Part shown: positions 1 through 52,671 of the stretch, one piece after another
Numbering within the stretch: the stretch's first letter is position 1
Layout: the number at the start of each line of letters is the position of its first letter
Source: Candidatus Pacebacteria bacterium CG10_big_fil_rev_8_21_14_0_10_56_10
GTDB lineage: Bacteria; Patescibacteriota; Microgenomatia; UBA1400; PJMF01
Reading direction: 5' to 3'
DNA length: 52,671 bases
Assembly (NCBI GenBank): GCA_002772645.1
Contig: PFDK01000009.1
Coordinates: 1-52,671, forward strand
Notes under the pieces: model-generated
What the model was told of the DNA's origin: nothing
Seen by the model: only the letters and a program-made list of their open reading frames with translations
The model's database searches: none
Translations under genes and position numbers: made by a program

Positions 1-1
1 C

Positions 2-1006
2 GGCCTGCTGTTGCTCACCGGCTTGTTGATCAGCGCCGGCCGCTCTCTGTACCGGACCATGGAGCTGTTCCAGCGGACTATCATTTTCACCGGCCTGCCG
101 CTAATACTGGTACTGACTGCTTGGCTGACCACCAAAGCGGACTGGATCGAGTTGGGGTGGGGACTGATCGGCCGCGGCGACGGCTACTGGTTTTTTCCCG
201 AGGGCCTGGCGCTGGCGGCTTTTCTGGGCGCTTTTGCTTTCGCCGGCGCCGGCGGCAATCTCAACCTGGCCCAGTCGTACTACATCCGCGAGAAAGGTTT
301 AGGCATGGGCCGCTACATGGACAAAATCACCTCGATTTTCCGCGGCGGCGGCCAGGCCGCTCATCTCGAGGGGAAGACCTTCGCCCAGACCGCCCACAAC
401 CGGCGGCGTTGGCGGCAGTGGTGGCGGCTGGTCAATCTTGAACACTTTTTGGTGTTCTGGTTGTTGGGCTTCATTACCATCGTGGTGCTGGCTATCCTGG
501 CCAAGGTCACCGTCTTCGGCCAGGGCCTGGAGCAGGGCCTGTCCTTCCTGTTCGTCGAAGGGACGGTCATCGGTCAGCGCACCACTCCTTTCTTAGGCAC
601 CCTCTTTCTGCTGGTAGCCGCCTTGATGCTGTTCTCGACGCAAGTGGGCGTCCTCGAGTCGGCCTCGCGGATCATTTCCGAAAACGTTCTGCTGATGTTC
701 TACCGGCCCGGCCAGCGCCGGCAGGTCAACGCCTCGCTGTGGTTTTACGCCGCTCTGTGGGGCCAGATCAGCCTGGGGATCGTCATTTTACTGCTGGGCT
801 TCCAGGAACCGCGCTTCCTGCTGACGCTGACCGCCGTCCTCAACGCCGCCGCCATGATGACGGCCTTCCCTCTGCTGTACTGGCTCAACACCCGCCGCCT
901 CAAACCAGAGTACCAGCCCGGCACTTTCCGCAAGCTGGCCATGGCCACCGCCTTTGGCTTTTTTGTGTTCTTTTTGGTGATTACCCTCCGAAACTTCCAG
1001 GTGTAG
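2..1006 (+). CDS. Integral membrane protein, Nramp-like transporter family, C-terminal part (5' end upstream of window)
   Basis: Frame open from base 2; multiple hydrophobic helices; AGAGGNLNLAQSYYIREKG resembles the Nramp TM6 region. Confidence 0.4.
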   Translation, partial: GLLLLTGLLISAGRSLYRTMELFQRTIIFTGLPLILVLTAWLTTKADWIELGWGLIGRGDGYWFFPEGLALAAFLGAFAFAGAGGNLNLAQSYYIREKGLGMGRYMDKITSIFRGGGQAAHLEGKTFAQTAHNRRRWRQWWRLVNLEHFLVFWLLGFITIVVLAILAKVTVFGQGLEQGLSFLFVEGTVIGQRTTPFLGTLFLLVAALMLFSTQVGVLESASRIISENVLLMFYRPGQRRQVNASLWFYAALWGQISLGIVILLLGFQEPRFLLTLTAVLNAAAMMTAFPLLYWLNTRRLKPEYQPGTFRKLAMATAFGFFVFFLVITLRNFQV

Positions 1007-1077
1007 CCGGCTGGTGCGACGCGCGTTGCCGGCGAGCGACCGCGAATACAGTCGATAGAGTAGTAGTGATTAGTACC

Positions 1078-1236
1078 TGACTTTTCTTTCCAGTTGGCAT
1101 TATTTTACTTTCTTGGCACATCTAAAAAACTCACTTTAAGCGAGTGGGCCAAAACGGCCCACTTTCGGCCCACTAATGGCCCACGGAAAGCGTCGCCAAA
1201 AAAAACACCCCCAAAGAAATTACTCCCTAGGGGAAG
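1078..1236 (+). repeat. GGCCCAC-iteron MITE-like element, copy 1 (left part only; internal deletion near left end, right end replaced by TA cassette)
   Basis: CTTTCCAGTTGGCA..TTCTTGGCACATCTAAAAAACTCAC, hairpin GTGGGCC-AAAAC-GGCCCAC, 2 further GGCCCAC units, ..CAAAGAAATTACTCCCTAGGGGA; collinear with copies 5 and 7. Confidence 0.85.
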
Positions 1237-1256
1237 GTCAAACTGATCTCGTCGTG

Positions 1257-1391
1257 ATGCGAGACATGGATATGCCTGTCTTTAGGATGAGTGTTCAAAC
1301 AGAGGAAACTGCTCTCCAGGCTCTGGAGGAACACCGAAAGGGCAAAACTACAGAGATTAAAGATATTGATGAATTTCTGGCTGATCTATGA
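1257..1391 (+). CDS. Putative small antitoxin of RelE-like module (start uncertain; longer ORF from 1176 reads through the repeat)
   Basis: AT-rich ORF whose stop overlaps the toxin start (ATGA at 1388); acidic C-terminus; no recognisable family motif. Confidence 0.4.
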   Translation: MRDMDMPVFRMSVQTEETALQALEEHRKGKTTEIKDIDEFLADL

Positions 1392-1696
1392 AGTTGGTTT
1401 ATTCTGATCATTTCAAAAAGAGGTTAAAAAAAAGACTGAGTAAGAACTCGTCTCTAAAGCAAAAAGTTGGGAAACAGCTTAAATTACTTGTTTCAAATAT
1501 CCAGCATCCTTCACCCAAGACTCATAAACTCAAAGGAAACGGGTCTAAAGAATATGCAATTTGGATTGAAGGAGATCTGAGAGTAACTTTTCTACTAATT
1601 GAAGATACCATATTGTTGTCCGGCGGCACTTTGGCGACATCATTCGGCGAACCCATACGGGTAAAGAACACTTCATTGTCGAGAAAGATGGCCTAG
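1388..1696 (+). pseudogene. RelE/YafQ-family mRNA-interferase toxin, C-terminally truncated at ~1620 and fused out of frame to a phd remnant
   Basis: HFKKRLKK..KTHKLKG..EYAIWIEGDLRVTFLLIEDTILL matches RelE/YafQ layout; the last ~10-15 residues are missing; abrupt AT-to-GC composition switch at ~1620. Confidence 0.55.
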
Positions 1697-1905
1697 CGCT
1701 GGCCGCTCTCATCTCGATTACTGACTACGAGGAACTGATGCGAGAGCGACAAGATCGTGAGCGGCGCCTAAAGCGCTTTGCTCAGATCAACAAAGCTTTC
1801 AGCGACGAAGCTAAGCGCCTCTGCATCAGCGAAGAAGACATGATGGCTGAACTGGAGAAGACAAAGGAGCGGGTTTTCCAGGAACAGTATGGCGACGACC
1901 GCTAG
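1603..1905 (+). pseudogene. Phd/YefM-family antitoxin, 5'-truncated remnant
   Basis: Translates to FGDIIRRTHTGKEHFIVEKDGLALAALISITDYEELMRER..; no start codon; the first ~12-15 codons are missing. Confidence 0.55.
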
Positions 1906-2017
1906 TGCCAACAGTCGCCGGGAAGCGGTGCTATAATCACGGCACTTGACTGAACTTCTCAACTCGTCGGGGTCTGAAGTGACGCCTGGTCCCACTCAAG
2001 AACAACTCTAATCAACC

Positions 2018-2677
2018 ATGGCCGCCGACCCAGCCCCGCCCGTCCTGTTCGACATCGACGACACCTTGCTCGACACCGGCCGGTTTTTCCGGCAAGTCCT
2101 CTGGCCGCTACTGTCCGGCTTGCTCGATATCTCCCTCGGCGAGCTCGATGACTCCGCCCGGCTCTACTTTGACCGACTAAGCAGTCCCTCAGACTTTCAT
2201 CCCCTGGAACTGCTCGCCCACCTGGCCACCATCTACCAGATCGAGCTGGACCGCCTCCGGGAAGTGGTCTTTGTGCCCGACAATGTCGAGCGTTGCCGCT
2301 TTGAAGACGTCCTGCCGGCTATGGACCAGCTGGCCGGTTCGACCCGGCTCGGCATTTACTCCGAGGGTGTCCGCCAAGACTGGCAGCAGTTCAAGCTGGA
2401 GAGCTTAGGGGTGATGGACTGGCTGCAGCCTGATCTGATCTTTATTGAAATGCGCAAGTTGAGACCGGAAGTGGTGGCCCAGCTGCCTCCGGGAGTGCTG
2501 ATAGTCGACGATAAGCGCTCAGTAGTCACCACCCTGGCCAGGTCAGGCCGCGTCCAGCCAGTGCTGATCGACCGCTCGCGCGGGGGAGGAGCGCCGACCG
2601 CCGAGCAACCGGCCGTACCGGTTATCACCACTCTGGCCGAACTGCCGGAGCTGATCGCTCGGCTACACCACCAGTAA
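2018..2677 (+). CDS. HAD-superfamily hydrolase
   Basis: N-terminal DxD motif VLFDIDDTLLDT; late IVDD motif. Confidence 0.65.
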   Translation: MAADPAPPVLFDIDDTLLDTGRFFRQVLWPLLSGLLDISLGELDDSARLYFDRLSSPSDFHPLELLAHLATIYQIELDRLREVVFVPDNVERCRFEDVLPAMDQLAGSTRLGIYSEGVRQDWQQFKLESLGVMDWLQPDLIFIEMRKLRPEVVAQLPPGVLIVDDKRSVVTTLARSGRVQPVLIDRSRGGGAPTAEQPAVPVITTLAELPELIARLHHQ

Positions 2678-3286
2678 ACCGACGATCAAGTTGACCACTG
2701 GCAGGATCAAACTGGCCACGGGCGAGCGCCCGCCCAACGGCAGGATGAGCAGGATCAGCACTAAAATCCCGTAACGCGACATGAAGCGCTCGTACTCGAG
2801 GGCGGTCCCAGCCGGCAGCAGCGCCAGCAGGATCTTACTGCCATCGAGCGGGTAGACGGGCACCAGGTTAAACACCGCCAGCACGATGTTGATCAGCAGC
2901 AGCTGGAACAGCCCGCCGCTTAGCCAGGGAATGACGTTGAAGTTGATCATCAGGCTCAAGCCGATAGCCAGCGCCACGTTGGTCATCGGCCCGGCCAGAG
3001 CAATCAGCGCCGTGTCGCGGACCGGCTCCTTGAGGTTGTACGGGTCAAACTGGACAGGCCGCCCCCAGCCAAAGTTAGTCAGGAAGATGGCCAGCGTTCC
3101 CAGCGGGTCCAGGTGCGACAGCGGATTGAGGGTGACGCGTCCCTGGTAGCGGGGGGTGGGATCGCCCAGCTTGTCGGCCGCCCAGGCATGAGCGAACTCG
3201 TGAAAGGCGATCGACAACAGCAGTCCCGGGAAAATAATAGCAAAAGCGATTGGATTGGCGCTCAACAAAGCCAGCATGGACGTCAT
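2663..3286 (-). CDS. Site-2 protease family (peptidase M50) membrane metalloprotease
   Basis: HEFAHAW (HExxH) and NLVPVYPLDGSKIL motifs; start moved to ATG 3286 because the tracked ORF extends over the pilin gene. Confidence 0.75.
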   Translation of the reverse strand: MTSMLALLSANPIAFAIIFPGLLLSIAFHEFAHAWAADKLGDPTPRYQGRVTLNPLSHLDPLGTLAIFLTNFGWGRPVQFDPYNLKEPVRDTALIALAGPMTNVALAIGLSLMINFNVIPWLSGGLFQLLLINIVLAVFNLVPVYPLDGSKILLALLPAGTALEYERFMSRYGILVLILLILPLGGRSPVASLILPVVNLIVGLLVV

Positions 3287-3350
3287 TATACCGTGATGGC
3301 GTCTCGGCAGGTGTCGGCTCGGCGGCACCGGCCGACCGCAGTCGCCTTGC

Positions 3351-3890
3351 GTGCGGTTTTGTAAACGTGGTACGCTCTGGTTGGTGAAGAAAAAACAACG
3401 GCCATACCCGCTGCCGCGGCCGCTGCCGCGTTTACCAAAATCAACAGGTTTTACTTTGATTGAGCTGTTGGTAGTCATTGCCATTATCGCTATCCTAGTG
3501 GCGATCGGCATCACCGCTTTCAGCTCAGCCCAGCAGGCCGCCCGCAACGTCAAGCGGCGTGCCGATGTCCAGGGCCTGGCCAAGGCATTTGAGCAGTACA
3601 ACCTAGCCAACGGCGGCTACTCACGAGTGTCCGGCGAAGGATACCAAGGTTGTATGGGCATGATCCACGATCAGATTGGCCACGAACGGGAAAGCGAGAT
3701 AGCCCAGGACCCGACCACAAACGGGGTGTACCCGATGGCATGTTTTACTACCAACTTCTGCGTCTGCGCGGTGCTTGAACCTCAGGGAACGAGCACTGAC
3801 GGCAATGCTACCGGTGTCAATACTTCTACCGGCGCTTGCAACTTTGCCAGCGGCGGCGGCACCAATTTCTGCGTCAGCTCTAAGTTGTAA
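3351..3890 (+). CDS. Type IV pilin-like protein (prepilin N-terminal cleavage/methylation domain); true start probably TTG 3381 or GTG 3384
   Basis: G/FTLIELLVVIAIIAILVAIG class III signal; Cys-containing C-terminal domain. Confidence 0.8.
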   Translation: MRFCKRGTLWLVKKKQRPYPLPRPLPRLPKSTGFTLIELLVVIAIIAILVAIGITAFSSAQQAARNVKRRADVQGLAKAFEQYNLANGGYSRVSGEGYQGCMGMIHDQIGHERESEIAQDPTTNGVYPMACFTTNFCVCAVLEPQGTSTDGNATGVNTSTGACNFASGGGTNFCVSSKL

Positions 3891-3985
3891 AGTTGAGGGT
3901 TGGCGAAAAAGCGTGCTGTTCGGGTGCTGTTTTTATTGAGTTTCTCTCGACTGAGCATATTGACAAAAAGGGTACAATTACTTAC

Positions 3986-4276
3986 ATGCCTCAGGTCGAA
4001 TACATGATTCCAGTATCTATTATTAAAGAAGGAGATAGCTTTGTCGCCTATTCTCCTGCCATTGATATTTCTACGGTTGGAGATACTTTCGAAGAGGCTC
4101 AAAAGATGTTTGGAGAAGCATCCCAATTGTTTTTCGAAGAAATAATGGAGAAGGGAACAACTGAAGAGGCTTTACTGGAACTTGGTTGGCAAAAGAATGA
4201 AGAAAGTTTTTTCCCACCAACAGTAGTAAGTCATGACTTAATGTCTATTTTAGTTGCCAACCGAGCATATGCCTAA
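3986..4276 (+). CDS. hicB: HicB-family antitoxin
   Basis: IPVSIIKEGDSFVAYSPAIDISTVGDTFEEAQKMFGEA fits the HicB/UPF0150 N-terminal fold; AT-rich; overlaps hicA start. Confidence 0.65.
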   Translation: MPQVEYMIPVSIIKEGDSFVAYSPAIDISTVGDTFEEAQKMFGEASQLFFEEIMEKGTTEEALLELGWQKNEESFFPPTVVSHDLMSILVANRAYA

Positions 4277-4502
4277 GATTTCTCGGGTAAAATGGCAGAC
4301 ATTTGAAAAATTTTTATTACATGTTGGATGCGTTTTAAAAAAGCAAAGGGGCAGTCATCGCGTTTACTGGAGAGCAGATTTAAATCGTCCAATTGTTTTA
4401 CCAAAGTACAAGGAACTACCTGTTTTTGTTATTAGAAATAATTTAAGAACACTTGGAATAAGTCACAACGAATACTTAGAAATGCTTAATCAGATTAGCT
4501 AA
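4269..4502 (+). CDS. hicA: HicA-family mRNA-interferase toxin
   Basis: FEKFLLHVGCVLKKQRGSHRVYW..PIVLPKYKELPVFVIRNNLRTLGIS, the typical HicA pattern. Confidence 0.7.
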   Translation: MPKISRVKWQTFEKFLLHVGCVLKKQRGSHRVYWRADLNRPIVLPKYKELPVFVIRNNLRTLGISHNEYLEMLNQIS

Positions 4503-4552
4503 TCTCTCTTTCATCGGTGGCACCGGCCCACAGCGTGGTAAAATACAGCCCC

Positions 4553-4798
4553 ATGCCGAAATTCGCCGTCAAGTACCCGCGCAGCTCCCACGTAGGCCAC
4601 AACGTCTCTCACGCCAAGAACCGGACCAAGCGACGCTTCAAGTACAACCTCCACACCGTCACCATCATGGTCGATGGCACCAAGCAGCGGCTACGCGTGC
4701 CGACCAAAGTCCTGCGCCAGCTCAAAAAAGAGGGTATTACCACTCACTGGCGTCTTCAACCGCGCGATCATACTCCAGCAGCCGGTCCCAGAGCGTAG
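4553..4798 (+). CDS. rpmB: 50S ribosomal protein L28
   Basis: GHNVSHAKNRTKRRFKYNLH..RLRVPTKVLRQLKK; start at MPKF. Confidence 0.85.
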   Translation: MPKFAVKYPRSSHVGHNVSHAKNRTKRRFKYNLHTVTIMVDGTKQRLRVPTKVLRQLKKEGITTHWRLQPRDHTPAAGPRA

Positions 4799-5105
4799 GA
4801 TCAGCCTCGGCGAACTGGGCCAGGATCGGATATTTTTCCGCCAGCCGCGCCTCCAGGTATTGCCTTTCCAGTTCTGCTTGCTGCTCTACAGCGATTTGTT
4901 GCGGGGTTTTGGCCGGCGGTTCTGACTCCGTCGCCGGCTCCTGTGTGGTGGTGGCGACCTCAGTTGAAGGTCGCTCGAGGTTGCGCAGGGCGTGCCGGAC
5001 AACATCACTTATCGACGAGAAGTGGCCGGCGGCCACCAGTTGCCGAACCTCCTCGACCAGACTTTCTGGCAGGATGACGTGCTGGCGAGTCAGCTTTGAT
5101 CGCAT
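4737..5105 (-). CDS. Ribbon-helix-helix (CopG/ParD-like) protein, orphan antitoxin/regulator
   Basis: LTRQHVILPESLVEEVRQLVAAGHFSSISDVVRHALRNL RHH signature; no partner toxin ORF. Confidence 0.6.
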   Translation of the reverse strand: MRSKLTRQHVILPESLVEEVRQLVAAGHFSSISDVVRHALRNLERPSTEVATTTQEPATESEPPAKTPQQIAVEQQAELERQYLEARLAEKYPILAQFAEADPTLWDRLLEYDRAVEDASEW

Positions 5106-5139
5106 AGTACCACTATTGATGTAGTATACCCTGTTTTTT

Positions 5140-5300
5140 TAGGACAATTAAGACCAAAAGTTTAGTTACGAAAAAGTCTAGTTATGCTTTTTTTGGGGCC
5201 AGTCTTTAGTGTGCCGAAAGTGTGCCTTTAGTGTGCCTTTTTGGCCCACGATTTGAAAACCTGATTTTTAAGATATCGAATTTTTTGAGGACATTTTTTT
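5140..5300 (-). repeat. GGCCCAC-iteron element, copy 2 (diverged variant using GTGTGCC units)
   Basis: TTTAGTGTGCC GAAAGTGTGCC TTTAGTGTGCC TTTTTGGCCCAC ..TTTTTAAGATATCGAA keeps the 11-bp register and module order. Confidence 0.6.
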
Positions 5301-5313
5301 AGCGGGGGTTGTT

Positions 5314-6297
5314 CTAAAGTTCTGTCAAAATTGCCTTGCTGAACTCAGCCCAGCGAACGGGCCGCCGGCCCTCCAGTTGAACTTCGTCGAGGACCAGTCG
5401 GGGGCCGCTGAGATGGGCCGTCAGCAGTTTTAGCCGCCCGCGCTTATGGCTGGTTTGGGACTGGCCGCCACCGCTCGCGCCGCCAGCGGCCAACGGCGCC
5501 ATTGTCCACACACCGGGAAAACCGGCCAGCGCCCGGATAGCGCGCTCCAGTCCCACCGCCGACAAATCCTCGGCGAGCGCTTCAGCCAGTGAGGGGCTGA
5601 CGGCGCCGGCCGGCAGCGGCCGGCCGGCCATGGCCATCTGCAGGCCGGTCCAAGTTACCCGGCCGTCCGAGCGCTGGAAGCGGCGGGCGTACGGAGTGGG
5701 GGAGCCGGCCGGCTGAGGTCGGGGGGACAGCTGGCCGGCCAAGTAGCGCGGCAGGTCGGCGATCACTTGCCGAGCGGCCAGCTGGTAGAGCCGCTCGTAG
5801 AGCGATTGCCGGGTGTCGGTGGCGGCTACACTCAGCCGGGACTGTGACAGGACGCGGCCGGTGTCGAAGCGCGGCGCCATCTCGATCAGAGTGACGCCGG
5901 TTTGGGACTGGCCGGCCAGCAAGGCCCACTCGGCCGGGTTGGCGCCCCGGTAGGCCGGTAGCAGGCTGAAGTGAAGATTGAGGGCGCCGCGCCGCGGCCA
6001 CTCTAACCAACCTGGTGAAAAAAGGCGGCCGTATCCGGCCGCCAGCAGAATATCGCTGACAGGTAATGGGCTGGACGCCAGCGCCGCCGCGTCCACCGCC
6101 TCTGGGGTGTAGACGGCTACCTCGTTCTGTTCGGCCAGCCGGTGGACCGGAGTGGCCGTCAGCTGTTGACGGCGGCCGGCCGGCCGAGGAGGAGTGGTGA
6201 TCACTCCCACCACTTCCAGGCGAGGCTGTTCCAGCAGCGCCTGGAGTATCAACCGAGAGTAGTGCTGAAATGAACCGGCGAAAACGATAGTCATCAC
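5314..6297 (-). CDS. fmt: Methionyl-tRNA formyltransferase
   Basis: NLHFSLLPAYRGANP motif; immediately downstream of def. Confidence 0.85.
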   Translation of the reverse strand: MMTIVFAGSFQHYSRLILQALLEQPRLEVVGVITTPPRPAGRRQQLTATPVHRLAEQNEVAVYTPEAVDAAALASSPLPVSDILLAAGYGRLFSPGWLEWPRRGALNLHFSLLPAYRGANPAEWALLAGQSQTGVTLIEMAPRFDTGRVLSQSRLSVAATDTRQSLYERLYQLAARQVIADLPRYLAGQLSPRPQPAGSPTPYARRFQRSDGRVTWTGLQMAMAGRPLPAGAVSPSLAEALAEDLSAVGLERAIRALAGFPGVWTMAPLAAGGASGGGQSQTSHKRGRLKLLTAHLSGPRLVLDEVQLEGRRPVRWAEFSKAILTEL

Positions 6298-6911
6298 TAC
6301 AGTACCTCGAGGATGCTCCGATCGACTAACTCCTCGAGCTGGTCGGTCTCGGGGTTGAGCTGGAACACCGGTAGGTCGTGCTCGAGGCTGTAGTCGGTAA
6401 ACAGCACCCCGTCCAGGTGGTCAAGCTCGTGTTGGAGAACGCGGGCCCGGAAGTCCTCGGCGCGCTGGCTCCGGTTGACCAGCCGGTCTGTCTCCAGCTG
6501 CTGGTACTCTAGCTCGATCCAGCTCCAGCGCGGCACCGGCCCGTACAGCTTAGGAACAGACAGACAGCCTTCGTAACGCGGCTCGTCCGGGCGGGGGCCG
6601 AAAGTGAGGTGGCTGGAGTGAGCCTTGATTCGCGGGTTGAGGTAAACGGTGGTGACGGTTCGGTGGGCGGCGGCCTCCAACTCCTCGAGCTCGCGGTCGG
6701 TGCCGGCCGGCAGTTGAGTAGCAAACAGCCGCCAACCTTGATTGACCTGCGGCCCGGCCAGGCCAACCCCCCGGGGCTGGCGCTGGCGCGCCAGGGTGTC
6801 GGCCAGCCCGTCCACCAGCCGGCGCAGTTTGGCGTCGGCCCGCTCGACCGGTTTGGCGGGTCGGCGCAGGCTGGGGTGAGGGGCGGTGACGATCCGCAGA
6901 GAACTGGCCAT
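6297..6911 (-). CDS. def: Peptide deformylase
   Basis: GVGLAGPQV, EGCLSVP and HELDHLDG motifs. Confidence 0.9.
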   Translation of the reverse strand: MASSLRIVTAPHPSLRRPAKPVERADAKLRRLVDGLADTLARQRQPRGVGLAGPQVNQGWRLFATQLPAGTDRELEELEAAAHRTVTTVYLNPRIKAHSSHLTFGPRPDEPRYEGCLSVPKLYGPVPRWSWIELEYQQLETDRLVNRSQRAEDFRARVLQHELDHLDGVLFTDYSLEHDLPVFQLNPETDQLEELVDRSILEVL

Positions 6912-6917
6912 GGTGAT

Positions 6918-9206
6918 CTAGGGGCCTATTGTACCGCTCAGCGACGCCGCCCGCTGTTGGGCCAGCTGATGGTCGCTCTTGAGGTTTTCTAAGATGTAGC
7001 GATACTGCTCGAGGGCGCGGCGGCGATCGTCGTCTGACCCTCCGTCGTCAGGCCGGCCGGCCGCGGCCCGGGCCTCGTAAGCCTGGCCCAGTTGAACCCG
7101 AGCGGCTTCGTAGTCGCTCTTCAGCTCGACTGCCAGCTCCAGTTGAGCGATGCCTTGATCAAGTTGGTCCTGCCGGAGGTACGCCAAGCCCAGGTTGAAG
7201 GGCAGAGTGGGATCGGTGGGCGAGAGTTGACGGGCAGTCTGGAGGGTGGTCACCGCCTGCTGAGCAAACTGGGGATCGACCGCCGCCAGGTTAAGAAAGA
7301 CGTCGGCCCGTGATTTATAGAAGTTGAGGTGGGCCGGGTTGAGTTCCAGGGCGGTGTTGCTGTTCTCAACAGCGAAGCGGGCAACCTCGGCGGCCGAGCT
7401 GGCCTGGTTCTGCTCAGCTAATGCCTTAGCGAAGCCGGCCAGAGCGCTGGCCAGCCGGTCGTAGTACAGCGCTTCTTGGGGAGAGCTGTCGATGGCAATC
7501 GCGAACGAGGTCAGGGATGCCTCCACTGCCCCCAGTCGTAGTTGGGCCTTGGCTTGAGCGTACACTCGGTCGGCCGTCCAGAACGTCACCAGCCGCTGCC
7601 AAAGCGCCGCCATGATCAACACTGTTATCAAGCTGAACATAACTTGCCGCCAGGAGCCGCCCCGAGAAGCGACGACGACGGAGCGCTCCTCTGCCAGGCC
7701 GGCGTTGAGCGGGTGGTCGCCCAGCGCCCAGACTGCCAGCATCCCGAAGTAGAGGAACATCAGCAGGCTGACCGTCACCGTCGAGAACCCGAAAAAGTTA
7801 CTCACGCTCAAGGCCGCTACTCCGCCCAGCAGAGCCGCCACCAGCCAGCGGTCGGCCTCGGCCAGCTGCCCGCCAGCCCGCTTGCCGCGACCGGTCACCA
7901 GCCGCCAGCCCAGCCAGCCGAAGCCGGTCAGTAGCCCCAAGTAGGCGGCCGTACCGACCGTGCCGGTAGTGGCCATCAAGTTGAGGAGCTCGTTGTGCGC
8001 TTTGTTGTACAGAAAGTTCCACTCCGACACCAAGTTGTGTTCCACCGGCCGGTCGCGGTAGTAGCTGTAGGCGAACGTCTCGACTCCGGAGCCAAACAGC
8101 GGGTAGCGTTTCCAGACATCAAGGGCGCCGCTCCAGACGATCCTGCGGATCTCGCCCGAGTCGGTACCGCCCAGTTCCAGCCGGTTAAGGGGCTGAGGGG
8201 CAGTCTCGGCCTCAGCAGTAGGGGAGGAGCCGCTTGAGGTTAGGCCGACCAGCGCCGGCAGGCTGCGATTAAACGGCGATCCCAGCAAGGCTATCAGCAC
8301 CGCCATCATCAGTCCGGCCGGCGCCACCAGCCGCCAGGTTTGCTGCCATCGCTTTTTGGTGATGACGGCCACCAGCCCCGCCCAGACCGCCATGCCTGCC
8401 GCCAGGCCCAGCAGTCCGGAACGCGACTCGGTCAACAGCAGGGCGATGGTCATCAGCCCCAGGGCGGTGACTGCGATGGCTTGGGTAGCGGTGGGCTTGT
8501 CAAGAGGCAAACGCCGGCTGCCCAGCGAAACTCCCAGCGAACCGGCTAGCGCCGCCGCTACCGGCAGGAGAGTGACTAGGTAGGCGGCTAGCCAGTTGGG
8601 TTGACCGAAAGTGCCGAAGATCCGGAAGCGGGGATTGGTCATCTCGCTCCAGCAATCGGTGGTAAAACTGCCGGAAATAAAGAGACAGCTGACAGCGTGG
8701 CCGAACTTCTCGGGGATGGCGAACAGGGCCGCCCCGCTGGCGGCAATCAAGCCGGTGACCAGCAGGGGCTTGAGGTGGCGACGATTGAAGTTGCTGACCA
8801 GCGCCGCCATCAGCAGGCTGTAGCTGAGGCTCGACATCAAGCCGCCGTGAAACCTCGAGTAGTAGCCGAACAGCGAGGTATGGGGATGGATCGACAGCAC
8901 TGTCGAGACGGCCTGGGTGAGCAGGAACAGCAGGAGCGGCAGGAACAACCAGTGGCCTCGCCAGATGAAGCGCCGCTCAGCGATGCTCCGCAACGCCCAC
9001 AGCCCGCCAATCAGGACGGTGAAGCCGTACACCAGCACCATTTTGTTGAACTCGAAGAGTTCGTCGTTAAACCAGGTGAAGGCGAACGGCACCGTGAACA
9101 CCATCAGGTGAAAGCTGACGACGACTGCCCGCTGGAGTCGTTCTCCCCAGGGAGTGGGGGTGAAATTGGCGGCGGACGCGGTGACTTTTCGAGCTTTTTT
9201 TGCCAT
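6918..9206 (-). CDS. O-antigen ligase (Wzy_C)-like polytopic membrane protein with C-terminal TPR repeats
   Basis: Many TM helices; TESRSGLLGLAAGMAVW Wzy_C-like block; TPR-like C-terminus; start set at MAKKARK. Confidence 0.65.
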   Translation of the reverse strand: MAKKARKVTASAANFTPTPWGERLQRAVVVSFHLMVFTVPFAFTWFNDELFEFNKMVLVYGFTVLIGGLWALRSIAERRFIWRGHWLFLPLLLFLLTQAVSTVLSIHPHTSLFGYYSRFHGGLMSSLSYSLLMAALVSNFNRRHLKPLLVTGLIAASGAALFAIPEKFGHAVSCLFISGSFTTDCWSEMTNPRFRIFGTFGQPNWLAAYLVTLLPVAAALAGSLGVSLGSRRLPLDKPTATQAIAVTALGLMTIALLLTESRSGLLGLAAGMAVWAGLVAVITKKRWQQTWRLVAPAGLMMAVLIALLGSPFNRSLPALVGLTSSGSSPTAEAETAPQPLNRLELGGTDSGEIRRIVWSGALDVWKRYPLFGSGVETFAYSYYRDRPVEHNLVSEWNFLYNKAHNELLNLMATTGTVGTAAYLGLLTGFGWLGWRLVTGRGKRAGGQLAEADRWLVAALLGGVAALSVSNFFGFSTVTVSLLMFLYFGMLAVWALGDHPLNAGLAEERSVVVASRGGSWRQVMFSLITVLIMAALWQRLVTFWTADRVYAQAKAQLRLGAVEASLTSFAIAIDSSPQEALYYDRLASALAGFAKALAEQNQASSAAEVARFAVENSNTALELNPAHLNFYKSRADVFLNLAAVDPQFAQQAVTTLQTARQLSPTDPTLPFNLGLAYLRQDQLDQGIAQLELAVELKSDYEAARVQLGQAYEARAAAGRPDDGGSDDDRRRALEQYRYILENLKSDHQLAQQRAASLSGTIGP

Positions 9207-9437
9207 CAGGGAACGCCACAGTATACCAAGGATGACATACCAAGGATGACGGCCAGACTGACCACCTTTTTGGGGCGAGTTGGTAGCGAGTTGGTGGCGA
9301 GCGCCTGATACTCCTGATACTAAACTGAACATAGTGACCTTCGCCTCATTTTCGTGTTCCTGAGATGGGAAACGGCCAGTACAATGCTATCATTGATAAA
9401 TCGGTAGAAGAAAGAATAGCTAAGCGGAGAAAAGCAG

Positions 9438-10430
9438 ATGTCGAATACTTTGCCGCCTGACGATTTTGGACAGCCTGACGATGTTGGTGCGCGCGCCGCC
9501 CAATCTGGCGATACCCAACCTCAAAGTGGTGGAAGTTCTTACGTCGACACTTATCAGCCGCCGCCCAGCCCGTCACAACCCAGCCAGCCGTCGGACAGCC
9601 CGCCCGCCAGCCCGTCACCGCCCAGCCCGACACAGCATGGCCAAGAGACTGACCAGCCAACCGGTTTGCCTGCCACTGACCAACCATTTTCAGTTCAGCC
9701 ATTTGAAGGACAACCCGTGGCAGAGCAACCTAGGGAAGGACCGTCCGCGGAAGAGCAGCCTGCAGAAGAACGGTCCGCGACAGAACGACCACTGGCAGTT
9801 GGATCATTTGATGACCGGTCGCCCCAAGAGCAACCCCAAGAGCAACCTTTAGGACCTCAGCCTGCCGAACTTCAAACAGCCACTGAACCACCGGCCGAGC
9901 CCGCTGATGTTCAGCCAGCAGAGTCTCCACCACCGCCACCAACCCAACCGGCCGAGCCACCTCCACCACCTCCGCCAACCGATCCACAGTCTACGGAGTC
10001 GCTCGAACAGCAAAACATTTTTGATCTACTGGGCGTCAGCGACGGTACTGACCAGGAGAAGGAGACATTCCTTGACGAGCTCCAGCAGGTCATTTGGGAG
10101 GATTTTTTGGAGAAGGACGTGGCGTTGTTGCTGACTGACCAGGAACACGAGCAGTTTCGACAGATTATGGACAAGCCTGGGCCGCGCGACGATCAGCGCC
10201 AGGAAGAGATTATCGAGTTCCTTGATGGGCTGATTCCCAACTTAGAGCAGATCATGCTCGAGAAAGCACTCGAGCTCAAGGAAGCGATGTTCCGCGAGAG
10301 GATCAAGGGTATGGAAGAGTTCCACGCTGGCCAGGCAGAAGCACTGGCGGCTGTTAACGAAGCCAAAGAATTGAGCAGTCAACAGCGCTGGCAAAGCGCC
10401 GCCGCCAAGCTCAACGGCATCCCGACCTAG
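9438..10430 (+). CDS. Hypothetical protein: Pro/Gln/Glu-rich disordered N-half plus acidic helical C-terminal domain
   Basis: Long ORF with SD-like GCGGAG upstream; family not recognised with confidence. Confidence 0.5.
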   Translation: MSNTLPPDDFGQPDDVGARAAQSGDTQPQSGGSSYVDTYQPPPSPSQPSQPSDSPPASPSPPSPTQHGQETDQPTGLPATDQPFSVQPFEGQPVAEQPREGPSAEEQPAEERSATERPLAVGSFDDRSPQEQPQEQPLGPQPAELQTATEPPAEPADVQPAESPPPPPTQPAEPPPPPPPTDPQSTESLEQQNIFDLLGVSDGTDQEKETFLDELQQVIWEDFLEKDVALLLTDQEHEQFRQIMDKPGPRDDQRQEEIIEFLDGLIPNLEQIMLEKALELKEAMFRERIKGMEEFHAGQAEALAAVNEAKELSSQQRWQSAAAKLNGIPT

Positions 10431-10505
10431 TTACTTCCCTCAAGTTCAACAACATCCTGACGTAATCGCCGCTACCTGCGCTAGATCTGGTATGCTGGCG
10501 TCACT

Positions 10506-11519
10506 ATGAATAACCCGCTCACTCGGCTGGTGCCTTGGTGGCGCCGGCCAACAGTTTGCCTCGATGCCGGCTCGACTCGAGTGCGAGTGGGAGTACAAAG
10601 TCGACTGGTGTACGACCAGGCTGCCTGCTTGGTCAGGCACCGCCAAAGTCGGGCCGTGCTGAGAGTGGGGGACCACGCCGAGGAACTGACCCAACCGGGC
10701 CGGCAGCTGGAACGACTGCGACCGATCCGCCGGGGAGTAGTAGCCGATCCTGAGGGCGCCGGGCAGTTGCTGGAGTCGGTGTTCGACGAAGTGCTGACTA
10801 GCCAGCGCGTCAGGTCTTGGCGGGGAGTGAACGGCTACTGCGCGGTGCCGGCGGCCGCTACCCAACTCGAGCAAGTGGTGATGATCGACGTACTGCATCG
10901 GCTGGGGATTGGCCAGTGGCGGCTGATCAGCGCTGACCGGGTGCTGGCCGCGGCCATCACAGCCCACCCAGAGACGAAGCAAGCAGGTTGGATTACCGAT
11001 ATCGGTGCTGAGAAGAGCGAGGTGGTGTTCCTGACCGGGCCTGAGCTCACCAGCCAAACGGTGCCGGTGGGCTTTGCCACCTTTATTGACCAAGTGCGCT
11101 CCCAACTGCGCGACCAGTACCACTGCCAGGTCAGTTGGGAGACGGCCCACGACCTGACCTTGCGGCTGATGCACCAGGACGCTCTCGAGCCTGACCAAGT
11201 AACGTTCAAGCAAGCCGTCCGCGGCAAGGATGTGGCCACTTCACTGCCTCGGACAGTAACCGTCAAAGGCGCCGACTTGGTCGGACCGCTGAAAGTGTTA
11301 ATGCGCGAGCTGTTCGACGACGTCCAGCTGTTGTTCGCTCGGTTATCGACCAAAGACCTGACCGACGGGTTGGAACGCGGCCTGGTGGTGACCGGTGGCG
11401 GTCAGTTTCGCGCCTGGGGTGGGTTTATCCAGCAGCAGCTGGACTGTCGGGTGACACTCTCGCCTGGCCACCGCCATGACCTGGTGAGCGGCCTCTGTTT
11501 CCTGGCCGAGGCTGGGTGA
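10506..11519 (+). CDS. mreB: Divergent MreB-like actin-family protein
   Basis: LDAGSTRVRV, PIRRGVVAD, AVPAAATQLEQ, DIGAEKSEV and VVTGGGQF align with MreB motifs; upstream of mreC. Confidence 0.65.
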   Translation: MNNPLTRLVPWWRRPTVCLDAGSTRVRVGVQSRLVYDQAACLVRHRQSRAVLRVGDHAEELTQPGRQLERLRPIRRGVVADPEGAGQLLESVFDEVLTSQRVRSWRGVNGYCAVPAAATQLEQVVMIDVLHRLGIGQWRLISADRVLAAAITAHPETKQAGWITDIGAEKSEVVFLTGPELTSQTVPVGFATFIDQVRSQLRDQYHCQVSWETAHDLTLRLMHQDALEPDQVTFKQAVRGKDVATSLPRTVTVKGADLVGPLKVLMRELFDDVQLLFARLSTKDLTDGLERGLVVTGGGQFRAWGGFIQQQLDCRVTLSPGHRHDLVSGLCFLAEAG

Positions 11520-11594
11520 ACAACACCGAGTGAACGACGTAAAGATATCGAAAAATAACGGTAGAGAAAAGTCGACAGAAAAGTCGACAGAAAA

Positions 11595-12467
11595 ATGAAA
11601 AAATCGACCAGCCGCGATGCCAACCATTTTCGGCAACTTCTGCCCATTGACTGGTGGCAGCTCGACCAGCCCCAAAAGTATTGGTTGGTAGCCGGCGCGG
11701 TGGTGGCTATCATGGGGGCGATCGACTTTTTGGACCTGGCCCGGCCTTACTATTACTGGGGTCGTGGTCGGCTGCTGCCACTGGGCCAAGCCGCCGTCAG
11801 CACCGTCCAAGCTGCCGGCTGGCCGTGGCGGGTCATCAGTCAACTTAACTCAGCCGCCCACCGGGTCCAACAGCTCGAGTCTAAGTTGGCCGAACTGGAG
11901 TCCCAGGAGGCCGAGCTGACCGGTTTGCGAGCCGAAAACCACCAACTGCGAGCGCTGGTTGAGGGCAGGACCAGCGGCAGAGATGGTGGCCGCCCCACCC
12001 AACGAGTCACCAGTCCGATCGTGTCACTGTCCCAGCCCGGCATCGGCATCGGCAGTAACCAAGGGGTTCAGCCGGGCAATATGGTACTGGTTTCCGGAGT
12101 GTTAGTGGGAGTAGTGACTACGGTTGAACCGGAGTCGGCGCAACTTAACGTCTTGAGCCACGGCTCCGCCCAGCCAGTGGTAGCGGTGACAGAGGGTGGC
12201 GCCGAAGGGATCGTGGTTGGCGACGGCCGGCGAGTACTGCTGACCGAAGTACTGCCAAACGCGTCGGTAGAGATAGGTCAGCGGGTGACAACCCTCGGTC
12301 AGCCCGGAATTCCCCGCGACGTGCTGATTGGTACAATCACTGCCGACATCAGTCGGCCGGAAGACCCGGTAGCCACCCTGGTGGTGGACCAGTCAGTCGG
12401 ATTTGCCACTGCCCGGTTGGTAGAAGTGGTTGTTACCGGTCCGGAGAGCGGGAGTGCCAGGCAATGA
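11595..12467 (+). CDS. mreC: Rod shape-determining protein MreC
   Basis: N-terminal TM, coiled coil (LESKLAELESQEAELTGLRAENHQLRAL), beta-rich C-terminal domain. Confidence 0.75.
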   Translation: MKKSTSRDANHFRQLLPIDWWQLDQPQKYWLVAGAVVAIMGAIDFLDLARPYYYWGRGRLLPLGQAAVSTVQAAGWPWRVISQLNSAAHRVQQLESKLAELESQEAELTGLRAENHQLRALVEGRTSGRDGGRPTQRVTSPIVSLSQPGIGIGSNQGVQPGNMVLVSGVLVGVVTTVEPESAQLNVLSHGSAQPVVAVTEGGAEGIVVGDGRRVLLTEVLPNASVEIGQRVTTLGQPGIPRDVLIGTITADISRPEDPVATLVVDQSVGFATARLVEVVVTGPESGSARQ

Positions 12468-12489
12468 GAACTGCAGGGGCGCTAAAACC

Positions 12490-12990
12490 ATGACAACTTC
12501 ACCACTAAAACTTCCGGCACTCAGTCTCTCGATGTTTGGCGTCAGCTCTCAGCTGGCCTTGGTGAGCGGCTTGGCCCAGCTGCTCGGTTTGGCGGCGGTG
12601 ATCGCGGTCGAGCAAGCGGTGGGCTGGCCGCTGATTAGTACCGGCCTGGCGGTCTGGTGGCTGGACCGGCGTCGCGGTTGGGAGCAGTTAGCGGGAGTGG
12701 TGGGCTGGGGGGTAGTATTGGCGGTGGCGTATGACCTGCCGTTAAGCGTGGGGCTGGTGGGATTGCTGATTGGTCTGGAGGTCTGGCGGCGCAGCCGTGG
12801 TTGGCCAAGCCGGGCCATCAGGCTGCAGCTGGCCGCGGCGCTGGCCGCGGCTTGGCTGGGAAGTTGGGTCGGCCTGCGGCTGTCCACACTAGAGATAGTA
12901 GTGGCGGCTGTTGGCTTGATATGGTTGGCGCTGTGGAGCCGGCTAAGCACCGCCGCTTGGTGGCAGCGCCGTTACTTGAAATGGGTGTGA
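12490..12990 (+). CDS. mreD: MreD-like polytopic membrane protein (assigned by position)
   Basis: Small, all-hydrophobic ORF between mreC and mrdA. Confidence 0.45.
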   Translation: MTTSPLKLPALSLSMFGVSSQLALVSGLAQLLGLAAVIAVEQAVGWPLISTGLAVWWLDRRRGWEQLAGVVGWGVVLAVAYDLPLSVGLVGLLIGLEVWRRSRGWPSRAIRLQLAAALAAAWLGSWVGLRLSTLEIVVAAVGLIWLALWSRLSTAAWWQRRYLKWV

Positions 12991-13122
12991 GCCGAGTGGG
13001 CCCACTGCCGCCGCGCCCGAAATCAACATCCACATCAACATCGAAATCGAAAACCATATTGACCCTGAACTTCTTGACCATGAACTTTGCCCTCGTCGCT
13101 ACCAAGTACCACCATCGCTAAA

Positions 13123-14925
13123 ATGCAACTGCCCTGGAGATTACTGGCCGTCCTGGCATTGTTCACCAGCTTGTTTGGCTTGCTGTGGCTGAGGGCCTGG
13201 GACGTTCAGGTGTTCCGTGGCAGTGAGTTTGCGCAGCAAGCCTTGGCAAACCGGCTCTACCAACTGCCGCTGACCGCTAATCGGGGAGTGATCACCGATC
13301 GCTACGGCCTGCCACTGGCCTGGAACCAGCGCCAGTACTGGTTAGCGGACCAGCCCGACTCGCTCTATTCAGACTTAACGCCGCTGGACCGCCAACAGGC
13401 GTTGGAGCGGCTGGCTACCCAGAGTGGCGCCGTCCGCAAGACTAACGCTCGCCGCTACGCGCTGGCTACTGAGCTGGCCCACGTCATTGGCTACACCGGC
13501 CAGGTCACGTCCGAGGAGCTCGACACAGATCCTAACTTGACCATTCGCTCCACCACCGGCAAACTTGGCCTGGAGAAGCTCTACGACGCCCGACTCAGGG
13601 GACAAGAGGGCCGGCAGACCCAGGAGATTGATGCCCTGCTCCAGCGGCTGCGGCTCTTCCAGGTCCAGCCCGCCCAAAGCGGTCAAGGCCTGGCTACCAG
13701 CTTGGACAGGTTTTTGGCTGAAGTGGCCTACCAGGCGCTAGGCGAACAGCGCGGCTCGGTGGTGATCAGCGACGCCAGGACCGGTCAAGTGCTGGTGCTG
13801 GTCAACAAGCCCAGTTTCAACGCCGAGCTGTTCACCCACCCTGACCAGCACTTGCCCGACGCCGCCACCCGCCACCAGCTCAGCCAAGTGTTCCAAGACG
13901 AGACCGAGCCGATGTTTAACCGGGCGCTAGCCGGTCTTTATCCGCCCGGTTCTGTTTTTAAGCTGGTCACGGCGCTGGCCGGGCTCGAGACCGGCCGGCT
14001 GGACAGTACCACTACCGTACTTGACGAAGGCGTGATCCGGGTCGGCGAGTTCGAGTACAGCAATTGGTACTTTAGCCAGTTTGGCCGGACCGAAGGCGAG
14101 ATCGGGCTGCAGCGGGCTATCTCGCGCAGTAACGACATTTTTTTCTACAAGGCCGCCGAGTGGATCGGGCCTGATCGGCTGGCCGAGAACGCTCGACTGC
14201 TGGGCTTTGGCCGGCCCACCGGCATCGAGCTGAGCGGCGAGGCGGCCGGACTGGTCCCTAGCCCAGCCTGGAAAGAGACCACTGTCGGGGAGCGCTGGTT
14301 CCTGGGCAACACTTACCACTTCGGGATCGGCCAGGGCGACGTGTTGGTCACGCCACTCCAGGTTAATCAGCTCACCCAGACGCTGGCTAACGGCGGCACC
14401 CAGTGCCGGCCCACGCTGGTGGCGGGAGCGCCGCCGCGCTGTCAAGAGGTGGGCCTACTGCTCGATCACCTCAACGTAGTGCTGGCCGGCATGATCGATG
14501 CCTGCTCTCTGGGCGGGACGGCTTTCCCGTTTTTTGAACGCAACCAACACTTGGCCGCCGCCTCCGCCACGACCACCACGACCGCCACGACAGAGACCGA
14601 GTCGGTTGCCGAGCGCCTCCGTCAGGGCCAGCTGGCCTGCAAGACCGGCACCTCCGAGTTCGGCGGCGCTGACGAGCGAGGCTTCAGAAGGACGCACGGC
14701 TGGTTTACCGCCATCGTCGAGCCCCGACTGGCAGCAGTCGTTGACAGCCCTGCCGGCCGCTACCAAAGCTGGCGCCAGGCCATCGCCCAGCACGACTTTC
14801 CCCGGCGGCTGGCCATCACCGTTTTAGTCGAGAGCGACGACGACGAGCCGTTCAAAGAAGGCTCAGCCGACGCCGCCCCCGTCGCCAAGCAAATCATCGA
14901 CTGGATGGAGCAGGGACCGGAGTAG
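13123..14925 (+). CDS. mrdA: Penicillin-binding protein 2 (elongasome transpeptidase)
   Basis: SVFK (SxxK), SRSN (SxN) and KTGT motifs; N-terminal signal anchor. Confidence 0.85.
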   Translation: MQLPWRLLAVLALFTSLFGLLWLRAWDVQVFRGSEFAQQALANRLYQLPLTANRGVITDRYGLPLAWNQRQYWLADQPDSLYSDLTPLDRQQALERLATQSGAVRKTNARRYALATELAHVIGYTGQVTSEELDTDPNLTIRSTTGKLGLEKLYDARLRGQEGRQTQEIDALLQRLRLFQVQPAQSGQGLATSLDRFLAEVAYQALGEQRGSVVISDARTGQVLVLVNKPSFNAELFTHPDQHLPDAATRHQLSQVFQDETEPMFNRALAGLYPPGSVFKLVTALAGLETGRLDSTTTVLDEGVIRVGEFEYSNWYFSQFGRTEGEIGLQRAISRSNDIFFYKAAEWIGPDRLAENARLLGFGRPTGIELSGEAAGLVPSPAWKETTVGERWFLGNTYHFGIGQGDVLVTPLQVNQLTQTLANGGTQCRPTLVAGAPPRCQEVGLLLDHLNVVLAGMIDACSLGGTAFPFFERNQHLAAASATTTTTATTETESVAERLRQGQLACKTGTSEFGGADERGFRRTHGWFTAIVEPRLAAVVDSPAGRYQSWRQAIAQHDFPRRLAITVLVESDDDEPFKEGSADAAPVAKQIIDWMEQGPE

Positions 14926-14988
14926 CTTGGAGCTCGCTTCGTCTATCAATCGTCTATTATTTGTCTACAATCTGCTAAGATAGAAGCT

Positions 14989-16026
14989 ATGTTTACTCCA
15001 AAATATACTATTACTAATAAACTTCTCGCCAATATCAAGCGCATTAACACTCTTATTTCTGAGCTTAACAACAAACGCCTCCCCAAAGTTGTCTTAATTG
15101 AATTAGAGAGAACAGCACGGGAAATTTCAGCACATGCTTCTACCAGTATTGAAGGCAACCCGCTCCCCTTAACAGAGGTCAAGAAAATACTCAAAGCTAA
15201 ACCAGTCAATGCAAGAGAAAGCGAAACAGAGGTACTTAACTACAATGAAGCTTTGGAATACCTGGATAGAAAGCTACGAGAGGGCAGTATTATTCCGTCC
15301 GTGGAACTTATTCTCGAAATCCACAGCATAGTGATGAGAAACTTGATGACACGACACGAAGATATCGGCGCTCTGCGAAAAAGGCCAGTAGTTGTTAACG
15401 ATCCACTAACAAGACAGGTTGTATATCTCCCTGCAGACGTTGAGGGAGTGAAACCATTGATGGATGAATTGATCAATTTTGTTAAACAAAAACGTAAAGA
15501 GACTGACGCTCTAATTTTGTCTGGAATCTTTCACAAGCAAATGGTTTTGATTCATCCATTTATGGATGGCAATGGCAGAACTACTCGCCTAGGAACTAAA
15601 GTGTTACTTGCCGAAATGGGATTAAATACTTTTAACCTCTTTAGTTTTGAAAATTACTACAATAACAACGTAGCTCGCTATTTCCAGTATGTTGGGGAAC
15701 GAGGGGATTATTATGAGTTAGAAAATCAAATTGATTTCACTCCATGGCTCGAATACTTCACCGATGGAATAATCGACGAATTTCTAAGAGTGCAAGGGAT
15801 TCTGCCTCAAGTAGCTAATAGTCCTGAAACAGAATTGTTGGAGTACCATCAAAAAATATTAGATTTTATAAGACAAAAAGGATTCATTAAAGATAGTGAC
15901 TACGCAAAGTTAGTTAACAGAGCTAGGTCAACTAGAGCGTTGGACTTGCAGAAGCTAGTTGACCTGGGGTTAATTGAAAGAAAAGGCAAAGGTAAAGCTA
16001 CTTATTATATTTTGAAGGACGAGTGA
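14989..16026 (+). CDS. Fic-family protein (AMPylase-type) with C-terminal wHTH
   Basis: HPFMDGNGRTTR Fic motif; AT-rich. Confidence 0.85.
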   Translation: MFTPKYTITNKLLANIKRINTLISELNNKRLPKVVLIELERTAREISAHASTSIEGNPLPLTEVKKILKAKPVNARESETEVLNYNEALEYLDRKLREGSIIPSVELILEIHSIVMRNLMTRHEDIGALRKRPVVVNDPLTRQVVYLPADVEGVKPLMDELINFVKQKRKETDALILSGIFHKQMVLIHPFMDGNGRTTRLGTKVLLAEMGLNTFNLFSFENYYNNNVARYFQYVGERGDYYELENQIDFTPWLEYFTDGIIDEFLRVQGILPQVANSPETELLEYHQKILDFIRQKGFIKDSDYAKLVNRARSTRALDLQKLVDLGLIERKGKGKATYYILKDE

Positions 16027-16117
16027 TTAGCTCGCCACTTGAGTATTTTTTGCTGGAACCTTTCAGACTTGGGCGCTCCCGCCATCATTTTGAGCTCACG
16101 AACTTACGTTAACATTT

Positions 16118-16501
16118 TTACCAAACGGTCTTGACAGAATATTGGCGTATCAACCGGTCCGGTGTGACAATCACAAAATCTCTGGCAATGGCCTGACAGA
16201 CAAGCATCCTGTCAAAAGGATCACTGTGAAGATTCTTTAATTTTTCGAGCTTTACCACGTCGTCTTCCTCCAGAGGCAGTGGCTCAACTCCGTGCAGTTT
16301 CCTTTGGGCCGGTATGTACTTGTCGGGCTTCTCCGGCAGAGGAAGTTTTCCGAGTTTGTACTTGATGACTATTTCCCAAACCGAGATACTGCTCAGGTAA
16401 ACCTTGTTATTTTCATTAAGATACAACTCCTCTGCCTTTTTTGACAGTTTACTAGACCCGGTTACGACCCAGAGAAAGGTAACAGTATCCAGCAGGATCA
16501 T
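16118..16501 (-). CDS. vapC: PIN-domain toxin VapC
   Basis: MILLDTVTFLW start, conserved acidic residues; overlaps the upstream antitoxin stop. Confidence 0.75.
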   Translation of the reverse strand: MILLDTVTFLWVVTGSSKLSKKAEELYLNENNKVYLSSISVWEIVIKYKLGKLPLPEKPDKYIPAQRKLHGVEPLPLEEDDVVKLEKLKNLHSDPFDRMLVCQAIARDFVIVTPDRLIRQYSVKTVW

Positions 16502-16737
16502 TTGGGGTTGGCAAAAGAGTTGGTGGTGGGCCCTGGCAGGGGTTCGAAGAAGCTTTCAGGAACTTCAAACTTTACCTTACTTTGACCAACAGCCCTTTTG
16601 GGCTTGGGTTTGGCAAGTAGCTTGAGCTCCGCGACAGGAACGTTCCTTTTGGCCACAATTACCCGTTGGCCTTTCTGGACCAGATCAATATAACGCGACA
16701 AATTTGCCTTGGCCTGATGAATGTTTACCGTTAACAT
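16498..16737 (-). CDS. Phd/YefM-type antitoxin paired with VapC
   Basis: MLTVNIHQAKANLSRYIDLVQKGQRVIVAKRNVPVAEL. Confidence 0.7.
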   Translation of the reverse strand: MLTVNIHQAKANLSRYIDLVQKGQRVIVAKRNVPVAELKLLAKPKPKRAVGQSKVKFEVPESFFEPLPGPTTNSFANPK

Positions 16738-16743
16738 GGCTAA

Positions 16744-16914
16744 ATGATAGACCAACTACTTGGTCATGTCAACTCACTCAAAATTTCAAAAGAGCTGCGG
16801 GACGCCATTCAGATTTATCACCAAACAAATTTTTACATAGCAGACTGCGTTATAATTGCCCACTCAAGTAAACGTCAGTTACTTAGCTTCGACGAAAAGA
16901 TGAGAAAGTTTTAA
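16744..16914 (+). pseudogene. PIN-domain C-terminal remnant
   Basis: 56-aa ORF ..IYHQTNFYIADCVIIAHSSKRQLLSFDEKMRKF resembles the last PIN motif; the N-terminal part of the domain is absent. Confidence 0.45.
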
Positions 16915-16928
16915 CTTAAGCGGGCAGA

Positions 16929-17213
16929 CTAAATCTTTCCTGAACTCTTTTCGAGCCAGGCGGAGATCGCGGACGGTTCCAGTTTCTCATTGTCCACAGC
17001 GATCACAAAATCCGCTGCTTTTAACTTAGTGGACGTGAGGTGGTACCCGTTGTCCCACAACAATTTATGCGCTGCCGCCCAGGCGGTTCGCTTGTTTCCG
17101 TTGGTGAACGGATGATTGAGGGTCAGCGAATGCAGCAACGCTGCCGCTTTGTCAAAAGAAATGACGTGGAATGGAGTGAACAGCAGTTCGCTCACCAGGG
17201 TTGAACTATGCAT
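16929..17213 (-). pseudogene. doc: Doc (Fic-fold) toxin, N-terminally truncated, with no Phd partner
   Basis: FDKAAALLHSLTLNHPFTNGNKRTAW Doc motif; ~30 N-terminal residues missing; abuts the divergent gene at 17215. Confidence 0.6.
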
Positions 17214-17214
17214 T

Positions 17215-18570
17215 ATGATACACGTTATGAAAAATAGAGAAGTTAAACGTAAGGGGGATTCTAGCCAGGGAACTGGTTCGGTTGAGGAACTGGGAGAAGA
17301 AACAGAACGCACGCCTTCTCAACTATTCGACGAATGTACTCCACTTTTGGCATCTCGCCATCCCGCCAAAATAGAGCAAGCTCGAGGTGTGATAGATAAA
17401 ATACTTCAAGCTCTGGGACTTGACCCTTCGGCGTACCAAAAGTGGGCAGACCTGTCGATTAAGGCTGGATCAGTTGATGACCCAAGCTTAAAAATGGCCA
17501 AAGCTATTCTTGAGTTTATGCCGGTAGTGATTAAGTTAGAATCTCAAAGACCAGGCTTAGTCAAGTACTTCGCGGACAATTTTGGCCTAGTATGTTTTGG
17601 TCGCACAGTGACTGATAGTCGCTACTTTACTGAGTGGTATGACGCCCTCAGCCGAACTGACGCTCAACAAGGAGAAAGTGAACGGCAAAAATGGGTACGC
17701 TTGGTAAGTGAATCATTATCTGCGGTTGGACTTTCGAACCAGATAATTGAGCAACTATTTACTACCTGGAAACATTGTAGTCGGGACTCAAACCCTTTCA
17801 CTTCCGTGTCAAAAAACACGGCAGCATTACTTAAGCTTTACTCCATAGCCCAATATAAAACTACCGTACCAACTTTAGTTGAAGAGTTTGGTATCCACAA
17901 TTTTTGCCGATACGATCCTCAAGTCTTGATAAATCAGTTCGAGCATAAAAATGCTCCGGGCGATTTTGGTTTGCTAGTTTTTCCAAAAACTGACTGGAAC
18001 GAAGCCTTTGATCAAAACTCGGGAGTCATCTCGCAACTCGCAACAAAATCGACGCAACTCGGGATTAACCTGAGGATAGTTGAGGCCGGCAGGGTGAATG
18101 AGCTACTGGCTCGAACCGGGAAAATGGTCAGGAAATCCGGAGGCAAGATAATGTACTTGGTTTTAGGCGGGCACGGTTCTCTAGACGATATTCGTTTGGG
18201 TGGAGATCCCCACTTTGGGGAAACCGATGGGAGGAGGAGAGTAGTTACAACTCAAGATGTTCTAAGACCGGAAACCAGGTTGTTTAGACGCTGGTTCGCA
18301 GATAACCCTCAGATTGTGCTGGTATCTTGTTCGACAGGTGGAGATGGGGGGATTGCTGAAAAAATATCGGCCCAACTAAACGCCAGGGTAACCGCACCAG
18401 TGAAACCCAGCAACGTAAATACGATTCAGTTGTTTAGAACTGGGGGCGATAGAGGGGACGGGGGAAACGATCTCGATCTATGGGTGGTTTACACAAGAAG
18501 CCAATCGGCTAAGTTCAACGCCGGAGCCAGAATTCGAGATGATGGCTGGTTTGAAATTAGGTTAGTCTAG
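17215..18570 (+). CDS. Hypothetical 451-aa protein; C-terminal domain has a clan-CD-like His/Cys arrangement
   Basis: AT-rich ORF; IMYLVLGGHG (His codon 18172) and QIVLVSCSTGG (Cys codon 18328) are 52 residues apart; start 17215 or 17227. Confidence 0.5.
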   Translation: MIHVMKNREVKRKGDSSQGTGSVEELGEETERTPSQLFDECTPLLASRHPAKIEQARGVIDKILQALGLDPSAYQKWADLSIKAGSVDDPSLKMAKAILEFMPVVIKLESQRPGLVKYFADNFGLVCFGRTVTDSRYFTEWYDALSRTDAQQGESERQKWVRLVSESLSAVGLSNQIIEQLFTTWKHCSRDSNPFTSVSKNTAALLKLYSIAQYKTTVPTLVEEFGIHNFCRYDPQVLINQFEHKNAPGDFGLLVFPKTDWNEAFDQNSGVISQLATKSTQLGINLRIVEAGRVNELLARTGKMVRKSGGKIMYLVLGGHGSLDDIRLGGDPHFGETDGRRRVVTTQDVLRPETRLFRRWFADNPQIVLVSCSTGGDGGIAEKISAQLNARVTAPVKPSNVNTIQLFRTGGDRGDGGNDLDLWVVYTRSQSAKFNAGARIRDDGWFEIRLV

Positions 18571-18674
18571 ATAATGAAAACTACCTATATCGTTGGCCCG
18601 ATCACTTCGGTAAGACCTCTCCTTAAATCTCGCGCAAGCTGAACGTAAGCTTGGTGGGCTAAAGTCAGCACAGC

Positions 18675-19898
18675 GTGTCCGTTTTGCCGTCGCCCGTCGC
18701 CCGCCCGCCATCTTCGTCGGTGTTGCCTTCACCGCTTTCATTACCGCCGCCGCCTTCACTGCCACCGCCTGACTGTCGAGCTTGGGTGGCCTGGTGGTCG
18801 GTGCCGGGGATTGGTTGGCGAAGCTTTGCCGGTCTGCTGGCGTACGCCCGCCGTCACCGCACCTCACTGCGGCGGTTGTGGTCACGGCCCGGCCGCTGGG
18901 AAGCAGCCGGCCTGACTGCCAGTCAACAAGCCGCGGTCAAGACTTGGCAGTCCAGCCAGAGCATAGACGACTATTGGCAGCAACTGGAGGCGGCCGACAT
19001 CACCGTAACTTGTTTGGGCAGTTCGGACTACCCGCCGCTGCTGGCTGAGATCGACGACCCGCCGTGGGTGCTGTTCATCAAAGGTGAGTGGCCGATCAAG
19101 CTGTCACTGCCAATCGCGGTAGTCGGAACCAGGCGGCCCACTCTGTACGGCCGTCAGGCGGCCGTCCGACTGGTCACCGAGCTGGTCGCCGCCGGGGCCG
19201 GCATCGTTTCCGGGTTTATGTTCGGGATAGATGTGCTGGCCCACCAGACAGCGCTCCGCCAGCGGGGGAGGACGGTGGGCGTGCTGGGCTACGGGTTTGA
19301 TCGCGTCTACCCACCCTCGTTTAGCCGGGTGTTGGCCGAGTACGCTGATCAGCGTCCGAACATGACTTTTATCAGCGAGTACGCGCCGTTTGTGCCGGCC
19401 CGCCGCTACACTTTTCGGCAGCGCAACCGGATTATCGCCGGTCTCAGCCTGGCTACTTTGGTTGTCGAGGCCGGGGTGAGGAGCGGCACCCAGATCACTG
19501 CCCGTTTAGCCGGTCAATACGGTCGGGAAGTGGCCGCCGTTCCCAGCCCGATTACCAGTCCGTACTGCGCCGGCACTGCCAACCTGATCAATCAGGGGGC
19601 GCTGCTGACTGAGGACGCCGGCCGTCTCTTGACGGAGCTGGGGGTGGGTAGCGGACGGCGGTTGACCGGTAGTTTGGTGTTTGGCGAGAGGGCGGAAGCT
19701 GACGAGCAGTCGGCTGGTCCTGAAGAAGTCTCGCTGGACCTAATCCGCCTGTTTCAGGACGGCCCGCTGACCAGTGAGTATCTCTCGGCTATCACCAACC
19801 TTTCGATCACCCAAGTCAACGTCGAGCTCACCAGACTGGAACTGCTAGGCGTCGTCACCAGACAGGGAAGTTGCTGGTCGTTGTCGACTCGCTCCTAG
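18675..19898 (+). CDS. dprA: DNA-processing protein DprA
   Basis: GIDVLAHQTAL, RNRIIAGLS and VVEAGVRSG motifs; GTG start uncertain. Confidence 0.85.
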   Translation: MSVLPSPVARPPSSSVLPSPLSLPPPPSLPPPDCRAWVAWWSVPGIGWRSFAGLLAYARRHRTSLRRLWSRPGRWEAAGLTASQQAAVKTWQSSQSIDDYWQQLEAADITVTCLGSSDYPPLLAEIDDPPWVLFIKGEWPIKLSLPIAVVGTRRPTLYGRQAAVRLVTELVAAGAGIVSGFMFGIDVLAHQTALRQRGRTVGVLGYGFDRVYPPSFSRVLAEYADQRPNMTFISEYAPFVPARRYTFRQRNRIIAGLSLATLVVEAGVRSGTQITARLAGQYGREVAAVPSPITSPYCAGTANLINQGALLTEDAGRLLTELGVGSGRRLTGSLVFGERAEADEQSAGPEEVSLDLIRLFQDGPLTSEYLSAITNLSITQVNVELTRLELLGVVTRQGSCWSLSTRS

Positions 19899-19944
19899 AG
19901 CTTAAGAAAACGGTTCTATCAACTATAGTGTAAGATAAGACGCT

Positions 19945-22203
19945 ATGCGCCTCGTTATCGTCGAGTCACCTACCAAAGCCCGCAAACTTGGTCAGTACTT
20001 GGGCGGCGACTACACCGTCAAAGCTTCGGTGGGCCACGTTCGCGACCTGCCCAAAAGCAAGCTGGGTGTAGATGTTGACAACGGCTTCCAGCCGACCTAT
20101 GTTCTCAGTCCCGACAAAAAGGAGGTGATGGCCCAGTTGAGCAAACTGGCCAAAAAAGCCAGCGCCATTTACCTGGCTACCGACCCCGACCGCGAGGGCG
20201 AAGCGATCGCCTGGCACGTCCTTGAAGTCCTCCATGAACACGACTCACTGGACCGGCGCAAGTTTAAGCGGTCAGTGTTTCACGAGATCACTAAGCCGGC
20301 GGTGCTCAAGGCGATCAACCATCCTCAGCGGCTCAACATGGACCTGGTCGATGCTCAGCAAGCACGGCGAGTGCTCGACCGGTTGGTCGGGTACCAAGTC
20401 TCGCCGGTGTTGTGGAAGAAAGTCAGGCGGGGACTGTCGGCCGGCCGTGTCCAGTCGGTAGCTCTGCGACTGATCGTTGAACGGGAACGCCAGATCGAGG
20501 CTTTCCAGCCCCAGGAGTATTGGGAGCTGGACGTACTGCTGGGGGTTAACAATGACGCCGATTCCCACCCGCCCAAACTGCTCAAGGACGACACCGCTGC
20601 CGACAAGCCTAGTTGGCTGGACCAGCCGCCGGCCGCGGCCCTGATAGGGCGAGTCACCCATCTCAACGATCGGCTTTACGAGCCTAAAGATGAACGCAGT
20701 GTCAAGCCGGTGATCGAGTGTTTGGCTGATGCCGAGTACCGCGTCGAGCAGGTGGAGCGCAAGGAGCGACGTCGTTCCAGCTTACCGCCGTTCATAACTT
20801 CCACTCTTCAGCAAAGTGCCGCCAGCCGCTTGCACATGACTAGCCGACAAACCATGCGCCTGGCCCAACAGCTTTACGAAGAAGGTTTAATCACCTATCA
20901 CCGGACCGACTCGGTCAGCTTGGCCAAGCAAGCCATCGCCATGGCCCGTGACTTCATTGGCCAGGAGTACGGCCGGCAGTTCTTGCCCAATCAGCCGCGC
21001 CGCTTCAAGAGCAGCAGCAAAAATGCTCAGGAGGCGCACGAGGCTATTCGCGTCACCAACGTTAAACTGCGCGGCGACGCCATCAAACAGCACGGTCCCA
21101 AACTGACCGGCCGCCACGTCCAGCTCTACGACCTGATCTGGCGCCGCTTCGTGGCCAGTCAGATGGCGACTGCTGTGTATGACCAGACGGCGGTGACGAT
21201 CAAGGCTGAGATCAGCGGTGGGACCGGAACCCAAGCCGCCGGGGCCAAAACCCAAGCCGACAAAAACGCTCCGGCACCGCCGCGCTCCGCTACCCTCAAG
21301 GCCACTGGCTCGGTCCTTAAGTTTGCCGGCTGGATGAAGCTGTTTACCGGCAGCGGTGATCGTGTCCTGCCCGAGGTGGTTGCCGACCAGCCGCTGTTCT
21401 ATCGGCAACTGCTGGCCGCCCAGAAATTTACCCAGCCGCCGCCTCGCTACAACGACGCCTCGCTCGTCAAAGAGCTTGAGAAACGCGGTATCGGCCGGCC
21501 CAGTACCTACGCTTCGATCATCTCGGTGATCGAGGACCGCGGCTACGTTAGCCGTGAACAGCGCCGTTTCACCGCTACTCCGGTGGGTATGACTGTCAGC
21601 GACTTTTTACTCAAACACTTTTCGGACATCATGGACTACGACTTCACTGCCGAGATGGAAGAGGACCTGGATCGGATTGCCCGCGGCGAGAAGGAGTGGC
21701 AAAGCATCATCAAAGCTTTCTACCGGCCGCTCCACCGGCAGATCGAGCACGTTGAGGAAACTGCCGAGCGGGCCAAGATCCCGGTCGAGAAGACGGGGGA
21801 GCAGTGTCCGGTGTGCGGCCCCAGCGAGCACGGCGAAGTGGTTATCAGGAGCGGCAAGTACGGCAAGTTTCGCAGTTGTAGCCGATTTCCCGACTGTGAC
21901 TACACCGAGACGATTGTCGACAAACTTGAGGGAGTGAACTGTCCGCTTTGCCGGCAGGGGGACGTCATCATCAAGCCGTCGCGGTGGGGAAAGTCGTTTT
22001 ACGGTTGTAGCCGCTACCCCGACTGTGACTGGGCCAGCTGGAAACAGCCCCGGCCTGGTGAGATAATTACCCAGGCCGCCTGGAAAAAGCAACAGGCCGA
22101 GCGGGCCGAGCGCCAGAAACAGCGCCAGCAGCGCCGCAAAAAAACCGGAAAGAAAACGGCTAGGGGAACCGGCAGAAAATCCGGCGGAAAATCGCCAAAG
22201 TAA
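19945..22203 (+). CDS. topA: DNA topoisomerase I
   Basis: MRLVIVESPTKA Toprim start, ITYHRTDS active-site Tyr region, C4 zinc ribbons, Lys-rich tail. Confidence 0.95.
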   Translation: MRLVIVESPTKARKLGQYLGGDYTVKASVGHVRDLPKSKLGVDVDNGFQPTYVLSPDKKEVMAQLSKLAKKASAIYLATDPDREGEAIAWHVLEVLHEHDSLDRRKFKRSVFHEITKPAVLKAINHPQRLNMDLVDAQQARRVLDRLVGYQVSPVLWKKVRRGLSAGRVQSVALRLIVERERQIEAFQPQEYWELDVLLGVNNDADSHPPKLLKDDTAADKPSWLDQPPAAALIGRVTHLNDRLYEPKDERSVKPVIECLADAEYRVEQVERKERRRSSLPPFITSTLQQSAASRLHMTSRQTMRLAQQLYEEGLITYHRTDSVSLAKQAIAMARDFIGQEYGRQFLPNQPRRFKSSSKNAQEAHEAIRVTNVKLRGDAIKQHGPKLTGRHVQLYDLIWRRFVASQMATAVYDQTAVTIKAEISGGTGTQAAGAKTQADKNAPAPPRSATLKATGSVLKFAGWMKLFTGSGDRVLPEVVADQPLFYRQLLAAQKFTQPPPRYNDASLVKELEKRGIGRPSTYASIISVIEDRGYVSREQRRFTATPVGMTVSDFLLKHFSDIMDYDFTAEMEEDLDRIARGEKEWQSIIKAFYRPLHRQIEHVEETAERAKIPVEKTGEQCPVCGPSEHGEVVIRSGKYGKFRSCSRFPDCDYTETIVDKLEGVNCPLCRQGDVIIKPSRWGKSFYGCSRYPDCDWASWKQPRPGEIITQAAWKKQQAERAERQKQRQQRRKKTGKKTARGTGRKSGGKSPK

Positions 22204-22233
22204 CGTTAAACACCAAGTCTCTTCAGTACTTCC

Positions 22234-22875
22234 ATGGCGCATATTGCTCTTTTTGGCGGGGCCTTTGACCCGCCGCACCTCGGCCACCAGCAGATCGTGG
22301 CGTACCTGCTCGAGCAGCTGATAGCCGACCAAGTGTGGCTGGTGCCGGTAGGCCGGCACAGTTTTGACAAGCAGTTGTCGCCGGCCGAGCACCGGTTGGC
22401 GATGGTTGAGCTGGCCATGTCGAGGCTTGAACAACAGTACCCTGAGCGGGCAGATCAGTTCCGCGTCGAGCACTACGAACTGGACAGCGGCCAAGTAGCC
22501 CGAACGTACCAGACTATCAAGGCCCTGGCGCGACAGTACCCAGAGCACCAGCTGTCCTGGGTGATCGGTTCGGACAACTTAGCCGGGTTTGAGCGCTGGG
22601 ACAACTATCGTCAACTGCTGACCGAGCACCCCGTCTACGTCTATCCCCGCCAGGGGTATCCGCTCCACCACCTCTTGCTCGGCATGGAGGCGCTGGACGA
22701 GGCGCCGACCGTCCGGGCCTCTTCTCAACACTTGAGACAGATGGCCGCCGCCGGCCGCGACATTACCGACTGGGTGCCGCCGCTGGTGGCCGAGTACATT
22801 GACCATCACGGGTTGTATCGTCACCATTCGCCCGAGTTAGGGCGTCGGGATTTGGCTACCGCTCACCAGCGGTGA
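22234..22875 (+). CDS. nadD: Nicotinate-nucleotide adenylyltransferase
   Basis: GGAFDPPHLGH motif. Confidence 0.85.
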   Translation: MAHIALFGGAFDPPHLGHQQIVAYLLEQLIADQVWLVPVGRHSFDKQLSPAEHRLAMVELAMSRLEQQYPERADQFRVEHYELDSGQVARTYQTIKALARQYPEHQLSWVIGSDNLAGFERWDNYRQLLTEHPVYVYPRQGYPLHHLLLGMEALDEAPTVRASSQHLRQMAAAGRDITDWVPPLVAEYIDHHGLYRHHSPELGRRDLATAHQR

Positions 22876-22920
22876 GTGCGAAGCTGTCAACAGGAAAAAT
22901 GTTAGTATAAAGCTCTAGTT

Positions 22921-23184
22921 ATGACTGAGTATTCTTACAAAAGTGCCGCCGAGCTAGCACGTAAAACCGGGCTGACTTTGGAAGAAGCAGGATCTGCCTG
23001 GAAAAGCTGGAACTATCAACCACCCACTGATCCGGAGGAGCTGCGCAGATTCACTAATAAGTCCAGTAGGTTCGAGCATGGAGTGAGAGGACTTAACCAG
23101 GATCTCAGCACAGGCCGAATTACAGAAGATGAGTATTTCCAGAAAATAGCGGAGCTTAAAAAAGAGATTTACGGCCAGAGCTAG
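22921..23184 (+). CDS. Hypothetical small protein (AT-richer than neighbours)
   Basis: 87-aa ORF with no recognisable motif. Confidence 0.4.
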   Translation: MTEYSYKSAAELARKTGLTLEEAGSAWKSWNYQPPTDPEELRRFTNKSSRFEHGVRGLNQDLSTGRITEDEYFQKIAELKKEIYGQS

Positions 23185-23207
23185 GCAACCAGCTTATACT
23201 AATAGTA

Positions 23208-24113
23208 ATGACAACAGTTGGCCCTAGTGACGATCTTAGCTTGCCTGACCCCACTCGGGCCGCCGACCAGATCGTCGCTTTCATCAAGCGCACCTTCACC
23301 GAGCAGGACAAACACACCGCCGTGATCGGTGTGTCCGGCGGGATCGACTCGGCGACCTCGTTGACGCTAGCTTGCCGCGCCCTCGGCCCGGCACAGGTGG
23401 TGGCGGTAACGATGCCTGACGGCGATCAGCCCACCGCCGACGCCCAATCAGTCCTCGAGTTCAATGCCGTCTCGGCCGCTCACCGGTTGACAATCAACAT
23501 CAAGCCGATGGTCGACAGTACTGTCCGGCAGCTGCCCGACCCTCCCGACCGGTACCGTCGCGGCAACATTGCCGCTCGCTGTCGGATGATGGTGCTGTAC
23601 GACACGGCGCTGGCCCGCCGCGCCCTGGTCTGCGGCACCGAGAACAAGTCCGAGTACTACCTGGGGTACTTCACTCGCTACGGCGACGAGGCCTCAGACC
23701 TGGAGCCGATTGTCCATCTTTGGAAAACGCAGGTCAGCTTGCTGGCCGAGCACTTAGGTCTGCCCGAGCGCATCCGTGCTAAGCCGCCGTCGGCCGATCT
23801 GTGGACCAATCAGACCGACCAGCAGGAGCTCGGCTTTAGTTACCGGCAGGCCGATCCGATCTTGGCGGCGCTGGAGCGCTACCTGAACGACAACCAGCTG
23901 GACACGCGACAACTGGCAGAAGGTCCGGCAGTCCGCCAAGCTTTTATTGACCATTGGCAGGGTAAGTCAAGACAACAAGGGCAGCCCGAAAGAAAGCAGC
24001 CAGGCCCAGACCGGCCGTCTACCGCCCTGGTCAGCAGTGTTGTTGCCCGAATAGCTGCTCAGGACTTCAAGCACCGGGTCCCGTACCGGCTGACGGCGGC
24101 TGACGACGATTAA
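23208..24113 (+). CDS. nadE: NAD+ synthetase
   Basis: PP-loop VIGVSGGIDSA. Confidence 0.85.
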   Translation: MTTVGPSDDLSLPDPTRAADQIVAFIKRTFTEQDKHTAVIGVSGGIDSATSLTLACRALGPAQVVAVTMPDGDQPTADAQSVLEFNAVSAAHRLTINIKPMVDSTVRQLPDPPDRYRRGNIAARCRMMVLYDTALARRALVCGTENKSEYYLGYFTRYGDEASDLEPIVHLWKTQVSLLAEHLGLPERIRAKPPSADLWTNQTDQQELGFSYRQADPILAALERYLNDNQLDTRQLAEGPAVRQAFIDHWQGKSRQQGQPERKQPGPDRPSTALVSSVVARIAAQDFKHRVPYRLTAADDD

Positions 24114-24159
24114 CCGCCGCTAAGTCCAGCGTCTTGACCAGGCTTGGTATACTCGAGGC

Positions 24160-25431
24160 ATGTCGGTCAGCCGGCCAGAAAACCATCGATATCTTGGGGG
24201 CCAAGAATGGCAGAAGTTGCTGAGGCGCGATCAAGATGTTCGCCAAGGTCTTCACCTGCCGTTCCAGACCAGGTTAGCGCTAGCCTCCCAGACTAGAGGA
24301 CTGCCGGCAGAACTGCGCCAAAATGTGAGCAGACTGATCAAGGCAGCCGAGAACAACTTCTTGTCGGCAGTCAGCTCAGAGTACGAGGAGCTGCTGAATA
24401 TTCTTGAACTCGGCGATCACCAATTAAGCCCAGCCAGCAAAACCGCTCTCCGCCAAGCTGTTCAGGATTACTTGGCTGACGAACTGCGGCGGACCCCTCG
24501 CTGTCCCCATATTGACTACTTGGCGACAGAGGGGGAGATTAAGCGCCAGTCGCAAGACTACCGGATTTCTAGCTCACTTCAAACTAAGCTGCAAGGGTTG
24601 GTGGAACTGCTTAACCAAGAACGTTTTGACGACGCCAGCCGCGTCTATGAGGGGCTGGTCTACTGGCCGGAAGCCAGAAACTTGAGGCCGGTTTGGCAGC
24701 TGTACATGGTTTACTGCCGCTACTTGGCAGGTTGGCAGACGCGCTACCTCGGCTCCAACCCGACCGAAGATAGTCAGGACGCGACACTTTTGCGCCAGAG
24801 GTTCGGAGCAGAAGGACCATGGTACGCCACCTGGTGGATTGAGTACCTCAACAGCTGGAGAAAAGCCATCGACTACAGCTTCAACTCAGACTTGGAACGG
24901 TTAGACCTTGAGTACCGGGTTCTCAGAGACGCGCTGAGCAGAGACGCGAGCGCGGACAGGGGCGAAAAACAGCGCTCGGCACTGATGAACCGGAAAATCG
25001 ACAAAAACTCGTCTTTACTTGCCGAAAGGCTCCCCGAGCCGTTGCTCTCACCGTCGGTGTTGAGAGTTTTTACCGAGGTGGCCCTGCCTTCTATGGTCGA
25101 GTACCTGCGGTTGTTTGACAGGCTGCCTGACCTAGCAGAAGATAGCAGCCATCTTAAAGAAACTTACCTTGGTTTTCTGGTTGACCTGGTTGAGTGGTGC
25201 ATTAAGCTGGTCGAAGATTCGGGTGTCCAGCTCGACGAAAAACATCGCCAGCTCGAGAGGATGATTGACGGGTCGCGAATACGCCGACCTTTGCCGGAGG
25301 CTTGGTGGGCGACTCTCAAAAAAGTTAAGTTAGGGAGAATAGCGGCCAGTATTTCTGACCAAGCTGCTGTTCGGCAACAACTAATCAGCCACCGCAATCA
25401 GCTTCTCAAGAATGAAGGGGCCGTAGTTTAA
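24160..25431 (+). CDS. Hypothetical helical protein
   Basis: 423-aa ORF with coding-like composition; no motif recognised. Confidence 0.5.
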   Translation: MSVSRPENHRYLGGQEWQKLLRRDQDVRQGLHLPFQTRLALASQTRGLPAELRQNVSRLIKAAENNFLSAVSSEYEELLNILELGDHQLSPASKTALRQAVQDYLADELRRTPRCPHIDYLATEGEIKRQSQDYRISSSLQTKLQGLVELLNQERFDDASRVYEGLVYWPEARNLRPVWQLYMVYCRYLAGWQTRYLGSNPTEDSQDATLLRQRFGAEGPWYATWWIEYLNSWRKAIDYSFNSDLERLDLEYRVLRDALSRDASADRGEKQRSALMNRKIDKNSSLLAERLPEPLLSPSVLRVFTEVALPSMVEYLRLFDRLPDLAEDSSHLKETYLGFLVDLVEWCIKLVEDSGVQLDEKHRQLERMIDGSRIRRPLPEAWWATLKKVKLGRIAASISDQAAVRQQLISHRNQLLKNEGAVV

Positions 25432-25432
25432 C

Positions 25433-26092
25433 TTGCATAGTAGTAATATCGAACTACTCCAGTCCCTTTGGCTGCTCGGCGTGTATACTGCTAGAGTGCA
25501 TTTTCAAGACCGGACCTTGACCAAGCCGGACCAAGTTAACCGGCTCATCAAGCAGCTGCGCCGGCAGGGCCGACAGATCGTGCTCACCCAGGGCACCTTT
25601 GATATGGTTCACATTGGCCACGCCCGCTACTGCCAGGAGGCTAAGCGTCACGGCGATGTCTTGATCGTTGGCGTGGACAGTGATGACAAGGTTCGCCGCC
25701 GAAAAGGGCCCGATCGGCCGGTGGTGCCGCAGGCGGAACGGCTGGAAATGTTAGCCTACCTAAAACCCGTAGACTACGTGGTGTTAAAAGAGCAGGGCGC
25801 GCCCAAGCATTCGCTGATCAAGCTGATCAGACCCGACGTTTTAGTTGCAACTAAAGAGACCTATACATCAGATAAAATTAAGTATTTAGAACAATTTTGC
25901 ATCAAAGTAGTAGTCCTGGATCCGATGGCTACCACCAGCACCAGCGCCAAGCTGCGGATGATGCAGATCGGCATGGCCCAAAAGATCAGCGACACGCTCA
26001 GCAATAGATTGACGCGCAGTATTGAAGAGGCGTTAGCGGAACTGCGCGGCGAAAGGGGAGAGCACCATGGCAAAGCCGGCAAAGCAAGGTGA
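25433..26092 (+). CDS. Cytidylyl/adenylyltransferase-family nucleotidyltransferase (RfaE domain II / TagD-like)
   Basis: TQGTFDMVHIGHARY (HxGH) followed by LIVGVDSDDKV..KGPDRPV; TTG start. Confidence 0.7.
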   Translation: MHSSNIELLQSLWLLGVYTARVHFQDRTLTKPDQVNRLIKQLRRQGRQIVLTQGTFDMVHIGHARYCQEAKRHGDVLIVGVDSDDKVRRRKGPDRPVVPQAERLEMLAYLKPVDYVVLKEQGAPKHSLIKLIRPDVLVATKETYTSDKIKYLEQFCIKVVVLDPMATTSTSAKLRMMQIGMAQKISDTLSNRLTRSIEEALAELRGERGEHHGKAGKAR

Positions 26093-27068
26093 GGTTGGTG
26101 CCGAAACCGGAGTGACGGTCGGGACTGATCCGACCAGCGAAACCGAACCGGTCGACGGATCCGTCACTACCGGTAGTCAAGCCATTTTGGCGTACGTGCC
26201 GGTTCTTCATCAGGGTTACGTCCAGTTGTTTGAGCAGTACCCGCGGGCCGAGATTTGGCTGTTGGGGCGGGGATTTACACAACGGTGGCGGCCGCTGCAA
26301 AAAGACATCCGGGCGGTGGCACCCGAAAAGGTTCAGGCTGCCCTCGAGGGGATCTGGCCGCGGCGGCCGGTCCGGCTGGTCGAGGACGAAACAGCTTTGG
26401 GCGAGCTGATGGCTGAGGCGGCGGCCGCGGGCTGGGAGCGGCTGATCATGCCCAACGAAGAGATCATGACTGAGCTGGCGGCACAGCTGAAGATGCAGTT
26501 AAAGGAGCGGCTTAGTACCGCCCACCTTGACTTGCCCAAAATTGAACTCAAGTCAATATTTTTGCGCTGGGACCGGGCCCGCTCATCGGCCGAGCAGCAG
26601 TTGGAGGACGATCTGGCTGTCAGCACTGCTCCCATTGATCGCAAGTTTATGCGTTCAGCTCGTCGTCAAGCCGAGCTCAGCAGTGACTGGTGGCGTCAAG
26701 TTGGGGCGGTGCTGGTCAAAGACGGCCAAATTATTGCCCAGGACCACAATCACCACCTCCCCAGCGAGCACCAGCCGTACATCGAGGGCGACCCTCGGGC
26801 GGACTTCAGCCGCGGCCAAGAGATCGACAAAACAACAGCCCAACACGCCGAGGCAGGAGTGATCTCCCAGGCGGCCCGCGCCGGTGAGAGTACCGCCGGC
26901 ACCGATCTGTACGTCACCACTTTTCCGTGTCCGGTCTGCGCTAAACTGGTGGCCGAGAGTGGCATCAAGCGATTGTTTTTCGCGGAAGGCTACACCCTGT
27001 TGGACGGCCGCCGGGTGCTGGAAAGCCAGGGGGTGGAGTTGGTTCGGGTGGAAGTTTTGGGATCCTAG
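26067..27068 (+). CDS. dCMP/cytidine deaminase-family protein with a ~190-aa N-terminal domain of unknown function
   Basis: C-terminal HAEAGVIS ... PCPVCAKL zinc motifs; N-terminal part unassigned. Confidence 0.7.
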   Translation: MAKPAKQGEVGAETGVTVGTDPTSETEPVDGSVTTGSQAILAYVPVLHQGYVQLFEQYPRAEIWLLGRGFTQRWRPLQKDIRAVAPEKVQAALEGIWPRRPVRLVEDETALGELMAEAAAAGWERLIMPNEEIMTELAAQLKMQLKERLSTAHLDLPKIELKSIFLRWDRARSSAEQQLEDDLAVSTAPIDRKFMRSARRQAELSSDWWRQVGAVLVKDGQIIAQDHNHHLPSEHQPYIEGDPRADFSRGQEIDKTTAQHAEAGVISQAARAGESTAGTDLYVTTFPCPVCAKLVAESGIKRLFFAEGYTLLDGRRVLESQGVELVRVEVLGS

Positions 27069-27199
27069 GTAGGGCCACCGGCTGCGAGTTAAAGATGGCA
27101 GAGGTTGCGTCTCAACGATCAATCAGATTACCTGCTGGCCCGGAGTTGAGCGCCGGATTGAGATTGAGGGGCGAGGAAAGTTAGGAGTGTTTTTTAAGC

Positions 27200-27409
27200 A
27201 AGCCCCTAGGGAATAATTTCTTTGGGGTGTTTTTTTGGCGCGCATTTTCCGTGGGCCATTAGTGGGCCATTAGTGGGCCATTAGTGGGCCGAAAGTGGGC
27301 CGAAAGTGGGCCGTTTTGGCCCACGCGCTTTAAGTGAGTTTTTTTTAGATATGCCAAGAAAAAATGCCAACTGGAAAGAAACGTAAAAAATCAAAAAAAC
27401 GCGAAAGTA
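27200..27409 (-). mobile_element. GGCCCAC-iteron MITE-like element, copy 3 (six 11-bp units; right TIR degenerate)
   Basis: GTGGGCC at 27251, 27262, 27273, 27284, 27295, 27306, then GTTTTGGCCCAC; flanking modules collinear with other copies; ends ..GCGAAAGTA. Confidence 0.9.
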
Positions 27410-27418
27410 TGGATGTGC

Positions 27419-27850
27419 TCACTCGACTGATCTTACCTCTAGCTCCCGACACTGTCGTAGCCGACGGTCACCGGTAACGAACTGGTCGGCTTTTACTTCG
27501 AGAGCAGAAGCAAGTTGCAGGCTATCCGGCACCCGAAAGCCGTACCGTCTCCGCAGCCGGGCGGCAGTGACGGCAATGGCCATGTCCATCCCAATAATTT
27601 TCAGGTTAGGGGTTTCAAGCAAGCGCCGGTACAGAGTGTCCACTTCCTCCTCTGTCATCTTGATCGACAGCAACTCGGTAACGGTCAGGGTGCTGGTGAC
27701 TGCGGTAACTTGGGTTGTCGTCAGCCGAGCAAAGATGTCCTGAGCAGTTTGGCCAAAGTCAGGGTGGTCTTGAAAAAAATAAATAAAGATGTTGGTGTCC
27801 AGGAAAAGCAAAGGCTTAGATTTCACGCCATTCGCTCCTGAGTTTGTCAA
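27419..27850 (-). CDS. vapC: PIN-domain toxin VapC
   Basis: LLFLDTNIFIYFF start region and conserved acidic residues. Confidence 0.8.
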   Translation of the reverse strand: MTNSGANGVKSKPLLFLDTNIFIYFFQDHPDFGQTAQDIFARLTTTQVTAVTSTLTVTELLSIKMTEEEVDTLYRRLLETPNLKIIGMDMAIAVTAARLRRRYGFRVPDSLQLASALEVKADQFVTGDRRLRQCRELEVRSVE

Positions 27851-28058
27851 ACTGATGGGCGGCGTCCGCTGGCCAGCTGTTTTTCATCAGGCCATAGCTG
27901 GAATCGAGCCAACTTTTTGGGGGAACTGTTAAGGCTATGGTTTTATCATCCAGCGCGTACACGCAGACTTGTCTGCCAGGTTTAAGTTCGGGGATTTTTT
28001 TCCGTACTTCCAAGGGAATGACAACTTGGTTTTTTGAACCAATAGTAACTTGTTTCAT
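27816..28058 (-). CDS. vapB: AbrB/MazE/SpoVT-family antitoxin VapB
   Basis: MKQVTIGSKNQVVIPLEVRKKI swapped-hairpin motif. Confidence 0.8.
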   Translation of the reverse strand: MKQVTIGSKNQVVIPLEVRKKIPELKPGRQVCVYALDDKTIALTVPPKSWLDSSYGLMKNSWPADAAHQFDKLRSEWREI

Positions 28059-28125
28059 AGTATGTCAAATATACCATAAAATGACATACCGATCAATCCG
28101 CTCAACTGGACTTCTTTTGGACTGC

Positions 28126-28157
28126 TTTTAGTAGATGTGTTGCCAAGTAAGAAAGGG
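28126..28157 (-). repeat. Possible degenerate relic of the iteron element (TTTAGATATGCCAAGAAA module)
   Basis: TTTTAGTAGATGTGTTGCCAAGTAAGAAAGGG vs element TTTTTTAGATATGCCAAGAAAAT; short, imperfect match. Confidence 0.3.
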
Positions 28158-28158
28158 C

Positions 28159-28680
28159 TTAACCCTTGCCGATCTTGAAGCGGGTGGGCTGGAAGTCGTC
28201 GGCCTCGATGTCAGGGATGATGACTTGGGCGTGGAGGTGTTTGACGGTGCCTGCTGAGTAGTCGGTGTCGCCGAACCGGATGGCCACCCCGCCGCCGGGC
28301 AGGTTGTGCTGGCGTTCCAGCCAAGCCACCAGTTCGAACAGCTCGGCGCCGGCCGCGGCCGGCGCCTCAGCAAAGCTCTCCCAGTGTTCCAGGCCAATCA
28401 ACAGCCAGTGGTGACGAGTGTGCCGGTACGGCCACTTATTGGTAGTGATCAGCCAGTACTTGCCCTCCTTGATGATGGGCGGGGTGTGGTAGCGCTCCAA
28501 GTTCTGTCGGCAGAACGGGCAGTGACCGGCCGCGATGATCCGGCGCATGACGTCACGCTGGTCGTCATGGCGGGCATTGCTGATGTCCACGAAGCGGCGG
28601 ACTGGGTCGCTGACTTGGACTTTGGTCTGATTATCGGTTGTCTGGTGGTCGGTCGAGTGGCCGGCATTTTTTTTTGACAT
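28159..28680 (-). CDS. HIT-superfamily protein, GalT/Apa-branch-like (HxHxQ)
   Basis: CPFC plus VKHLHAQVIIP, with the third His replaced by Gln. Confidence 0.6.
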   Translation of the reverse strand: MSKKNAGHSTDHQTTDNQTKVQVSDPVRRFVDISNARHDDQRDVMRRIIAAGHCPFCRQNLERYHTPPIIKEGKYWLITTNKWPYRHTRHHWLLIGLEHWESFAEAPAAAGAELFELVAWLERQHNLPGGGVAIRFGDTDYSAGTVKHLHAQVIIPDIEADDFQPTRFKIGKG

Positions 28681-28689
28681 AGCCGGGCC

Positions 28690-29688
28690 CTAAATCGCCA
28701 CCGGCACGCCTTTGATGCCGGGATGTGGATCGTAACCAACCAGCTCAAAGTCACTGTAGCGGTAGGCAAAAAAGTCATCGCGCCGTTTCATCTTGATTTG
28801 GGGCAGCGGCCGCAGTTGACGCTCCAGCATGGTCTCGACAGCCGGCAGCTGGTCAACGTAGATATGGGCGTCGGAGATAGTGTGGACGTACTCAACAGCC
28901 TTGGTACCGGTTGCCGCGGCGATCATCAGGGCCAAAGCCGCGTACTGGACCATGTTGGCCGGCACGCCGATCGGGGCGTCACCGGAGCGCTGGAACATGT
29001 GCAGCGTCAACTTACCATCGATCACTCGCAAGTGGACCCAGCCATGACAGGGACAGACCACTACTTTTTGGGTTTTGCCCCGGCCGCGGACGATGTACTG
29101 AGGGATCCAAGGCGTGATGAAGTGAGTTCTTAAGTGAGGCAGTTCGCGGATTTGTTCTATGATTTGCTGGAACTGGTTGTAGGTAGGTCCCTCGCTGGTG
29201 GGGAAGTCGTGAAAAGCTGCGCCGTACGAGCCGGGGCCGAGGTCACCGGTCTCCAGGCCGCGCTTGCTGCACTTGCGCTCGATTACCCACGGCGCCCACC
29301 AGCTGCAGCCAAACTCCTCGAGCTCCCGCTGAGTGCGGGCGCCGTTAACGAAGGCGGTCATCTCGGCAATGGCCTGCTGCCAGATAGTTACCGGCAAGCG
29401 CTGAGACACTTTGGGCGCCATATTGCGCTCGGTGATGACTGGAAACTCTTTGGTGAGATCGAAGCGCATCGGGCAGGTGCCGATCACGGTCAGGGCGTCG
29501 GTGCCCGACTGGCTCTTGGCGCGCACCCCGTTGTCGAGGATGTGCTGGAGAAGTTGCTGGTACTGGCTGCGAGCAGAACCACTCTGAACAGCACCACTTT
29601 GAGAGGGGTCACCCTGAGAGGTACCACTTTGAGAGGAGACGCGACCAGAGTTGGTCTCACTCTGAGATGAAGCGCGCCTCACAGCCAT
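28690..29688 (-). CDS. thyA: Thymidylate synthase ThyA-type with low-complexity SQSG-rich N-terminus (start 29688 or 29724)
   Basis: VVCPCHGW (catalytic Cys), FQRSGDAPIGVPANMVQYAAL, SDAHIYV. Confidence 0.8.
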   Translation of the reverse strand: MAVRRASSQSETNSGRVSSQSGTSQGDPSQSGAVQSGSARSQYQQLLQHILDNGVRAKSQSGTDALTVIGTCPMRFDLTKEFPVITERNMAPKVSQRLPVTIWQQAIAEMTAFVNGARTQRELEEFGCSWWAPWVIERKCSKRGLETGDLGPGSYGAAFHDFPTSEGPTYNQFQQIIEQIRELPHLRTHFITPWIPQYIVRGRGKTQKVVVCPCHGWVHLRVIDGKLTLHMFQRSGDAPIGVPANMVQYAALALMIAAATGTKAVEYVHTISDAHIYVDQLPAVETMLERQLRPLPQIKMKRRDDFFAYRYSDFELVGYDPHPGIKGVPVAI

Positions 29689-29711
29689 ACAGCTTCTTGT
29701 ACAATGTAGCC

Positions 29712-30152
29712 ATGGCACTGTCAATTCGAATTAAACTATTCGATGTTGATCTGCCCCTGCCCGCCTATCAGACTGCCGGCGCCGCCGGCTTTGATCTGTA
29801 CGCTCGCCGGCGGGTAACGATCGGACCGGGCCGGACCGCCAAAGTGCCGCTCAACGTAGCGCTAGAACTGCCACCTGGGTACTGGCTGCTGCTGGCGGCC
29901 CGCAGCTCGCTCCATACTAAGGGCCTGATGTTGGCCAACGGGGTAGGCGTGGGTGACGAGGACTTTCGCGGCGACAACGACGAGTACTTGGCAGTGCTGA
30001 CCAATCTGTTCGACCGGCCGGCCACTGTTGGGCGAGGCGAGCGGATCGTCCAGGGAATTATCCTGCCGCGCCAGCGTGCTAAACTGGAGCGCGTTGAGCA
30101 GTTAGGCTTGACCGACCGCGGCGGGCTAGGCAGTACTGGCCGACGGGCCTAG
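29712..30152 (+). CDS. dut: dUTP diphosphatase
   Basis: GAAGFDLYA, GVGVGDEDFRG and RGGLGSTG motifs. Confidence 0.85.
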   Translation: MALSIRIKLFDVDLPLPAYQTAGAAGFDLYARRRVTIGPGRTAKVPLNVALELPPGYWLLLAARSSLHTKGLMLANGVGVGDEDFRGDNDEYLAVLTNLFDRPATVGRGERIVQGIILPRQRAKLERVEQLGLTDRGGLGSTGRRA

Positions 30153-30174
30153 TACCCCCAAAAAAACCGACACC

Positions 30175-30732
30175 ATGACCACTTTTATCATCGCCGCCCT
30201 GACTGCCGACGGCTCCATTGCTAAAGACAGTCACCAGCCGTCCACCCGCTGGACCAGCGCCGAGGATGGTCAGTTCTTCGCCCGCCAGACAAAACAGAGC
30301 GGGGTGATGGTGATGGGCCGGACCACTTTTACCACTATCGGCCGGACCTTGCCTGGCCGGACAACTATTGTTTACACTTCGCGGCCTGCGCAGTTCAGCC
30401 ACCGGTTCAGCCAAGCCCAAGCATTTGGACCGGCCCAGCCAAACTTGGTGCCGGGCGGACTGCTGACCACCAAGCTGGGGCCGCGGCGACTGATCACGGC
30501 GCTGGCGGCCAAGGGCCTAGACAGCCTGGCGATCTGCGGCGGCACCAGTATCTACACTCAGTTTCTAGAGGCGGGGGTGGTTGACAAACTGTACCTGACC
30601 ATCGAGCCGGTAGTGTTTGGCGATGGCTTGCGTTTGTTTGGCCAGTTGGGCCGTCAGTACAGCTTGCGCCTCGACGAACTGCGCCGCTTGTCAGCCCAGA
30701 CGGTAGTGCTGGAGTACTCGGTGGAGAAGTGA
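30175..30732 (+). CDS. Dihydrofolate reductase-family (RibD C-terminal domain) protein
   Basis: IIAALTADGSIA .. VMVMGRTTF .. ICGGTSIY pattern. Confidence 0.7.
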   Translation: MTTFIIAALTADGSIAKDSHQPSTRWTSAEDGQFFARQTKQSGVMVMGRTTFTTIGRTLPGRTTIVYTSRPAQFSHRFSQAQAFGPAQPNLVPGGLLTTKLGPRRLITALAAKGLDSLAICGGTSIYTQFLEAGVVDKLYLTIEPVVFGDGLRLFGQLGRQYSLRLDELRRLSAQTVVLEYSVEK

Positions 30733-30757
30733 CTGCTCTACCCACCAGCCGTTGTTT

Positions 30758-30885
30758 TAGTAACCACTTAGTTTGCTGACTAGCCCCAGCGAATAATTTC
30801 TTTAAGTGAGTTTTTTTAATATGCCAAGAAAATATTGCCAATGCCCCAATGCCAACTGAAAAAAACATCTTTAGTGACCACACTA
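30758..30885 (-). repeat. GGCCCAC-iteron element, copy 4 (iteron core deleted; shares a subfamily-specific insert with copy 6; interrupted after GTGACCACAC)
   Basis: GTAACCACTTAGTTTGCTGACTAGCCCC..AATAATTTCTTTAAGTGAG..ATATGCCAAGAAAATATTGCCAATGCCCCAATGCCAACTGAAAAAAACATCTTTAGTGACCACAC. Confidence 0.8.
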
Positions 30886-30935
30886 AGTTATTTATATTTT
30901 GACTTGTAGTATGTTGTGTATTAATATTAAAGCAT

Positions 30936-31223
30936 ATGATTAGAACGTCTCTGTTTCTACCAGAGACTCTACACCAGCGGCTTATTTTACTAGCAAGGCG
31001 AGAAGGTATGAACGTCTCTGAGCTTGCCCGCGATCTTCTAGATCGGGCTTTAGCCAAGCGGGAAAGGGCCAAAATCAAACACACTTATCAGGTTCTCAAA
31101 GAGCTTGATGGTATCGGCGGTGAGGATGTGACTGACGCTTCCACCACCATTGACGAGGTACTCTACGGCGAAGAAGGAGAGTGGAAAGTGAGCAATGCAG
31201 ACGATACAGGTGCTAATCGATAG
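30936..31223 (+). CDS. Ribbon-helix-helix antitoxin (VapB-type)
   Basis: SLFLPETLHQRLILLARREGMNVSELARDLLDRAL. Confidence 0.7.
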   Translation: MIRTSLFLPETLHQRLILLARREGMNVSELARDLLDRALAKRERAKIKHTYQVLKELDGIGGEDVTDASTTIDEVLYGEEGEWKVSNADDTGANR

Positions 31224-31608
31224 TGACGCCCTGGTGGCTCGCTTCTACCCCAAAGACCCGCACCACCAGCGGGTGCTGGAGTTATTCTCTCAACTGGAAG
31301 AAGAGGAGCAAACCCTAGTCACCACCAGCCTAGTGGTGGTTGAGGTCGCCACTGTGTTGAGCCACCGCAGTGGCCAAGATATAGTGCGAGCCTTTCTTGA
31401 CAGAATCGACGAAGCTGAACTGTCCATTATTCACATCGATGTGGCTTTCCAGCAGCAAGCGCTTCAGATATTCCGCGAGCAAGCCGCCCGAGGCACCAGT
31501 GTCACCGACTGCGCCAATGTGGCGATGATGCGCCGCTTTGCTATCCCTCAAATCTTCAGCTTTGACAAGGTCTATCCAAAGCACTTTGAGTTACAGGCGA
31601 TCACCTAG
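31195..31608 (+). CDS. vapC: PIN-domain toxin VapC
   Basis: VLIDSDALVA start, TSLVVVEV and SVTDCANVAMM motifs. Confidence 0.75.
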   Translation: MQTIQVLIDSDALVARFYPKDPHHQRVLELFSQLEEEEQTLVTTSLVVVEVATVLSHRSGQDIVRAFLDRIDEAELSIIHIDVAFQQQALQIFREQAARGTSVTDCANVAMMRRFAIPQIFSFDKVYPKHFELQAIT

Positions 31609-31687
31609 AACCCTTGGCGGTTGACGTTGGCATAATCAATATAAACTTTTGTTTACCCTGAAAGAAAGTTTCTAATTCTTGTGACCG

Positions 31688-32227
31688 ATGCCACTAATAG
31701 CACAGCTTTTCTATCTTTTTCTGCCCGCTTACGCCGCCAACAGCGCGCCGGTGATCGGCAAGTGCTTAGGGTGGCTGACCGGCTTGAACGCGCCGCTCGA
31801 TCAGGGTAAAACTTGGCATGGCCGAGAAGTGCTGGGGAAACACAAAACTGTCCGCGGGCTGGTGCTGGCCATCGCGGCGGCCAGTATTGTGGCTTGCGCC
31901 CAAGTCGTGCTGTCCTCCAGCATTCCCCAGTGGCTGCCGTTGGTCCGCTACGACGTCTTTTTTTGGCCGACGGGCGTGCTGATGGGATTGGGAGCAATAC
32001 TAGGCGACGCGGCCGAGAGCGGCATCAAGCGATTACTGGGCATTCCGGCTGGTCAGCTATGGTGGCCGTTTGATTACTTTGACTACACCTTGGGGGCTTT
32101 ACTATTGTCGGGACTGGCCTGGCGACTGCCAGTCACCTTGATGGCGATGGCAATCGTCCTGAACGTTGTCTTGACTACTGCCACCAACGCGGCCGCCAAA
32201 CGGCTCGATCTCAAAGACCAGCTGTAG
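31688..32227 (+). CDS. carS: CDP-archaeol synthase (CarS, DUF46)-like membrane protein
   Basis: LFLPAYAANSAPVIG..PLDQGKTWHGREVLGKHKTVRG and LGDAAESGIKRLLG are collinear with archaeal CarS. Confidence 0.6.
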   Translation: MPLIAQLFYLFLPAYAANSAPVIGKCLGWLTGLNAPLDQGKTWHGREVLGKHKTVRGLVLAIAAASIVACAQVVLSSSIPQWLPLVRYDVFFWPTGVLMGLGAILGDAAESGIKRLLGIPAGQLWWPFDYFDYTLGALLLSGLAWRLPVTLMAMAIVLNVVLTTATNAAAKRLDLKDQL

Positions 32228-32289
32228 TGGGGCTGTAGTCAGGTTGCGACCATCATGGCGGACACCGTGGTGGTCAGGAGCGCTATCAG

Positions 32290-32994
32290 TTAGTCGCCGA
32301 GCTTGGCGTCTGGAAACCGGTCCACAAAAATCTGCCACACCTGTTTTTCTACCACCTCGATCGGTTGGGTGCCGTCAATGAGGTGCCAGCGACCAGTGCT
32401 GTCTCGGTCGGCCATCTCCAAGTAACCCTGGCGCACCTGGCGCTGAACCCCGATACCTTCCTGCTCAATACGGTCCAGATCACCCTGCCGTTGTAGTCGC
32501 TCCGCGCCCACCTCGGCCGGAACATCAAGCAGGAGCGTCAAGCTGGGCAAAGTCTGCCGAGTAGAAAAATCGTTGAGCTGTTCAATCCGATCCACCCCTA
32601 CTTGCCGCATCACGCCTTGATAAACGGTGCTGCTGTCGCGGGTTCGGTCCATGATCACCCAGTGGCCACCTTCCAGGCTGGGTAGTACCAGTTCGGCGTA
32701 CAGCTGAGCCCGGGCCGCCTGGAATAACAGCACTTCGGTCCGAATGTCCATGCGCGCGTTGTCAGGTGTCAGCACTACTTGGCGAACCTGCTCGGAGATG
32801 GGCACGCCGCCCGGCTCGCGAACGTAAGTGACTTGGTGGCCCTGGTCGCGAAGTTTATCGGTCAAGAGCTGGCACTGGGTAGTTTTGCCCACCCCTTCCA
32901 TCCCCTCGAAGCTGATCAGCCGAGGGTGGATGGTGGCGGCAGAGGTAAATGTTGAAGTTGGGGTGGTGAAAGCGGTGGGGGCAGTTACAGTCAC
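32290..32994 (-). CDS. tmk: Thymidylate kinase
   Basis: ISFEGMEGVGKTTQ P-loop; GTG start. Confidence 0.85.
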   Translation of the reverse strand: MTVTAPTAFTTPTSTFTSAATIHPRLISFEGMEGVGKTTQCQLLTDKLRDQGHQVTYVREPGGVPISEQVRQVVLTPDNARMDIRTEVLLFQAARAQLYAELVLPSLEGGHWVIMDRTRDSSTVYQGVMRQVGVDRIEQLNDFSTRQTLPSLTLLLDVPAEVGAERLQRQGDLDRIEQEGIGVQRQVRQGYLEMADRDSTGRWHLIDGTQPIEVVEKQVWQIFVDRFPDAKLGD

Positions 32995-33049
32995 AACGGT
33001 TATAGTAGCACGATCCCGAACCGACAGACGACGTTAATTAGCTGTCGAT

Positions 33050-33289
33050 CCCGACTTTCGCGCTTTTTGATTTTTTACGTTTCTTTCCAGTTGGCAATAT
33101 TTTCTTGGCATATCTAAAAAACTCACTTTAAGCGAGTGGGCCAAAACGGCCCACTAATGGCCCACTAAAGGCACACTAATGGCCCACTAATGACACACTG
33201 AAAATGCGCGCCAAAAAAACACCCCCAAAGAAATTATTCCCTAGGGGACAGTCGGCAAATTAAGTGTTTACTAATTGGCGAAAGTCGGG
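33050..33289 (+). mobile_element. GGCCCAC-iteron MITE-like element, copy 5 (complete, 240 bp)
   Basis: Left TIR CCCGACTTTCGC 33050-33061, right TIR GCGAAAGTCGGG 33278-33289; all internal modules present. Confidence 0.9.
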
Positions 33290-33413
33290 AGGCGAGCTGA
33301 GATGGTCGGCCCGCTGCCGCTAGCTGGCTGACACCTCTGGACGCCAAACTTGTTACAATGGAGCTCTGGCGCTTTCCCTAACTAACCCTAACTAAGTCGC
33401 CGAGAAACTTCCC

Positions 33414-34127
33414 ATGTTGGACACCTCACTGCGCTCCGCCAAAGACTCCGCTTTACAGTCGGTGGCGGCCCGAATGGAGAGCGTGTCGCCTGGCGCGGTC
33501 AGCTGGGCCGGGTTGACGGCCGGGCTGGCGACGGCCGGTTTGGTAGTGGCGCAGCTGTATTGGTGGGGCTTGTTGGCTTGGTGGCTTAATCGCGTACTGG
33601 ACGGCCTGGACGGCACACTGGCCCGGGTCCATGGCCGCCAGTCGGACTGGGGTGGCTACCTGGACATGGTGCTGGACCTGTCCGTTTACGCGGTAGTGTT
33701 GGTCAGCTTCTTGTGGGGAGGGTCAAAGCTGGTGTTGGGTTTGGGCGCGATAGTGCTAGCCTTGTTCTACGTCAACATTGGCCAGCTGTTTTTGAGCAGT
33801 GCCATCTTGGAAAAAATAAAGCACCAGCCAGGCGCCGCAGCGCGCCGCCGCCAAGTCGGTACCAACGGCCGTTTGACCACTCTGGAACTGCCCACCACCC
33901 TAGTTGAAGGAGCAGAGACAGTGGTGCTGTACAGCTTGCTGTTTGTGTTTGTGGGACAACTGCCGGTGGTGCTGGGCTTGATGATACTGGCGATGGCTAT
34001 CACCATCGGCCAGCGGTTTAGCTGGGCCTGGCGGACGTTGGCGGGCGGCACTGATCGAACAGGCACCGATGTCAGTGGTTCTGCCAGCACCGCTACTGGA
34101 AAGACTGGCCCCACCAGGACACTTTAA
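33414..34127 (+). CDS. CDP-alcohol phosphatidyltransferase
   Basis: LDGLDGTLARVHGRQSDWGGYLDMVLD fits D-x2-DG-x2-AR-x8-G-x3-D-x3-D. Confidence 0.8.
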   Translation: MLDTSLRSAKDSALQSVAARMESVSPGAVSWAGLTAGLATAGLVVAQLYWWGLLAWWLNRVLDGLDGTLARVHGRQSDWGGYLDMVLDLSVYAVVLVSFLWGGSKLVLGLGAIVLALFYVNIGQLFLSSAILEKIKHQPGAAARRRQVGTNGRLTTLELPTTLVEGAETVVLYSLLFVFVGQLPVVLGLMILAMAITIGQRFSWAWRTLAGGTDRTGTDVSGSASTATGKTGPTRTL

Positions 34128-36262
34128 TGAAAAAACCACAGTACCACACCGCGATCATTGGCGGCGGCGCGGCCGGCCTGACGGTGGCGGTCGGGCTGGC
34201 CCGGCTGGGCAAAAAGGTGGCGCTGATCGAGCAAGACAAGCTAGGCGGGGAGTGCACTCACTCCGGTTGTGTGCCTAGCAAGGCGCTGCTCCACGCGGTC
34301 AGGACACTGCCCGACAAGCATGTTTGGCCTCACGTTCGCCGAGTAGTCGCCGAAATCTGGCACGAAGAACAGGAAATGATCGCTGGGCTGGAGACAGTTG
34401 ATGTCATCAAGGCCCGGGCCAGCTTCGTCGACGAGTACACCCTGAAACTTGAGCGAGGCACCGGTCGAACCAGCCGCACCGGTCGGGACGGCCGGACTGC
34501 TGACAAGATCACCGCTGACAACATCACTGCTGGCCGGATCGTCATCGCCGCCGGATCGTCGCCGCGAACCATCGGCATCCCCGGCTTGCCGCCGGCCAAG
34601 GACTTCACCAACCAGAACATTTTCTCGCTGCGCAAACATCCCCGGCGTTTGGCCATACTAGGGGTAGGACCGATCTCCATCGAGTTAGCCATGGCGTTCG
34701 CGGCCATGGGCACCCGGGTGGAAGTGCTGTATCGCGGCGAGGGTATTCTAAGCAAAGAGGACCCCGAAATATCGCAAGCACTGCAGCGGCGGCTGGAACA
34801 GCTGGGCGTTGTTTTTCACTGGCACACTGCTGACCTGCGCTACAGTCGCGGCCAGCTCCAGTTTACCGCCGACGGCCAACAGCGGCAGCTGACTGGGCTA
34901 ACGGGAGTGCTGCAAGCCATCGGCCGCCAACCTAACGTAACCGGCTTGGGCCTCGATGAGGCGTGCGTGGAGTACTCTGGGCGCGGCTTGGTGGTCAACA
35001 GCGCTTTTCGGACTAACGTTGGCCACATCTTCGCCATTGGCGACATCCTCGACGATGATAAGTTTACCCACCTGGCCAATGCCCAGGGCCGAGTGGTGGT
35101 CAAGTCGATCGCTTTTCCCTGGCTGCCGGCCGGACGCCTGCCGCAGGTGCCGCGGGTAACTTACACCTCTCCTGAGGTAGCCGGCATTGGCCTGACCATG
35201 GACGAGCTGGACAAGCTTGGTCCCAATGTGGTTATAAAGCTGACGGTGCCGTTTGCCGGACTGGACCGCGGCAAGACCGACCAGACGCCGGCCGATCAGC
35301 GCGTCACTGTCTACGCCCAGCGCCTGACGGGCCGGATCCTACGGGCCAGTGTTTACGCCGACCACGCCGGCGAGATGCTGCCCTACTTTATCGTGGCTGT
35401 TAACCGCCGGTTGTCGCTGTGGAAGCTCTACCCGCTGATCTTTCCGTACCCCACGCTGGCCCAGGCTTTTGCCAAGATCGCCGACCAGTTTGTTGTCGAG
35501 ACGCTAACTAATCTCCGAGCCGAGGTGGCGGCGTTTTTCGGTCACACGGCCGGCCGGCTGTGGCGCCGCTTCGGTTTCAGGTTGCTGGGGGTGGCGCTGT
35601 GGCTGGTAACGGTCTGGGCGGTCCGCCGCTGGGCGTACGCTCAAGGCTACACCTTCCAGCAGCTGCTGGCCGAGGCGGCCGAGCTGATGACCGCTACCAG
35701 CTTGGGACCGCTGGTCTATCTGGGCGCCTACTTCCTGCGGCCGGTGTTCCTGCTGCCGGCTACCTTGCTGACCGTCTTGGCTGGCTTGACGTACGGTTTA
35801 GGCTGGGGCTTCGTACTGGCGTTGATCGGCAGTACCTTATCGACTATTTTTCCCTATGCTTTGGGCCGTTGGTTTGCTCAGGCCACCGACCAGGACGAGC
35901 GGGCCCGGTCCCGGCTCAAAGCCTACACTGATCGATTAAAAAGAGAGCCCTTTACCGGCGTTTTGCTGCTGCGGCTGCTGTTCATGCCCTACGACTTGGT
36001 CAGTGTTCTGGCCGGCAATGTTCGGGTTAATTTTTGGGCTTTCTTCGGAGCAACCGCTCTGGGCAGTTCGATCGGCACCCTGACACTGGTCAGCTTTGGC
36101 ACCTCGGTGGAGGGGGGCTTGAGCAGTTTGGTTCGGGGGGAGAGCAGTCTTAGTCCGGTTGGAGTGGCCGCATCACTCGGTTTGGCGATGTTGAGCTTGA
36201 TAATCTCCCGCTACGCTCCCAAGTTGAGGCTGTTTAAGCGTCGGACCTCGCCGGCAGCCTGA
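34127..36262 (+). CDS. Fusion: FAD-dependent pyridine nucleotide-disulfide oxidoreductase plus TVP38/TMEM64 (DedA-like) membrane domain
   Basis: IIGGGAAGLT, redox CTHSGC, second Rossmann ILGVGPISIE; C-terminal LLPATLLTVLAGLTYGLGWGF. Confidence 0.75.
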   Translation: MKKPQYHTAIIGGGAAGLTVAVGLARLGKKVALIEQDKLGGECTHSGCVPSKALLHAVRTLPDKHVWPHVRRVVAEIWHEEQEMIAGLETVDVIKARASFVDEYTLKLERGTGRTSRTGRDGRTADKITADNITAGRIVIAAGSSPRTIGIPGLPPAKDFTNQNIFSLRKHPRRLAILGVGPISIELAMAFAAMGTRVEVLYRGEGILSKEDPEISQALQRRLEQLGVVFHWHTADLRYSRGQLQFTADGQQRQLTGLTGVLQAIGRQPNVTGLGLDEACVEYSGRGLVVNSAFRTNVGHIFAIGDILDDDKFTHLANAQGRVVVKSIAFPWLPAGRLPQVPRVTYTSPEVAGIGLTMDELDKLGPNVVIKLTVPFAGLDRGKTDQTPADQRVTVYAQRLTGRILRASVYADHAGEMLPYFIVAVNRRLSLWKLYPLIFPYPTLAQAFAKIADQFVVETLTNLRAEVAAFFGHTAGRLWRRFGFRLLGVALWLVTVWAVRRWAYAQGYTFQQLLAEAAELMTATSLGPLVYLGAYFLRPVFLLPATLLTVLAGLTYGLGWGFVLALIGSTLSTIFPYALGRWFAQATDQDERARSRLKAYTDRLKREPFTGVLLLRLLFMPYDLVSVLAGNVRVNFWAFFGATALGSSIGTLTLVSFGTSVEGGLSSLVRGESSLSPVGVAASLGLAMLSLIISRYAPKLRLFKRRTSPAA

Positions 36263-36297
36263 CCGGCAGCCAGCCTGGCTTGGGGCTGGACTTTGAA

Positions 36298-36584
36298 CCC
36301 GACTTTCGCGAATTAGTAACCACTTAATTTGCTGACTAGCCCCTAGGGAGTAATTTCTTTTGGGGGTGTTTTTTTGGCGCGCATTTTCAGTGTGTCATTA
36401 GTGGGCCATTAGTGGGCCAAAAGTGGGCCGTTTTGGCCCACTCGCTAAAGTGAGTTTTTTAGATATGCTAAGAAAATATCGCCAATGCCCCAATGCCAAC
36501 TAAAAAAACATCTTTAGTGACCATACTTGGTTTGCCCTTAGCCTGGAAAGAAACACAAAAATCAAAAAGCGCGAAAGTCAGGTG
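36298..36584 (-). mobile_element. GGCCCAC-iteron MITE-like element, copy 6 (complete, 287 bp; extra ~50-bp internal segment)
   Basis: CCCGACTTTCGCG at 36298-36310 and GCGAAAGTCAGG at 36573-36584; its terminal TCA supplies the stop codon of the adjacent minus-strand gene. Confidence 0.9.
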
Positions 36585-37192
36585 CCCGGCAGCCAGCCCG
36601 GCTTGGCCCTCAGCTTAGCCGCCCACTTGACCAGTCGGGTCGTCAGCCTGGTTTGGAGCTGGACTTTAAACAGCGAAGTTATCAGCAGCGCGTCCAGGCC
36701 GTGCTCGAACACGGTGAACTGGCGGCCAAAGTGGTTCGGGTCCCAGTAGCTGACCGGACTGGCGAACCTCCAGCTCCAGTTGAGCGGCCACAGCAGCAAC
36801 GGCCCGTCGTTGTGGTGGGTAACGATGTCAACGCCAGTGTGGACCAGCGAGCCGATCACTACCCACTTGAGAAGCCGGCGCGCTTTAGCGGGCAGAGGCA
36901 GCAGGTAAACGGCCGTCAGCTGCAGAGCCAAACTGAGCGGCGAGTGGAACAGGTTGTGACCGGTAATGAACAGCGGGTTGGTAAAAAAGGCATCGAAAAA
37001 CAAATACTGGAACGTGTCCGCTAGACTGCCCTGACCGGTTAGCCAAAACCAGCCAAAGGTGGCGCCGCTCAAGACCACCAGGGGAATGTCAGGCAGTACC
37101 GCCCCGATCAGGAAGCCGCGGCCGGCCAACCCGGCCAGGCCCCAGTCCCGGGCCAGCTTGGTTTGGATCAAGGCGTGGGAGTAAGTAATCAC
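36578..37192 (-). CDS. His-rich polytopic membrane protein (membrane-bound metal-dependent hydrolase-like)
   Basis: Hydrophobic helices; GHNLFHS and VHTGVDIVTHHNDGP. Confidence 0.35.
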   Translation of the reverse strand: MITYSHALIQTKLARDWGLAGLAGRGFLIGAVLPDIPLVVLSGATFGWFWLTGQGSLADTFQYLFFDAFFTNPLFITGHNLFHSPLSLALQLTAVYLLPLPAKARRLLKWVVIGSLVHTGVDIVTHHNDGPLLLWPLNWSWRFASPVSYWDPNHFGRQFTVFEHGLDALLITSLFKVQLQTRLTTRLVKWAAKLRAKPGWLPGT

Positions 37193-37297
37193 CAGACTAC
37201 ACTATAACATTCTGGCGACGCTGCTACCGTCGGCTAGCCACCGTAGGTTTGTTTTGATACTATCAACTCTTACCAGTCTGACAACTCTCTCCAGCGT

Positions 37298-37921
37298 ATG
37301 GCAAAACTACCCAGAGCAGTTCGGCAATTGACCGAAAAATTTGAGCGCTTGCCCGGCATCGGGCCCAAGTCAGCCCAGCGGCTGGTGTTCTACTTGCTGC
37401 ACAATCCCGAGGCCGAGCTGGACGACTTCGCCCGCAAGCTCCGGGCCCTCAAGAGGGAAACGGTGTTGTGCAGCGTCACTCACAACATCAGCGAGCAGGA
37501 CCCCGACCCGCTGTACGCTGATCCTAACCGTGACCGCCGGCTGCTGTGCGTAGTCGAGACGCCGCTCGATCTGGTGGCGATCGAGGGTTCGGGCAAGTAC
37601 CCCGGTCTGTACCACGTCCTTCACGGCGCCATCTCGCCGCTGAACAACATTGGGCCCGACCAGCTGTACTTGTATGACTTGCTCGACCGGCTGGAGGGAG
37701 TGGAGGAGCTGATCCTGGCTACTAACCCCACTATGGAAGGGGAGGCGACGGCACTGTTCATCAAAGAACTGATAGATACCAAACGCCAAAATGGTCAAGC
37801 CGGCATCGCCGATGACTTAAAAATGACTCGGATTGGTCACGGACTGCCGATCGGCGCCGACATCGAGTACGCTGACGGGGTGACGCTAGCCCGGGCGCTG
37901 GAGGGACGGACGAGCTTGTAG
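37298..37921 (+). CDS. recR: Recombination protein RecR (zinc-finger cysteines mostly absent)
   Basis: LPGIGPKSAQRLVFYLL HhH; Toprim LCVVETPLDLVAIE. Confidence 0.85.
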   Translation: MAKLPRAVRQLTEKFERLPGIGPKSAQRLVFYLLHNPEAELDDFARKLRALKRETVLCSVTHNISEQDPDPLYADPNRDRRLLCVVETPLDLVAIEGSGKYPGLYHVLHGAISPLNNIGPDQLYLYDLLDRLEGVEELILATNPTMEGEATALFIKELIDTKRQNGQAGIADDLKMTRIGHGLPIGADIEYADGVTLARALEGRTSL

Positions 37922-38218
37922 TTAGTCAAGTGTATAGGGCCGCATACAGTAGAAAGTGCGGGTACCGCTTAAAATAACCGCACCCGACTTGACAGTGTCT
38001 AGTAGCGCTTGCATTTTCTCGTCAACTGTTCCGCCGTATGTATTTCCGGCGTACGAACCAAACACGCCAAACACATAATTGTGTTGTGAGCCAGTAATCA
38101 CGACTCTTGGCCACTCCTCGCCAAGAGCTCCAGATGTATTGTACGTTACGACCCTGAGATCTGGAGCAGAACCAGAAGTCGGCAAGAAGCTAGTAGACTT
38201 GTCGCGCCAAAAACCCAT
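37922..38218 (-). CDS. Hypothetical small protein, possibly the 3' part of a frameshifted secreted/anchored protein
   Basis: AT-richer 98-aa ORF; an upstream overlapping frame encodes a signal-anchor-like helix. Confidence 0.35.
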   Translation of the reverse strand: MGFWRDKSTSFLPTSGSAPDLRVVTYNTSGALGEEWPRVVITGSQHNYVFGVFGSYAGNTYGGTVDEKMQALLDTVKSGAVILSGTRTFYCMRPYTLD

Positions 38219-38281
38219 ACGAACACGAACGCAGCCAGTATTGTCCCAGCCAAGGTTTTCCAGTAGTATACGGACAGATTG

Positions 38282-38608
38282 ATGCGGATCATCGTCCAGT
38301 CAAAAACAGTTCGTGTCACCCAGGCCCTGCGGGCGTTTGTCCGCAAGCAGGCCCTTAAAATGCTCAAGCACCAGCGCGTCATCGGTGTGCGAGTGTACCT
38401 AGAGACGGTAGCCAAGCGGTCCAACGATCCGCAAGGCACAACCGTTAAGTATCAGGTGGAGGTGCCGGGCAAAGACATCGTGGTTAAGCGGCAGGCCGCC
38501 GATCTTTACCAGGCGATTGCCTCGGCTACCAGGCGCGCCCTGCGCCAGGTCCGCAAAGCCAAGGAGAAGCGGATCACTACCGGCCGCCGCACCGATAACC
38601 GGCGATAG
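38282..38608 (+). CDS. hpf: Ribosome hibernation-promoting factor (short HPF/RaiA family)
   Basis: IIVQSKTVRVTQALRAFVRKQ..VEVPGKDIVVKRQAADLYQAIASATRRALRQVRK. Confidence 0.75.
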   Translation: MRIIVQSKTVRVTQALRAFVRKQALKMLKHQRVIGVRVYLETVAKRSNDPQGTTVKYQVEVPGKDIVVKRQAADLYQAIASATRRALRQVRKAKEKRITTGRRTDNRR

Positions 38609-38642
38609 TTGCAGGTCTTGAAGGAAAGGCCGAAAGGTTAAT

Positions 38643-39065
38643 ATGGCAATTCAGCGATCAGCCAGCGATCCGCTTGAAGTGCTGGGCAAGCTAATGAAAG
38701 AAAATCCTAATGGCGATGGCTCCGGAGAGCAACCGCCTCCAGATTTAAGCGATCAAGGGCATCTGCTGGGGGACAGGCGTGAAGATGGGCAGGACTCGGC
38801 ACAGTTTGTCGAGGACAGTTCTAGTGCCGATCCAGAGAAGGACCGGCAAATTGATGAAATCCGCCAGGCCGTCAATGCTACTGGCAATCATAGCGTCAAG
38901 GCTTCTCAAACTCCCTCAGGCGAATCGTCTCAACAAGTGAAGGAAGCCGCGCCACCGGTGCCCCAGCTGATCTGGACTAAACTTCCCGAACAAACTGACA
39001 ACCCCGCCACCGCCAACTTCGGCCCTGACTCCCACCCCAACCAAAACCCGCCCAAAAACTCGTAA
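38643..39065 (+). CDS. Hypothetical disordered acidic/Pro-rich protein
   Basis: ORF only; low complexity. Confidence 0.35.
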   Translation: MAIQRSASDPLEVLGKLMKENPNGDGSGEQPPPDLSDQGHLLGDRREDGQDSAQFVEDSSSADPEKDRQIDEIRQAVNATGNHSVKASQTPSGESSQQVKEAAPPVPQLIWTKLPEQTDNPATANFGPDSHPNQNPPKNS

Positions 39066-39077
39066 CCGCCTCAGCCG

Positions 39078-39707
39078 ATGCCCAGTCCCAAACCAGCTGC
39101 CCCTCGCGCCCGTCCCGGCGGTGGCCTCAACTCCCACGCCGGTGCCGCCCCCCATGAACACCTCGATGAAGCGGCCCTGCGGGAGGCAGTCAACCACAAA
39201 CAGCACCAACAGCAATCTAGCGCTTCCACGCCTGGCCAGACCGCCAAGTCCCAGCAGGACAGCCATCAGCAGTCAAGTTCTAGGCCTCACCAGCCCCGGT
39301 CGGTGGGCACTCTCCGCCAAGAGTTAGTGGGGCGGCCACTGGCAGACATCGGCCGCGATCTTAAGTCACTGATCGACATCAACACCTTGCTGGGCATCAG
39401 CTACCAAGACCCGCGATTACAGGCCAAACAGCACCAGCTCCACCAGCGTTGGCAGCAACTTACCCAGGACGAGCAAGACTACTCTCGGCGTCTCTACCAG
39501 CAGAAGGTAGAACGCCAGCGCCAGGACGAACAGCGGCAAGAGGAAAAAGAACAGGCCGAACAGGCTGATGCCCAACAACCGGTGGTGGCGCCTAGCTCCC
39601 AGCCTAAGGGCCCGGTAGGACTGATCGGCTTGTCGCGCCGCGAACAGGCGACCACCAGAATTGCGCAGCAGCGCCAAACTTTGGGCGGGCTGCGGGGGAG
39701 CAGTTAG
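39078..39707 (+). CDS. Hypothetical Gln-rich coiled-coil protein
   Basis: ORF only; Q/E/R-rich. Confidence 0.35.
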   Translation: MPSPKPAAPRARPGGGLNSHAGAAPHEHLDEAALREAVNHKQHQQQSSASTPGQTAKSQQDSHQQSSSRPHQPRSVGTLRQELVGRPLADIGRDLKSLIDINTLLGISYQDPRLQAKQHQLHQRWQQLTQDEQDYSRRLYQQKVERQRQDEQRQEEKEQAEQADAQQPVVAPSSQPKGPVGLIGLSRREQATTRIAQQRQTLGGLRGSS

Positions 39708-39783
39708 CGCTAGTTTTTAGAACTTAGGGTAAAGCCGATCTCCTCAGCGCGAATCTCCTCAGCGCGATGTTACAATGGCCGGC

Positions 39784-41427
39784 ATGCGGCTCTACAGTAC
39801 TCTCACCCGCCAACTCGAGGAAGTTGAACCGCTGCCGCGCCATCGACAGCCTCAGCCAGCTGACCAGCCCGATCAGTCACTCCATCACCAGACGGACAGT
39901 CCGCCGCCCCCGCCGCCGGCAAATGACCGCCCCCCCGGCCGGCGCGGGACAATCGGTCTCTACGCCTGCGGCCCAACCGTCTACGACTACACTCACCTTG
40001 GCCACTTGCGCAAGTACACCCTGGACGACGTGCTGGTCCGCACTCTGCGCCACGCTGGCTTCGACGTCAAGTTTGTCCAGAACGTCACCGACGTTGGCCA
40101 CCTGACCTCGGACGCCGACAGCGGCGAGGACAAGCTCGAGACCGGCGCTAAGAAGTACGGCCGGACGCCAGAAGAGATCGCCCGCCAGTTCGAGGATTTC
40201 TTTTTTTACTCGATGGACTTGATGGGCAACCTGCGGCCAGATATCAGCTGCCGAGCTACAGAGCACATCGCCGCCCAGCTGGAGCTGGTCAAGACTCTCG
40301 AGAAAAAAGGCTTCACCTACATTATTGAAGGCGACGGTGTCTACTTCGACACCAGCCGGCTCGACGACTACGGCCGGCTGGCCCGGCTGCGGCTCGACCA
40401 GCTTCAGGCAGGCGCCCGCGTTGAGCAGGTCAAGGGCAAACGCCAGCCCAGTGATTTCGCGCTGTGGAAGTTTGAACGGCCGGGGGAGAACCGGGCCATG
40501 GTGTGGCCCAGTCCCTGGGCGGAGCGCGGTTTTCCGGGCTGGCACATCGAGTGCAGTGCCATGAGCATGTGCTACCTCGGCGACCAGTTCGAGATTCACA
40601 CCGGCGGCATCGACCATATCCCGGTCCACCACGTCAACGAGATCGCTCAGTCTGAGGCGGCTACCGGCGCCCAGCCGTTTGTCCGGATCTGGGTCCATCA
40701 CAATTTTTTGCTGGTTGAGTCCGAGAAAATGAGCAAGTCGCTGGGCAACTTCTTAACGATCGACAGTATTCTGGAGCGCGGCTTCGCGCCCCAGGCCCTG
40801 CGGCTGTTATTTTTGTCGGGCCATTACCGCTCGGAGCTCAACTTTACTTGGCAAGCACTTGAGGCCAGTAGCACTGCTTGGCGACGGCTGGTGGCTGTGC
40901 TGGCTGAGCTCGAGAACGGGCAGGAGTTTAATGGCGATAGTGATAGTGATGGCGAAGGTGATGTCGAAGGTGCCGGCCAACAGAGTCAGGCTCACGCCCA
41001 AGCGAAACGGCAACAATTTTGGCAGTTTCTGGAGGACGACCTGAAAACGCCGGAAGCGATGGCGGTGATGTGGGAAGTGCTCAAGGATGACCAACTGACG
41101 GACCGGCAGAAACTGGGATTGCTGTTTGATTTCGACCAGGCTTTGGGCCTGCGGCTGCGCCAGGCACGGGCCGAAGCGCTTCGTCAAGGTGAGAAGCGGC
41201 CGGACCAAGGTTTAGGCGGCCGGCTAAGCACGGCCGACCTGCCCGATGAGGTGATCGCGCTACTGGAAAAGCGGGCGACAGCTCGGGCCGAGCAAGACTG
41301 GGCCACCGGCGACCAGCTCCGCGACCAGCTGGCAGACCAGGGTTACCGGATTATCGACGAGCCTGACGGCAGCCAACGGCTGGTCCAGTCGGCTGAAGGT
41401 GCTCAGTCTCAACCTTCCCAACGCTGA
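39784..41427 (+). CDS. cysS: Cysteine--tRNA ligase
   Basis: CGPTVYDYTHLGH (HIGH) and KMSKSLGN motifs. Confidence 0.9.
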   Translation: MRLYSTLTRQLEEVEPLPRHRQPQPADQPDQSLHHQTDSPPPPPPANDRPPGRRGTIGLYACGPTVYDYTHLGHLRKYTLDDVLVRTLRHAGFDVKFVQNVTDVGHLTSDADSGEDKLETGAKKYGRTPEEIARQFEDFFFYSMDLMGNLRPDISCRATEHIAAQLELVKTLEKKGFTYIIEGDGVYFDTSRLDDYGRLARLRLDQLQAGARVEQVKGKRQPSDFALWKFERPGENRAMVWPSPWAERGFPGWHIECSAMSMCYLGDQFEIHTGGIDHIPVHHVNEIAQSEAATGAQPFVRIWVHHNFLLVESEKMSKSLGNFLTIDSILERGFAPQALRLLFLSGHYRSELNFTWQALEASSTAWRRLVAVLAELENGQEFNGDSDSDGEGDVEGAGQQSQAHAQAKRQQFWQFLEDDLKTPEAMAVMWEVLKDDQLTDRQKLGLLFDFDQALGLRLRQARAEALRQGEKRPDQGLGGRLSTADLPDEVIALLEKRATARAEQDWATGDQLRDQLADQGYRIIDEPDGSQRLVQSAEGAQSQPSQR

Positions 41428-42062
41428 CCCGCCGAGCAGTACTCTTGTTCGGTGACGATCAGGTGATCGAGCAGGCAGACCCCGAGCAGTTCGCCGGCGG
41501 CTTGGAGCGTCTTGGTGACCTGCAGGTCGGCTGGGCTGGGCTGGGGATCGCCTGAAGGGTGGTTGTGGGCAACGATCACCGCCGCGCAGGGAAGCTGAAG
41601 GGCAGGGGCGAAGACGTCGCGGGGCTGAAAGCTGGAGCTGTGGACACCGCCGATGCTGATCGTCTCTTGCTTGAGGACTTGGTGACGGGCGTTTAAGTAA
41701 AAGCCCAGCACGTACTCGCGGTGTTTGGTCCTGATCGATTGGCAGGCGGCAAAGACGTCGGCTGGTTGGTGGAGGACCAGGGTGGGCGGCGGCGCGAAGC
41801 ACCGCCGCCCCACTTCCATCGCCGCCAGCAGTAAAGTTGTCTTGGCCGGCCCCAGGCCGGCCACGCTCTCCAGCCGCTGCCAAGACCAGCCAGGCAGTTC
41901 GTTTAACTTTCCCTGGCTGAGCAGCTGACGGACGATCTGCTTGACCGGCCGACCTTGAGTACCTGAGACCAGCAGCGCCTGCAGCAGCTCGGCATCGCTC
42001 AGGTTTCCCGGCCCCAGCCGCCGCATTTTTTCCCGGGGCCGTTGGTGTGAGACGCTCAACAT
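41409..42062 (-). CDS. radC: RadC-family JAMM-domain protein
   Basis: HNHPSGDPQPSPAD. Confidence 0.85.
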   Translation of the reverse strand: MLSVSHQRPREKMRRLGPGNLSDAELLQALLVSGTQGRPVKQIVRQLLSQGKLNELPGWSWQRLESVAGLGPAKTTLLLAAMEVGRRCFAPPPTLVLHQPADVFAACQSIRTKHREYVLGFYLNARHQVLKQETISIGGVHSSSFQPRDVFAPALQLPCAAVIVAHNHPSGDPQPSPADLQVTKTLQAAGELLGVCLLDHLIVTEQEYCSAGQRWEG

Positions 42063-42286
42063 CCATCCCCAACTCTACTCGGGCAACCTTGAATCTAGCT
42101 TGCGCGCGCTTTGCCTAAGGGCTCGCCGTCTGCCCACCACCAGCCCACCACCGGCTTGCCACCTGCCCACCACCAGCCCGCCGCCGCTCGGCCATCTGCT
42201 ATACTGCTGCTACCTTAAGCTTAGTTGCTTTTTACTCGATACTTAACAGCGGCCTGACGGGGTCGGTCTGTCGGCTTGAGGTTGGT

Positions 42287-43579
42287 ATGCGTGTCTCGGT
42301 CATCGCCCTACTCCAACTTGCCACTATCGCCACCGTTACCTCGGCCCTGGCCATGACCGTACAAACTGTCTTCGCCCCGCCTCTGGCGTCAGCCCAGGCA
42401 GCTGCTCCTACTCCCACTGACGAGCTGGCAGTACCGCAAGTCATCGAGGGACCGCACTTTTTCAATGGCCAGAATGTCATCATCACCGACACCCTGGAAG
42501 GCGATGTCTACGCGGTTGGCGGTACCGTTCAGCTGGAGGGCACCATCATCGGCAGTTTGCTAACGGCTGGCGGTCAGGTCACCATCAACGGCGAGGTTAC
42601 CGACGACGTCCGGGCGGCCGGCGGCCAAGTCAGCTTCAACGGCGCCGTGGGCGACAACGTCACCGTGCTGGGCGGTACTGTTACTTTTGGCCCCGAGAGC
42701 GCGGTTGGCGGTAGCGTGGTGGCCGGTGGCAGCAGCGTCTCGATGAGCGGCGAAGTTTTGGGCAACACCCTGATTGGCGGCGGTACCACTCGGTTGGCCG
42801 GCACCTTTGCTCAGAATGTCCGCTTGGGCTCAGACACTGTCGAGATTTTGCCCGGCGCGCTGATCGGCGGCTCGATCGGCGGAGAGGTGGGTACTCAACT
42901 TGAGATCGCCCCCCAAGCCACCGTGGCCGGCCAGCGCCAGGTCCGCGTCCACCAGCTCCAGCAAAGAGCCGACCAGACCCGCCGCCAAGCCCAGCGACTG
43001 TTCCAGACTGGCCAAGCGGCTTGGTTCCTGGTGACGCTGGTCATGTCACTGCTGGGCGGCAGCTTTTTACTCTACCTGTTTGATCGCCAAGCCGAACGCG
43101 TTACCCAACTGGCCGCCGCCGCGCCGGTAGCGGCTTTGGGCTGGGGCGCGGTTCAGTTGATCGTCACCCCGATCCTGGCCTTGCTGCTGCTGATCACGAT
43201 CTTTGCCGCCCCGTTGGCCGGCTTGATCCTGCTGTCGTACCTGATCTCGGTGATCATCGCCGGCTGGGTAGGGGCCTATGTGGTCGGTCACCGGCTGTGC
43301 CAACAGCTAGGTGGAACTCTCCGTCACCACCGGTACCTCCAACTGGTGTTGGGGGTGTTGGCTGTCAAACTGCTGGGACTGGTACCACTGCTGGGTTGGG
43401 TAGTCAGGTTTTTGGTGTTCATGGTGGGACTGGGCTTGGTGGTGATGGTTGCTCGCGACGTCACCCGCCAGTCGTCAGCCTACCCGTTGGCTACTCCGTC
43501 AGACGGCACCAGCCGGCACCAGCCGAACGGCAGTCACCGCCCCAAATCATCGGGTGCTAAGCGCCGGCCCCGTCTCTAG
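42287..43579 (+). CDS. Membrane protein with signal peptide, bactofilin-like beta-helical repeats and C-terminal TM helices
   Basis: Repeated G-x-V/I units (GGTVQLEGTIIG, GGQVTINGEV, GGQVSFNGAV..) then 4 hydrophobic helices. Confidence 0.45.
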   Translation: MRVSVIALLQLATIATVTSALAMTVQTVFAPPLASAQAAAPTPTDELAVPQVIEGPHFFNGQNVIITDTLEGDVYAVGGTVQLEGTIIGSLLTAGGQVTINGEVTDDVRAAGGQVSFNGAVGDNVTVLGGTVTFGPESAVGGSVVAGGSSVSMSGEVLGNTLIGGGTTRLAGTFAQNVRLGSDTVEILPGALIGGSIGGEVGTQLEIAPQATVAGQRQVRVHQLQQRADQTRRQAQRLFQTGQAAWFLVTLVMSLLGGSFLLYLFDRQAERVTQLAAAAPVAALGWGAVQLIVTPILALLLLITIFAAPLAGLILLSYLISVIIAGWVGAYVVGHRLCQQLGGTLRHHRYLQLVLGVLAVKLLGLVPLLGWVVRFLVFMVGLGLVVMVARDVTRQSSAYPLATPSDGTSRHQPNGSHRPKSSGAKRRPRL

Positions 43580-43718
43580 TAATCTCTACTCAAATACCTC
43601 AAAAGATTGCTGGTAGCGGATCGGCAAAAACTGGATACAAAATATGATCAATTCGCCAGCCGATCGCCAGCCGAGGGCGTTTTTCCCCGTCTCACATCGA
43701 TTTACACAAAATCTCATA

Positions 43719-43735
43719 GTTCACAATTTGTGAAC
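43719..43735. promoter_or_regulatory. 17-bp palindrome GTTCACAATTTGTGAAC (candidate operator) in a 290-bp AT-rich intergenic region
   Basis: Perfect 8-bp arms around a single central base. Confidence 0.3.
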
Positions 43736-43870
43736 AACTTCAAACAACATCAAACCAGGCTACCTAGGCAAGGAGTACTTGAGTAAACCTAGGTAATGCT
43801 TAAGCAATGCCTAGGCAACTATTTTTCTATCCTAGAGTAATTTTACTTAGGTCGAAATACGGCTTGTGCT

Positions 43871-44503
43871 ATGATAAAAACTCCGCACATGAGCTCTCCC
43901 ATTTTTTCGCACTTTCGCCGCCGCGATCGGCTAATTTACCAGGTCCTGACCGCGATGGATGACTTCAACCCGCTCGCGCCAACACACCCCCCAGAGGAGT
44001 ACTTTAGTGAATTGAGTAGCTCGATTGTTGGCCAGCAGCTGTCGACTACCGCTGCCCATACAATTTACACCCGGCTGGTTAAGTTACTGGCAGGCGATGT
44101 GACTGCCGCCCGGCTGCTAGCTGCCGACGACCAAGCCATGCGCGACTGCGGTCTGTCGTGGGCCAAGGTTCGCTCCGTCAAGGACTTGGCGGCCAAGGTG
44201 GCCAACCACCAGCTCAAGCTTAACCGGCTGACCACCATGAGCGATGCTCAAGTCATCGCCGAGCTGACCAAAGTCAAAGGTATCGGCCAGTGGACAGCCG
44301 AGATGTTCCTGATATTCGCGCTGGGGAGGGAAGACATTTTTTCTCACGGCGATCTGGGACTGCGGCGGGCTATGGAGGGCTTGTACGGGTTGGGGCAGCT
44401 GCCGTCGCCTGCCCAAGCCGACCAGATCTCAACCAAGTGGCGGCCGTACCGCAGCTACGGCTGCCTGGCGCTGTGGCACACCCTGGACAACGCGCCGATT
44501 TAA
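43871..44503 (+). CDS. alkA: HhH-GPD DNA glycosylase (AlkA-type 3-methyladenine glycosylase II)
   Basis: GIGQWTAEMFLIFALGREDIFSHGDLGLRRAM; C-terminal WRPYRSYGCLALW. Confidence 0.75.
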   Translation: MIKTPHMSSPIFSHFRRRDRLIYQVLTAMDDFNPLAPTHPPEEYFSELSSSIVGQQLSTTAAHTIYTRLVKLLAGDVTAARLLAADDQAMRDCGLSWAKVRSVKDLAAKVANHQLKLNRLTTMSDAQVIAELTKVKGIGQWTAEMFLIFALGREDIFSHGDLGLRRAMEGLYGLGQLPSPAQADQISTKWRPYRSYGCLALWHTLDNAPI

Positions 44504-44506
44504 AGT

Positions 44507-44735
44507 CTGACTTTCGCGCTTTTTGATTTTTTTCGTTTCTTTCCAGTTGGCATTTTTTCTTGGCATATCTAAAAAAAACTTAAAGCGCGTGGGCCAAAAC
44601 GGCCCACTTTTGACACACTAACGGCCCACTAATGGCCCACGGAAAATGTGCGCCAAAAAAACACCCCAAAGAAATTATTCCCTAGGGGAGGGGACAGTCA
44701 GCAAACTAAGTGGTTGCTAATTCGCAAAAGTCTGG
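44507..44735 (+). mobile_element. GGCCCAC-iteron MITE-like element, copy 7 (complete, 229 bp)
   Basis: CTGACTTTCGCG .. GCAAAAGTCTGG termini; all modules present; begins 3 bp after the alkA-like stop. Confidence 0.9.
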
Positions 44736-44830
44736 CGACCAGATCTCAACCAAGTGGCGGCCGTACCGCAGCTACGGCTGCCTGACTCACGTTCAGGTCC
44801 TGCCGGTGAAGTGCGGTATGATAGCCGCAG

Positions 44831-45997
44831 ATGCTCGCCGAGCCCACCAGAGCACTGCTGCGCCGGGCCATCATCTGGGTGATGTCGGGGGTGGCGGTGC
44901 TGTTGGTGTTAAGTCTGGCCTGGCAGTGGCTGCCGCGCCAGCGCTCGGTTAATACCGGTGGGGGAGTAGGGGAGCAGGTTTCCCCGGCCGACCAAACTGC
45001 TCAGAGTGCCCGGGCTGGGCCTGCCACCCCAGCGCCGGAGGCCAGCGAACCAGCCGCGGCTGCCGCTCAGCCCCCGGCTCCCAACAGCACAGTCAAGCTG
45101 CTGCTGGTAGGGGACATGATGTTCGATCGCGACATCAGGCTGGCGGCCGAGCGTCACCCCGACGGGTACGACTTCATCCTGGCGCCGGTCCGGCAACTGT
45201 TAACAGACCACGACTTAGTGATCGGCAACCTGGAAGGGCCGGTGACTACCTTTAAGTCGCGCAGTGCCGGCTCCGCCGTCGGCTCGACCGACAACTTCCT
45301 GTTTACTTTCAGCACTAAAGTTCCCGCCTTGTTGGCTCGCCACCAGATGAGACTGGTCAACCTGGGCAACAATCATATTGGCAACTTCGGCCCGGAGGGT
45401 ATTGCCCAGACCGGCCGACTGCTCGATCTGGCCCAAGTAGAGTACTTTGGTTGTATTGGCCAGCCTCGGTTTGACGCCCAGCGCTGCCTGCGTCAAGTTG
45501 AGGTGGGGGGACTGCGCCTGCTGTTTGTTAACCACAACCAGTTTGCCGAGTACGATCGGCAGCGCGTTCTTGAGGAGTTGCGCCGTCGGGTTGCCGGCCA
45601 ACTAGCCAGCCAAACCGAAACCGCTCCAACTGCCCAGCCCGACCGACCGCCTGACCTGACCATCGTCTACGCCCACTGGGGCAGTGAGTACGTCACCAAA
45701 GCCGGACCGACGGTCCAAGACCTGGCCCGCGCTTACGTCGATGCCGGCGCCGACCTGGTAGTCGGCAGTCATCCCCACGTTGTCCAGCAGTCTGACCAGT
45801 ACCAGGGAGTGCCGATCTACTACTCGCTGGGCAACTTCGTGTTTGACCAGTACTTTGATGAAAATGTCCGCCGTGGACTGGCGCTGACAGTCGAGGTCGA
45901 TCCCGTCACCACACAGTTCACGCTCAGAGAGCACCAGCTCGAGCTGCGGCCCAACGGCCAGACTGTCTTGACGGACTCCAACACGGCCGCTAACTAA
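44831..45997 (+). CDS. CapA-family (poly-gamma-glutamate synthesis / metallophosphatase-like) protein
   Basis: LVGDMMFDR, GNLEGPVT, NLGNNH, YAHWGSEY and GSHPHVVQ. Confidence 0.75.
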   Translation: MLAEPTRALLRRAIIWVMSGVAVLLVLSLAWQWLPRQRSVNTGGGVGEQVSPADQTAQSARAGPATPAPEASEPAAAAAQPPAPNSTVKLLLVGDMMFDRDIRLAAERHPDGYDFILAPVRQLLTDHDLVIGNLEGPVTTFKSRSAGSAVGSTDNFLFTFSTKVPALLARHQMRLVNLGNNHIGNFGPEGIAQTGRLLDLAQVEYFGCIGQPRFDAQRCLRQVEVGGLRLLFVNHNQFAEYDRQRVLEELRRRVAGQLASQTETAPTAQPDRPPDLTIVYAHWGSEYVTKAGPTVQDLARAYVDAGADLVVGSHPHVVQQSDQYQGVPIYYSLGNFVFDQYFDENVRRGLALTVEVDPVTTQFTLREHQLELRPNGQTVLTDSNTAAN

Positions 45998-46068
45998 AAG
46001 CCCGCCGCCGGCCACGTCGATACTTTCAATAACTGGCACTGTACGCTCAGCAAGCTGGGACGATAGCC

Positions 46069-46473
46069 TCACTTTGTTCGTCTGGATCGCCGTTCCCGAG
46101 AACGTTTGGGCTGGGGAGGGTTGTCAAGGCCACTATCGAGTTCTTCCCAGCCGTCGTAGCGGCTGAAAAACTGTCTCAGCATCAAAAAAAGCTCGCCGGC
46201 CAAATAACCCAGGATGGCGTAGGCGATCAGCGCGAACAGCGTCGAGAAATCGATCACCAATCCGCCCTCGAGCTGTGAAGTTGGGAACATGCCCTCAAAA
46301 GGCGCCAGCAGGGGATCGGTGGTGGTCGTGACCCACTGGACAAACGGCGCCGTTTGGGAAGCGCCGAACAGCCGCAGCGCCACCCGCAGTACCAGTAAGC
46401 TCTCCACCAAGCCGGTCACAAAATTGATCAAGACGATGATTATGTCTGGCGGAGTACGCATCTGAGTTTGCAT
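46069..46473 (-). CDS. yggT: YggT-family membrane protein
   Basis: LLVLRVALRLF..FVQWVTTTTDPLLAPFEG..IDFSTLFA. Confidence 0.6.
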   Translation of the reverse strand: MQTQMRTPPDIIIVLINFVTGLVESLLVLRVALRLFGASQTAPFVQWVTTTTDPLLAPFEGMFPTSQLEGGLVIDFSTLFALIAYAILGYLAGELFLMLRQFFSRYDGWEELDSGLDNPPQPKRSRERRSRRTK

Positions 46474-46474
46474 A

Positions 46475-47059
46475 TCAGCGCGAGTATACCATGCATCTAC
46501 AATCGAGTACCGATAGCCAGTACTGACTGATCCTAGAGCTATCGATCAGCCAGCTGATCATCCCAGAGGTGAACAGAAAAACCGACTTTTTAATATCAAA
46601 AGCCGACAGGAAAGTACTCCTGATCGCTCCTCCCACCCCAAAGACACCAGCAAAGAACCCGGACAAAGACCCTCCCCATACGGCACCGGCGGTCGAAGGC
46701 TTAACCTTCCAACTGGGTCTAAAGAACAGGAACGAGACATAAGCCACTAGAAACAGTCCCAGCCAGCGCTGTAGCAGCTCCTCCGGCAAGGTAAGCGGCA
46801 GCCGAGCAGCCAGGAAGCTCAGCACAACTCCCGGCACGACGAACAGTAAAATCAGCCGCCAGTTAAATCCTTTCTTGAAAAAGAGCATTTTCCAGATGTC
46901 TCCAAACCAGTGAACCACCCCTACAAACAGCAAAACCGTTGGTAGCGGCAGGAACAAGGACAGCACCGGCACCATGATCGTCGAGGTCCCAAAACCGGTC
47001 ATGGTGCCCACGGCGGCGGCGGTAAAAGTTAGGAGGGTCAGGTAGAAGATCTCAACCAT
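46475..47059 (-). CDS. TauE/SafE (DUF81) anion-exporter family protein, apparently 3'-truncated
   Basis: GTMTGFGTSTIMVPVL and GVFGVGGAIRSTFL repeats; shorter than I would expect for this family, and the last codons run into the yggT promoter region. Confidence 0.5.
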   Translation of the reverse strand: MVEIFYLTLLTFTAAAVGTMTGFGTSTIMVPVLSLFLPLPTVLLFVGVVHWFGDIWKMLFFKKGFNWRLILLFVVPGVVLSFLAARLPLTLPEELLQRWLGLFLVAYVSFLFFRPSWKVKPSTAGAVWGGSLSGFFAGVFGVGGAIRSTFLSAFDIKKSVFLFTSGMISWLIDSSRISQYWLSVLDCRCMVYSR

Positions 47060-47164
47060 ACTTTCATTCTACCGCAAGTGTCGCCACCTACATTCCAAGT
47101 TGGGATCAGGATGGCGGACTCAGGGAGGGAACACCCAGCTTTAATTTTGATATACTCCTCCAGT

Positions 47165-47923
47165 ATGGCAGAAGATTTTTACGACAAGGTTGCTAGTAAA
47201 TTCGGAGGCTATGGGTACGGGACTAGCCCTCTATATACAAGCGAATATCCAGCAGGAAATCCTGAAAAGGTATTTAAGGAAAAACTTTTAGGATTGAGCT
47301 CAAAAAATAAAGTAGCCCTAGATATTGGCTGTGCTGATGGTAAGTTTACCCTTTCGATAGCGCCTTCTTTCCAAAAAATATATGGAGTTGACACTTCAAG
47401 TGTAAATCTAGATGTAGCTAAAAGTCACAGTGAGGATGAAAGGAGTAGAAATGTCGAGTATTTTTTACAGGATGCAAGCCATACTTCATTTGAAGATTCT
47501 TTTTTTGACTTAGCTTATTGCAGAAGAGGGCCATCTTATTATAAAGAGCAGCACCGTGTTCTTAAGTCAAAAGGACACTATCTTCAAATTGGGATAGGCG
47601 AGAAGGACACAGTAGAGCTAAAAAAGATATTTGGTAGAGGACAAGATTTTGGAAAATGGAACAGATCAAGATTGGATGAAAATCTAAAAACACTTCAATC
47701 ACTTGGGTTTAAAGTTCTTTTTGCGGAAGATTTTCATTACTTTGAGTATTACCCGTCCTATGCAGAGTTAGATTTGTTTTTACAAGGTGTCCCTATTTTT
47801 GAAGATTTTGATTCACAAAAAGATCGAGCATCATTGCAAAAGTACGTTGACAAGTTTTCAAGTGACAAAGGTATTCAGCTTTCGCGTCATCGATTGGTGA
47901 TGGTGATGAAAAAAGTTAGTTAG
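47165..47923 (+). CDS. Class I SAM-dependent methyltransferase (strongly AT-rich cassette)
   Basis: VALDIGCADGKFT motif I. Confidence 0.7.
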   Translation: MAEDFYDKVASKFGGYGYGTSPLYTSEYPAGNPEKVFKEKLLGLSSKNKVALDIGCADGKFTLSIAPSFQKIYGVDTSSVNLDVAKSHSEDERSRNVEYFLQDASHTSFEDSFFDLAYCRRGPSYYKEQHRVLKSKGHYLQIGIGEKDTVELKKIFGRGQDFGKWNRSRLDENLKTLQSLGFKVLFAEDFHYFEYYPSYAELDLFLQGVPIFEDFDSQKDRASLQKYVDKFSSDKGIQLSRHRLVMVMKKVS

Positions 47924-47941
47924 ATCAATTTATAAACAGCG

Positions 47942-48077
47942 TTGACTAGCCCCTAGGGAATAATTTCTTTTGGGGGTGTTTTTTTGACGCGCATTTTCAG
48001 TGTGCCATTAGTGTGCCGAAAGTGGGCCGTTTTGGCCCACTCGCTTAAAGTGAATTTTTTAGATATGCCAAGAAAAT
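47942..48077 (-). repeat. GGCCCAC-iteron element, copy 8 (both termini truncated)
   Basis: TTGACTAGCCCCTAGGGAATAATTTC..CAGTGTGCC ATTAGTGTGCC GAAAGTGGGCC GTTTTGGCCCAC..AGATATGCCAAGAAAAT. Confidence 0.85.
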
Positions 48078-48105
48078 GAAGTCACAGCTAGGGTAAAATA
48101 CAACC

Positions 48106-49257
48106 ATGAGTTTGGCTGTCGGGATAGTAGGGTTGCCCAATGTGGGCAAGTCCACCCTGTTCAACGCCTTGCTCAAGCGCCAAGCCGCCCTGGCAGCCAA
48201 CTACCCGTTCGCCACCATCGAGCCCAACGTGGGAGTGGTGCCGGTGCCCGACAGTCGATTGGCGGAGCTGGCCAAAGTGGTCGGCACCGAGGTCATCAAG
48301 CCGGCTACCGTCGAGTTTGTCGATATTGCCGGGCTGGTTCGCGGCGCCCACCGGGGAGAAGGGCTGGGCAATAAGTTTCTCCATCACATCCGCGAGACCA
48401 ACCTGATCTGTCAAGTGCTCCGGGCTTTTGACGATCAGCGAGTGGCCCGGGAAGGAGCGGTCGATCCGGCCCAGGACCTGGCCACTGTCCGCGCCGAGCT
48501 GATGCTGGCCGATCTAGCCACTCTGGACAAGCAAGCCGAGCCTAAAGGTGTTACCGACCGAACCGTCCAGCAGCGCTGGCGGCACATCCAGCAGCTGCGC
48601 GATTGGCTATCAGCAGAACAACTGCCCTGGCAGCAGTTAGCTAAGTTGGGTCAGAGTGAGCGCCCGCCCGCCACTCCCGTCACCGCCAAGTCCGCCACCG
48701 CCATCTCGACAGAACCCGTAGCCGCCACCGCCAGGGAACTCAACTTGCTGACCGCCAAACCGGAGCTGATCGTCCTCAACGTGTCCGAGTCTCAGCTGGC
48801 CGCCGGTATCGCGGAGCTAACCCGCCGGTACGCCGCCGAGCTGACAGTGCCGGCCCACAGCTTACTGGTGATGTCTAACTTGATCGAGAGCGAGCTGTCC
48901 AGCCTGTCTGCTGCGGACCAGCAGCTCTACCTGCGCCAGCTCGGTCTTGAACAAAGCGGTCTGGAGCGGTTGGTGACCGCCGCCTACCGCTTACTGAGCT
49001 TGCAGAGTTTCCTGACAGCGGGTGAGAAAGAGGTTAGGGCCTGGACGATCAGCCGGGGGACCACCGCCCGGCAGGCCGCCGCCGTCATTCACTCGGACTT
49101 TGCCCAAAAAATGATCAATGCTCAAGTCATCAACTACACGGATTTCCTCAAGGCGGGTGGCTGGAAGCCGGCTCGCGACCGCGGTCTGATTCGCACTGAG
49201 GGCCGCGACTACCTAATGCGGCCTGACGACGTGGTTGAGTTTAGGGTAGGGAGGTAG
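48106..49257 (+). CDS. ychF: Ribosome-binding ATPase YchF
   Basis: GIVGLPNVGKSTLFNAL; C-terminal TGS-like region. Confidence 0.9.
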   Translation: MSLAVGIVGLPNVGKSTLFNALLKRQAALAANYPFATIEPNVGVVPVPDSRLAELAKVVGTEVIKPATVEFVDIAGLVRGAHRGEGLGNKFLHHIRETNLICQVLRAFDDQRVAREGAVDPAQDLATVRAELMLADLATLDKQAEPKGVTDRTVQQRWRHIQQLRDWLSAEQLPWQQLAKLGQSERPPATPVTAKSATAISTEPVAATARELNLLTAKPELIVLNVSESQLAAGIAELTRRYAAELTVPAHSLLVMSNLIESELSSLSAADQQLYLRQLGLEQSGLERLVTAAYRLLSLQSFLTAGEKEVRAWTISRGTTARQAAAVIHSDFAQKMINAQVINYTDFLKAGGWKPARDRGLIRTEGRDYLMRPDDVVEFRVGR

Positions 49258-49328
49258 CTGCTGAGTTTGTCGGCGCCAGCCGAGGAGTTATTTTTTGAAC
49301 TCAGGAAGCCTCCGGCCAGGCCTCAAGG

Positions 49329-49492
49329 TATGCTATAATCACGCCTCAAGAAACGGTTCGTCTCTCGATGAAGTGGCTAGCTAAGAATCGATAACTACAG
49401 TACCAATAGTTAGCTCAAGCCAGCCGCCGCCTCGTGATCCAACGCTCAAGACAACCGTGAGTACAAGTTAGTACAATCTTGTACGGGAGTAC
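49329..49492 (+). promoter_or_regulatory. Candidate promoter (TGcTATAAT, 49331-49339) and ~150-nt structured 5' leader of rpsF
   Basis: Extended -10; hairpin GGCTAGCTAA (49375-49384) / TTAGCTCAAGCC (49410-49421); GGGAG 4 nt before the ATG. Confidence 0.35.
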
Positions 49493-50377
49493 ATGCCAAG
49501 CCGCACACCTAGTTCTACCAGCAAACTCGGTTCTACCAGCACAGCCCGGGCTAGTACCGCGGAAACCAAGGCCAAGGCTAAAACCCGCCCAGTTGCCTCG
49601 TCCCAAAAAACCACCGTTCCCAAGCAAGCTCCTGTTCAGCAAGCTACTTCTCAGGGCGCCTCTCGACCTACCACTCCTAAACGGACCGCCTCTGGACCTA
49701 CCACTCCTAGACAGATCGCTCTCAAACCCACCACCTCAAAACGGACCGCTTCCAAAAAAACCAACCCCAAACAGCCCGCCACCAGTCGCTCCCGAACAGC
49801 CACCACCCGCCAATACGAGCTTACCTACTTGGTACCGGTACAAGCCAGCGCCGAACTGGAGCCGCTCCGCGCCCAAATCGCCCAGTTGGTTACCAAACAC
49901 CGCGGCACCGTCACCCAGACCGAGGACTGGGACAAACATCGGCTAGCTTATGCCATCAATGCCGGCGGTCAGCTCCACCGGGAAGCCATCTTTACTCACC
50001 TAGGGCTGGACCTGTCACCTGACCGCGTCAAGACCCTCGACAAGGACATGACGCTCCAACCCCAAGTTATTCGCCACTTGATCGTCACCAGCGATGGCGT
50101 ACCATCGAGTATGGCCCCTGGCGAGGGCGGCCCAGACAGCGAGCCAAGTAGTGGCCCAGCCAGTAGTGGCCTAGACGGCGGTGGAAGCAGTATTCGGCGT
50201 AACAGCCGAGACATCAATCGAGACGGCAGCAAAAACACCGGTCGGAACACCAGTCGGGACGGCAGCAGCAACACCAGCCCAAAAACTAACCGAGACAACT
50301 CTGCTCGCCGCCATCGAAAACCAGCCACACGGCCTGGGCCCGGTAATGCTGACGGCGCTACGGTTGATGTAAGCTAA
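49493..50377 (+). CDS. rpsF: 30S ribosomal protein S6 with long basic N-terminal and Ser/Gly/Asn-rich C-terminal extensions
   Basis: Core RQYELTYLV..DWDKHRLAYAI..; no alternative start near the core. Confidence 0.75.
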   Translation: MPSRTPSSTSKLGSTSTARASTAETKAKAKTRPVASSQKTTVPKQAPVQQATSQGASRPTTPKRTASGPTTPRQIALKPTTSKRTASKKTNPKQPATSRSRTATTRQYELTYLVPVQASAELEPLRAQIAQLVTKHRGTVTQTEDWDKHRLAYAINAGGQLHREAIFTHLGLDLSPDRVKTLDKDMTLQPQVIRHLIVTSDGVPSSMAPGEGGPDSEPSSGPASSGLDGGGSSIRRNSRDINRDGSKNTGRNTSRDGSSNTSPKTNRDNSARRHRKPATRPGPGNADGATVDVS

Positions 50378-50436
50378 GCTCATATAATGACGGCAGTACT
50401 AACAACCACCCTTGGTAATAGCAGATAGGAGCACAT

Positions 50437-51102
50437 ATGTCCGCCCGTTCACTCAACAAGGTAATGTTAATTGGTAACCTGACCCGGGATCCCAACTTAC
50501 GCTTCACGCCCACCGGTACGGCGGTGTGTTCGTTTGGTTTGGCTACTAACAGGAGCTGGACCCCACCAGATGGCGGCGAAAAACAAGAGCGCGCCGAGTA
50601 CCACAACATCGTGGCCTGGGGTAAACTGGCCGATATCTGCGGTCAGCTGCTCCACATTGGTGACAAGGTGTACGTCGACGGCCGGATCCAGACACGCGAC
50701 TGGCGGACCGACGACGGCCAGGACCGGCGAGTGACCGAAATTGTTATCGATAACATGATGTTGCTCAAGTCGCAGTCAGGCAGTCGCGACTACGGTCGGG
50801 ACCAGGACTACGATGGGTACGCCGACGACTACGGTCAGCAAAACACTGACGGTAATAGCGGCGGTGCTCCAGATAGCGATGACGGCGATGTTGGCGGAAA
50901 CGGCGGCGATAGCCGGCCGGCCGGTTCAGGTCGCAGCCGCGGCAAAAGCAAGTCGGGCCGAACAGGTCGGTCAGCCGCTGGCGGCAGTAAAAGCACCGGG
51001 GGCAAAAGTTCCGGCGACGACCGCAAGTCTAAATCAAGGTCCGGCGGCGGTGACCAGGACGCCAGCGATGCTGAGGACATTGCCGATGACATCCCATTCT
51101 AG
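50437..51102 (+). CDS. ssb: Single-stranded DNA-binding protein
   Basis: LNKVMLIGNLTRDPNLRFTPTG OB fold; Gly/Ser/Asp tail ending DDIPF; AGGAG SD at 50427-50431. Confidence 0.9.
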   Translation: MSARSLNKVMLIGNLTRDPNLRFTPTGTAVCSFGLATNRSWTPPDGGEKQERAEYHNIVAWGKLADICGQLLHIGDKVYVDGRIQTRDWRTDDGQDRRVTEIVIDNMMLLKSQSGSRDYGRDQDYDGYADDYGQQNTDGNSGGAPDSDDGDVGGNGGDSRPAGSGRSRGKSKSGRTGRSAAGGSKSTGGKSSGDDRKSKSRSGGGDQDASDAEDIADDIPF

Positions 51103-51150
51103 CCTCGGAGCTAACGCATTAACTAGGGTCTCAACTTAGGACAACATCAT

Positions 51151-51354
51151 ATGGCCGCCCCATCTACCCGTTACCACCACCCGGACCACTTCAGCTACAA
51201 GGACGTGGCCAGCCTGCGCCGCTACGTCAGCGAGCAAGGCTACATCGTGCCCCGGTCTAAGTCGGGCTTGAGCATGAAACGGCAGCGCCAGCTGGCCAAA
51301 GCCGTTAAACGGGCTCGCCACTTGGCCCTGTTGCCGTTCACCCAGACTATTTGA
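51151..51354 (+). CDS. rpsR: 30S ribosomal protein S18
   Basis: [50 protein letters not shown]. Confidence 0.9.
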
Positions 51355-51424
51355 CACGGCAGAGCTGTTAGGACCAGCTTCCTTGGTCACCCCGAGAGGT
51401 TCCGGCAGTGTACAATAAACCCTT

Positions 51425-52671
51425 ATGCGGGCTTCACTGTACCGGCTTCTGCCGGCCGTTCGGTCAGTCATCGTGGGCAGCTTATTGCTGGTGCTGGGCG
51501 GGGCGGTCGGCTTTCGGATAGCCGGCGGCGCGACCTTGCCGTTAGCAAACATCGTCCAGCGCCAGGTAGAGTACAGGCTGATCAACACCGAACAACCGCC
51601 TGAGGTCCAAGATGTTGAGTTCTCTCAGTTCTGGGAGGTTTGGGGCATCCTTCAGCAGGACTACCTGGACGCCGCTCGGCTTAACGAACAGCAGATGGTG
51701 TTCGGCGCTATCCGTGGCATGACCGCCGCGCTGGGAGATCCCTACACCGTTTTTCTGCCTCCCGAGCTCGACCAGCGGACCGAAGAGGACCTGGCCGGCT
51801 CGTTCTTCGGCGTCGGCATCGAGCTGGGGTACATCGACGGCACGCTGGCGGTAGTGGCGCCGCTCAAAGGTATGCCTGCTGACCAGGCCGGGGTGGAGGC
51901 GGGCGACCTAATCCTCCACGTCACCGATGATGTCAAGGGCTTGGACGAAGACACTCAAGGCTGGTCGCTTAATCAAGCTGTCAACAACATCCGCGGCTCA
52001 AAGCAGAGCACCGTCACCCTAACGCTGTTTAGGTCCGGCAATGGGGGAGAACCGTTCGCCGTCAACCTGATCCGCGACGAGATCGTTATCCCGTCAGTGG
52101 AGCTGGTGTTTGTAGAGCACGACGATAAACGGGTGGCCCACATTCAGCTTTCCCGATTTGGCGAACGGACCAAAGGTGAGTGGGACCAGATTGTGGCCCA
52201 GATCCTCCAGCAGCGCGACAGCGTCGACGGCATTCTGCTCGACATGCGCAACAACCCGGGCGGCTTTTTTGACGGTGCCATCGACGTGGCCAGCGAGTTT
52301 ATCGAGTCCGGCACCATCGTCACTCAACAAGGCAAGTTTACTTCCCGCAGTTTTTCAGCCAAAGGCGAGGCTAAGCTGGGGCGGTTCCCGCTCAGGGTTT
52401 TGGTCAATCGGGGCAGTGCTTCTGCTTCCGAGATCGTGGCCGGTGCCCTGCGAGATCGGGCCGGCGCCGAGCTGATTGGCGAACAGACGTTCGGCAAAGG
52501 CACGGTTCAGGACCGCAAACAACTGGACAACGGCTCCGGTCTGCACGTGACCATCGCTAGGTGGCTGTTGCCAGCCGGCGACTCAATCCAGGACGAAGGC
52601 GTGCCGGTAGCTATCGAGGTCCAGGATGACAGACAGACCGATCAAGACGAAGTAGTGCTCAGGGCGATCGA
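51425..52671 (+). CDS. ctp: Carboxy-terminal processing protease (S41), 3' partial at window end
   Basis: Signal anchor, PDZ (GVEAGDLILHV), RGSASASEIVAGAL and GKGTVQ; not in the ORF track because it is open-ended. Confidence 0.85.
   Translation, partial: MRASLYRLLPAVRSVIVGSLLLVLGGAVGFRIAGGATLPLANIVQRQVEYRLINTEQPPEVQDVEFSQFWEVWGILQQDYLDAARLNEQQMVFGAIRGMTAALGDPYTVFLPPELDQRTEEDLAGSFFGVGIELGYIDGTLAVVAPLKGMPADQAGVEAGDLILHVTDDVKGLDEDTQGWSLNQAVNNIRGSKQSTVTLTLFRSGNGGEPFAVNLIRDEIVIPSVELVFVEHDDKRVAHIQLSRFGERTKGEWDQIVAQILQQRDSVDGILLDMRNNPGGFFDGAIDVASEFIESGTIVTQQGKFTSRSFSAKGEAKLGRFPLRVLVNRGSASASEIVAGALRDRAGAELIGEQTFGKGTVQDRKQLDNGSGLHVTIARWLLPAGDSIQDEGVPVAIEVQDDRQTDQDEVVLRAI

Follow-up and report, generated by a model that had tools for sequence, protein, structure and literature searches.

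Three kinds of described system come closest to the locus reported here. One is the nested insertion into a MITE or another small non-autonomous repeat, where filled and empty paralogous sites can be compared. Another is the mobile insertion cassette (MIC), an element bounded by terminal inverted repeats (TIRs) that has no transposase, carries passenger genes and is mobilised in trans; the definitions of MICs and MITEs used below are those of PMC4133298, and the qnrS2 MIC (PMC5444012) is an example. The third is the VapBC-type toxin-antitoxin (TA) module, and what is established for such modules suggests how the gene pair at our locus might work: the RHH dimer would repress a promoter overlapping its operator, the antitoxin would block the active site of the PIN toxin with its C-terminal tail, which bears the ITDASTTIDEVLYGE motif, and loss of the labile antitoxin would free a Mg-dependent RNase, with cleavage of tRNA or rRNA and growth arrest as the outcome. 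By the same analogy the usual behaviour of TA pairs, roles in addiction or defence included, would presumably apply here.

In the window, as we call the whole 52,671-nucleotide stretch of DNA that was analysed, an RHH-PIN gene pair follows a decayed copy of a TIR-bearing repeat, and the original prediction read this arrangement as MITE ends carrying a passenger TA module. The strings and coordinates that it quoted are all where it placed them. We lean towards another explanation of the same arrangement, namely that an acquired VapBC-like cassette has become lodged at, and most likely in, a dead copy of the repeat.

The repeat family and its long variant

The repeat measures 230-285 bp, and about eight copies of it, of about 130-285 bp when the shortened ones are counted, lie within the 52.7 kb of the window:

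1056-1240, minus strand: copy 1
5188-5270: copy 2, a fragment
27194-27414: copy 3
30757-30884, plus strand: copy 4, left portion only, decayed, of the long subfamily
33048-33296, minus strand: copy 5
36298-36582, plus strand: copy 6, long variant, intact, both TIRs present
44506-44735, minus strand: copy 7
47943-48080: copy 8, truncated

The family is small, multicopy and non-coding, as expected of a MITE, and metagenome contigs of the same population contribute at least six further copies. Its TIRs are 13 bp long (CCYGACTTTCGCG) and are found as pairs in copies 5, 6 and 7 and in the metagenomic copy L015, which is also the only one with a clean 5-bp flanking repeat (TAGTT); given these TIRs and the TAGTT flanks of L015, the family may formerly have been transposable. 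Full copies contain a run of two to six 11-bp tandem units (AGTGGGCCATT) that terminates in a hairpin, GTGGGCC-GTTTT-GGCCCAC, and is followed by an AT-rich right arm. The hairpin core has no match among the viral contigs scanned, and Rfam and tRNA scans of the window detected nothing. Of the eight copies, five are incomplete or end in replaced sequence and yet are not split, copies 1, 2, 3 and 8 being truncated or partial without any interruption. The flanks of copies 6 and 7 carry odd duplications, which are long and non-contiguous. With its dense spacing, its mosaic ends and its iteron-like 11-bp tandem repeats of variable number, the repeat family is the more unusual object of the window.

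The right arms of copies 4 and 6 have in common an additional stretch of about 45-57 nt, GCCAATGCCCCAATGCCAACT(G)AAAAAAACATCTTTAGTGACCAYAC..., which alignment shows to be missing from copies 1, 3, 5 and 7, so that the subfamily-specific segment of the original prediction holds. The long variant proves to be a genuine subfamily with several copies: when the 20-mer at the left junction of copy 4 (AAAAACATCTTTAGTGACCA) was searched in 241 million metagenome records, it returned five more distinct long-variant copies (L008, L009, which is the locus of L013, L011, L012 and L015) together with four unrelated chance matches. All five metagenomic copies are uninterrupted, reading GTGACCACACTTGG(C/T)TT(G/A)CCCT(T/C)A(G/A)CCTGGAAAGAAAC... 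and onward to the right TIR, and none of them carries any cargo. Copy 6, too, is the intact, uninterrupted counterpart that it had been taken for: it has both 13-bp TIRs, it is unbroken at GTGACCATAC/TTGG, and it can therefore serve as the 'empty-site' paralogue of copy 4. Its left TIR had been placed at 36517-36554, which proves to be internal sequence; the true TIRs are at 36298-36310 (CCCGACTTTCGCG) and 36570-36582 (CGCGAAAGTCAGG).

An nhmmer profile built from the six intact long-variant copies (copy 6 and the five metagenomic ones) matches copy 4 twice, with an E of 3.7e-7 at 30757-30816 (model positions 24-84) and of 7e-23 at 30801-30885 (model positions 156-240 of about 308). The homology ends at 30884 after GTGACCACACT, exactly where the TA block starts, and with the profile match stopping at model position 240 the earlier view that copy 4 breaks off before the TA block is confirmed. 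Copy 4 has lost its 11-bp tandem-repeat core to an internal deletion that removed about 125 nt near 30802/30803, and no TIR match is present within 30700-31700 when up to two mismatches are permitted, in keeping with the earlier remark that its left TIR is unrecognisable. With neither TIR and with its core deleted, copy 4 is a dead repeat copy. We also considered whether the extra segment of the long variant could be the footprint of an excised TA cassette, an idea that was rejected because the segment looks as if it had been duplicated within the element from its left-end module (TTAGTAACCAC..., compared with TTTAGTGACCAC...) and because it is present in at least six TIR-bearing copies, while copy 4 is without TIRs.

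The toxin-antitoxin operon and its relatives

The block that begins at the end of copy 4 is made up of the following parts, and a second TA pair of the window is listed with them:

30885-31644, plus strand: TA cassette, an insert or an adjacent block, 760 bp
30899-30927, plus strand: sigma-70-like promoter from a promoter scan, TTGACT-17 nt-TAATAT
30936-31223, plus strand: RHH (CopG/Arc/MetJ-type) antitoxin, 95 aa, matching Pfam RHH_5
31195-31608, plus strand: VapC-type PIN-domain toxin, 137 aa, matching Pfam PF01850 (E 2.1e-10, above the cut-off)
31645-31668, plus strand: putative right-hand remnant of copy 4 (ACTTTTGTTTACCCTGAAAGAAAG), of marginal statistics
27419-28058: second TA pair, a PIN gene (27419-27850) with an AbrB-like gene (27816-28058)

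The antitoxin matches Pfam RHH_5 over residues 3-43 with an E of 1.9e-4 and 21.5 bits, which is under the 26-bit cut-off, and it aligns over its full length, conserved C-terminal motif included, with the 90-aa antitoxins of homologous loci. The antitoxin gene comes first and overlaps the toxin gene by 29 nt. In the toxin, the PIN acidic set (D9, E50, D105 and D124) is invariant in an alignment of 14 sequences, the toxin and 13 homologues, and its best solved relative is VapC26 (5x3t, E 1e-5); the match to TIGR00028 is weak and well under the NCBIfam cut-off. A tail of 36 nt separates the stop codon of the PIN gene from position 31645. The predicted promoter ends 8 nt before the ATG of the antitoxin, so that the mRNA is probably leaderless or nearly so, and the regions upstream of the homologous cassettes L016-L019 have the same architecture (TTGACA-17-TAATAT, 6 nt, ATG). 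Judged from the sequence, the RHH and PIN genes form an intact VapBC-like type II TA operon. The original prediction had described an AT-rich leader followed by RHH and PIN genes, and both open reading frames are indeed real and intact, but the non-coding leader amounts to just 51 nt.

The TA block is compositionally foreign. Its GC content is 0.495 over the 760 bp, with values of 0.49 (GC3 0.46) for the RHH gene and 0.54 (GC3 0.66) for the PIN gene, compared with GC 0.585-0.62 and GC3 0.68-0.81 for eleven neighbouring housekeeping genes. The second TA pair is likewise a compositional outlier. Both TA pairs of the window touch a repeat copy, and the second one merely abuts copy 3, whose right TIR is intact; a candidate for a repeat remnant beyond the second pair (28125-28158) was rejected, since its likeness to the AGATGTGCCAAGAAA module is vague and nhmmer does not report it.

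By its composition and by the contexts of its homologues, the TA block looks as though it was acquired from elsewhere. Among 5.8 billion proteins, the closest PIN protein has 64% amino acid identity (L028), and its gene is followed by one for an IS5-like transposase. PIN homologues of 57-61% identity are found in a conserved block that consists of DUF2958, a 132-aa ORF, a TrwB-like ATPase, the antitoxin, the PIN toxin, a 225-aa ORF, an HTH protein and a large serine recombinase, which is a mobile-element context. This conserved context suggests a second route for the arrival of the cassette, in which the repeat copy received a larger integrative element, one with a TrwB-like ATPase and a large serine recombinase, and deletions then reduced this element until the addictive TA pair was its last remnant; this is a sub-variant of the explanation we favour and differs from it only in how the cassette arrived. 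The heavy decay of the repeat copy and the apparently streamlined genome would also suit such a history. The cassette, however, is trimmed to within 14 nt of the -35 box, where the homology to other cassettes starts, and to 36 nt from the stop codon; blastn against the homologous loci finds homology confined to the TA genes, with a best nucleotide identity to any of them of just 64-70%, and neither ORFs nor blastn reveal pseudogene fragments of the neighbouring mobile-element genes at the locus. Because of the tight trimming and the lack of such fragments, decay from a larger element is the less likely route, and we regard it as unlikely overall.

The cassette sits between DHFR-like and CarS-like genes. 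Exact matches to the PIN, CarS and DHFR proteins are confined to contigs of four or five samples, all with 100% identity to the window, and several of these contigs break inside repeat copies; the 90%-identity clusters of the three proteins have one member each, and exact-protein look-ups with all three found no empty-site allele and no strain without the TA pair. The best match of the DHFR-like protein is 55% identical and that of the CarS-like protein 40%, to DPANN archaea, and the host is a Patescibacteria lineage without close relatives in the databases searched, its nearest relatives reaching only about 50-55% identity in DHFR. In the relative with 51% identity in DHFR, the genes for DHFR, dUTPase, Tmk, VTT, RecR and S30AE are clustered and the TA module is absent. 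Two relatives were inspected as candidate empty sites and discarded, as they keep the thymidylate cluster but CarS, the TA pair and the repeat are all absent; a search of GTDB-representative genomes with the CarS-like protein for an orthologous empty site gave only an irrelevant Acidobacteriaceae match.

These comparisons bear directly on the reading from which the analysis set out, in which the whole block 30757-31668 would be a mobile insertion cassette, with repeat ends that a transposase mobilises in trans and the TA pair as passenger. Repeat-derived sequence does lie to the left of the cassette, and possibly to its right as well, and the TIRs of the full copies and the flanking repeat at L015 also count in its favour. 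At the locus of copy 4, however, the cargo is not enclosed by TIRs, since neither is found around the block, and the core is deleted. There is likewise no sign of mobility in the form of target-site duplications or further cargo-bearing copies: within the collections searched no second copy with cargo was found, the 241 million metagenome records having yielded five long-variant copies that all lack it, and this is one of the outcomes that the original prediction had named as refuting it. The exact PIN protein is confined to a single locus; its closest homologues, none of them above 64% identity, have unrelated surroundings that are free of the repeat sequence, no trace of which was found beside L028; and five other loci of the same population at which the repeat occurs have housekeeping genes beside it instead of TA genes. 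The unit cannot well be a mobile cassette because its repeat copy is dead, and as the block stands the description of MITE ends with a passenger is not supported. We consider it the least probable of the readings discussed here, the repeat being target or neighbour and not vehicle.

The segment downstream of the PIN gene

Whether the cassette lies within copy 4 or only beside it depends on the 24 nt at 31645-31668, which would be the other half of the copy. The corresponding site of intact copies reads ACTTGG(C/T)TT(G/A)CCCT(T/C)A(G/A)CCTGGAAAGAAAC, and the downstream segment can be aligned with it as ACTT(+1 nt)GTTT(A/G)CCCT(-6/7 nt)GAAAGAAA(G/C), with about 20 of 23 positions matching. The original prediction had reported a match at about 20 of 25 positions with one 6-bp gap; the match is present, but it needs two gaps, of 1 nt and of 6-7 nt. 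Exact matches include a 9-mer in common with L012 (GTTTACCCT) and the 8-mer GAAAGAAA. The segment is colinear with the element, in that it begins at the very position where the left part stops and has the right orientation and order. The missing 6-7 nt are flanked by short CCT repeats, as in a natural slippage deletion.

The statistical standing of this match varies with the test. In a Smith-Waterman alignment against copy 6 the segment scores 20, compared with 12.3±2.1 for shuffled sequences, and 7 of 2000 shuffles reach that score; among 2288 real windows its rank is about 40th, roughly 14 of those windows being true copies. In a semi-global alignment of a 32-nt query, with the best of five variants taken, 23 of 3000 dinucleotide shuffles do as well, as do 14 of 5008 real 79-nt windows (0.28%) and 5 of 490 AT-rich ones (1.0%), results that are flattered by a query length picked after the match had been seen. 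When the whole 57-nt right arm is aligned in an unbiased test, anchored at its prefix and with the 3' end left free, 27 of 400 shuffles score as well (p ~0.07). A right-part profile gives no nhmmer match at 31645-31668 even at E<=1000, and nothing similar to the last ~28 nt of the element or to its right TIR follows GAAAGAAAG. We also scanned for the junction by joining the left part to each position from 30885 to 32999 (2115 candidate junctions) and scoring the result with nhmmer; the best candidate in the region, 31649, scores 86.8 bits, compared with a median of 77.2, and 8 of the 2115 junctions score as well, seven of them at unrelated positions, which corresponds to about 0.26 equally good junctions expected per 79 nt. 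Shuffled controls, which the original prediction had proposed as its check, thus place the match between p 0.0035 and 0.07 depending on the test, with an unremarkable junction scan.

The split copy described in the original prediction is therefore secure in its left half (E 7e-23) but statistically marginal in its right half. That copy 4 is split and resumes after the PIN gene is plausible, and from the pattern of matches we judge it somewhat more probable than its opposite. The alternative, which we hold to be a real but lesser possibility, is that copy 4 is simply truncated and abuts an independently acquired TA cassette, the right part having disappeared, perhaps through the very rearrangement by which the cassette came in, and the downstream likeness being chance in an AT-rich spacer. 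The other unsplit, partial or end-replaced copies of the window fit this alternative, and because partial copies are common here, a TA cassette beside a truncated one needs no special explanation; the second TA pair, which also just abuts its repeat copy, fits as well. The expected number of equally good junctions, the silence of nhmmer on the segment, the anchored test and the absent right TIR point the same way. What speaks against mere truncation is that the pairwise tests give p ~0.003-0.01 and that the match starts exactly where the left part stops, in the expected orientation and order.

Origin of the arrangement and comparison with known systems

The explanation we favour, a cassette lodged at or in the dead copy, would begin with a self-contained operon of the VapBC kind drawn from a gene pool whose other members travel on mobile elements. 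This 760-bp unit, comprising its own promoter, the RHH antitoxin, the PIN RNase toxin and the 36-nt tail, would have landed at a decayed MITE-like repeat copy, most likely within it, with the decay of the copy taking place before or after. The break probably falls between ...GTGACCACACT and TTGG..., which would leave about 128 nt of repeat upstream and about 24 nt downstream; we infer that it was the TA cassette that entered the repeat. The cassette may have arrived as a minimal unit by illegitimate insertion that used ACT microhomology. ACT is indeed present on both borders of the TA block (30882-30884 and 31645-31647), and as a 3-nt repeat it is too short for a target-site duplication and is not significant alone; a search of the 760-bp insert for terminal inverted repeats of its own found only a 7-nt AT-rich match, which is not significant either. 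That the promoter-RHH-PIN unit is a discrete self-inserting cassette, which duplicated 3 bp of ACT on entering a specific site of the long-variant repeat, seems very improbable, only a shade less so than the mobile insertion cassette.

As it stands, the finding is one more solitary VapBC-like module, of a kind already well known, and it illustrates how accessory DNA and repeats gather at the same permissive intergenic spots of a reduced Patescibacteria genome. Were the unit truly self-inserting, gene cassettes of a streamlined Patescibacteria genome would have a landing pad in the repeat family. The locus would carry more weight if the repeat were a reusable integration site or a vehicle for cassettes; the present evidence speaks against the role of vehicle, and that of reusable integration site cannot be established.

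In comparison with VapBC-type modules such as VapBC26 of M. tuberculosis, the pair shares the overlapping two-gene operon with the antitoxin first and a promoter-like site directly upstream, a PIN domain with four conserved acidic residues, and an antitoxin that combines an N-terminal RHH fold with a conserved C-terminal tail; like those modules, it is also compositionally foreign and has homologues on mobile elements. It differs in the extent of the gene overlap, which is 29 nt here instead of the usual 4-8 nt, and its toxin resembles the VapC proteins that have been characterised only weakly (VapC26 with E 1e-5; the NCBIfam match is well under the cut-off). A nested insertion into a MITE is the comparison that the repeat invites, with an interrupted copy set against uninterrupted paralogues, an abrupt stop in homology and a possible colinear resumption, whereas the resumption here is statistically insecure, the ACT repeat is unconvincing as a target-site duplication, and the insert is not a recognisable transposable element. 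The locus resembles MICs in having passenger genes between stretches that stem from a repeat family with TIRs, but it departs from them in the absence of both TIRs, of a flanking duplication and of a second copy, and no cognate transposase was found.

Composition of the repeat family

The repeat family is a mosaic. Copy 3 in the window (27194-27235) and the long-variant copy at locus L008 (oriented ~2330-2370) have in common an alternative left end that lacks the TIR and reads GGAA.GTTAGGAGT.TTTTT..GCAA, which takes the place of CCCGACTTTCGCGAATTAGTAACCAC... in these copies. The extra right-arm segment that distinguishes the long variant (TTTAGTGACCACACTTGGCTTGCC) appears to duplicate the standard left-end module (TTAGTAACCACTTAATTTGC). 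Each full copy also contains between two and six tandem 11-bp units, with the variants AGTGGGCCATT and AGTGTGCCGAA, which are spaced by one helical turn and form an iteron-like array that differs in unit number among copies and terminates in the hairpin GTGGGCC-GTTTT-GGCCCAC.

11-bp arrays of the repeat
1124-1190
27250-27324
33128-33200
36389-36441
44590-44640
47999-48040

No match to this array was found in an Rfam scan of the window or in the viral contigs scanned. A separate array of four tandem 11-nt units, GCCCACCACCA-like and unrelated in sequence to those of the repeat, lies in a GC-rich stretch at 42120-42185.

Gene-derived duplications and toxin-antitoxin neighbors

In copies 6 and 7, the two full copies in which a convergent gene has its 3' end against the right TIR, a stretch internal to that gene is duplicated immediately beside the left TIR.

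Duplicated stretches
36270-36300 and 36643-36672, copy 6, ~30 nt at ~87% identity, from a YdjM-like gene
44419-44467 and 44736-44784, copy 7, exact 49 bp, from a HhH-GPD glycosylase gene

The source stretch is 38-62 nt from the right TIR in these copies, and the duplication is therefore not a simple target-site duplication. The HhH-GPD glycosylase at copy 7 retains its genuine C-terminus (...WRPYRSYGCLALWH...).

A second type II toxin-antitoxin pair, whose GC content is also low, has its 3' end at a distance of only 6 nt from copy 3's right TIR (27400-27412).

Second toxin-antitoxin pair
27419-28058, minus strand, whole pair
27816-28058, minus strand, AbrB/MazE-fold antitoxin
27419-27850, minus strand, PIN toxin

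Thus both toxin-antitoxin pairs in the window touch a repeat copy, whereas none of six copies in other loci is touched by such a pair.

Neighboring genes and the CarS-like lipid gene

Other genes in the window
28690-29724, minus strand, thymidylate synthase, longest ORF
31688-32227, CarS-like gene of the CDP-archaeol-synthase family, in a patescibacterial host
33414-34127, CDP-alcohol phosphatidyltransferase gene, near the CarS-like gene
34127-36262, 711-aa fusion of Pyr_redox_2 and a dimerisation domain with a C-terminal VTT/DedA membrane domain

The longest thymidylate synthase ORF has a putative N-terminal extension of ~50 aa, rich in SQSGT/SQSE repeats, with the Pfam domain beginning at residue 54, and its true start is uncertain because the JGI product is 332 aa. 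The N-terminal part of the 711-aa fusion is a pyridine-nucleotide-disulphide oxidoreductase, and in the relative L026 a separate VTT-domain gene occupies the position that corresponds to the fusion.

The CarS-like gene is absent from the corresponding position in the closest DHFR-bearing relatives. Its nearest relatives reach only 38-40% identity and carry annotations from DPANN archaea (Nanoarchaeota, Woesearchaeota), and it may, together with the CDP-alcohol phosphatidyltransferase gene, reflect an inter-domain transfer of lipid-synthesis genes.

Follow-up and report, generated by a model that had tools for sequence, protein, structure and literature searches.

A dense MITE-like repeat family with 50–96 bp target duplications in a Candidatus Pacebacteria genome

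Introduction

The segment at 33050–33289(+) of the DNA analysed here (a 52.7-kb stretch, hereafter the window) ends in inverted repeats and belongs to a repeat family with eight copies in the window. The locus raises the question of what this repeated unit is, whether a miniature transposon, a functional RNA or terminator module, or an array of protein-binding sites, and of how such a unit could spread through a compact genome. Bacterial MITEs, exemplified by the Correia elements (CREE) of Neisseria, RUP of Streptococcus pneumoniae and Nezha of cyanobacteria, provide the natural frame of reference, and the target duplications of classical MITEs are short, consisting of TA or of 2–10 bp. Genomes of CPR/Patescibacteria are about 1 Mb in size and gene-dense and, to our knowledge, poor in transposable elements.

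Results

Copy number, assembly support and distribution

A whole-window repeat search returns interlocking direct and inverted repeat families that map to the same eight sites listed in the initial annotation. Together, the repeat search and a profile HMM built from the copies recover all eight, each exactly or within a few bases of where it had been placed, with profile E-values ranging from 6e-71 to 8e-8. Scanning JGI metagenome contigs with the hairpin-plus-unit pattern yields 16 loci (L002–L017), 15 of them from one metagenome, none of which overlaps the window and most of which have a G+C content near that of the window; these loci carry ~17 further distinct copies from the same Crystal Geyser Pacebacteria population. 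Two extra copies lie just left of the window, on an ENA contig that extends 3.8 kb in that direction. Further genomic copies, which the initial annotation had left to a profile search, thus number ~19 beyond the window, giving a multicopy family of ~27 distinct members on independent contigs. Locally, 10 copies occupy ~61.6 kb of contiguous sequence, or about one per 6 kb. The 14 full-length copies share 89–96% pairwise identity (median 93%), and every copy is intergenic and non-coding.

The copies are genuine and not assembly artefacts, the latter being a doubt that had been raised at the outset; independent assemblies agree on them. Specifically, ENA/JGI assemblies of other samples (L019, L020 and L021) match copy 7 (c7) together with its flanks at 100% identity, the Logan contig L018 covers the right flank of c7 only, and the ENA MEGAHIT contigs L032 and L035 read through c7 and c8 and through c1 and c2, respectively. 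Shorter contigs typically begin or stop inside a copy, as a true multicopy repeat would be expected to cause, and the family accounts for the fragmentation of this organism's short-read assemblies every few kilobases. Look-ups through exact neighbouring-gene proteins gave filled sites or contigs broken at the repeat and recovered no empty site: two neighbour-protein look-ups returned nothing, and every assembly of the c7 and c5–c6 regions is filled or broken at the repeat. The pre-insertion sequences discussed below are therefore reconstructions.

Outside this population, an exact-pattern scan of 185,579 species genomes gives no match for the hairpin-plus-unit pattern. The left-end pattern gives nine matches in the same genomes, in none of which nhmmer finds the element, and these are read as chance. 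Four of the nine share one homologous stretch that, by eye, resembles the 3' end of smpB. Viral contigs (IMG/VR) contain no match for either pattern, and a BLASTN search with c5 finds none in PLSDB plasmids or INPHARED phages. The impression that the repeat corresponds to no named family is thereby sustained across Rfam, plasmids, phages, viral contigs and species genomes. As far as the searched data show, the family does not extend beyond a single population of Candidatus Pacebacteria (CPR) at Crystal Geyser. The HhH-GPD glycosylase adjoining c7 shows 100% identity to a protein of a Candidatus Pacebacteria bacterium (CG10), whereas its next relative is just 53% identical; the window thus derives from an isolated CPR lineage of Crystal Geyser.

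Architecture of the element

Complete copies measure 230–302 nt and occur in a short and a long form. Each is delimited by a 13-nt terminal inverted repeat (TIR), with the left consensus CCTGACTTTCGCG and the right consensus CGCGAAAGTCGGG complementary at 12 of 13 positions, and the same termini are found in 12 distinct complete copies. The 12-nt TIR proposed earlier, CCCGACTTTCGC, is exact at 33050–33061 and 33278–33289, on opposite strands, and recurs with one mismatch at 36298 and 36571; allowing one mismatch, the window holds five matches against 0.33 expected. The accompanying description of the family as TIR-bounded applies to part of it. Both TIRs are kept in only three of the eight window copies (c5, c6 and c7); the rest are truncated, internally deleted or diverged, c1 retaining a left remnant, c3 a degenerate end, and c2, c4 and c8 neither TIR.

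Between the TIRs, alignments show all of the ordered modules noted previously: a T-rich tract, TTGGCA boxes, TTTCTTGGCATATCTAAAAAA, the hairpin GTGGGCC-AAAAC-GGCCCAC, 11-bp units, an A-run/CACCCCC...CCCTAGGGG block and a right arm. The long form adds a ~44-nt module (GCTAAGGGCAAGCC...TTTTTTYAG) bracketed by TTTYCAG, together with extra TTGGCA boxes. In each copy that has the core, the hairpin is followed by 2–7 tandem 11-bp units, which are of the GGCCCAC, GGCACAC and GACACAC types only, two single-base variants aside. The hairpin and unit array would expand and contract by slippage. An 11-bp-phased GCCCAC array also occurs outside any element, at 42132–42181. Aligned copies share no conserved reading frame, in keeping with the non-coding character originally assigned to them.

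The complete short form is represented by c5 (33050–33289(+), 240 nt), which is located between two divergently transcribed genes. It comprises TIR-L (33050–33062), the T-rich tract (33063–33089), the TTGGCA boxes with TTTCTTGGCATATCTAAAAAA (33091–33125), the hairpin (33136–33154), five 11-bp units (33148–33202), the A-run/CACCCCC/CCCTAGGGG block (33212–33247) and TIR-R (33277–33289). Copy c7 (44506–44735(+), 230 nt) has the same complete short form with four units and begins 2 nt past the stop of the HhH-GPD glycosylase gene (43871–44503). The complete long form is seen in c6 (36298–36582(-), 285 nt), which lies between convergent genes and combines four units with the extra ~44-nt module, here GCTAAGGGCAAACC...TTTTTTTAG, and extra TTGGCA boxes; a TGA within its left TIR now ends a YdjM-like ORF (36578–37192(-)).

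The remaining copies show different degrees of decay. In c3 (27203–27412(-)), which has six 11-bp units, the left TIR is degenerate (CCATACTTTCGCG) and lies 7 nt from the stop of a PIN toxin gene (27419–27850(-)), and an alternative right arm (to ~27170) is common to locus L006. In the partial copy c1 (1076–1240(+)), the left-end remnant is CCTGACTT, after which 23 nt are deleted internally, and three units are present; the copy is devoid of the right arm and TIR-R and lies upstream of a YafQ-like toxin–antitoxin pair. Copy c2 (~5180–5290(-)) is diverged: its hairpin (GTGGGCCAAAAAGGCACAC) is imperfect, and it has three GGCACAC units plus an A-run. It is placed between the end of a formyltransferase gene and the start of an RHH antitoxin gene; its profile E-value is 8e-8. 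Copy c4 (30758–30890(-)) is a long-form remnant missing both TIRs, whose hairpin/unit/A-run core is deleted between AAAG microhomologies. Finally, c8 (47942–48080(-)) is cut at both ends and has three units, being positioned between a low-GC methyltransferase gene and ychF; the short-read contig L001 begins inside it.

The arrays could themselves be the functional entity, bound by a DNA-binding protein of the host or of a plasmid in the manner of iterons, centromeres or nucleoid-organising sites, with the flanking modules secondary. Such a role would suit the 2–7 tandem units with their exact 11-bp period, equal to one helical turn, as well as the restriction to three unit variants and the one phased array beyond any element (42132–42181). 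No candidate binding protein is identified for the arrays, however; unit number and sequence vary freely, c4 is without an array, and element arrays always occur within the same TIR-bounded unit, whose ends, not the array, set the boundaries of the duplications described below. We consider this account very improbable.

Long target duplications at the element ends

Long direct repeats of target DNA border six of the 12 complete copies, the intact repeat copy measuring 51–96 nt. The other six, c5 among them, have no detectable flank duplication, and short duplications of 2–10 bp (TA included) are absent from the TIR tips of all 12. Local alignment of the 200 nt to the left with the 200 nt to the right of each insertion gives scores of 17.5–49 in five of the 13 both-TIR copies of the test set, against a top score of 13.5 among 150 mismatched flank pairs used as a control. 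Of 1500 'virtual insertions' of 260 nt placed at random in this DNA, 0.27% score at least 17.5 (binomial P ~2e-10).

The duplications are in register with the element. The first 10 nt past TIR-R recur 51–88 nt upstream of TIR-L in c6, c7, L004, L007 and L009, and L002 presents the mirror-image arrangement. In all six duplication-flanked insertions the duplications are delimited by the TIR tips, so that what was inserted is the segment running from TIR to TIR. On either side of the element, c6 (88 vs 38 nt), L004 (56 vs 38) and L007 (80 vs ~67) retain both ends of the duplicated segment, the length difference corresponding in each case to an internal deletion in one copy. Duplications of 50–96 nt escaped the initial annotation and are the most unusual feature of the family.

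Two insertions in the window illustrate the arrangement. At c6, the intact 88-nt copy (36583–36670(-)), directly adjoining TIR-L, consists of the 3' end of the YdjM-like ORF, while the redundant 38-nt copy (36260–36297(-)) adjoins TIR-R; both ends of the latter match the 88-nt copy, and a 50-nt internal deletion has occurred between CCAARCCRGGCTG repeats. At c7, the intact 87-nt target segment (44419–44505(+)) corresponds to the glycosylase gene's own 3' end, which is conserved (..WRPYRSYGCLALWHTLDNAPI*). The left copy of a perfect direct repeat occupies the first 49 nt of this segment (44419–44467); the redundant 49-nt copy (44736–44784(+)) begins at the first base past TIR-R, is 100% identical to 44419–44467 and lacks the distal 38 nt. 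Since the repeat is identical at 49 of 49 positions, the c7 insertion is recent, and because the left segment encodes the glycosylase C-terminus WRPYRSYGCLALWHTLDNAPI conserved in homologues, that segment is native and it is the copy on the right that has been added. An integrative-element model, in which the element would bring a replacement gene end, was rejected on the same ground, the segment adjacent to TIR-L of c7 being the native conserved C-terminus.

Across the six insertions, identity between the two duplication copies declines from 100% (c7) to ~83%, and the insertions are therefore of different ages. A start or a stop codon lies within five of the six duplications (stop in c6, c7 and L009; start in L002 and L004). 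The gene-attached copy is intact, and the redundant one is in every case the shorter, owing to either internal or distal deletion: its distal part is missing in c7 and L009, and in L002 the shorter copy is on the other side. As the copies at c7, L009 and L002 are shortened in this manner, a staggered cut alone would not suffice, and a further step such as deletion or slipped gap repair is required.

Collectively, a unit with base-precise inverted ends has been inserted many times, at least six times with a 51–96 nt target duplication. The occurrence of the same base-precise 13-nt inverted ends in six independent insertions points to a site-specific enzyme that recognises these ends. The duplications can also be approached from a different side, as the product of spread without any dedicated transposase, through break-repair or transformation-linked 'insertion with long target duplication', the TIRs being incidental. 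Their length of 51–96 nt falls within the 30–400 bp range of the phenomenon described for restriction–modification (RM) units, and they span start and stop codons and leave the gene intact, as do those of RM units (PMC2853133). No transposase was found in 80 ORFs, and the window encodes the transformation protein DprA (18675–19898). Weighing against this route are the six duplication-flanked insertions themselves, which are independent and end in an identical, base-precise 13-nt inverted repeat, whereas published RM units occur as single copies, carry genes and have no TIRs; ~27 copies of one 250-bp sequence would, moreover, be hard to obtain by illegitimate recombination. We regard transposase-free spread as unlikely.

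The duplications bear equally on an affiliation with REP/BIME-type or IS200/IS605-derived (PATE) hairpin elements moved by RAYT/TnpA-Y1. The conserved GC-rich 7-bp hairpin of nearly every copy, the intergenic location and the high copy number recall such elements, but the units measure 230–300 bp and not 20–40 bp, and they possess TIRs as well as long target duplications of a sort not produced by HUH/Y1 single-strand transposition. With a Y1/RAYT domain absent from the 80 ORFs as well, this affiliation is scarcely credible.

Folding, strand and gene context

The alternative that the repeats are functional modules, either small-RNA genes or bidirectional terminators, dispersed and retained by selection, draws on their folding and position. 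The minus strand folds with −92.3 kcal/mol (z = −6.8 relative to shuffled sequences), compared with z = −2.9 for the plus strand, and displays two hairpin-plus-U-run sites, CCCCUAGGGAA..GGGGG-UGUUUUUUU and ACUCGCUUAAAGUGAGU-UUUUUU. Many copies lie just past stop codons: seven of the eight window copies are within ~75 bp of one, and in c1, c2, c3, c6 and c7 it is the left end that points towards the end of the gene, both as first reported. The weak terminator that had been read from the plus-strand hairpin followed by TTTT or TTTC is not supported, the terminator-like sites being on the minus strand in a scan of the consensus and the insertions unbiased in orientation.

Sequence conservation and context speak against a selected RNA module. 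The whole window gives no Rfam 15 match at the gathering threshold, and c5 and c6 searched against Rfam at E-values up to 10 give only chance matches far below threshold, the best scoring 20 bits where the gathering score is 52. Across 14 copies there are no compensatory pairs and the covariation term is zero, and the ACUCGC hairpin has a central mismatch in most copies. Orientation relative to genes is without bias, with six sense and five antisense insertions between co-directional genes, five between convergent and two between divergent genes. Half of the copies are truncated or core-deleted, and the target duplications indicate insertion, not vertical conservation. Proximity to stop codons, in turn, is expected of any intergenic insert in a compact genome. 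A functional-module origin is accordingly improbable; secondary use of some copies as terminators is possible but unsupported.

Readings of individual motifs were likewise set aside. By eye, a sigma-54 reading of the TTGGCA boxes fails on spacing, and a sigma-70 reading fails since the sole c5 match is not conserved. No reverse transcriptase was seen, for which reason a DGR-like interpretation of the A/C and A/G unit variants was dropped.

Search for a mobilising partner and proposed mechanism

Neither the 40 window ORFs nor the 40 ORFs of L002–L013 contain a transposase or integrase Pfam domain, consistent with the non-autonomous status proposed for the window copies. Apart from the family, no repeat of 330 bp or longer is present among the loci, and widely spaced TIR pairs are absent from the window and from L002–L017. 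An autonomous partner with the same TIRs was thus not found in the window or L002–L017, and no gene for the cognate transposase lies in the window or elsewhere in the ~190 kb of the genome covered. Two low-GC ORFs of ~485 aa have no Pfam match, at 17116–18570 in the window and 3804–5261 in L008, and are unrelated to each other. We infer that the elements are non-autonomous and MITE-like and are mobilised in trans.

The family is probably best explained as a group of non-autonomous MITE-type DNA transposons that are moved by a TIR-recognising transposase acting in trans and that insert with a target duplication of ~50–96 bp. The mobile unit would be the 230–302 bp segment from CCTGACTTTCGCG to CGCGAAAGTCGGG, whose 13-nt inverted ends would be recognised by the transposase supplied in trans. 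This enzyme, presumably behaving like the transposases of IS1634 and IS1549, would attack the two target strands 5–9 helical turns (~50–96 bp) apart, and repair of the resulting gaps would leave a long stretch of target duplicated on both sides of the element. The redundant copy could then be shortened, either by slippage during filling of the long single-stranded gap or by later deletion. In a gene-dense genome, such long duplication would permit about one copy per 6 kb without inactivating genes.

Discussion

The density of about one copy per 6 kb means that at least one CPR lineage tolerates a heavy transposon load. Because the duplicated segment includes the start or stop codon, a gene survives an insertion that lands in it, and this suggests that long target duplications are how the lineage bears that load. 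A bolder reading can be put forward tentatively: that this is the first described miniature transposon with 50–100 bp duplications and the first dense MITE family of CPR, moved by an enzyme that is either IS1634/IS1549-like or of an undescribed, widely cutting kind (~5–9 turns), with the duplication acting as a built-in buffer at gene termini. A high-copy non-autonomous element offers many independent junctions for the analysis of long duplications, and if the proposal is true, dozens of natural insertions of different ages would constitute a data set for a long-duplication mechanism that is still unexplained.

With bacterial MITEs the family shares a size below 500 bp, a lack of coding sequence, TIR boundaries, high copy number, intergenic location and many decayed copies. 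Unlike classical MITEs, it has 51–96 nt duplications on half of its complete copies and resides in a CPR host, and the TA target duplication of Correia and other IS630/Tc1-derived MITEs is absent from the 12 complete copies. The likeness to REP/BIME is confined to the GC-rich hairpin, the intergenic location and the high copy number, with size, TIRs and target duplications all differing.

Long duplications as such have precedents among autonomous elements. A passage in PMC2266710 gives variable direct repeats of 8–514 bp for IS1634 and IS1549, with 'no mechanistic model'; the same source gives an IS1634-family end consensus of C-----YT and 5–6 bp, AT-rich duplications for typical members. The Pacebacteria family resembles IS1634 and IS1549 in its long and variable duplications, and CCTGACTT fits C-----YT, a very weak, low-information criterion. 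Duplications of 5–6 bp and AT-rich composition, as in typical IS1634-family members, do not occur here, so that the match is to two atypical members only. IS1634 and IS1549 are, in addition, autonomous elements of 1.5–2 kb encoding a DDE transposase, in contrast to the non-coding unit of 230–300 bp seen here. For IS1630 of Mycoplasma fermentans (IS30 family), a passage in PMC2853133 reports variable target duplications of 19–26 bp; these are likewise variable and longer than usual, yet IS1630 is autonomous and its duplications reach only 19–26 bp.

A parallel to the position of the duplications comes from RM units, which undergo 'insertion with long target duplication' of 30–400 bp, often across a start or stop codon and with the gene spared (Nobusato 2000; Furuta 2010, PMC2853133). 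As for IS1634 and IS1549, these long duplications are without a mechanistic model (PMC2266710, PMC2853133). Both systems share duplications longer than 30 bp, often placed over start or stop codons, and an insert from which a mobility gene is absent. RM units are kilobase-sized, single-copy and without TIRs, whereas the Pacebacteria element is a 250-bp, multicopy, non-coding unit with base-precise inverted ends. MITEs are in themselves ordinary, but one that has 50–96 bp target duplications and is densely spread in the genome of a CPR bacterium is out of the ordinary.

Composition of the 11-bp unit arrays

Variation among the 11-bp units of the element is almost confined to two positions in all copies (for example, window 33148–33202 and 27251–27312), and three unit types, GGCCCAC, GGCACAC, and GACACAC, make up the arrays, with no GACCCAC unit seen in the unit array of any copy. 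Apart from the diverged c2, all copies have GGCCCAC as their first unit, the pairing partner of GTGGGCC. Slippage, gene conversion, and directed change are all possible causes of this restricted pattern.

A comparable 11-bp-phased GCCCAC array, GCCCACCACCA x 4.4, occupies the intergenic region between radC and a DUF8173-like gene (window 42132–42181). This is the sole site outside the elements in the window where GCCCAC repeats at 11-bp spacing, against a window-wide expectation of 0.67 matches. The intergenic array and the unit array of the element could be recognized by a common binding protein, or their similarity could be coincidental. A TATACT box lies shortly downstream of the intergenic array.

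Alternative right arm of copy c3

Copy c3 and a copy on metagenome contig L006 have in common an alternative right arm, YTTGCYTAAAAAWACTCCTAACWTTCCTYGCC, at window 27170–27203 and L006 6000–6040. The arm includes a look-alike of the left terminus, CCTAACTTTCC, in direct rather than inverted orientation, and it may mark where the two copies join another element that has since decayed.

Genomic neighborhood of the copies

Toxin–antitoxin genes directly adjoin four of the eight window copies: a YafQ-like pair (1290–1696) beside c1, an RHH antitoxin (4737–5105) beside c2, a PIN toxin (27419–27850) beside c3, and a VapB-like/PIN pair (30936–31608) beside c4. Toxin–antitoxin genes and copies may both build up in the same permissive gaps, or the two may be linked.

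The window also contains a low-GC island at ~14000–18600 (45–51% versus ~58%), probably acquired horizontally, carrying a Fic/DOC gene (14989–16026), a PIN toxin preceded by a small ORF (16118–16755, minus strand), and an ORF of 484 aa (17116–18570) that matches nothing in Pfam; no element copies are found at the borders of this island. Within a second low-GC stretch (46000–48000, 47%), a SAM-methyltransferase gene (47078–47923) ends 19 nt before c8.

On metagenome contig L010, the copy at 556–746 is located 80 nt upstream of a gene for a TraG/VirB4-like P-loop ATPase. Since dnaA and dnaN come directly after this gene, the copy is placed in the presumed replication-origin region. On metagenome contig L008, the left flank of the copy (~740–900), beside its left terminus, resembles on visual reading a tRNA gene in reverse complement (..GGAGTCGAACCCTCGACC..).

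Left-end pattern matches in other genomes

Four genome matches to the 20-nt left-end pattern (contigs L022, L026, L027, and L029) have one homologous stretch in common, which on visual reading resembles the C-terminal coding region of smpB. Two of these four records are labeled Spirochaetia and Pseudomonadales; since their stretch is nevertheless near-identical to the CPR ones, both may be mis-binned CPR contigs.

What the first reader, a model, noticed from the sequence alone, without database searches (positions are those of the whole stretch)
44419..44784. Perfect 49-bp direct repeat of the alkA-like 3' coding region brackets element copy 7
CGACCAGATCTCAACCAAGTGGCGGCCGTACCGCAGCTACGGCTGCCTG occurs at 44419-44467, inside the glycosylase gene, and again at 44736-44784, directly abutting the right TIR. 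Between them lie the last 36 bp of the gene (..ALWHTLDNAPI stop) and the 229-bp element, so the layout is A-B-[MITE]-A-C. The first copy continues with a family-typical C-terminus (WRPYRSYGCLALW). The second generates the spurious ORF 44710-44952. A 49-bp duplication is far longer than a normal transposition target-site duplication. It looks more like Campbell-type integration of a molecule carrying a gene 3' end, or template switching during insertion.
Basis: seen in the sequence. Interest (0 to 1): 0.65.

Follow-up and report, generated by a model that had tools for sequence, protein, structure and literature searches.

The report
Long target duplication beside a MITE
The perfect 49-bp repeat is real and is most likely the surviving part of an unusually long (about 87 bp) target duplication, made when a small non-coding mobile element landed just after a DNA-repair gene in an uncultured groundwater bacterium; other copies of the element carry similar long duplications.

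Summary
CGACC...GCCTG occurs exactly twice (44419-44467 and 44736-44784), with none expected by chance. The layout is A - B (38 nt, the native gene end) - 230-bp MITE - A' - C. The same structure is assembled at 99.98-100% identity in contigs from four other datasets, so it is not a one-off misassembly.

It is not a one-off event either. Of 12 complete copies of this MITE family (13-bp inverted ends CCTGACTTTCGCG...CGCGAAAGTCGGG), 5 carry long flanking direct repeats. At random positions the rate is 0.4%. In each case one repeat copy sits within 1 nt of an element tip. The duplicated DNA is unrelated from site to site: a gene 3' end, a gene 5' end, or non-coding DNA. Two sites are flush on both sides, like true target-site duplications of 56 and 88 bp with later internal deletions.

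Campbell-type integration is not supported. There is no recombinase and no shared att core, B is native, and C is not a displaced gene end. The best reading is transposition with widely staggered joints (51-95 bp). The known precedent is IS1634/IS1549, which make 8-514 bp repeats by an unexplained mechanism.

One point is unexplained. In 3-4 sites the far copy lacks exactly the distal 38-41 nt. No transposase or empty site could be found.

The parts
43871..44503 (+). alkA-like DNA-3-methyladenine glycosylase gene (HhH-GPD), intact, stop TAA at 44501-44503
   Evidence: ORF. PF00730 and homologues at up to 53% identity. C-terminal alignment.
44419..44467 (+). Repeat copy A (49 bp), inside the gene; encodes ..DQISTKWRPYRSYGCL
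44468..44505 (+). Segment B (38 nt): last 11 codons (ALWHTLDNAPI), stop codon and AG. Native gene end, present once only.
   Evidence: Family-typical C-terminus. Single occurrence in the window.
44506..44735 (+). MITE copy (230 bp). Left inverted repeat TCTGACTTTCGCG at 44506-44518, right inverted repeat CGCAAAAGTCTGG at 44723-44735. Internal hairpin GTGGGCCAAAACGGCCCAC and 11-bp GGCCCAC-type tandem units.
   Evidence: It differs from the family consensus by 5.3%.
44736..44784 (+). Repeat copy A' (49 bp, 100% identical to A), starting on the base after the right inverted repeat
44785..44830 (+). Segment C (46 nt) between A' and the ATG of the downstream gene. It is not similar to B and is not a glycosylase gene end.
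44831..45997 (+). Downstream PGA_cap (CapA-like) gene. The exact protein was used to retrieve independent assemblies of the locus.
36298..36582 (-). Second MITE copy in the window that has a long flank duplication (long form, 285 bp). Its left inverted repeat supplies the TGA stop (36578-36580) of the YdjM-like gene 36578..37192(-).
36583..36670 (-). Target copy X (88 nt, 3' coding end of the YdjM-like gene), flush with the left tip of the MITE at 36298-36582
   Evidence: (family D6)
36260..36297 (-). Target copy X' (38 nt), flush with the right tip of the same MITE. It equals X minus about 50 nt lying between internal 13-nt repeats CAGCCYGGYTTGG.
33050..33289 (+). Complete MITE copy without any detectable flank duplication (comparison copy)

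Best explanation
A and A' are the remains of a long target-site duplication. It was made when a 230-bp non-autonomous inverted-repeat element (a MITE) inserted 2 nt after the stop codon of the glycosylase gene. The two element tips are joined precisely to target DNA at two points 87 bp apart: the left tip after 44505 and the right tip before 44419. A transposase supplied in trans, making very widely staggered strand transfers, would produce this. Repair synthesis would then leave the intervening target (A+B) on both sides. The gene-side copy (A-B) is complete, so the gene stays intact. The far-side copy keeps only its element-proximal 49 bp (A') and lacks the distal 38 bp (B'). That part was lost during gap repair or by an early deletion. 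Shown: the repeat; its exact abutment to the inverted repeat; that A-B is native; reproducibility in independent assemblies; and the family-wide excess of long flank duplications of unrelated sequence. Inferred: the transposase, the staggered-joint chemistry, and how B' was lost.
For: (1) The repeat is perfect and far above chance.
(2) Five of 12 complete family copies have left-versus-right flank repeats scoring 17.5-49. The maximum for mismatched flank pairs is 13.5. At 3000 random positions with the same geometry, 0.4% score 17.5 or more. By my calculation the binomial P is about 1e-9.
(3) In all five sites a repeat copy starts or ends within 1 nt of an inverted-repeat tip.
(4) Two sites are flush on both sides, as a true TSD should be. 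In L083 the copies are 56 and 38 nt and differ by an 18-nt internal indel. In window 36.3 kb the copies are 88 and 38 nt and differ by about 50 nt between internal repeats.
(5) The duplicated DNA is unrelated between sites: a glycosylase 3' end, a YdjM-like 3' end, codons 2-19 of a downstream gene in L081, and apparently non-coding DNA in L089 and L083 (the only ORFs over it are short and unconvincing). The repeats are therefore made from local target DNA, not carried by the element.
(6) The 44.5-kb MITE copy is among the less diverged: 5.3% from consensus and 4 private changes in 226 positions. This is compatible with a young insertion and an undiverged A'.
(7) Truncation is common in this family: five of the eight window copies are partial. 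Deletion of part of a non-functional duplicate is therefore plausible.
(8) There is a precedent. IS1549 and IS1634 make long, variable direct repeats of 8-514 bp by an unexplained mechanism, and the IS1634-family end consensus is C-----YT (PMC2266710). The MITE end CCTGACTT fits that weak consensus.
(9) The structure is present in MEGAHIT k=141 contigs from other samples.
Against: The second copy is not a full duplicate. B' is entirely absent although A' has no substitution, and there is no microhomology at the A'/C joint.

The displaced copy lies at a nearly constant distance from the other tip: 38 nt here, 41 in L089 and 40 in L081. L091 gives 39, but its 12-nt repeat is not significant on its own. 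Random later deletions would not give such a constant length. My rough post hoc estimate is P about 0.005, and the alignment ends are uncertain by 2-3 nt.

Seven of 12 complete copies show no duplication at all, long or short.

No transposase with matching ends was found in the window or in about 250 kb of related contigs.

No empty site exists in any collection searched. The nearest relatives share only 53-65% protein identity.
Confidence: 0.55

Rival explanations
1. Templated patch, that is, template switching at insertion. The element inserted at a single point, between B and C. While the right-hand joint was being made, a DNA end copied 12-55 nt of nearby target, stopping about 40 nt short of the already joined left tip (for example at the edge of a bound transposition complex). 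It was then joined to C. Under this reading A' is an insertion-associated templated copy and never was part of a full 87-bp duplication.
For: The geometry A-B-MITE-A'-C occurs at three sites (window 44.5 kb, L089 and, mirrored, L081), and marginally at L091. B is 38, 41, 40 and 39 nt, while A varies from 12 to 55 nt. No trace of B' is seen. Both B and C look native and functional: here B is the gene end and C is the upstream region of the CapA-like gene; in L081 B is the start codon region and C is the neighbouring gene's stop.
Against: There is no microhomology at the MITE/A' or the A'/C joints, which polymerase template switching usually needs. The MITE/A' joint is exactly at the inverted-repeat tip, as expected of transposase-catalysed joining. 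L083 and window 36.3 kb are flush on both sides and fit a full duplication with later internal deletions. The constant offset rests on three solid cases and was noticed post hoc.
Confidence: 0.25
2. Campbell-type site-specific integration. A small circle carrying B, the MITE and A recombined with the chromosomal A. This replaced the gene's 3' end with an element-borne copy and displaced the original end to the right.
For: Direct repeats bracket an insert that includes the functional gene end, as at tRNA-gene or protein-gene att sites.
Against: C, read in frame after A', gives THVQVLPVKCG... It lacks the invariant LALW motif and is not a displaced gene end. B-like sequence is not next to the left end of any other copy. 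The repeats differ at every site, so there is no common att core. The element is 230 bp and non-coding, and no integrase, transposase or reverse transcriptase domain was found in 30 window ORFs.
Confidence: 0.03
3. Assembly artefact. The 49-bp repeat is a de Bruijn graph loop or a chimeric join of strain variants.
For: The source is metagenomic. A k=31 Logan contig (L113) breaks inside the repeat after exactly 30 nt, and assemblies often break at MITE copies.
Against: The complete structure is present at 99.98-100% identity in MEGAHIT k=141 contigs from two other ENA assemblies. The MITE-A'-C side is present in two JGI assemblies. A 141-mer spans the 49-bp repeat together with both of its flanks. 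Diverged (80-86% identical) flank repeats at other copies cannot be assembly products.
Confidence: 0.02
4. The element preferentially inserted into pre-existing local direct repeats, or the repeats arose later by unrelated slippage. On this reading the association is one of target choice, not of a duplication made by insertion.
For: Some flanks are locally repetitive: L089 has further short repeats, and the 36.3-kb site has internal CAGCCYGGYTTGG repeats.
Against: At random positions, direct repeats of this strength spanning a 250-bp gap occur at 0.4%. It is unlikely that five unrelated loci already had repeats ending within 1 nt of where the tips landed. A pre-existing exact copy of 49 nt of coding sequence just downstream of the gene would itself need an explanation.
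Confidence: 0.03

Closest known systems
IS1634 and IS1549 (IS1634 family, related to IS4), which create long, variable-length direct repeats
   Same: Both are inverted-repeat elements whose insertion leaves target duplications of tens to hundreds of bp that vary from copy to copy (8-514 bp; PMC2266710). No mechanism is known for either. From my memory of Vilei et al. 1999, which I could not read here, IS1634 has 13-bp terminal inverted repeats, as this element does. The weak family end consensus C-----YT fits CCTGACTT.
   Different: This element is a 230-300-bp non-coding MITE with no transposase in view, so family membership cannot be tested. Most IS1634-family members make 5-6-bp AT-rich duplications, which were not seen here. 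In 3-4 sites here the second copy lacks the distal 38-41 nt. I have not seen this asymmetry described for IS1634 or IS1549, but the original papers PMC93511 and PMC106989 were not available.
Integrative elements that target the 3' end of a gene and carry a replacement end (phage/ICE attP-attB, Campbell model)
   Same: Direct repeats flank the insert, and the target gene stays intact.
   Different: There is no recombinase and no conserved core shared by copies. The gene end next to the element is native rather than element-borne, and the sequence after the second repeat is not a displaced gene end.
Ordinary bacterial MITEs (for example Correia, or IS630- and IS5-derived MITEs)
   Same: Small size, terminal inverted repeats, no coding capacity, many intergenic copies, and size variants.
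   Different: Ordinary MITEs have short, fixed target duplications of 2-10 bp. Here none is detectable, and 5 of 12 copies have duplications spanning 51-95 bp.
Templated insertions in break repair (alt-EJ, MMBIR/FoSTeS) and the variable duplications of target-primed retrotransposition
   Same: A nearby stretch of tens of nt is copied next to a new joint, and its length varies.
   Different: Those joints usually show microhomology, and none is present here. The joints sit exactly at the inverted-repeat tips. No reverse transcriptase was found in the window.

Membership tests
MITE (non-autonomous inverted-repeat transposon) | Small size (<~500 bp) with no coding capacity | tested here: met
   Complete copies are 225-302 bp. 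Only spurious ORFs cross them.
MITE (non-autonomous inverted-repeat transposon) | Terminal inverted repeats conserved among copies | tested here: met
   Thirteen-bp ends, CCTGACTTTCGCG on the left and CGCGAAAGTCGGG on the right, in 12 copies.
MITE (non-autonomous inverted-repeat transposon) | Multiple dispersed copies in one genome | tested here: met
   There are 8 copies or fragments in the 52.7-kb window and about 20 more in contigs of the same population. These are metagenomes Ga0210057 and Ga0066639, linked to the window through shared samples and an intermingled MITE family.
MITE (non-autonomous inverted-repeat transposon) | Target-site duplication directly flanking the ends | tested here: inconclusive
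   No short TSD is detectable. Long duplications occur in 5 of 12 copies, but they are flush on both sides in only 2.
MITE (non-autonomous inverted-repeat transposon) | A related autonomous element with the same ends | tested here: not met
   No pair of matching ends encloses an ORF, and there is no multi-copy transposase-like ORF in the window plus 32 loci. Only a small part of the genome could be read, so absence is not shown.
IS1634 family | DDE transposase of the IS1634 type | not testable with these tools
   No transposase is linked to the element.
IS1634 family | End consensus C-----YT | tested here: met
   CCTGACTT has C at position 1 and T, T at positions 7-8. Only three positions are specified, so the evidence is weak (about 1 in 32 by chance).
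IS1634 family | Duplications of 5-6 bp AT-rich (typical members) or long and variable (IS1634, IS1549) | tested here: inconclusive
   Long variable duplications were seen (51-95 bp span). The 5-6-bp class was not seen.
Campbell-type integrative element at a gene 3' end | Site-specific recombinase encoded by or next to the element | tested here: not met
   The insert is 230 bp and non-coding. Pfam scans of 30 window ORFs found no integrase or recombinase.
Campbell-type integrative element at a gene 3' end | The same att core flanks every copy, and the element carries the replacement gene end | tested here: not met
   Flank repeats are unrelated between sites, and left flanks of other copies do not resemble B.
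Campbell-type integrative element at a gene 3' end | The displaced original gene end lies after the second repeat | tested here: not met
   A'-C reads ...YGCLTHVQVLPVKCG... and lacks the invariant L-W of the family.
Diversity-generating retroelement (TR/VR pair) | A reverse transcriptase nearby, and repeat differences confined to adenines of the template copy | tested here: not met
   There are 0 differences in 49 nt, which include 11 adenines. No RT domain was found in the window ORFs scanned.

The most novel reading that the evidence does not exclude
The enzyme that mobilises this MITE works with a built-in ruler. One end is joined to the target, and about 40 bp of adjacent target DNA is held or protected. 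A variable stretch beyond that (12-55 nt) ends up copied next to the other end. This gives a 'displaced' target duplication, A-B-element-A', rather than a flush one. If so, this is an undescribed transposition and repair pathway. It could also give a mechanistic handle on the long, variable direct repeats of IS1634 and IS1549, which remain unexplained.
Probability: 0.2. Interest if true: 0.65.

Novelty: new variant of a known kind. Interest (0 to 1): 0.45.

Why it matters
Target-site duplications are normally short and of fixed length, because the transposase sets the stagger. The few elements that make long, variable duplications (IS1634, IS1549) have had no mechanistic model for over 25 years (PMC2266710). 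Here a high-copy MITE family in a small candidate-phyla-radiation genome gives several natural examples with exact joints. One is a very young insertion, with 49 of 49 positions identical. The family also shows a possible regularity, a 38-41-nt offset, that can be tested by a full-genome census or by experiment.

In practice, such insertions duplicate gene ends without breaking the gene. They create spurious ORFs such as 44710..44952, they fragment short-k metagenome assemblies at the repeat, and in one case they supply a gene's stop codon (36578-36580). Annotators of these genomes should expect all of this.

If the pattern is only decay of ordinary long duplications, the finding is a modest addition to known IS biology.

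Tried and rejected
1. Empty-site comparison. The glycosylase has no relative above 53% identity in the 5.8-billion-protein set or in the GTDB representative genomes. The nearest Saccharibacteria locus (L001) is not syntenic. Every contig that carries the exact CapA-like protein has the same structure. IleS and FBPase of the same organism also have no relative above 58-65%.
2. Exact look-up of the glycosylase itself returned nothing.
3. Search for the autonomous element. There were no extra matching ends around an ORF, no multi-copy ORFs in the MITE-bearing contigs, and no transposase, integrase or RT domains in 30 window ORFs. The viral-contig scan for the MITE core found nothing.
4. Short TSDs. 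Proximal 25-nt flanks of the 12 copies behave like the null, apart from the 36.3-kb site, whose long duplication lies partly within those 25 nt.
5. Known RNAs. There were no Rfam hits and no tRNAs in the window. The element is not unusually structured as a single strand (z = -1.4).
6. Remnants of B. No second copy of B was found on either strand with up to 3 mismatches, and gapped alignment of the flanks showed no B'.
7. Extending the genome for more copies. About 3.7 kb upstream of the window held two truncated copies. About 5 kb downstream held none. A 22.9-kb region around IleS held only the copy already known. The FBPase look-up returned only a 1.4-kb contig.
8. A shared promoter-like motif GGTATRATAGC upstream of the downstream genes at two sites is not general.
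9. An RNA-guide reading of A' (a flank abutting the right end, as in TnpB guide RNAs). I rejected it because in L081 the abutting copy is at the left end, the lengths vary from 12 to 55 nt, and nothing supports an RNA scaffold.
10. The original IS1634 and IS1549 papers are not held. No paper was found on MITEs in Patescibacteria or Saccharibacteria.

Full report
**The observation**

The 49-mer CGACCAGATCTCAACCAAGTGGCGGCCGTACCGCAGCTACGGCTGCCTG occurs exactly twice in the window, at 44419-44467 and 44736-44784 on the + strand. There are no mismatches and no matches in 100 shuffles. The neighbouring bases differ, so the repeat is exactly 49 bp.

Copy A lies in ORF 43871..44503, an HhH-GPD (PF00730) DNA-3-methyladenine glycosylase. 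A plus the next 36 nt encodes ...WRPYRSYGCLALWHTLDNAPI*. This matches the family C-terminus (...W.PYRSYasLALWHSLDN, with L201 and W202 invariant in 16 sequences). A-B is therefore the native gene end.

Copy A' begins on the base after the right inverted repeat of a repeated element. It is followed by 46 nt (C) and then the ATG of a PGA_cap (CapA-like) gene. Read in frame after A', C gives THVQVLPVKCG..., which is not a glycosylase end.

**The element**

Alignment of the window copies defines a non-coding element with 13-bp inverted ends. The consensus is CCTGACTTTCGCG on the left and CGCGAAAGTCGGG on the right. This copy has TCTGACTTTCGCG and CGCAAAAGTCTGG. Inside are a conserved hairpin, GTGGGCCAAAACGGCCCAC, and two to six 11-bp GGCCCAC-type tandem units. 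The family has a short form (about 225-260 bp) and a long form (about 265-300 bp).

By these ends the copy here spans 44506-44735 (230 bp). The piece between A and the element (B) is 38 nt. The window holds eight copies or fragments, five of them truncated.

There is no Rfam family, no tRNA and no unusual single-strand structure.

**Not an assembly artefact**

The exact CapA-like protein is encoded on contigs from other datasets.
- L114 (ENA ERZ27293412, MEGAHIT k141) equals window 44317-46646 at 100% and includes A-B-MITE-A'-C.
- L117 (ENA ERZ27293400, a 47-kb contig) equals window 40437-52671 at 99.98%.
- L115 (JGI Ga0210019) and L116 (JGI Ga0066640) cover MITE-A'-C.
- The k=31 Logan contig L113 starts 30 nt inside the repeat, as expected for a real 49-bp repeat.

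**The organism**

A metagenome scan with the hairpin core returned 32 loci. About 20 hold true copies, mostly from Ga0210057 and one from Ga0066639. None overlaps the window. The copies from these contigs and from the window are intermingled: the nearest relative of the 44.5-kb copy is the L081 copy at 93.9%. Window genes also occur in the same set of samples.

IleS on one of these contigs is PIR59120.1, named Candidatus Pacebacteria bacterium CG10_big_fil_rev_8_21_14_0_10_5.... The only taxon that fits is ..._56_10, and the window's GC content of 57% agrees. That the window belongs to this organism is an inference.

The lineage is isolated. Best outside hits are 53% (glycosylase), 58% (IleS) and 65% (FBPase). 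No empty site could therefore be found for any insertion.

**The same thing happens at other copies**

For 12 complete copies I aligned 200 nt of left flank with 200 nt of right flank. Five give direct repeats scoring 17.5-49. The maximum for mismatched flank pairs is 13.5. Only 0.4% of 3000 random positions with the same spacing reach 17.5.

| Site | Left of the element | Right of the element |
|---|---|---|
| Window 44.5 kb | A (49 nt, 100% identical to A') at -87..-39 | A' at +1..+49 |
| L089 | 39 nt (82% identical) at -80..-42 | +1..+39; both copies apparently non-coding |
| L081 | 50 nt ending 1 nt before the left tip | 55-nt copy at +41..+95, which is codons 2-19 of the downstream gene |
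| Window 36.3 kb | X, 88 nt, flush | X', 38 nt, flush; X' is X minus about 50 nt between internal 13-nt repeats. The left inverted repeat supplies the TGA stop of the YdjM-like gene |
| L083 | X, 56 nt, flush | X', 38 nt, flush, with an 18-nt internal indel |

L091 has a marginal 12-nt repeat with the same geometry as the first case. The other copies show neither long nor short duplications.

**What this means**

The repeats are made from local target DNA. They are anchored at the element tips and are unrelated in sequence from site to site. That is the signature of an insertion-generated duplication, not of an element-borne att site.

The spans between the two joints are 87, 80, 95, 88 and 56 bp (51 bp in L091). 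These are far longer than normal and they vary. [quoted passage not shown] The MITE end fits the weak IS1634-family end consensus C-----YT. Membership cannot be tested because no transposase was found.

**What is not explained**

At the finding's site the second copy is incomplete. A' is perfect, but the 38 nt corresponding to B are absent, and there is no microhomology at the A'/C joint.

The same holds in L089 (41 nt missing) and, mirrored, in L081 (40 nt). L091 gives 39 nt. In L081 and here, both B and C look native and functional.

A later deletion is possible. Truncation is common in the family, and the 44.5-kb element copy is not old. However, a nearly constant 38-41 nt is not what random deletions predict. 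My rough post hoc estimate is P about 0.005, from three solid cases, and the alignment ends are uncertain by 2-3 nt.

One speculative way to get this is as follows. The 50-95-bp duplex between widely staggered joints does not melt spontaneously. Strand-displacement synthesis from one nick then stops about 40 bp short of the other tip, at the edge of the bound complex. The displaced strand is cut there and joined to the far flank. This is inference only.

**Verdict**

Campbell-type integration is rejected. Template switching during insertion remains the main rival for the incomplete copy.

The most likely account is a long-stagger target duplication by a MITE mobilised in trans. That makes it a new variant of the rare IS1634/IS1549-type behaviour, with an unexplained and possibly informative regularity. 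The key missing data are a whole-genome census, the autonomous partner and an empty site.

Noticed in passing
window 36578-36582 (with gene 36578..37192 on the - strand): The YdjM-like membrane protein gene reads into the left inverted repeat of a MITE and takes its TGA stop from CCTGAC. If the flank duplication is removed, the inferred pre-insertion reading frame would have run 8 codons further, to a TAA at about 36235-36237.
   Followed up: partly
window 27239-27324; also 36378-36441, 47988-48040, 33140-33200, 44598-44640: Inside the MITE there are arrays of two to six 11-bp units (AGTGGGCCATT or AGTGGGCCGAA). They sit next to an inverted copy of the same heptamer in the hairpin GTGGGCCAAAACGGCCCAC. 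The one-helical-turn spacing suggests a protein-binding array, for example subterminal transposase sites. The number of units varies between copies.
   Followed up: no
window 1080-1237, 5188-5250, 27201-27412, 30757-30884, 47943-48077; L121 262-407 and 2872-3011: Most MITE copies in and just upstream of the window are truncated or internally deleted, which points to a strong deletion bias in non-coding DNA of this genome. Copy density is very uneven: 8 in the 52.7-kb window, but 1 in a 22.9-kb region around IleS (L124).
   Followed up: partly
L113, L118, L122, L123 (window 44755, 48024, 1198, and about 33190-36375): Independent assemblies of the same population end inside MITE copies or, in L113, 30 nt inside the 49-bp repeat. 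The element family is a main cause of contig breaks for this organism.
   Followed up: partly
window 44308-44320 and 44780-44792: There are two sequences resembling the left inverted repeat. CCTGATATTCGCG (11 of 13 matches) lies inside the glycosylase gene. CCTGACTCACGTT (9 of 13) straddles the A'/C joint. Matches at this level also occur elsewhere in the window by chance, so their significance is unclear.
   Followed up: partly
window 42120-42185: Six tandem 11-nt units (for example TGCCCACCACC and AGCCCACCACC) lie in the intergenic region between the RadC gene and the DUF8173 gene. They are unrelated to the MITE.
   Followed up: no
window 49657-49716: A 30-nt tandem repeat (87% identical) lies inside the 294-aa ribosomal protein S6 gene (49493..50377). 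That gene is far longer than a usual S6.
   Followed up: no
window 44664-44701 (- strand): Within the MITE, the consensus scans flag one terminator-like hairpin with a T-run and one promoter-like site, both on the - strand. On the + strand the conserved hairpin is followed by only four T. No function has been shown.
   Followed up: no
L124 8268-9818 versus L125 8268-8900 and 8970-9818: A 516-aa ORF of unknown function in the JGI assembly is split into two ORFs in the ENA assembly of the same region. This is either a population polymorphism or a sequencing error.
   Followed up: no
window 18675-19898 and 14989-16026: The window encodes DprA (DNA-processing protein A, linked to natural transformation) and a Fic-domain protein among otherwise housekeeping genes. 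There are no mobile-element enzymes anywhere in the window.
   Followed up: no
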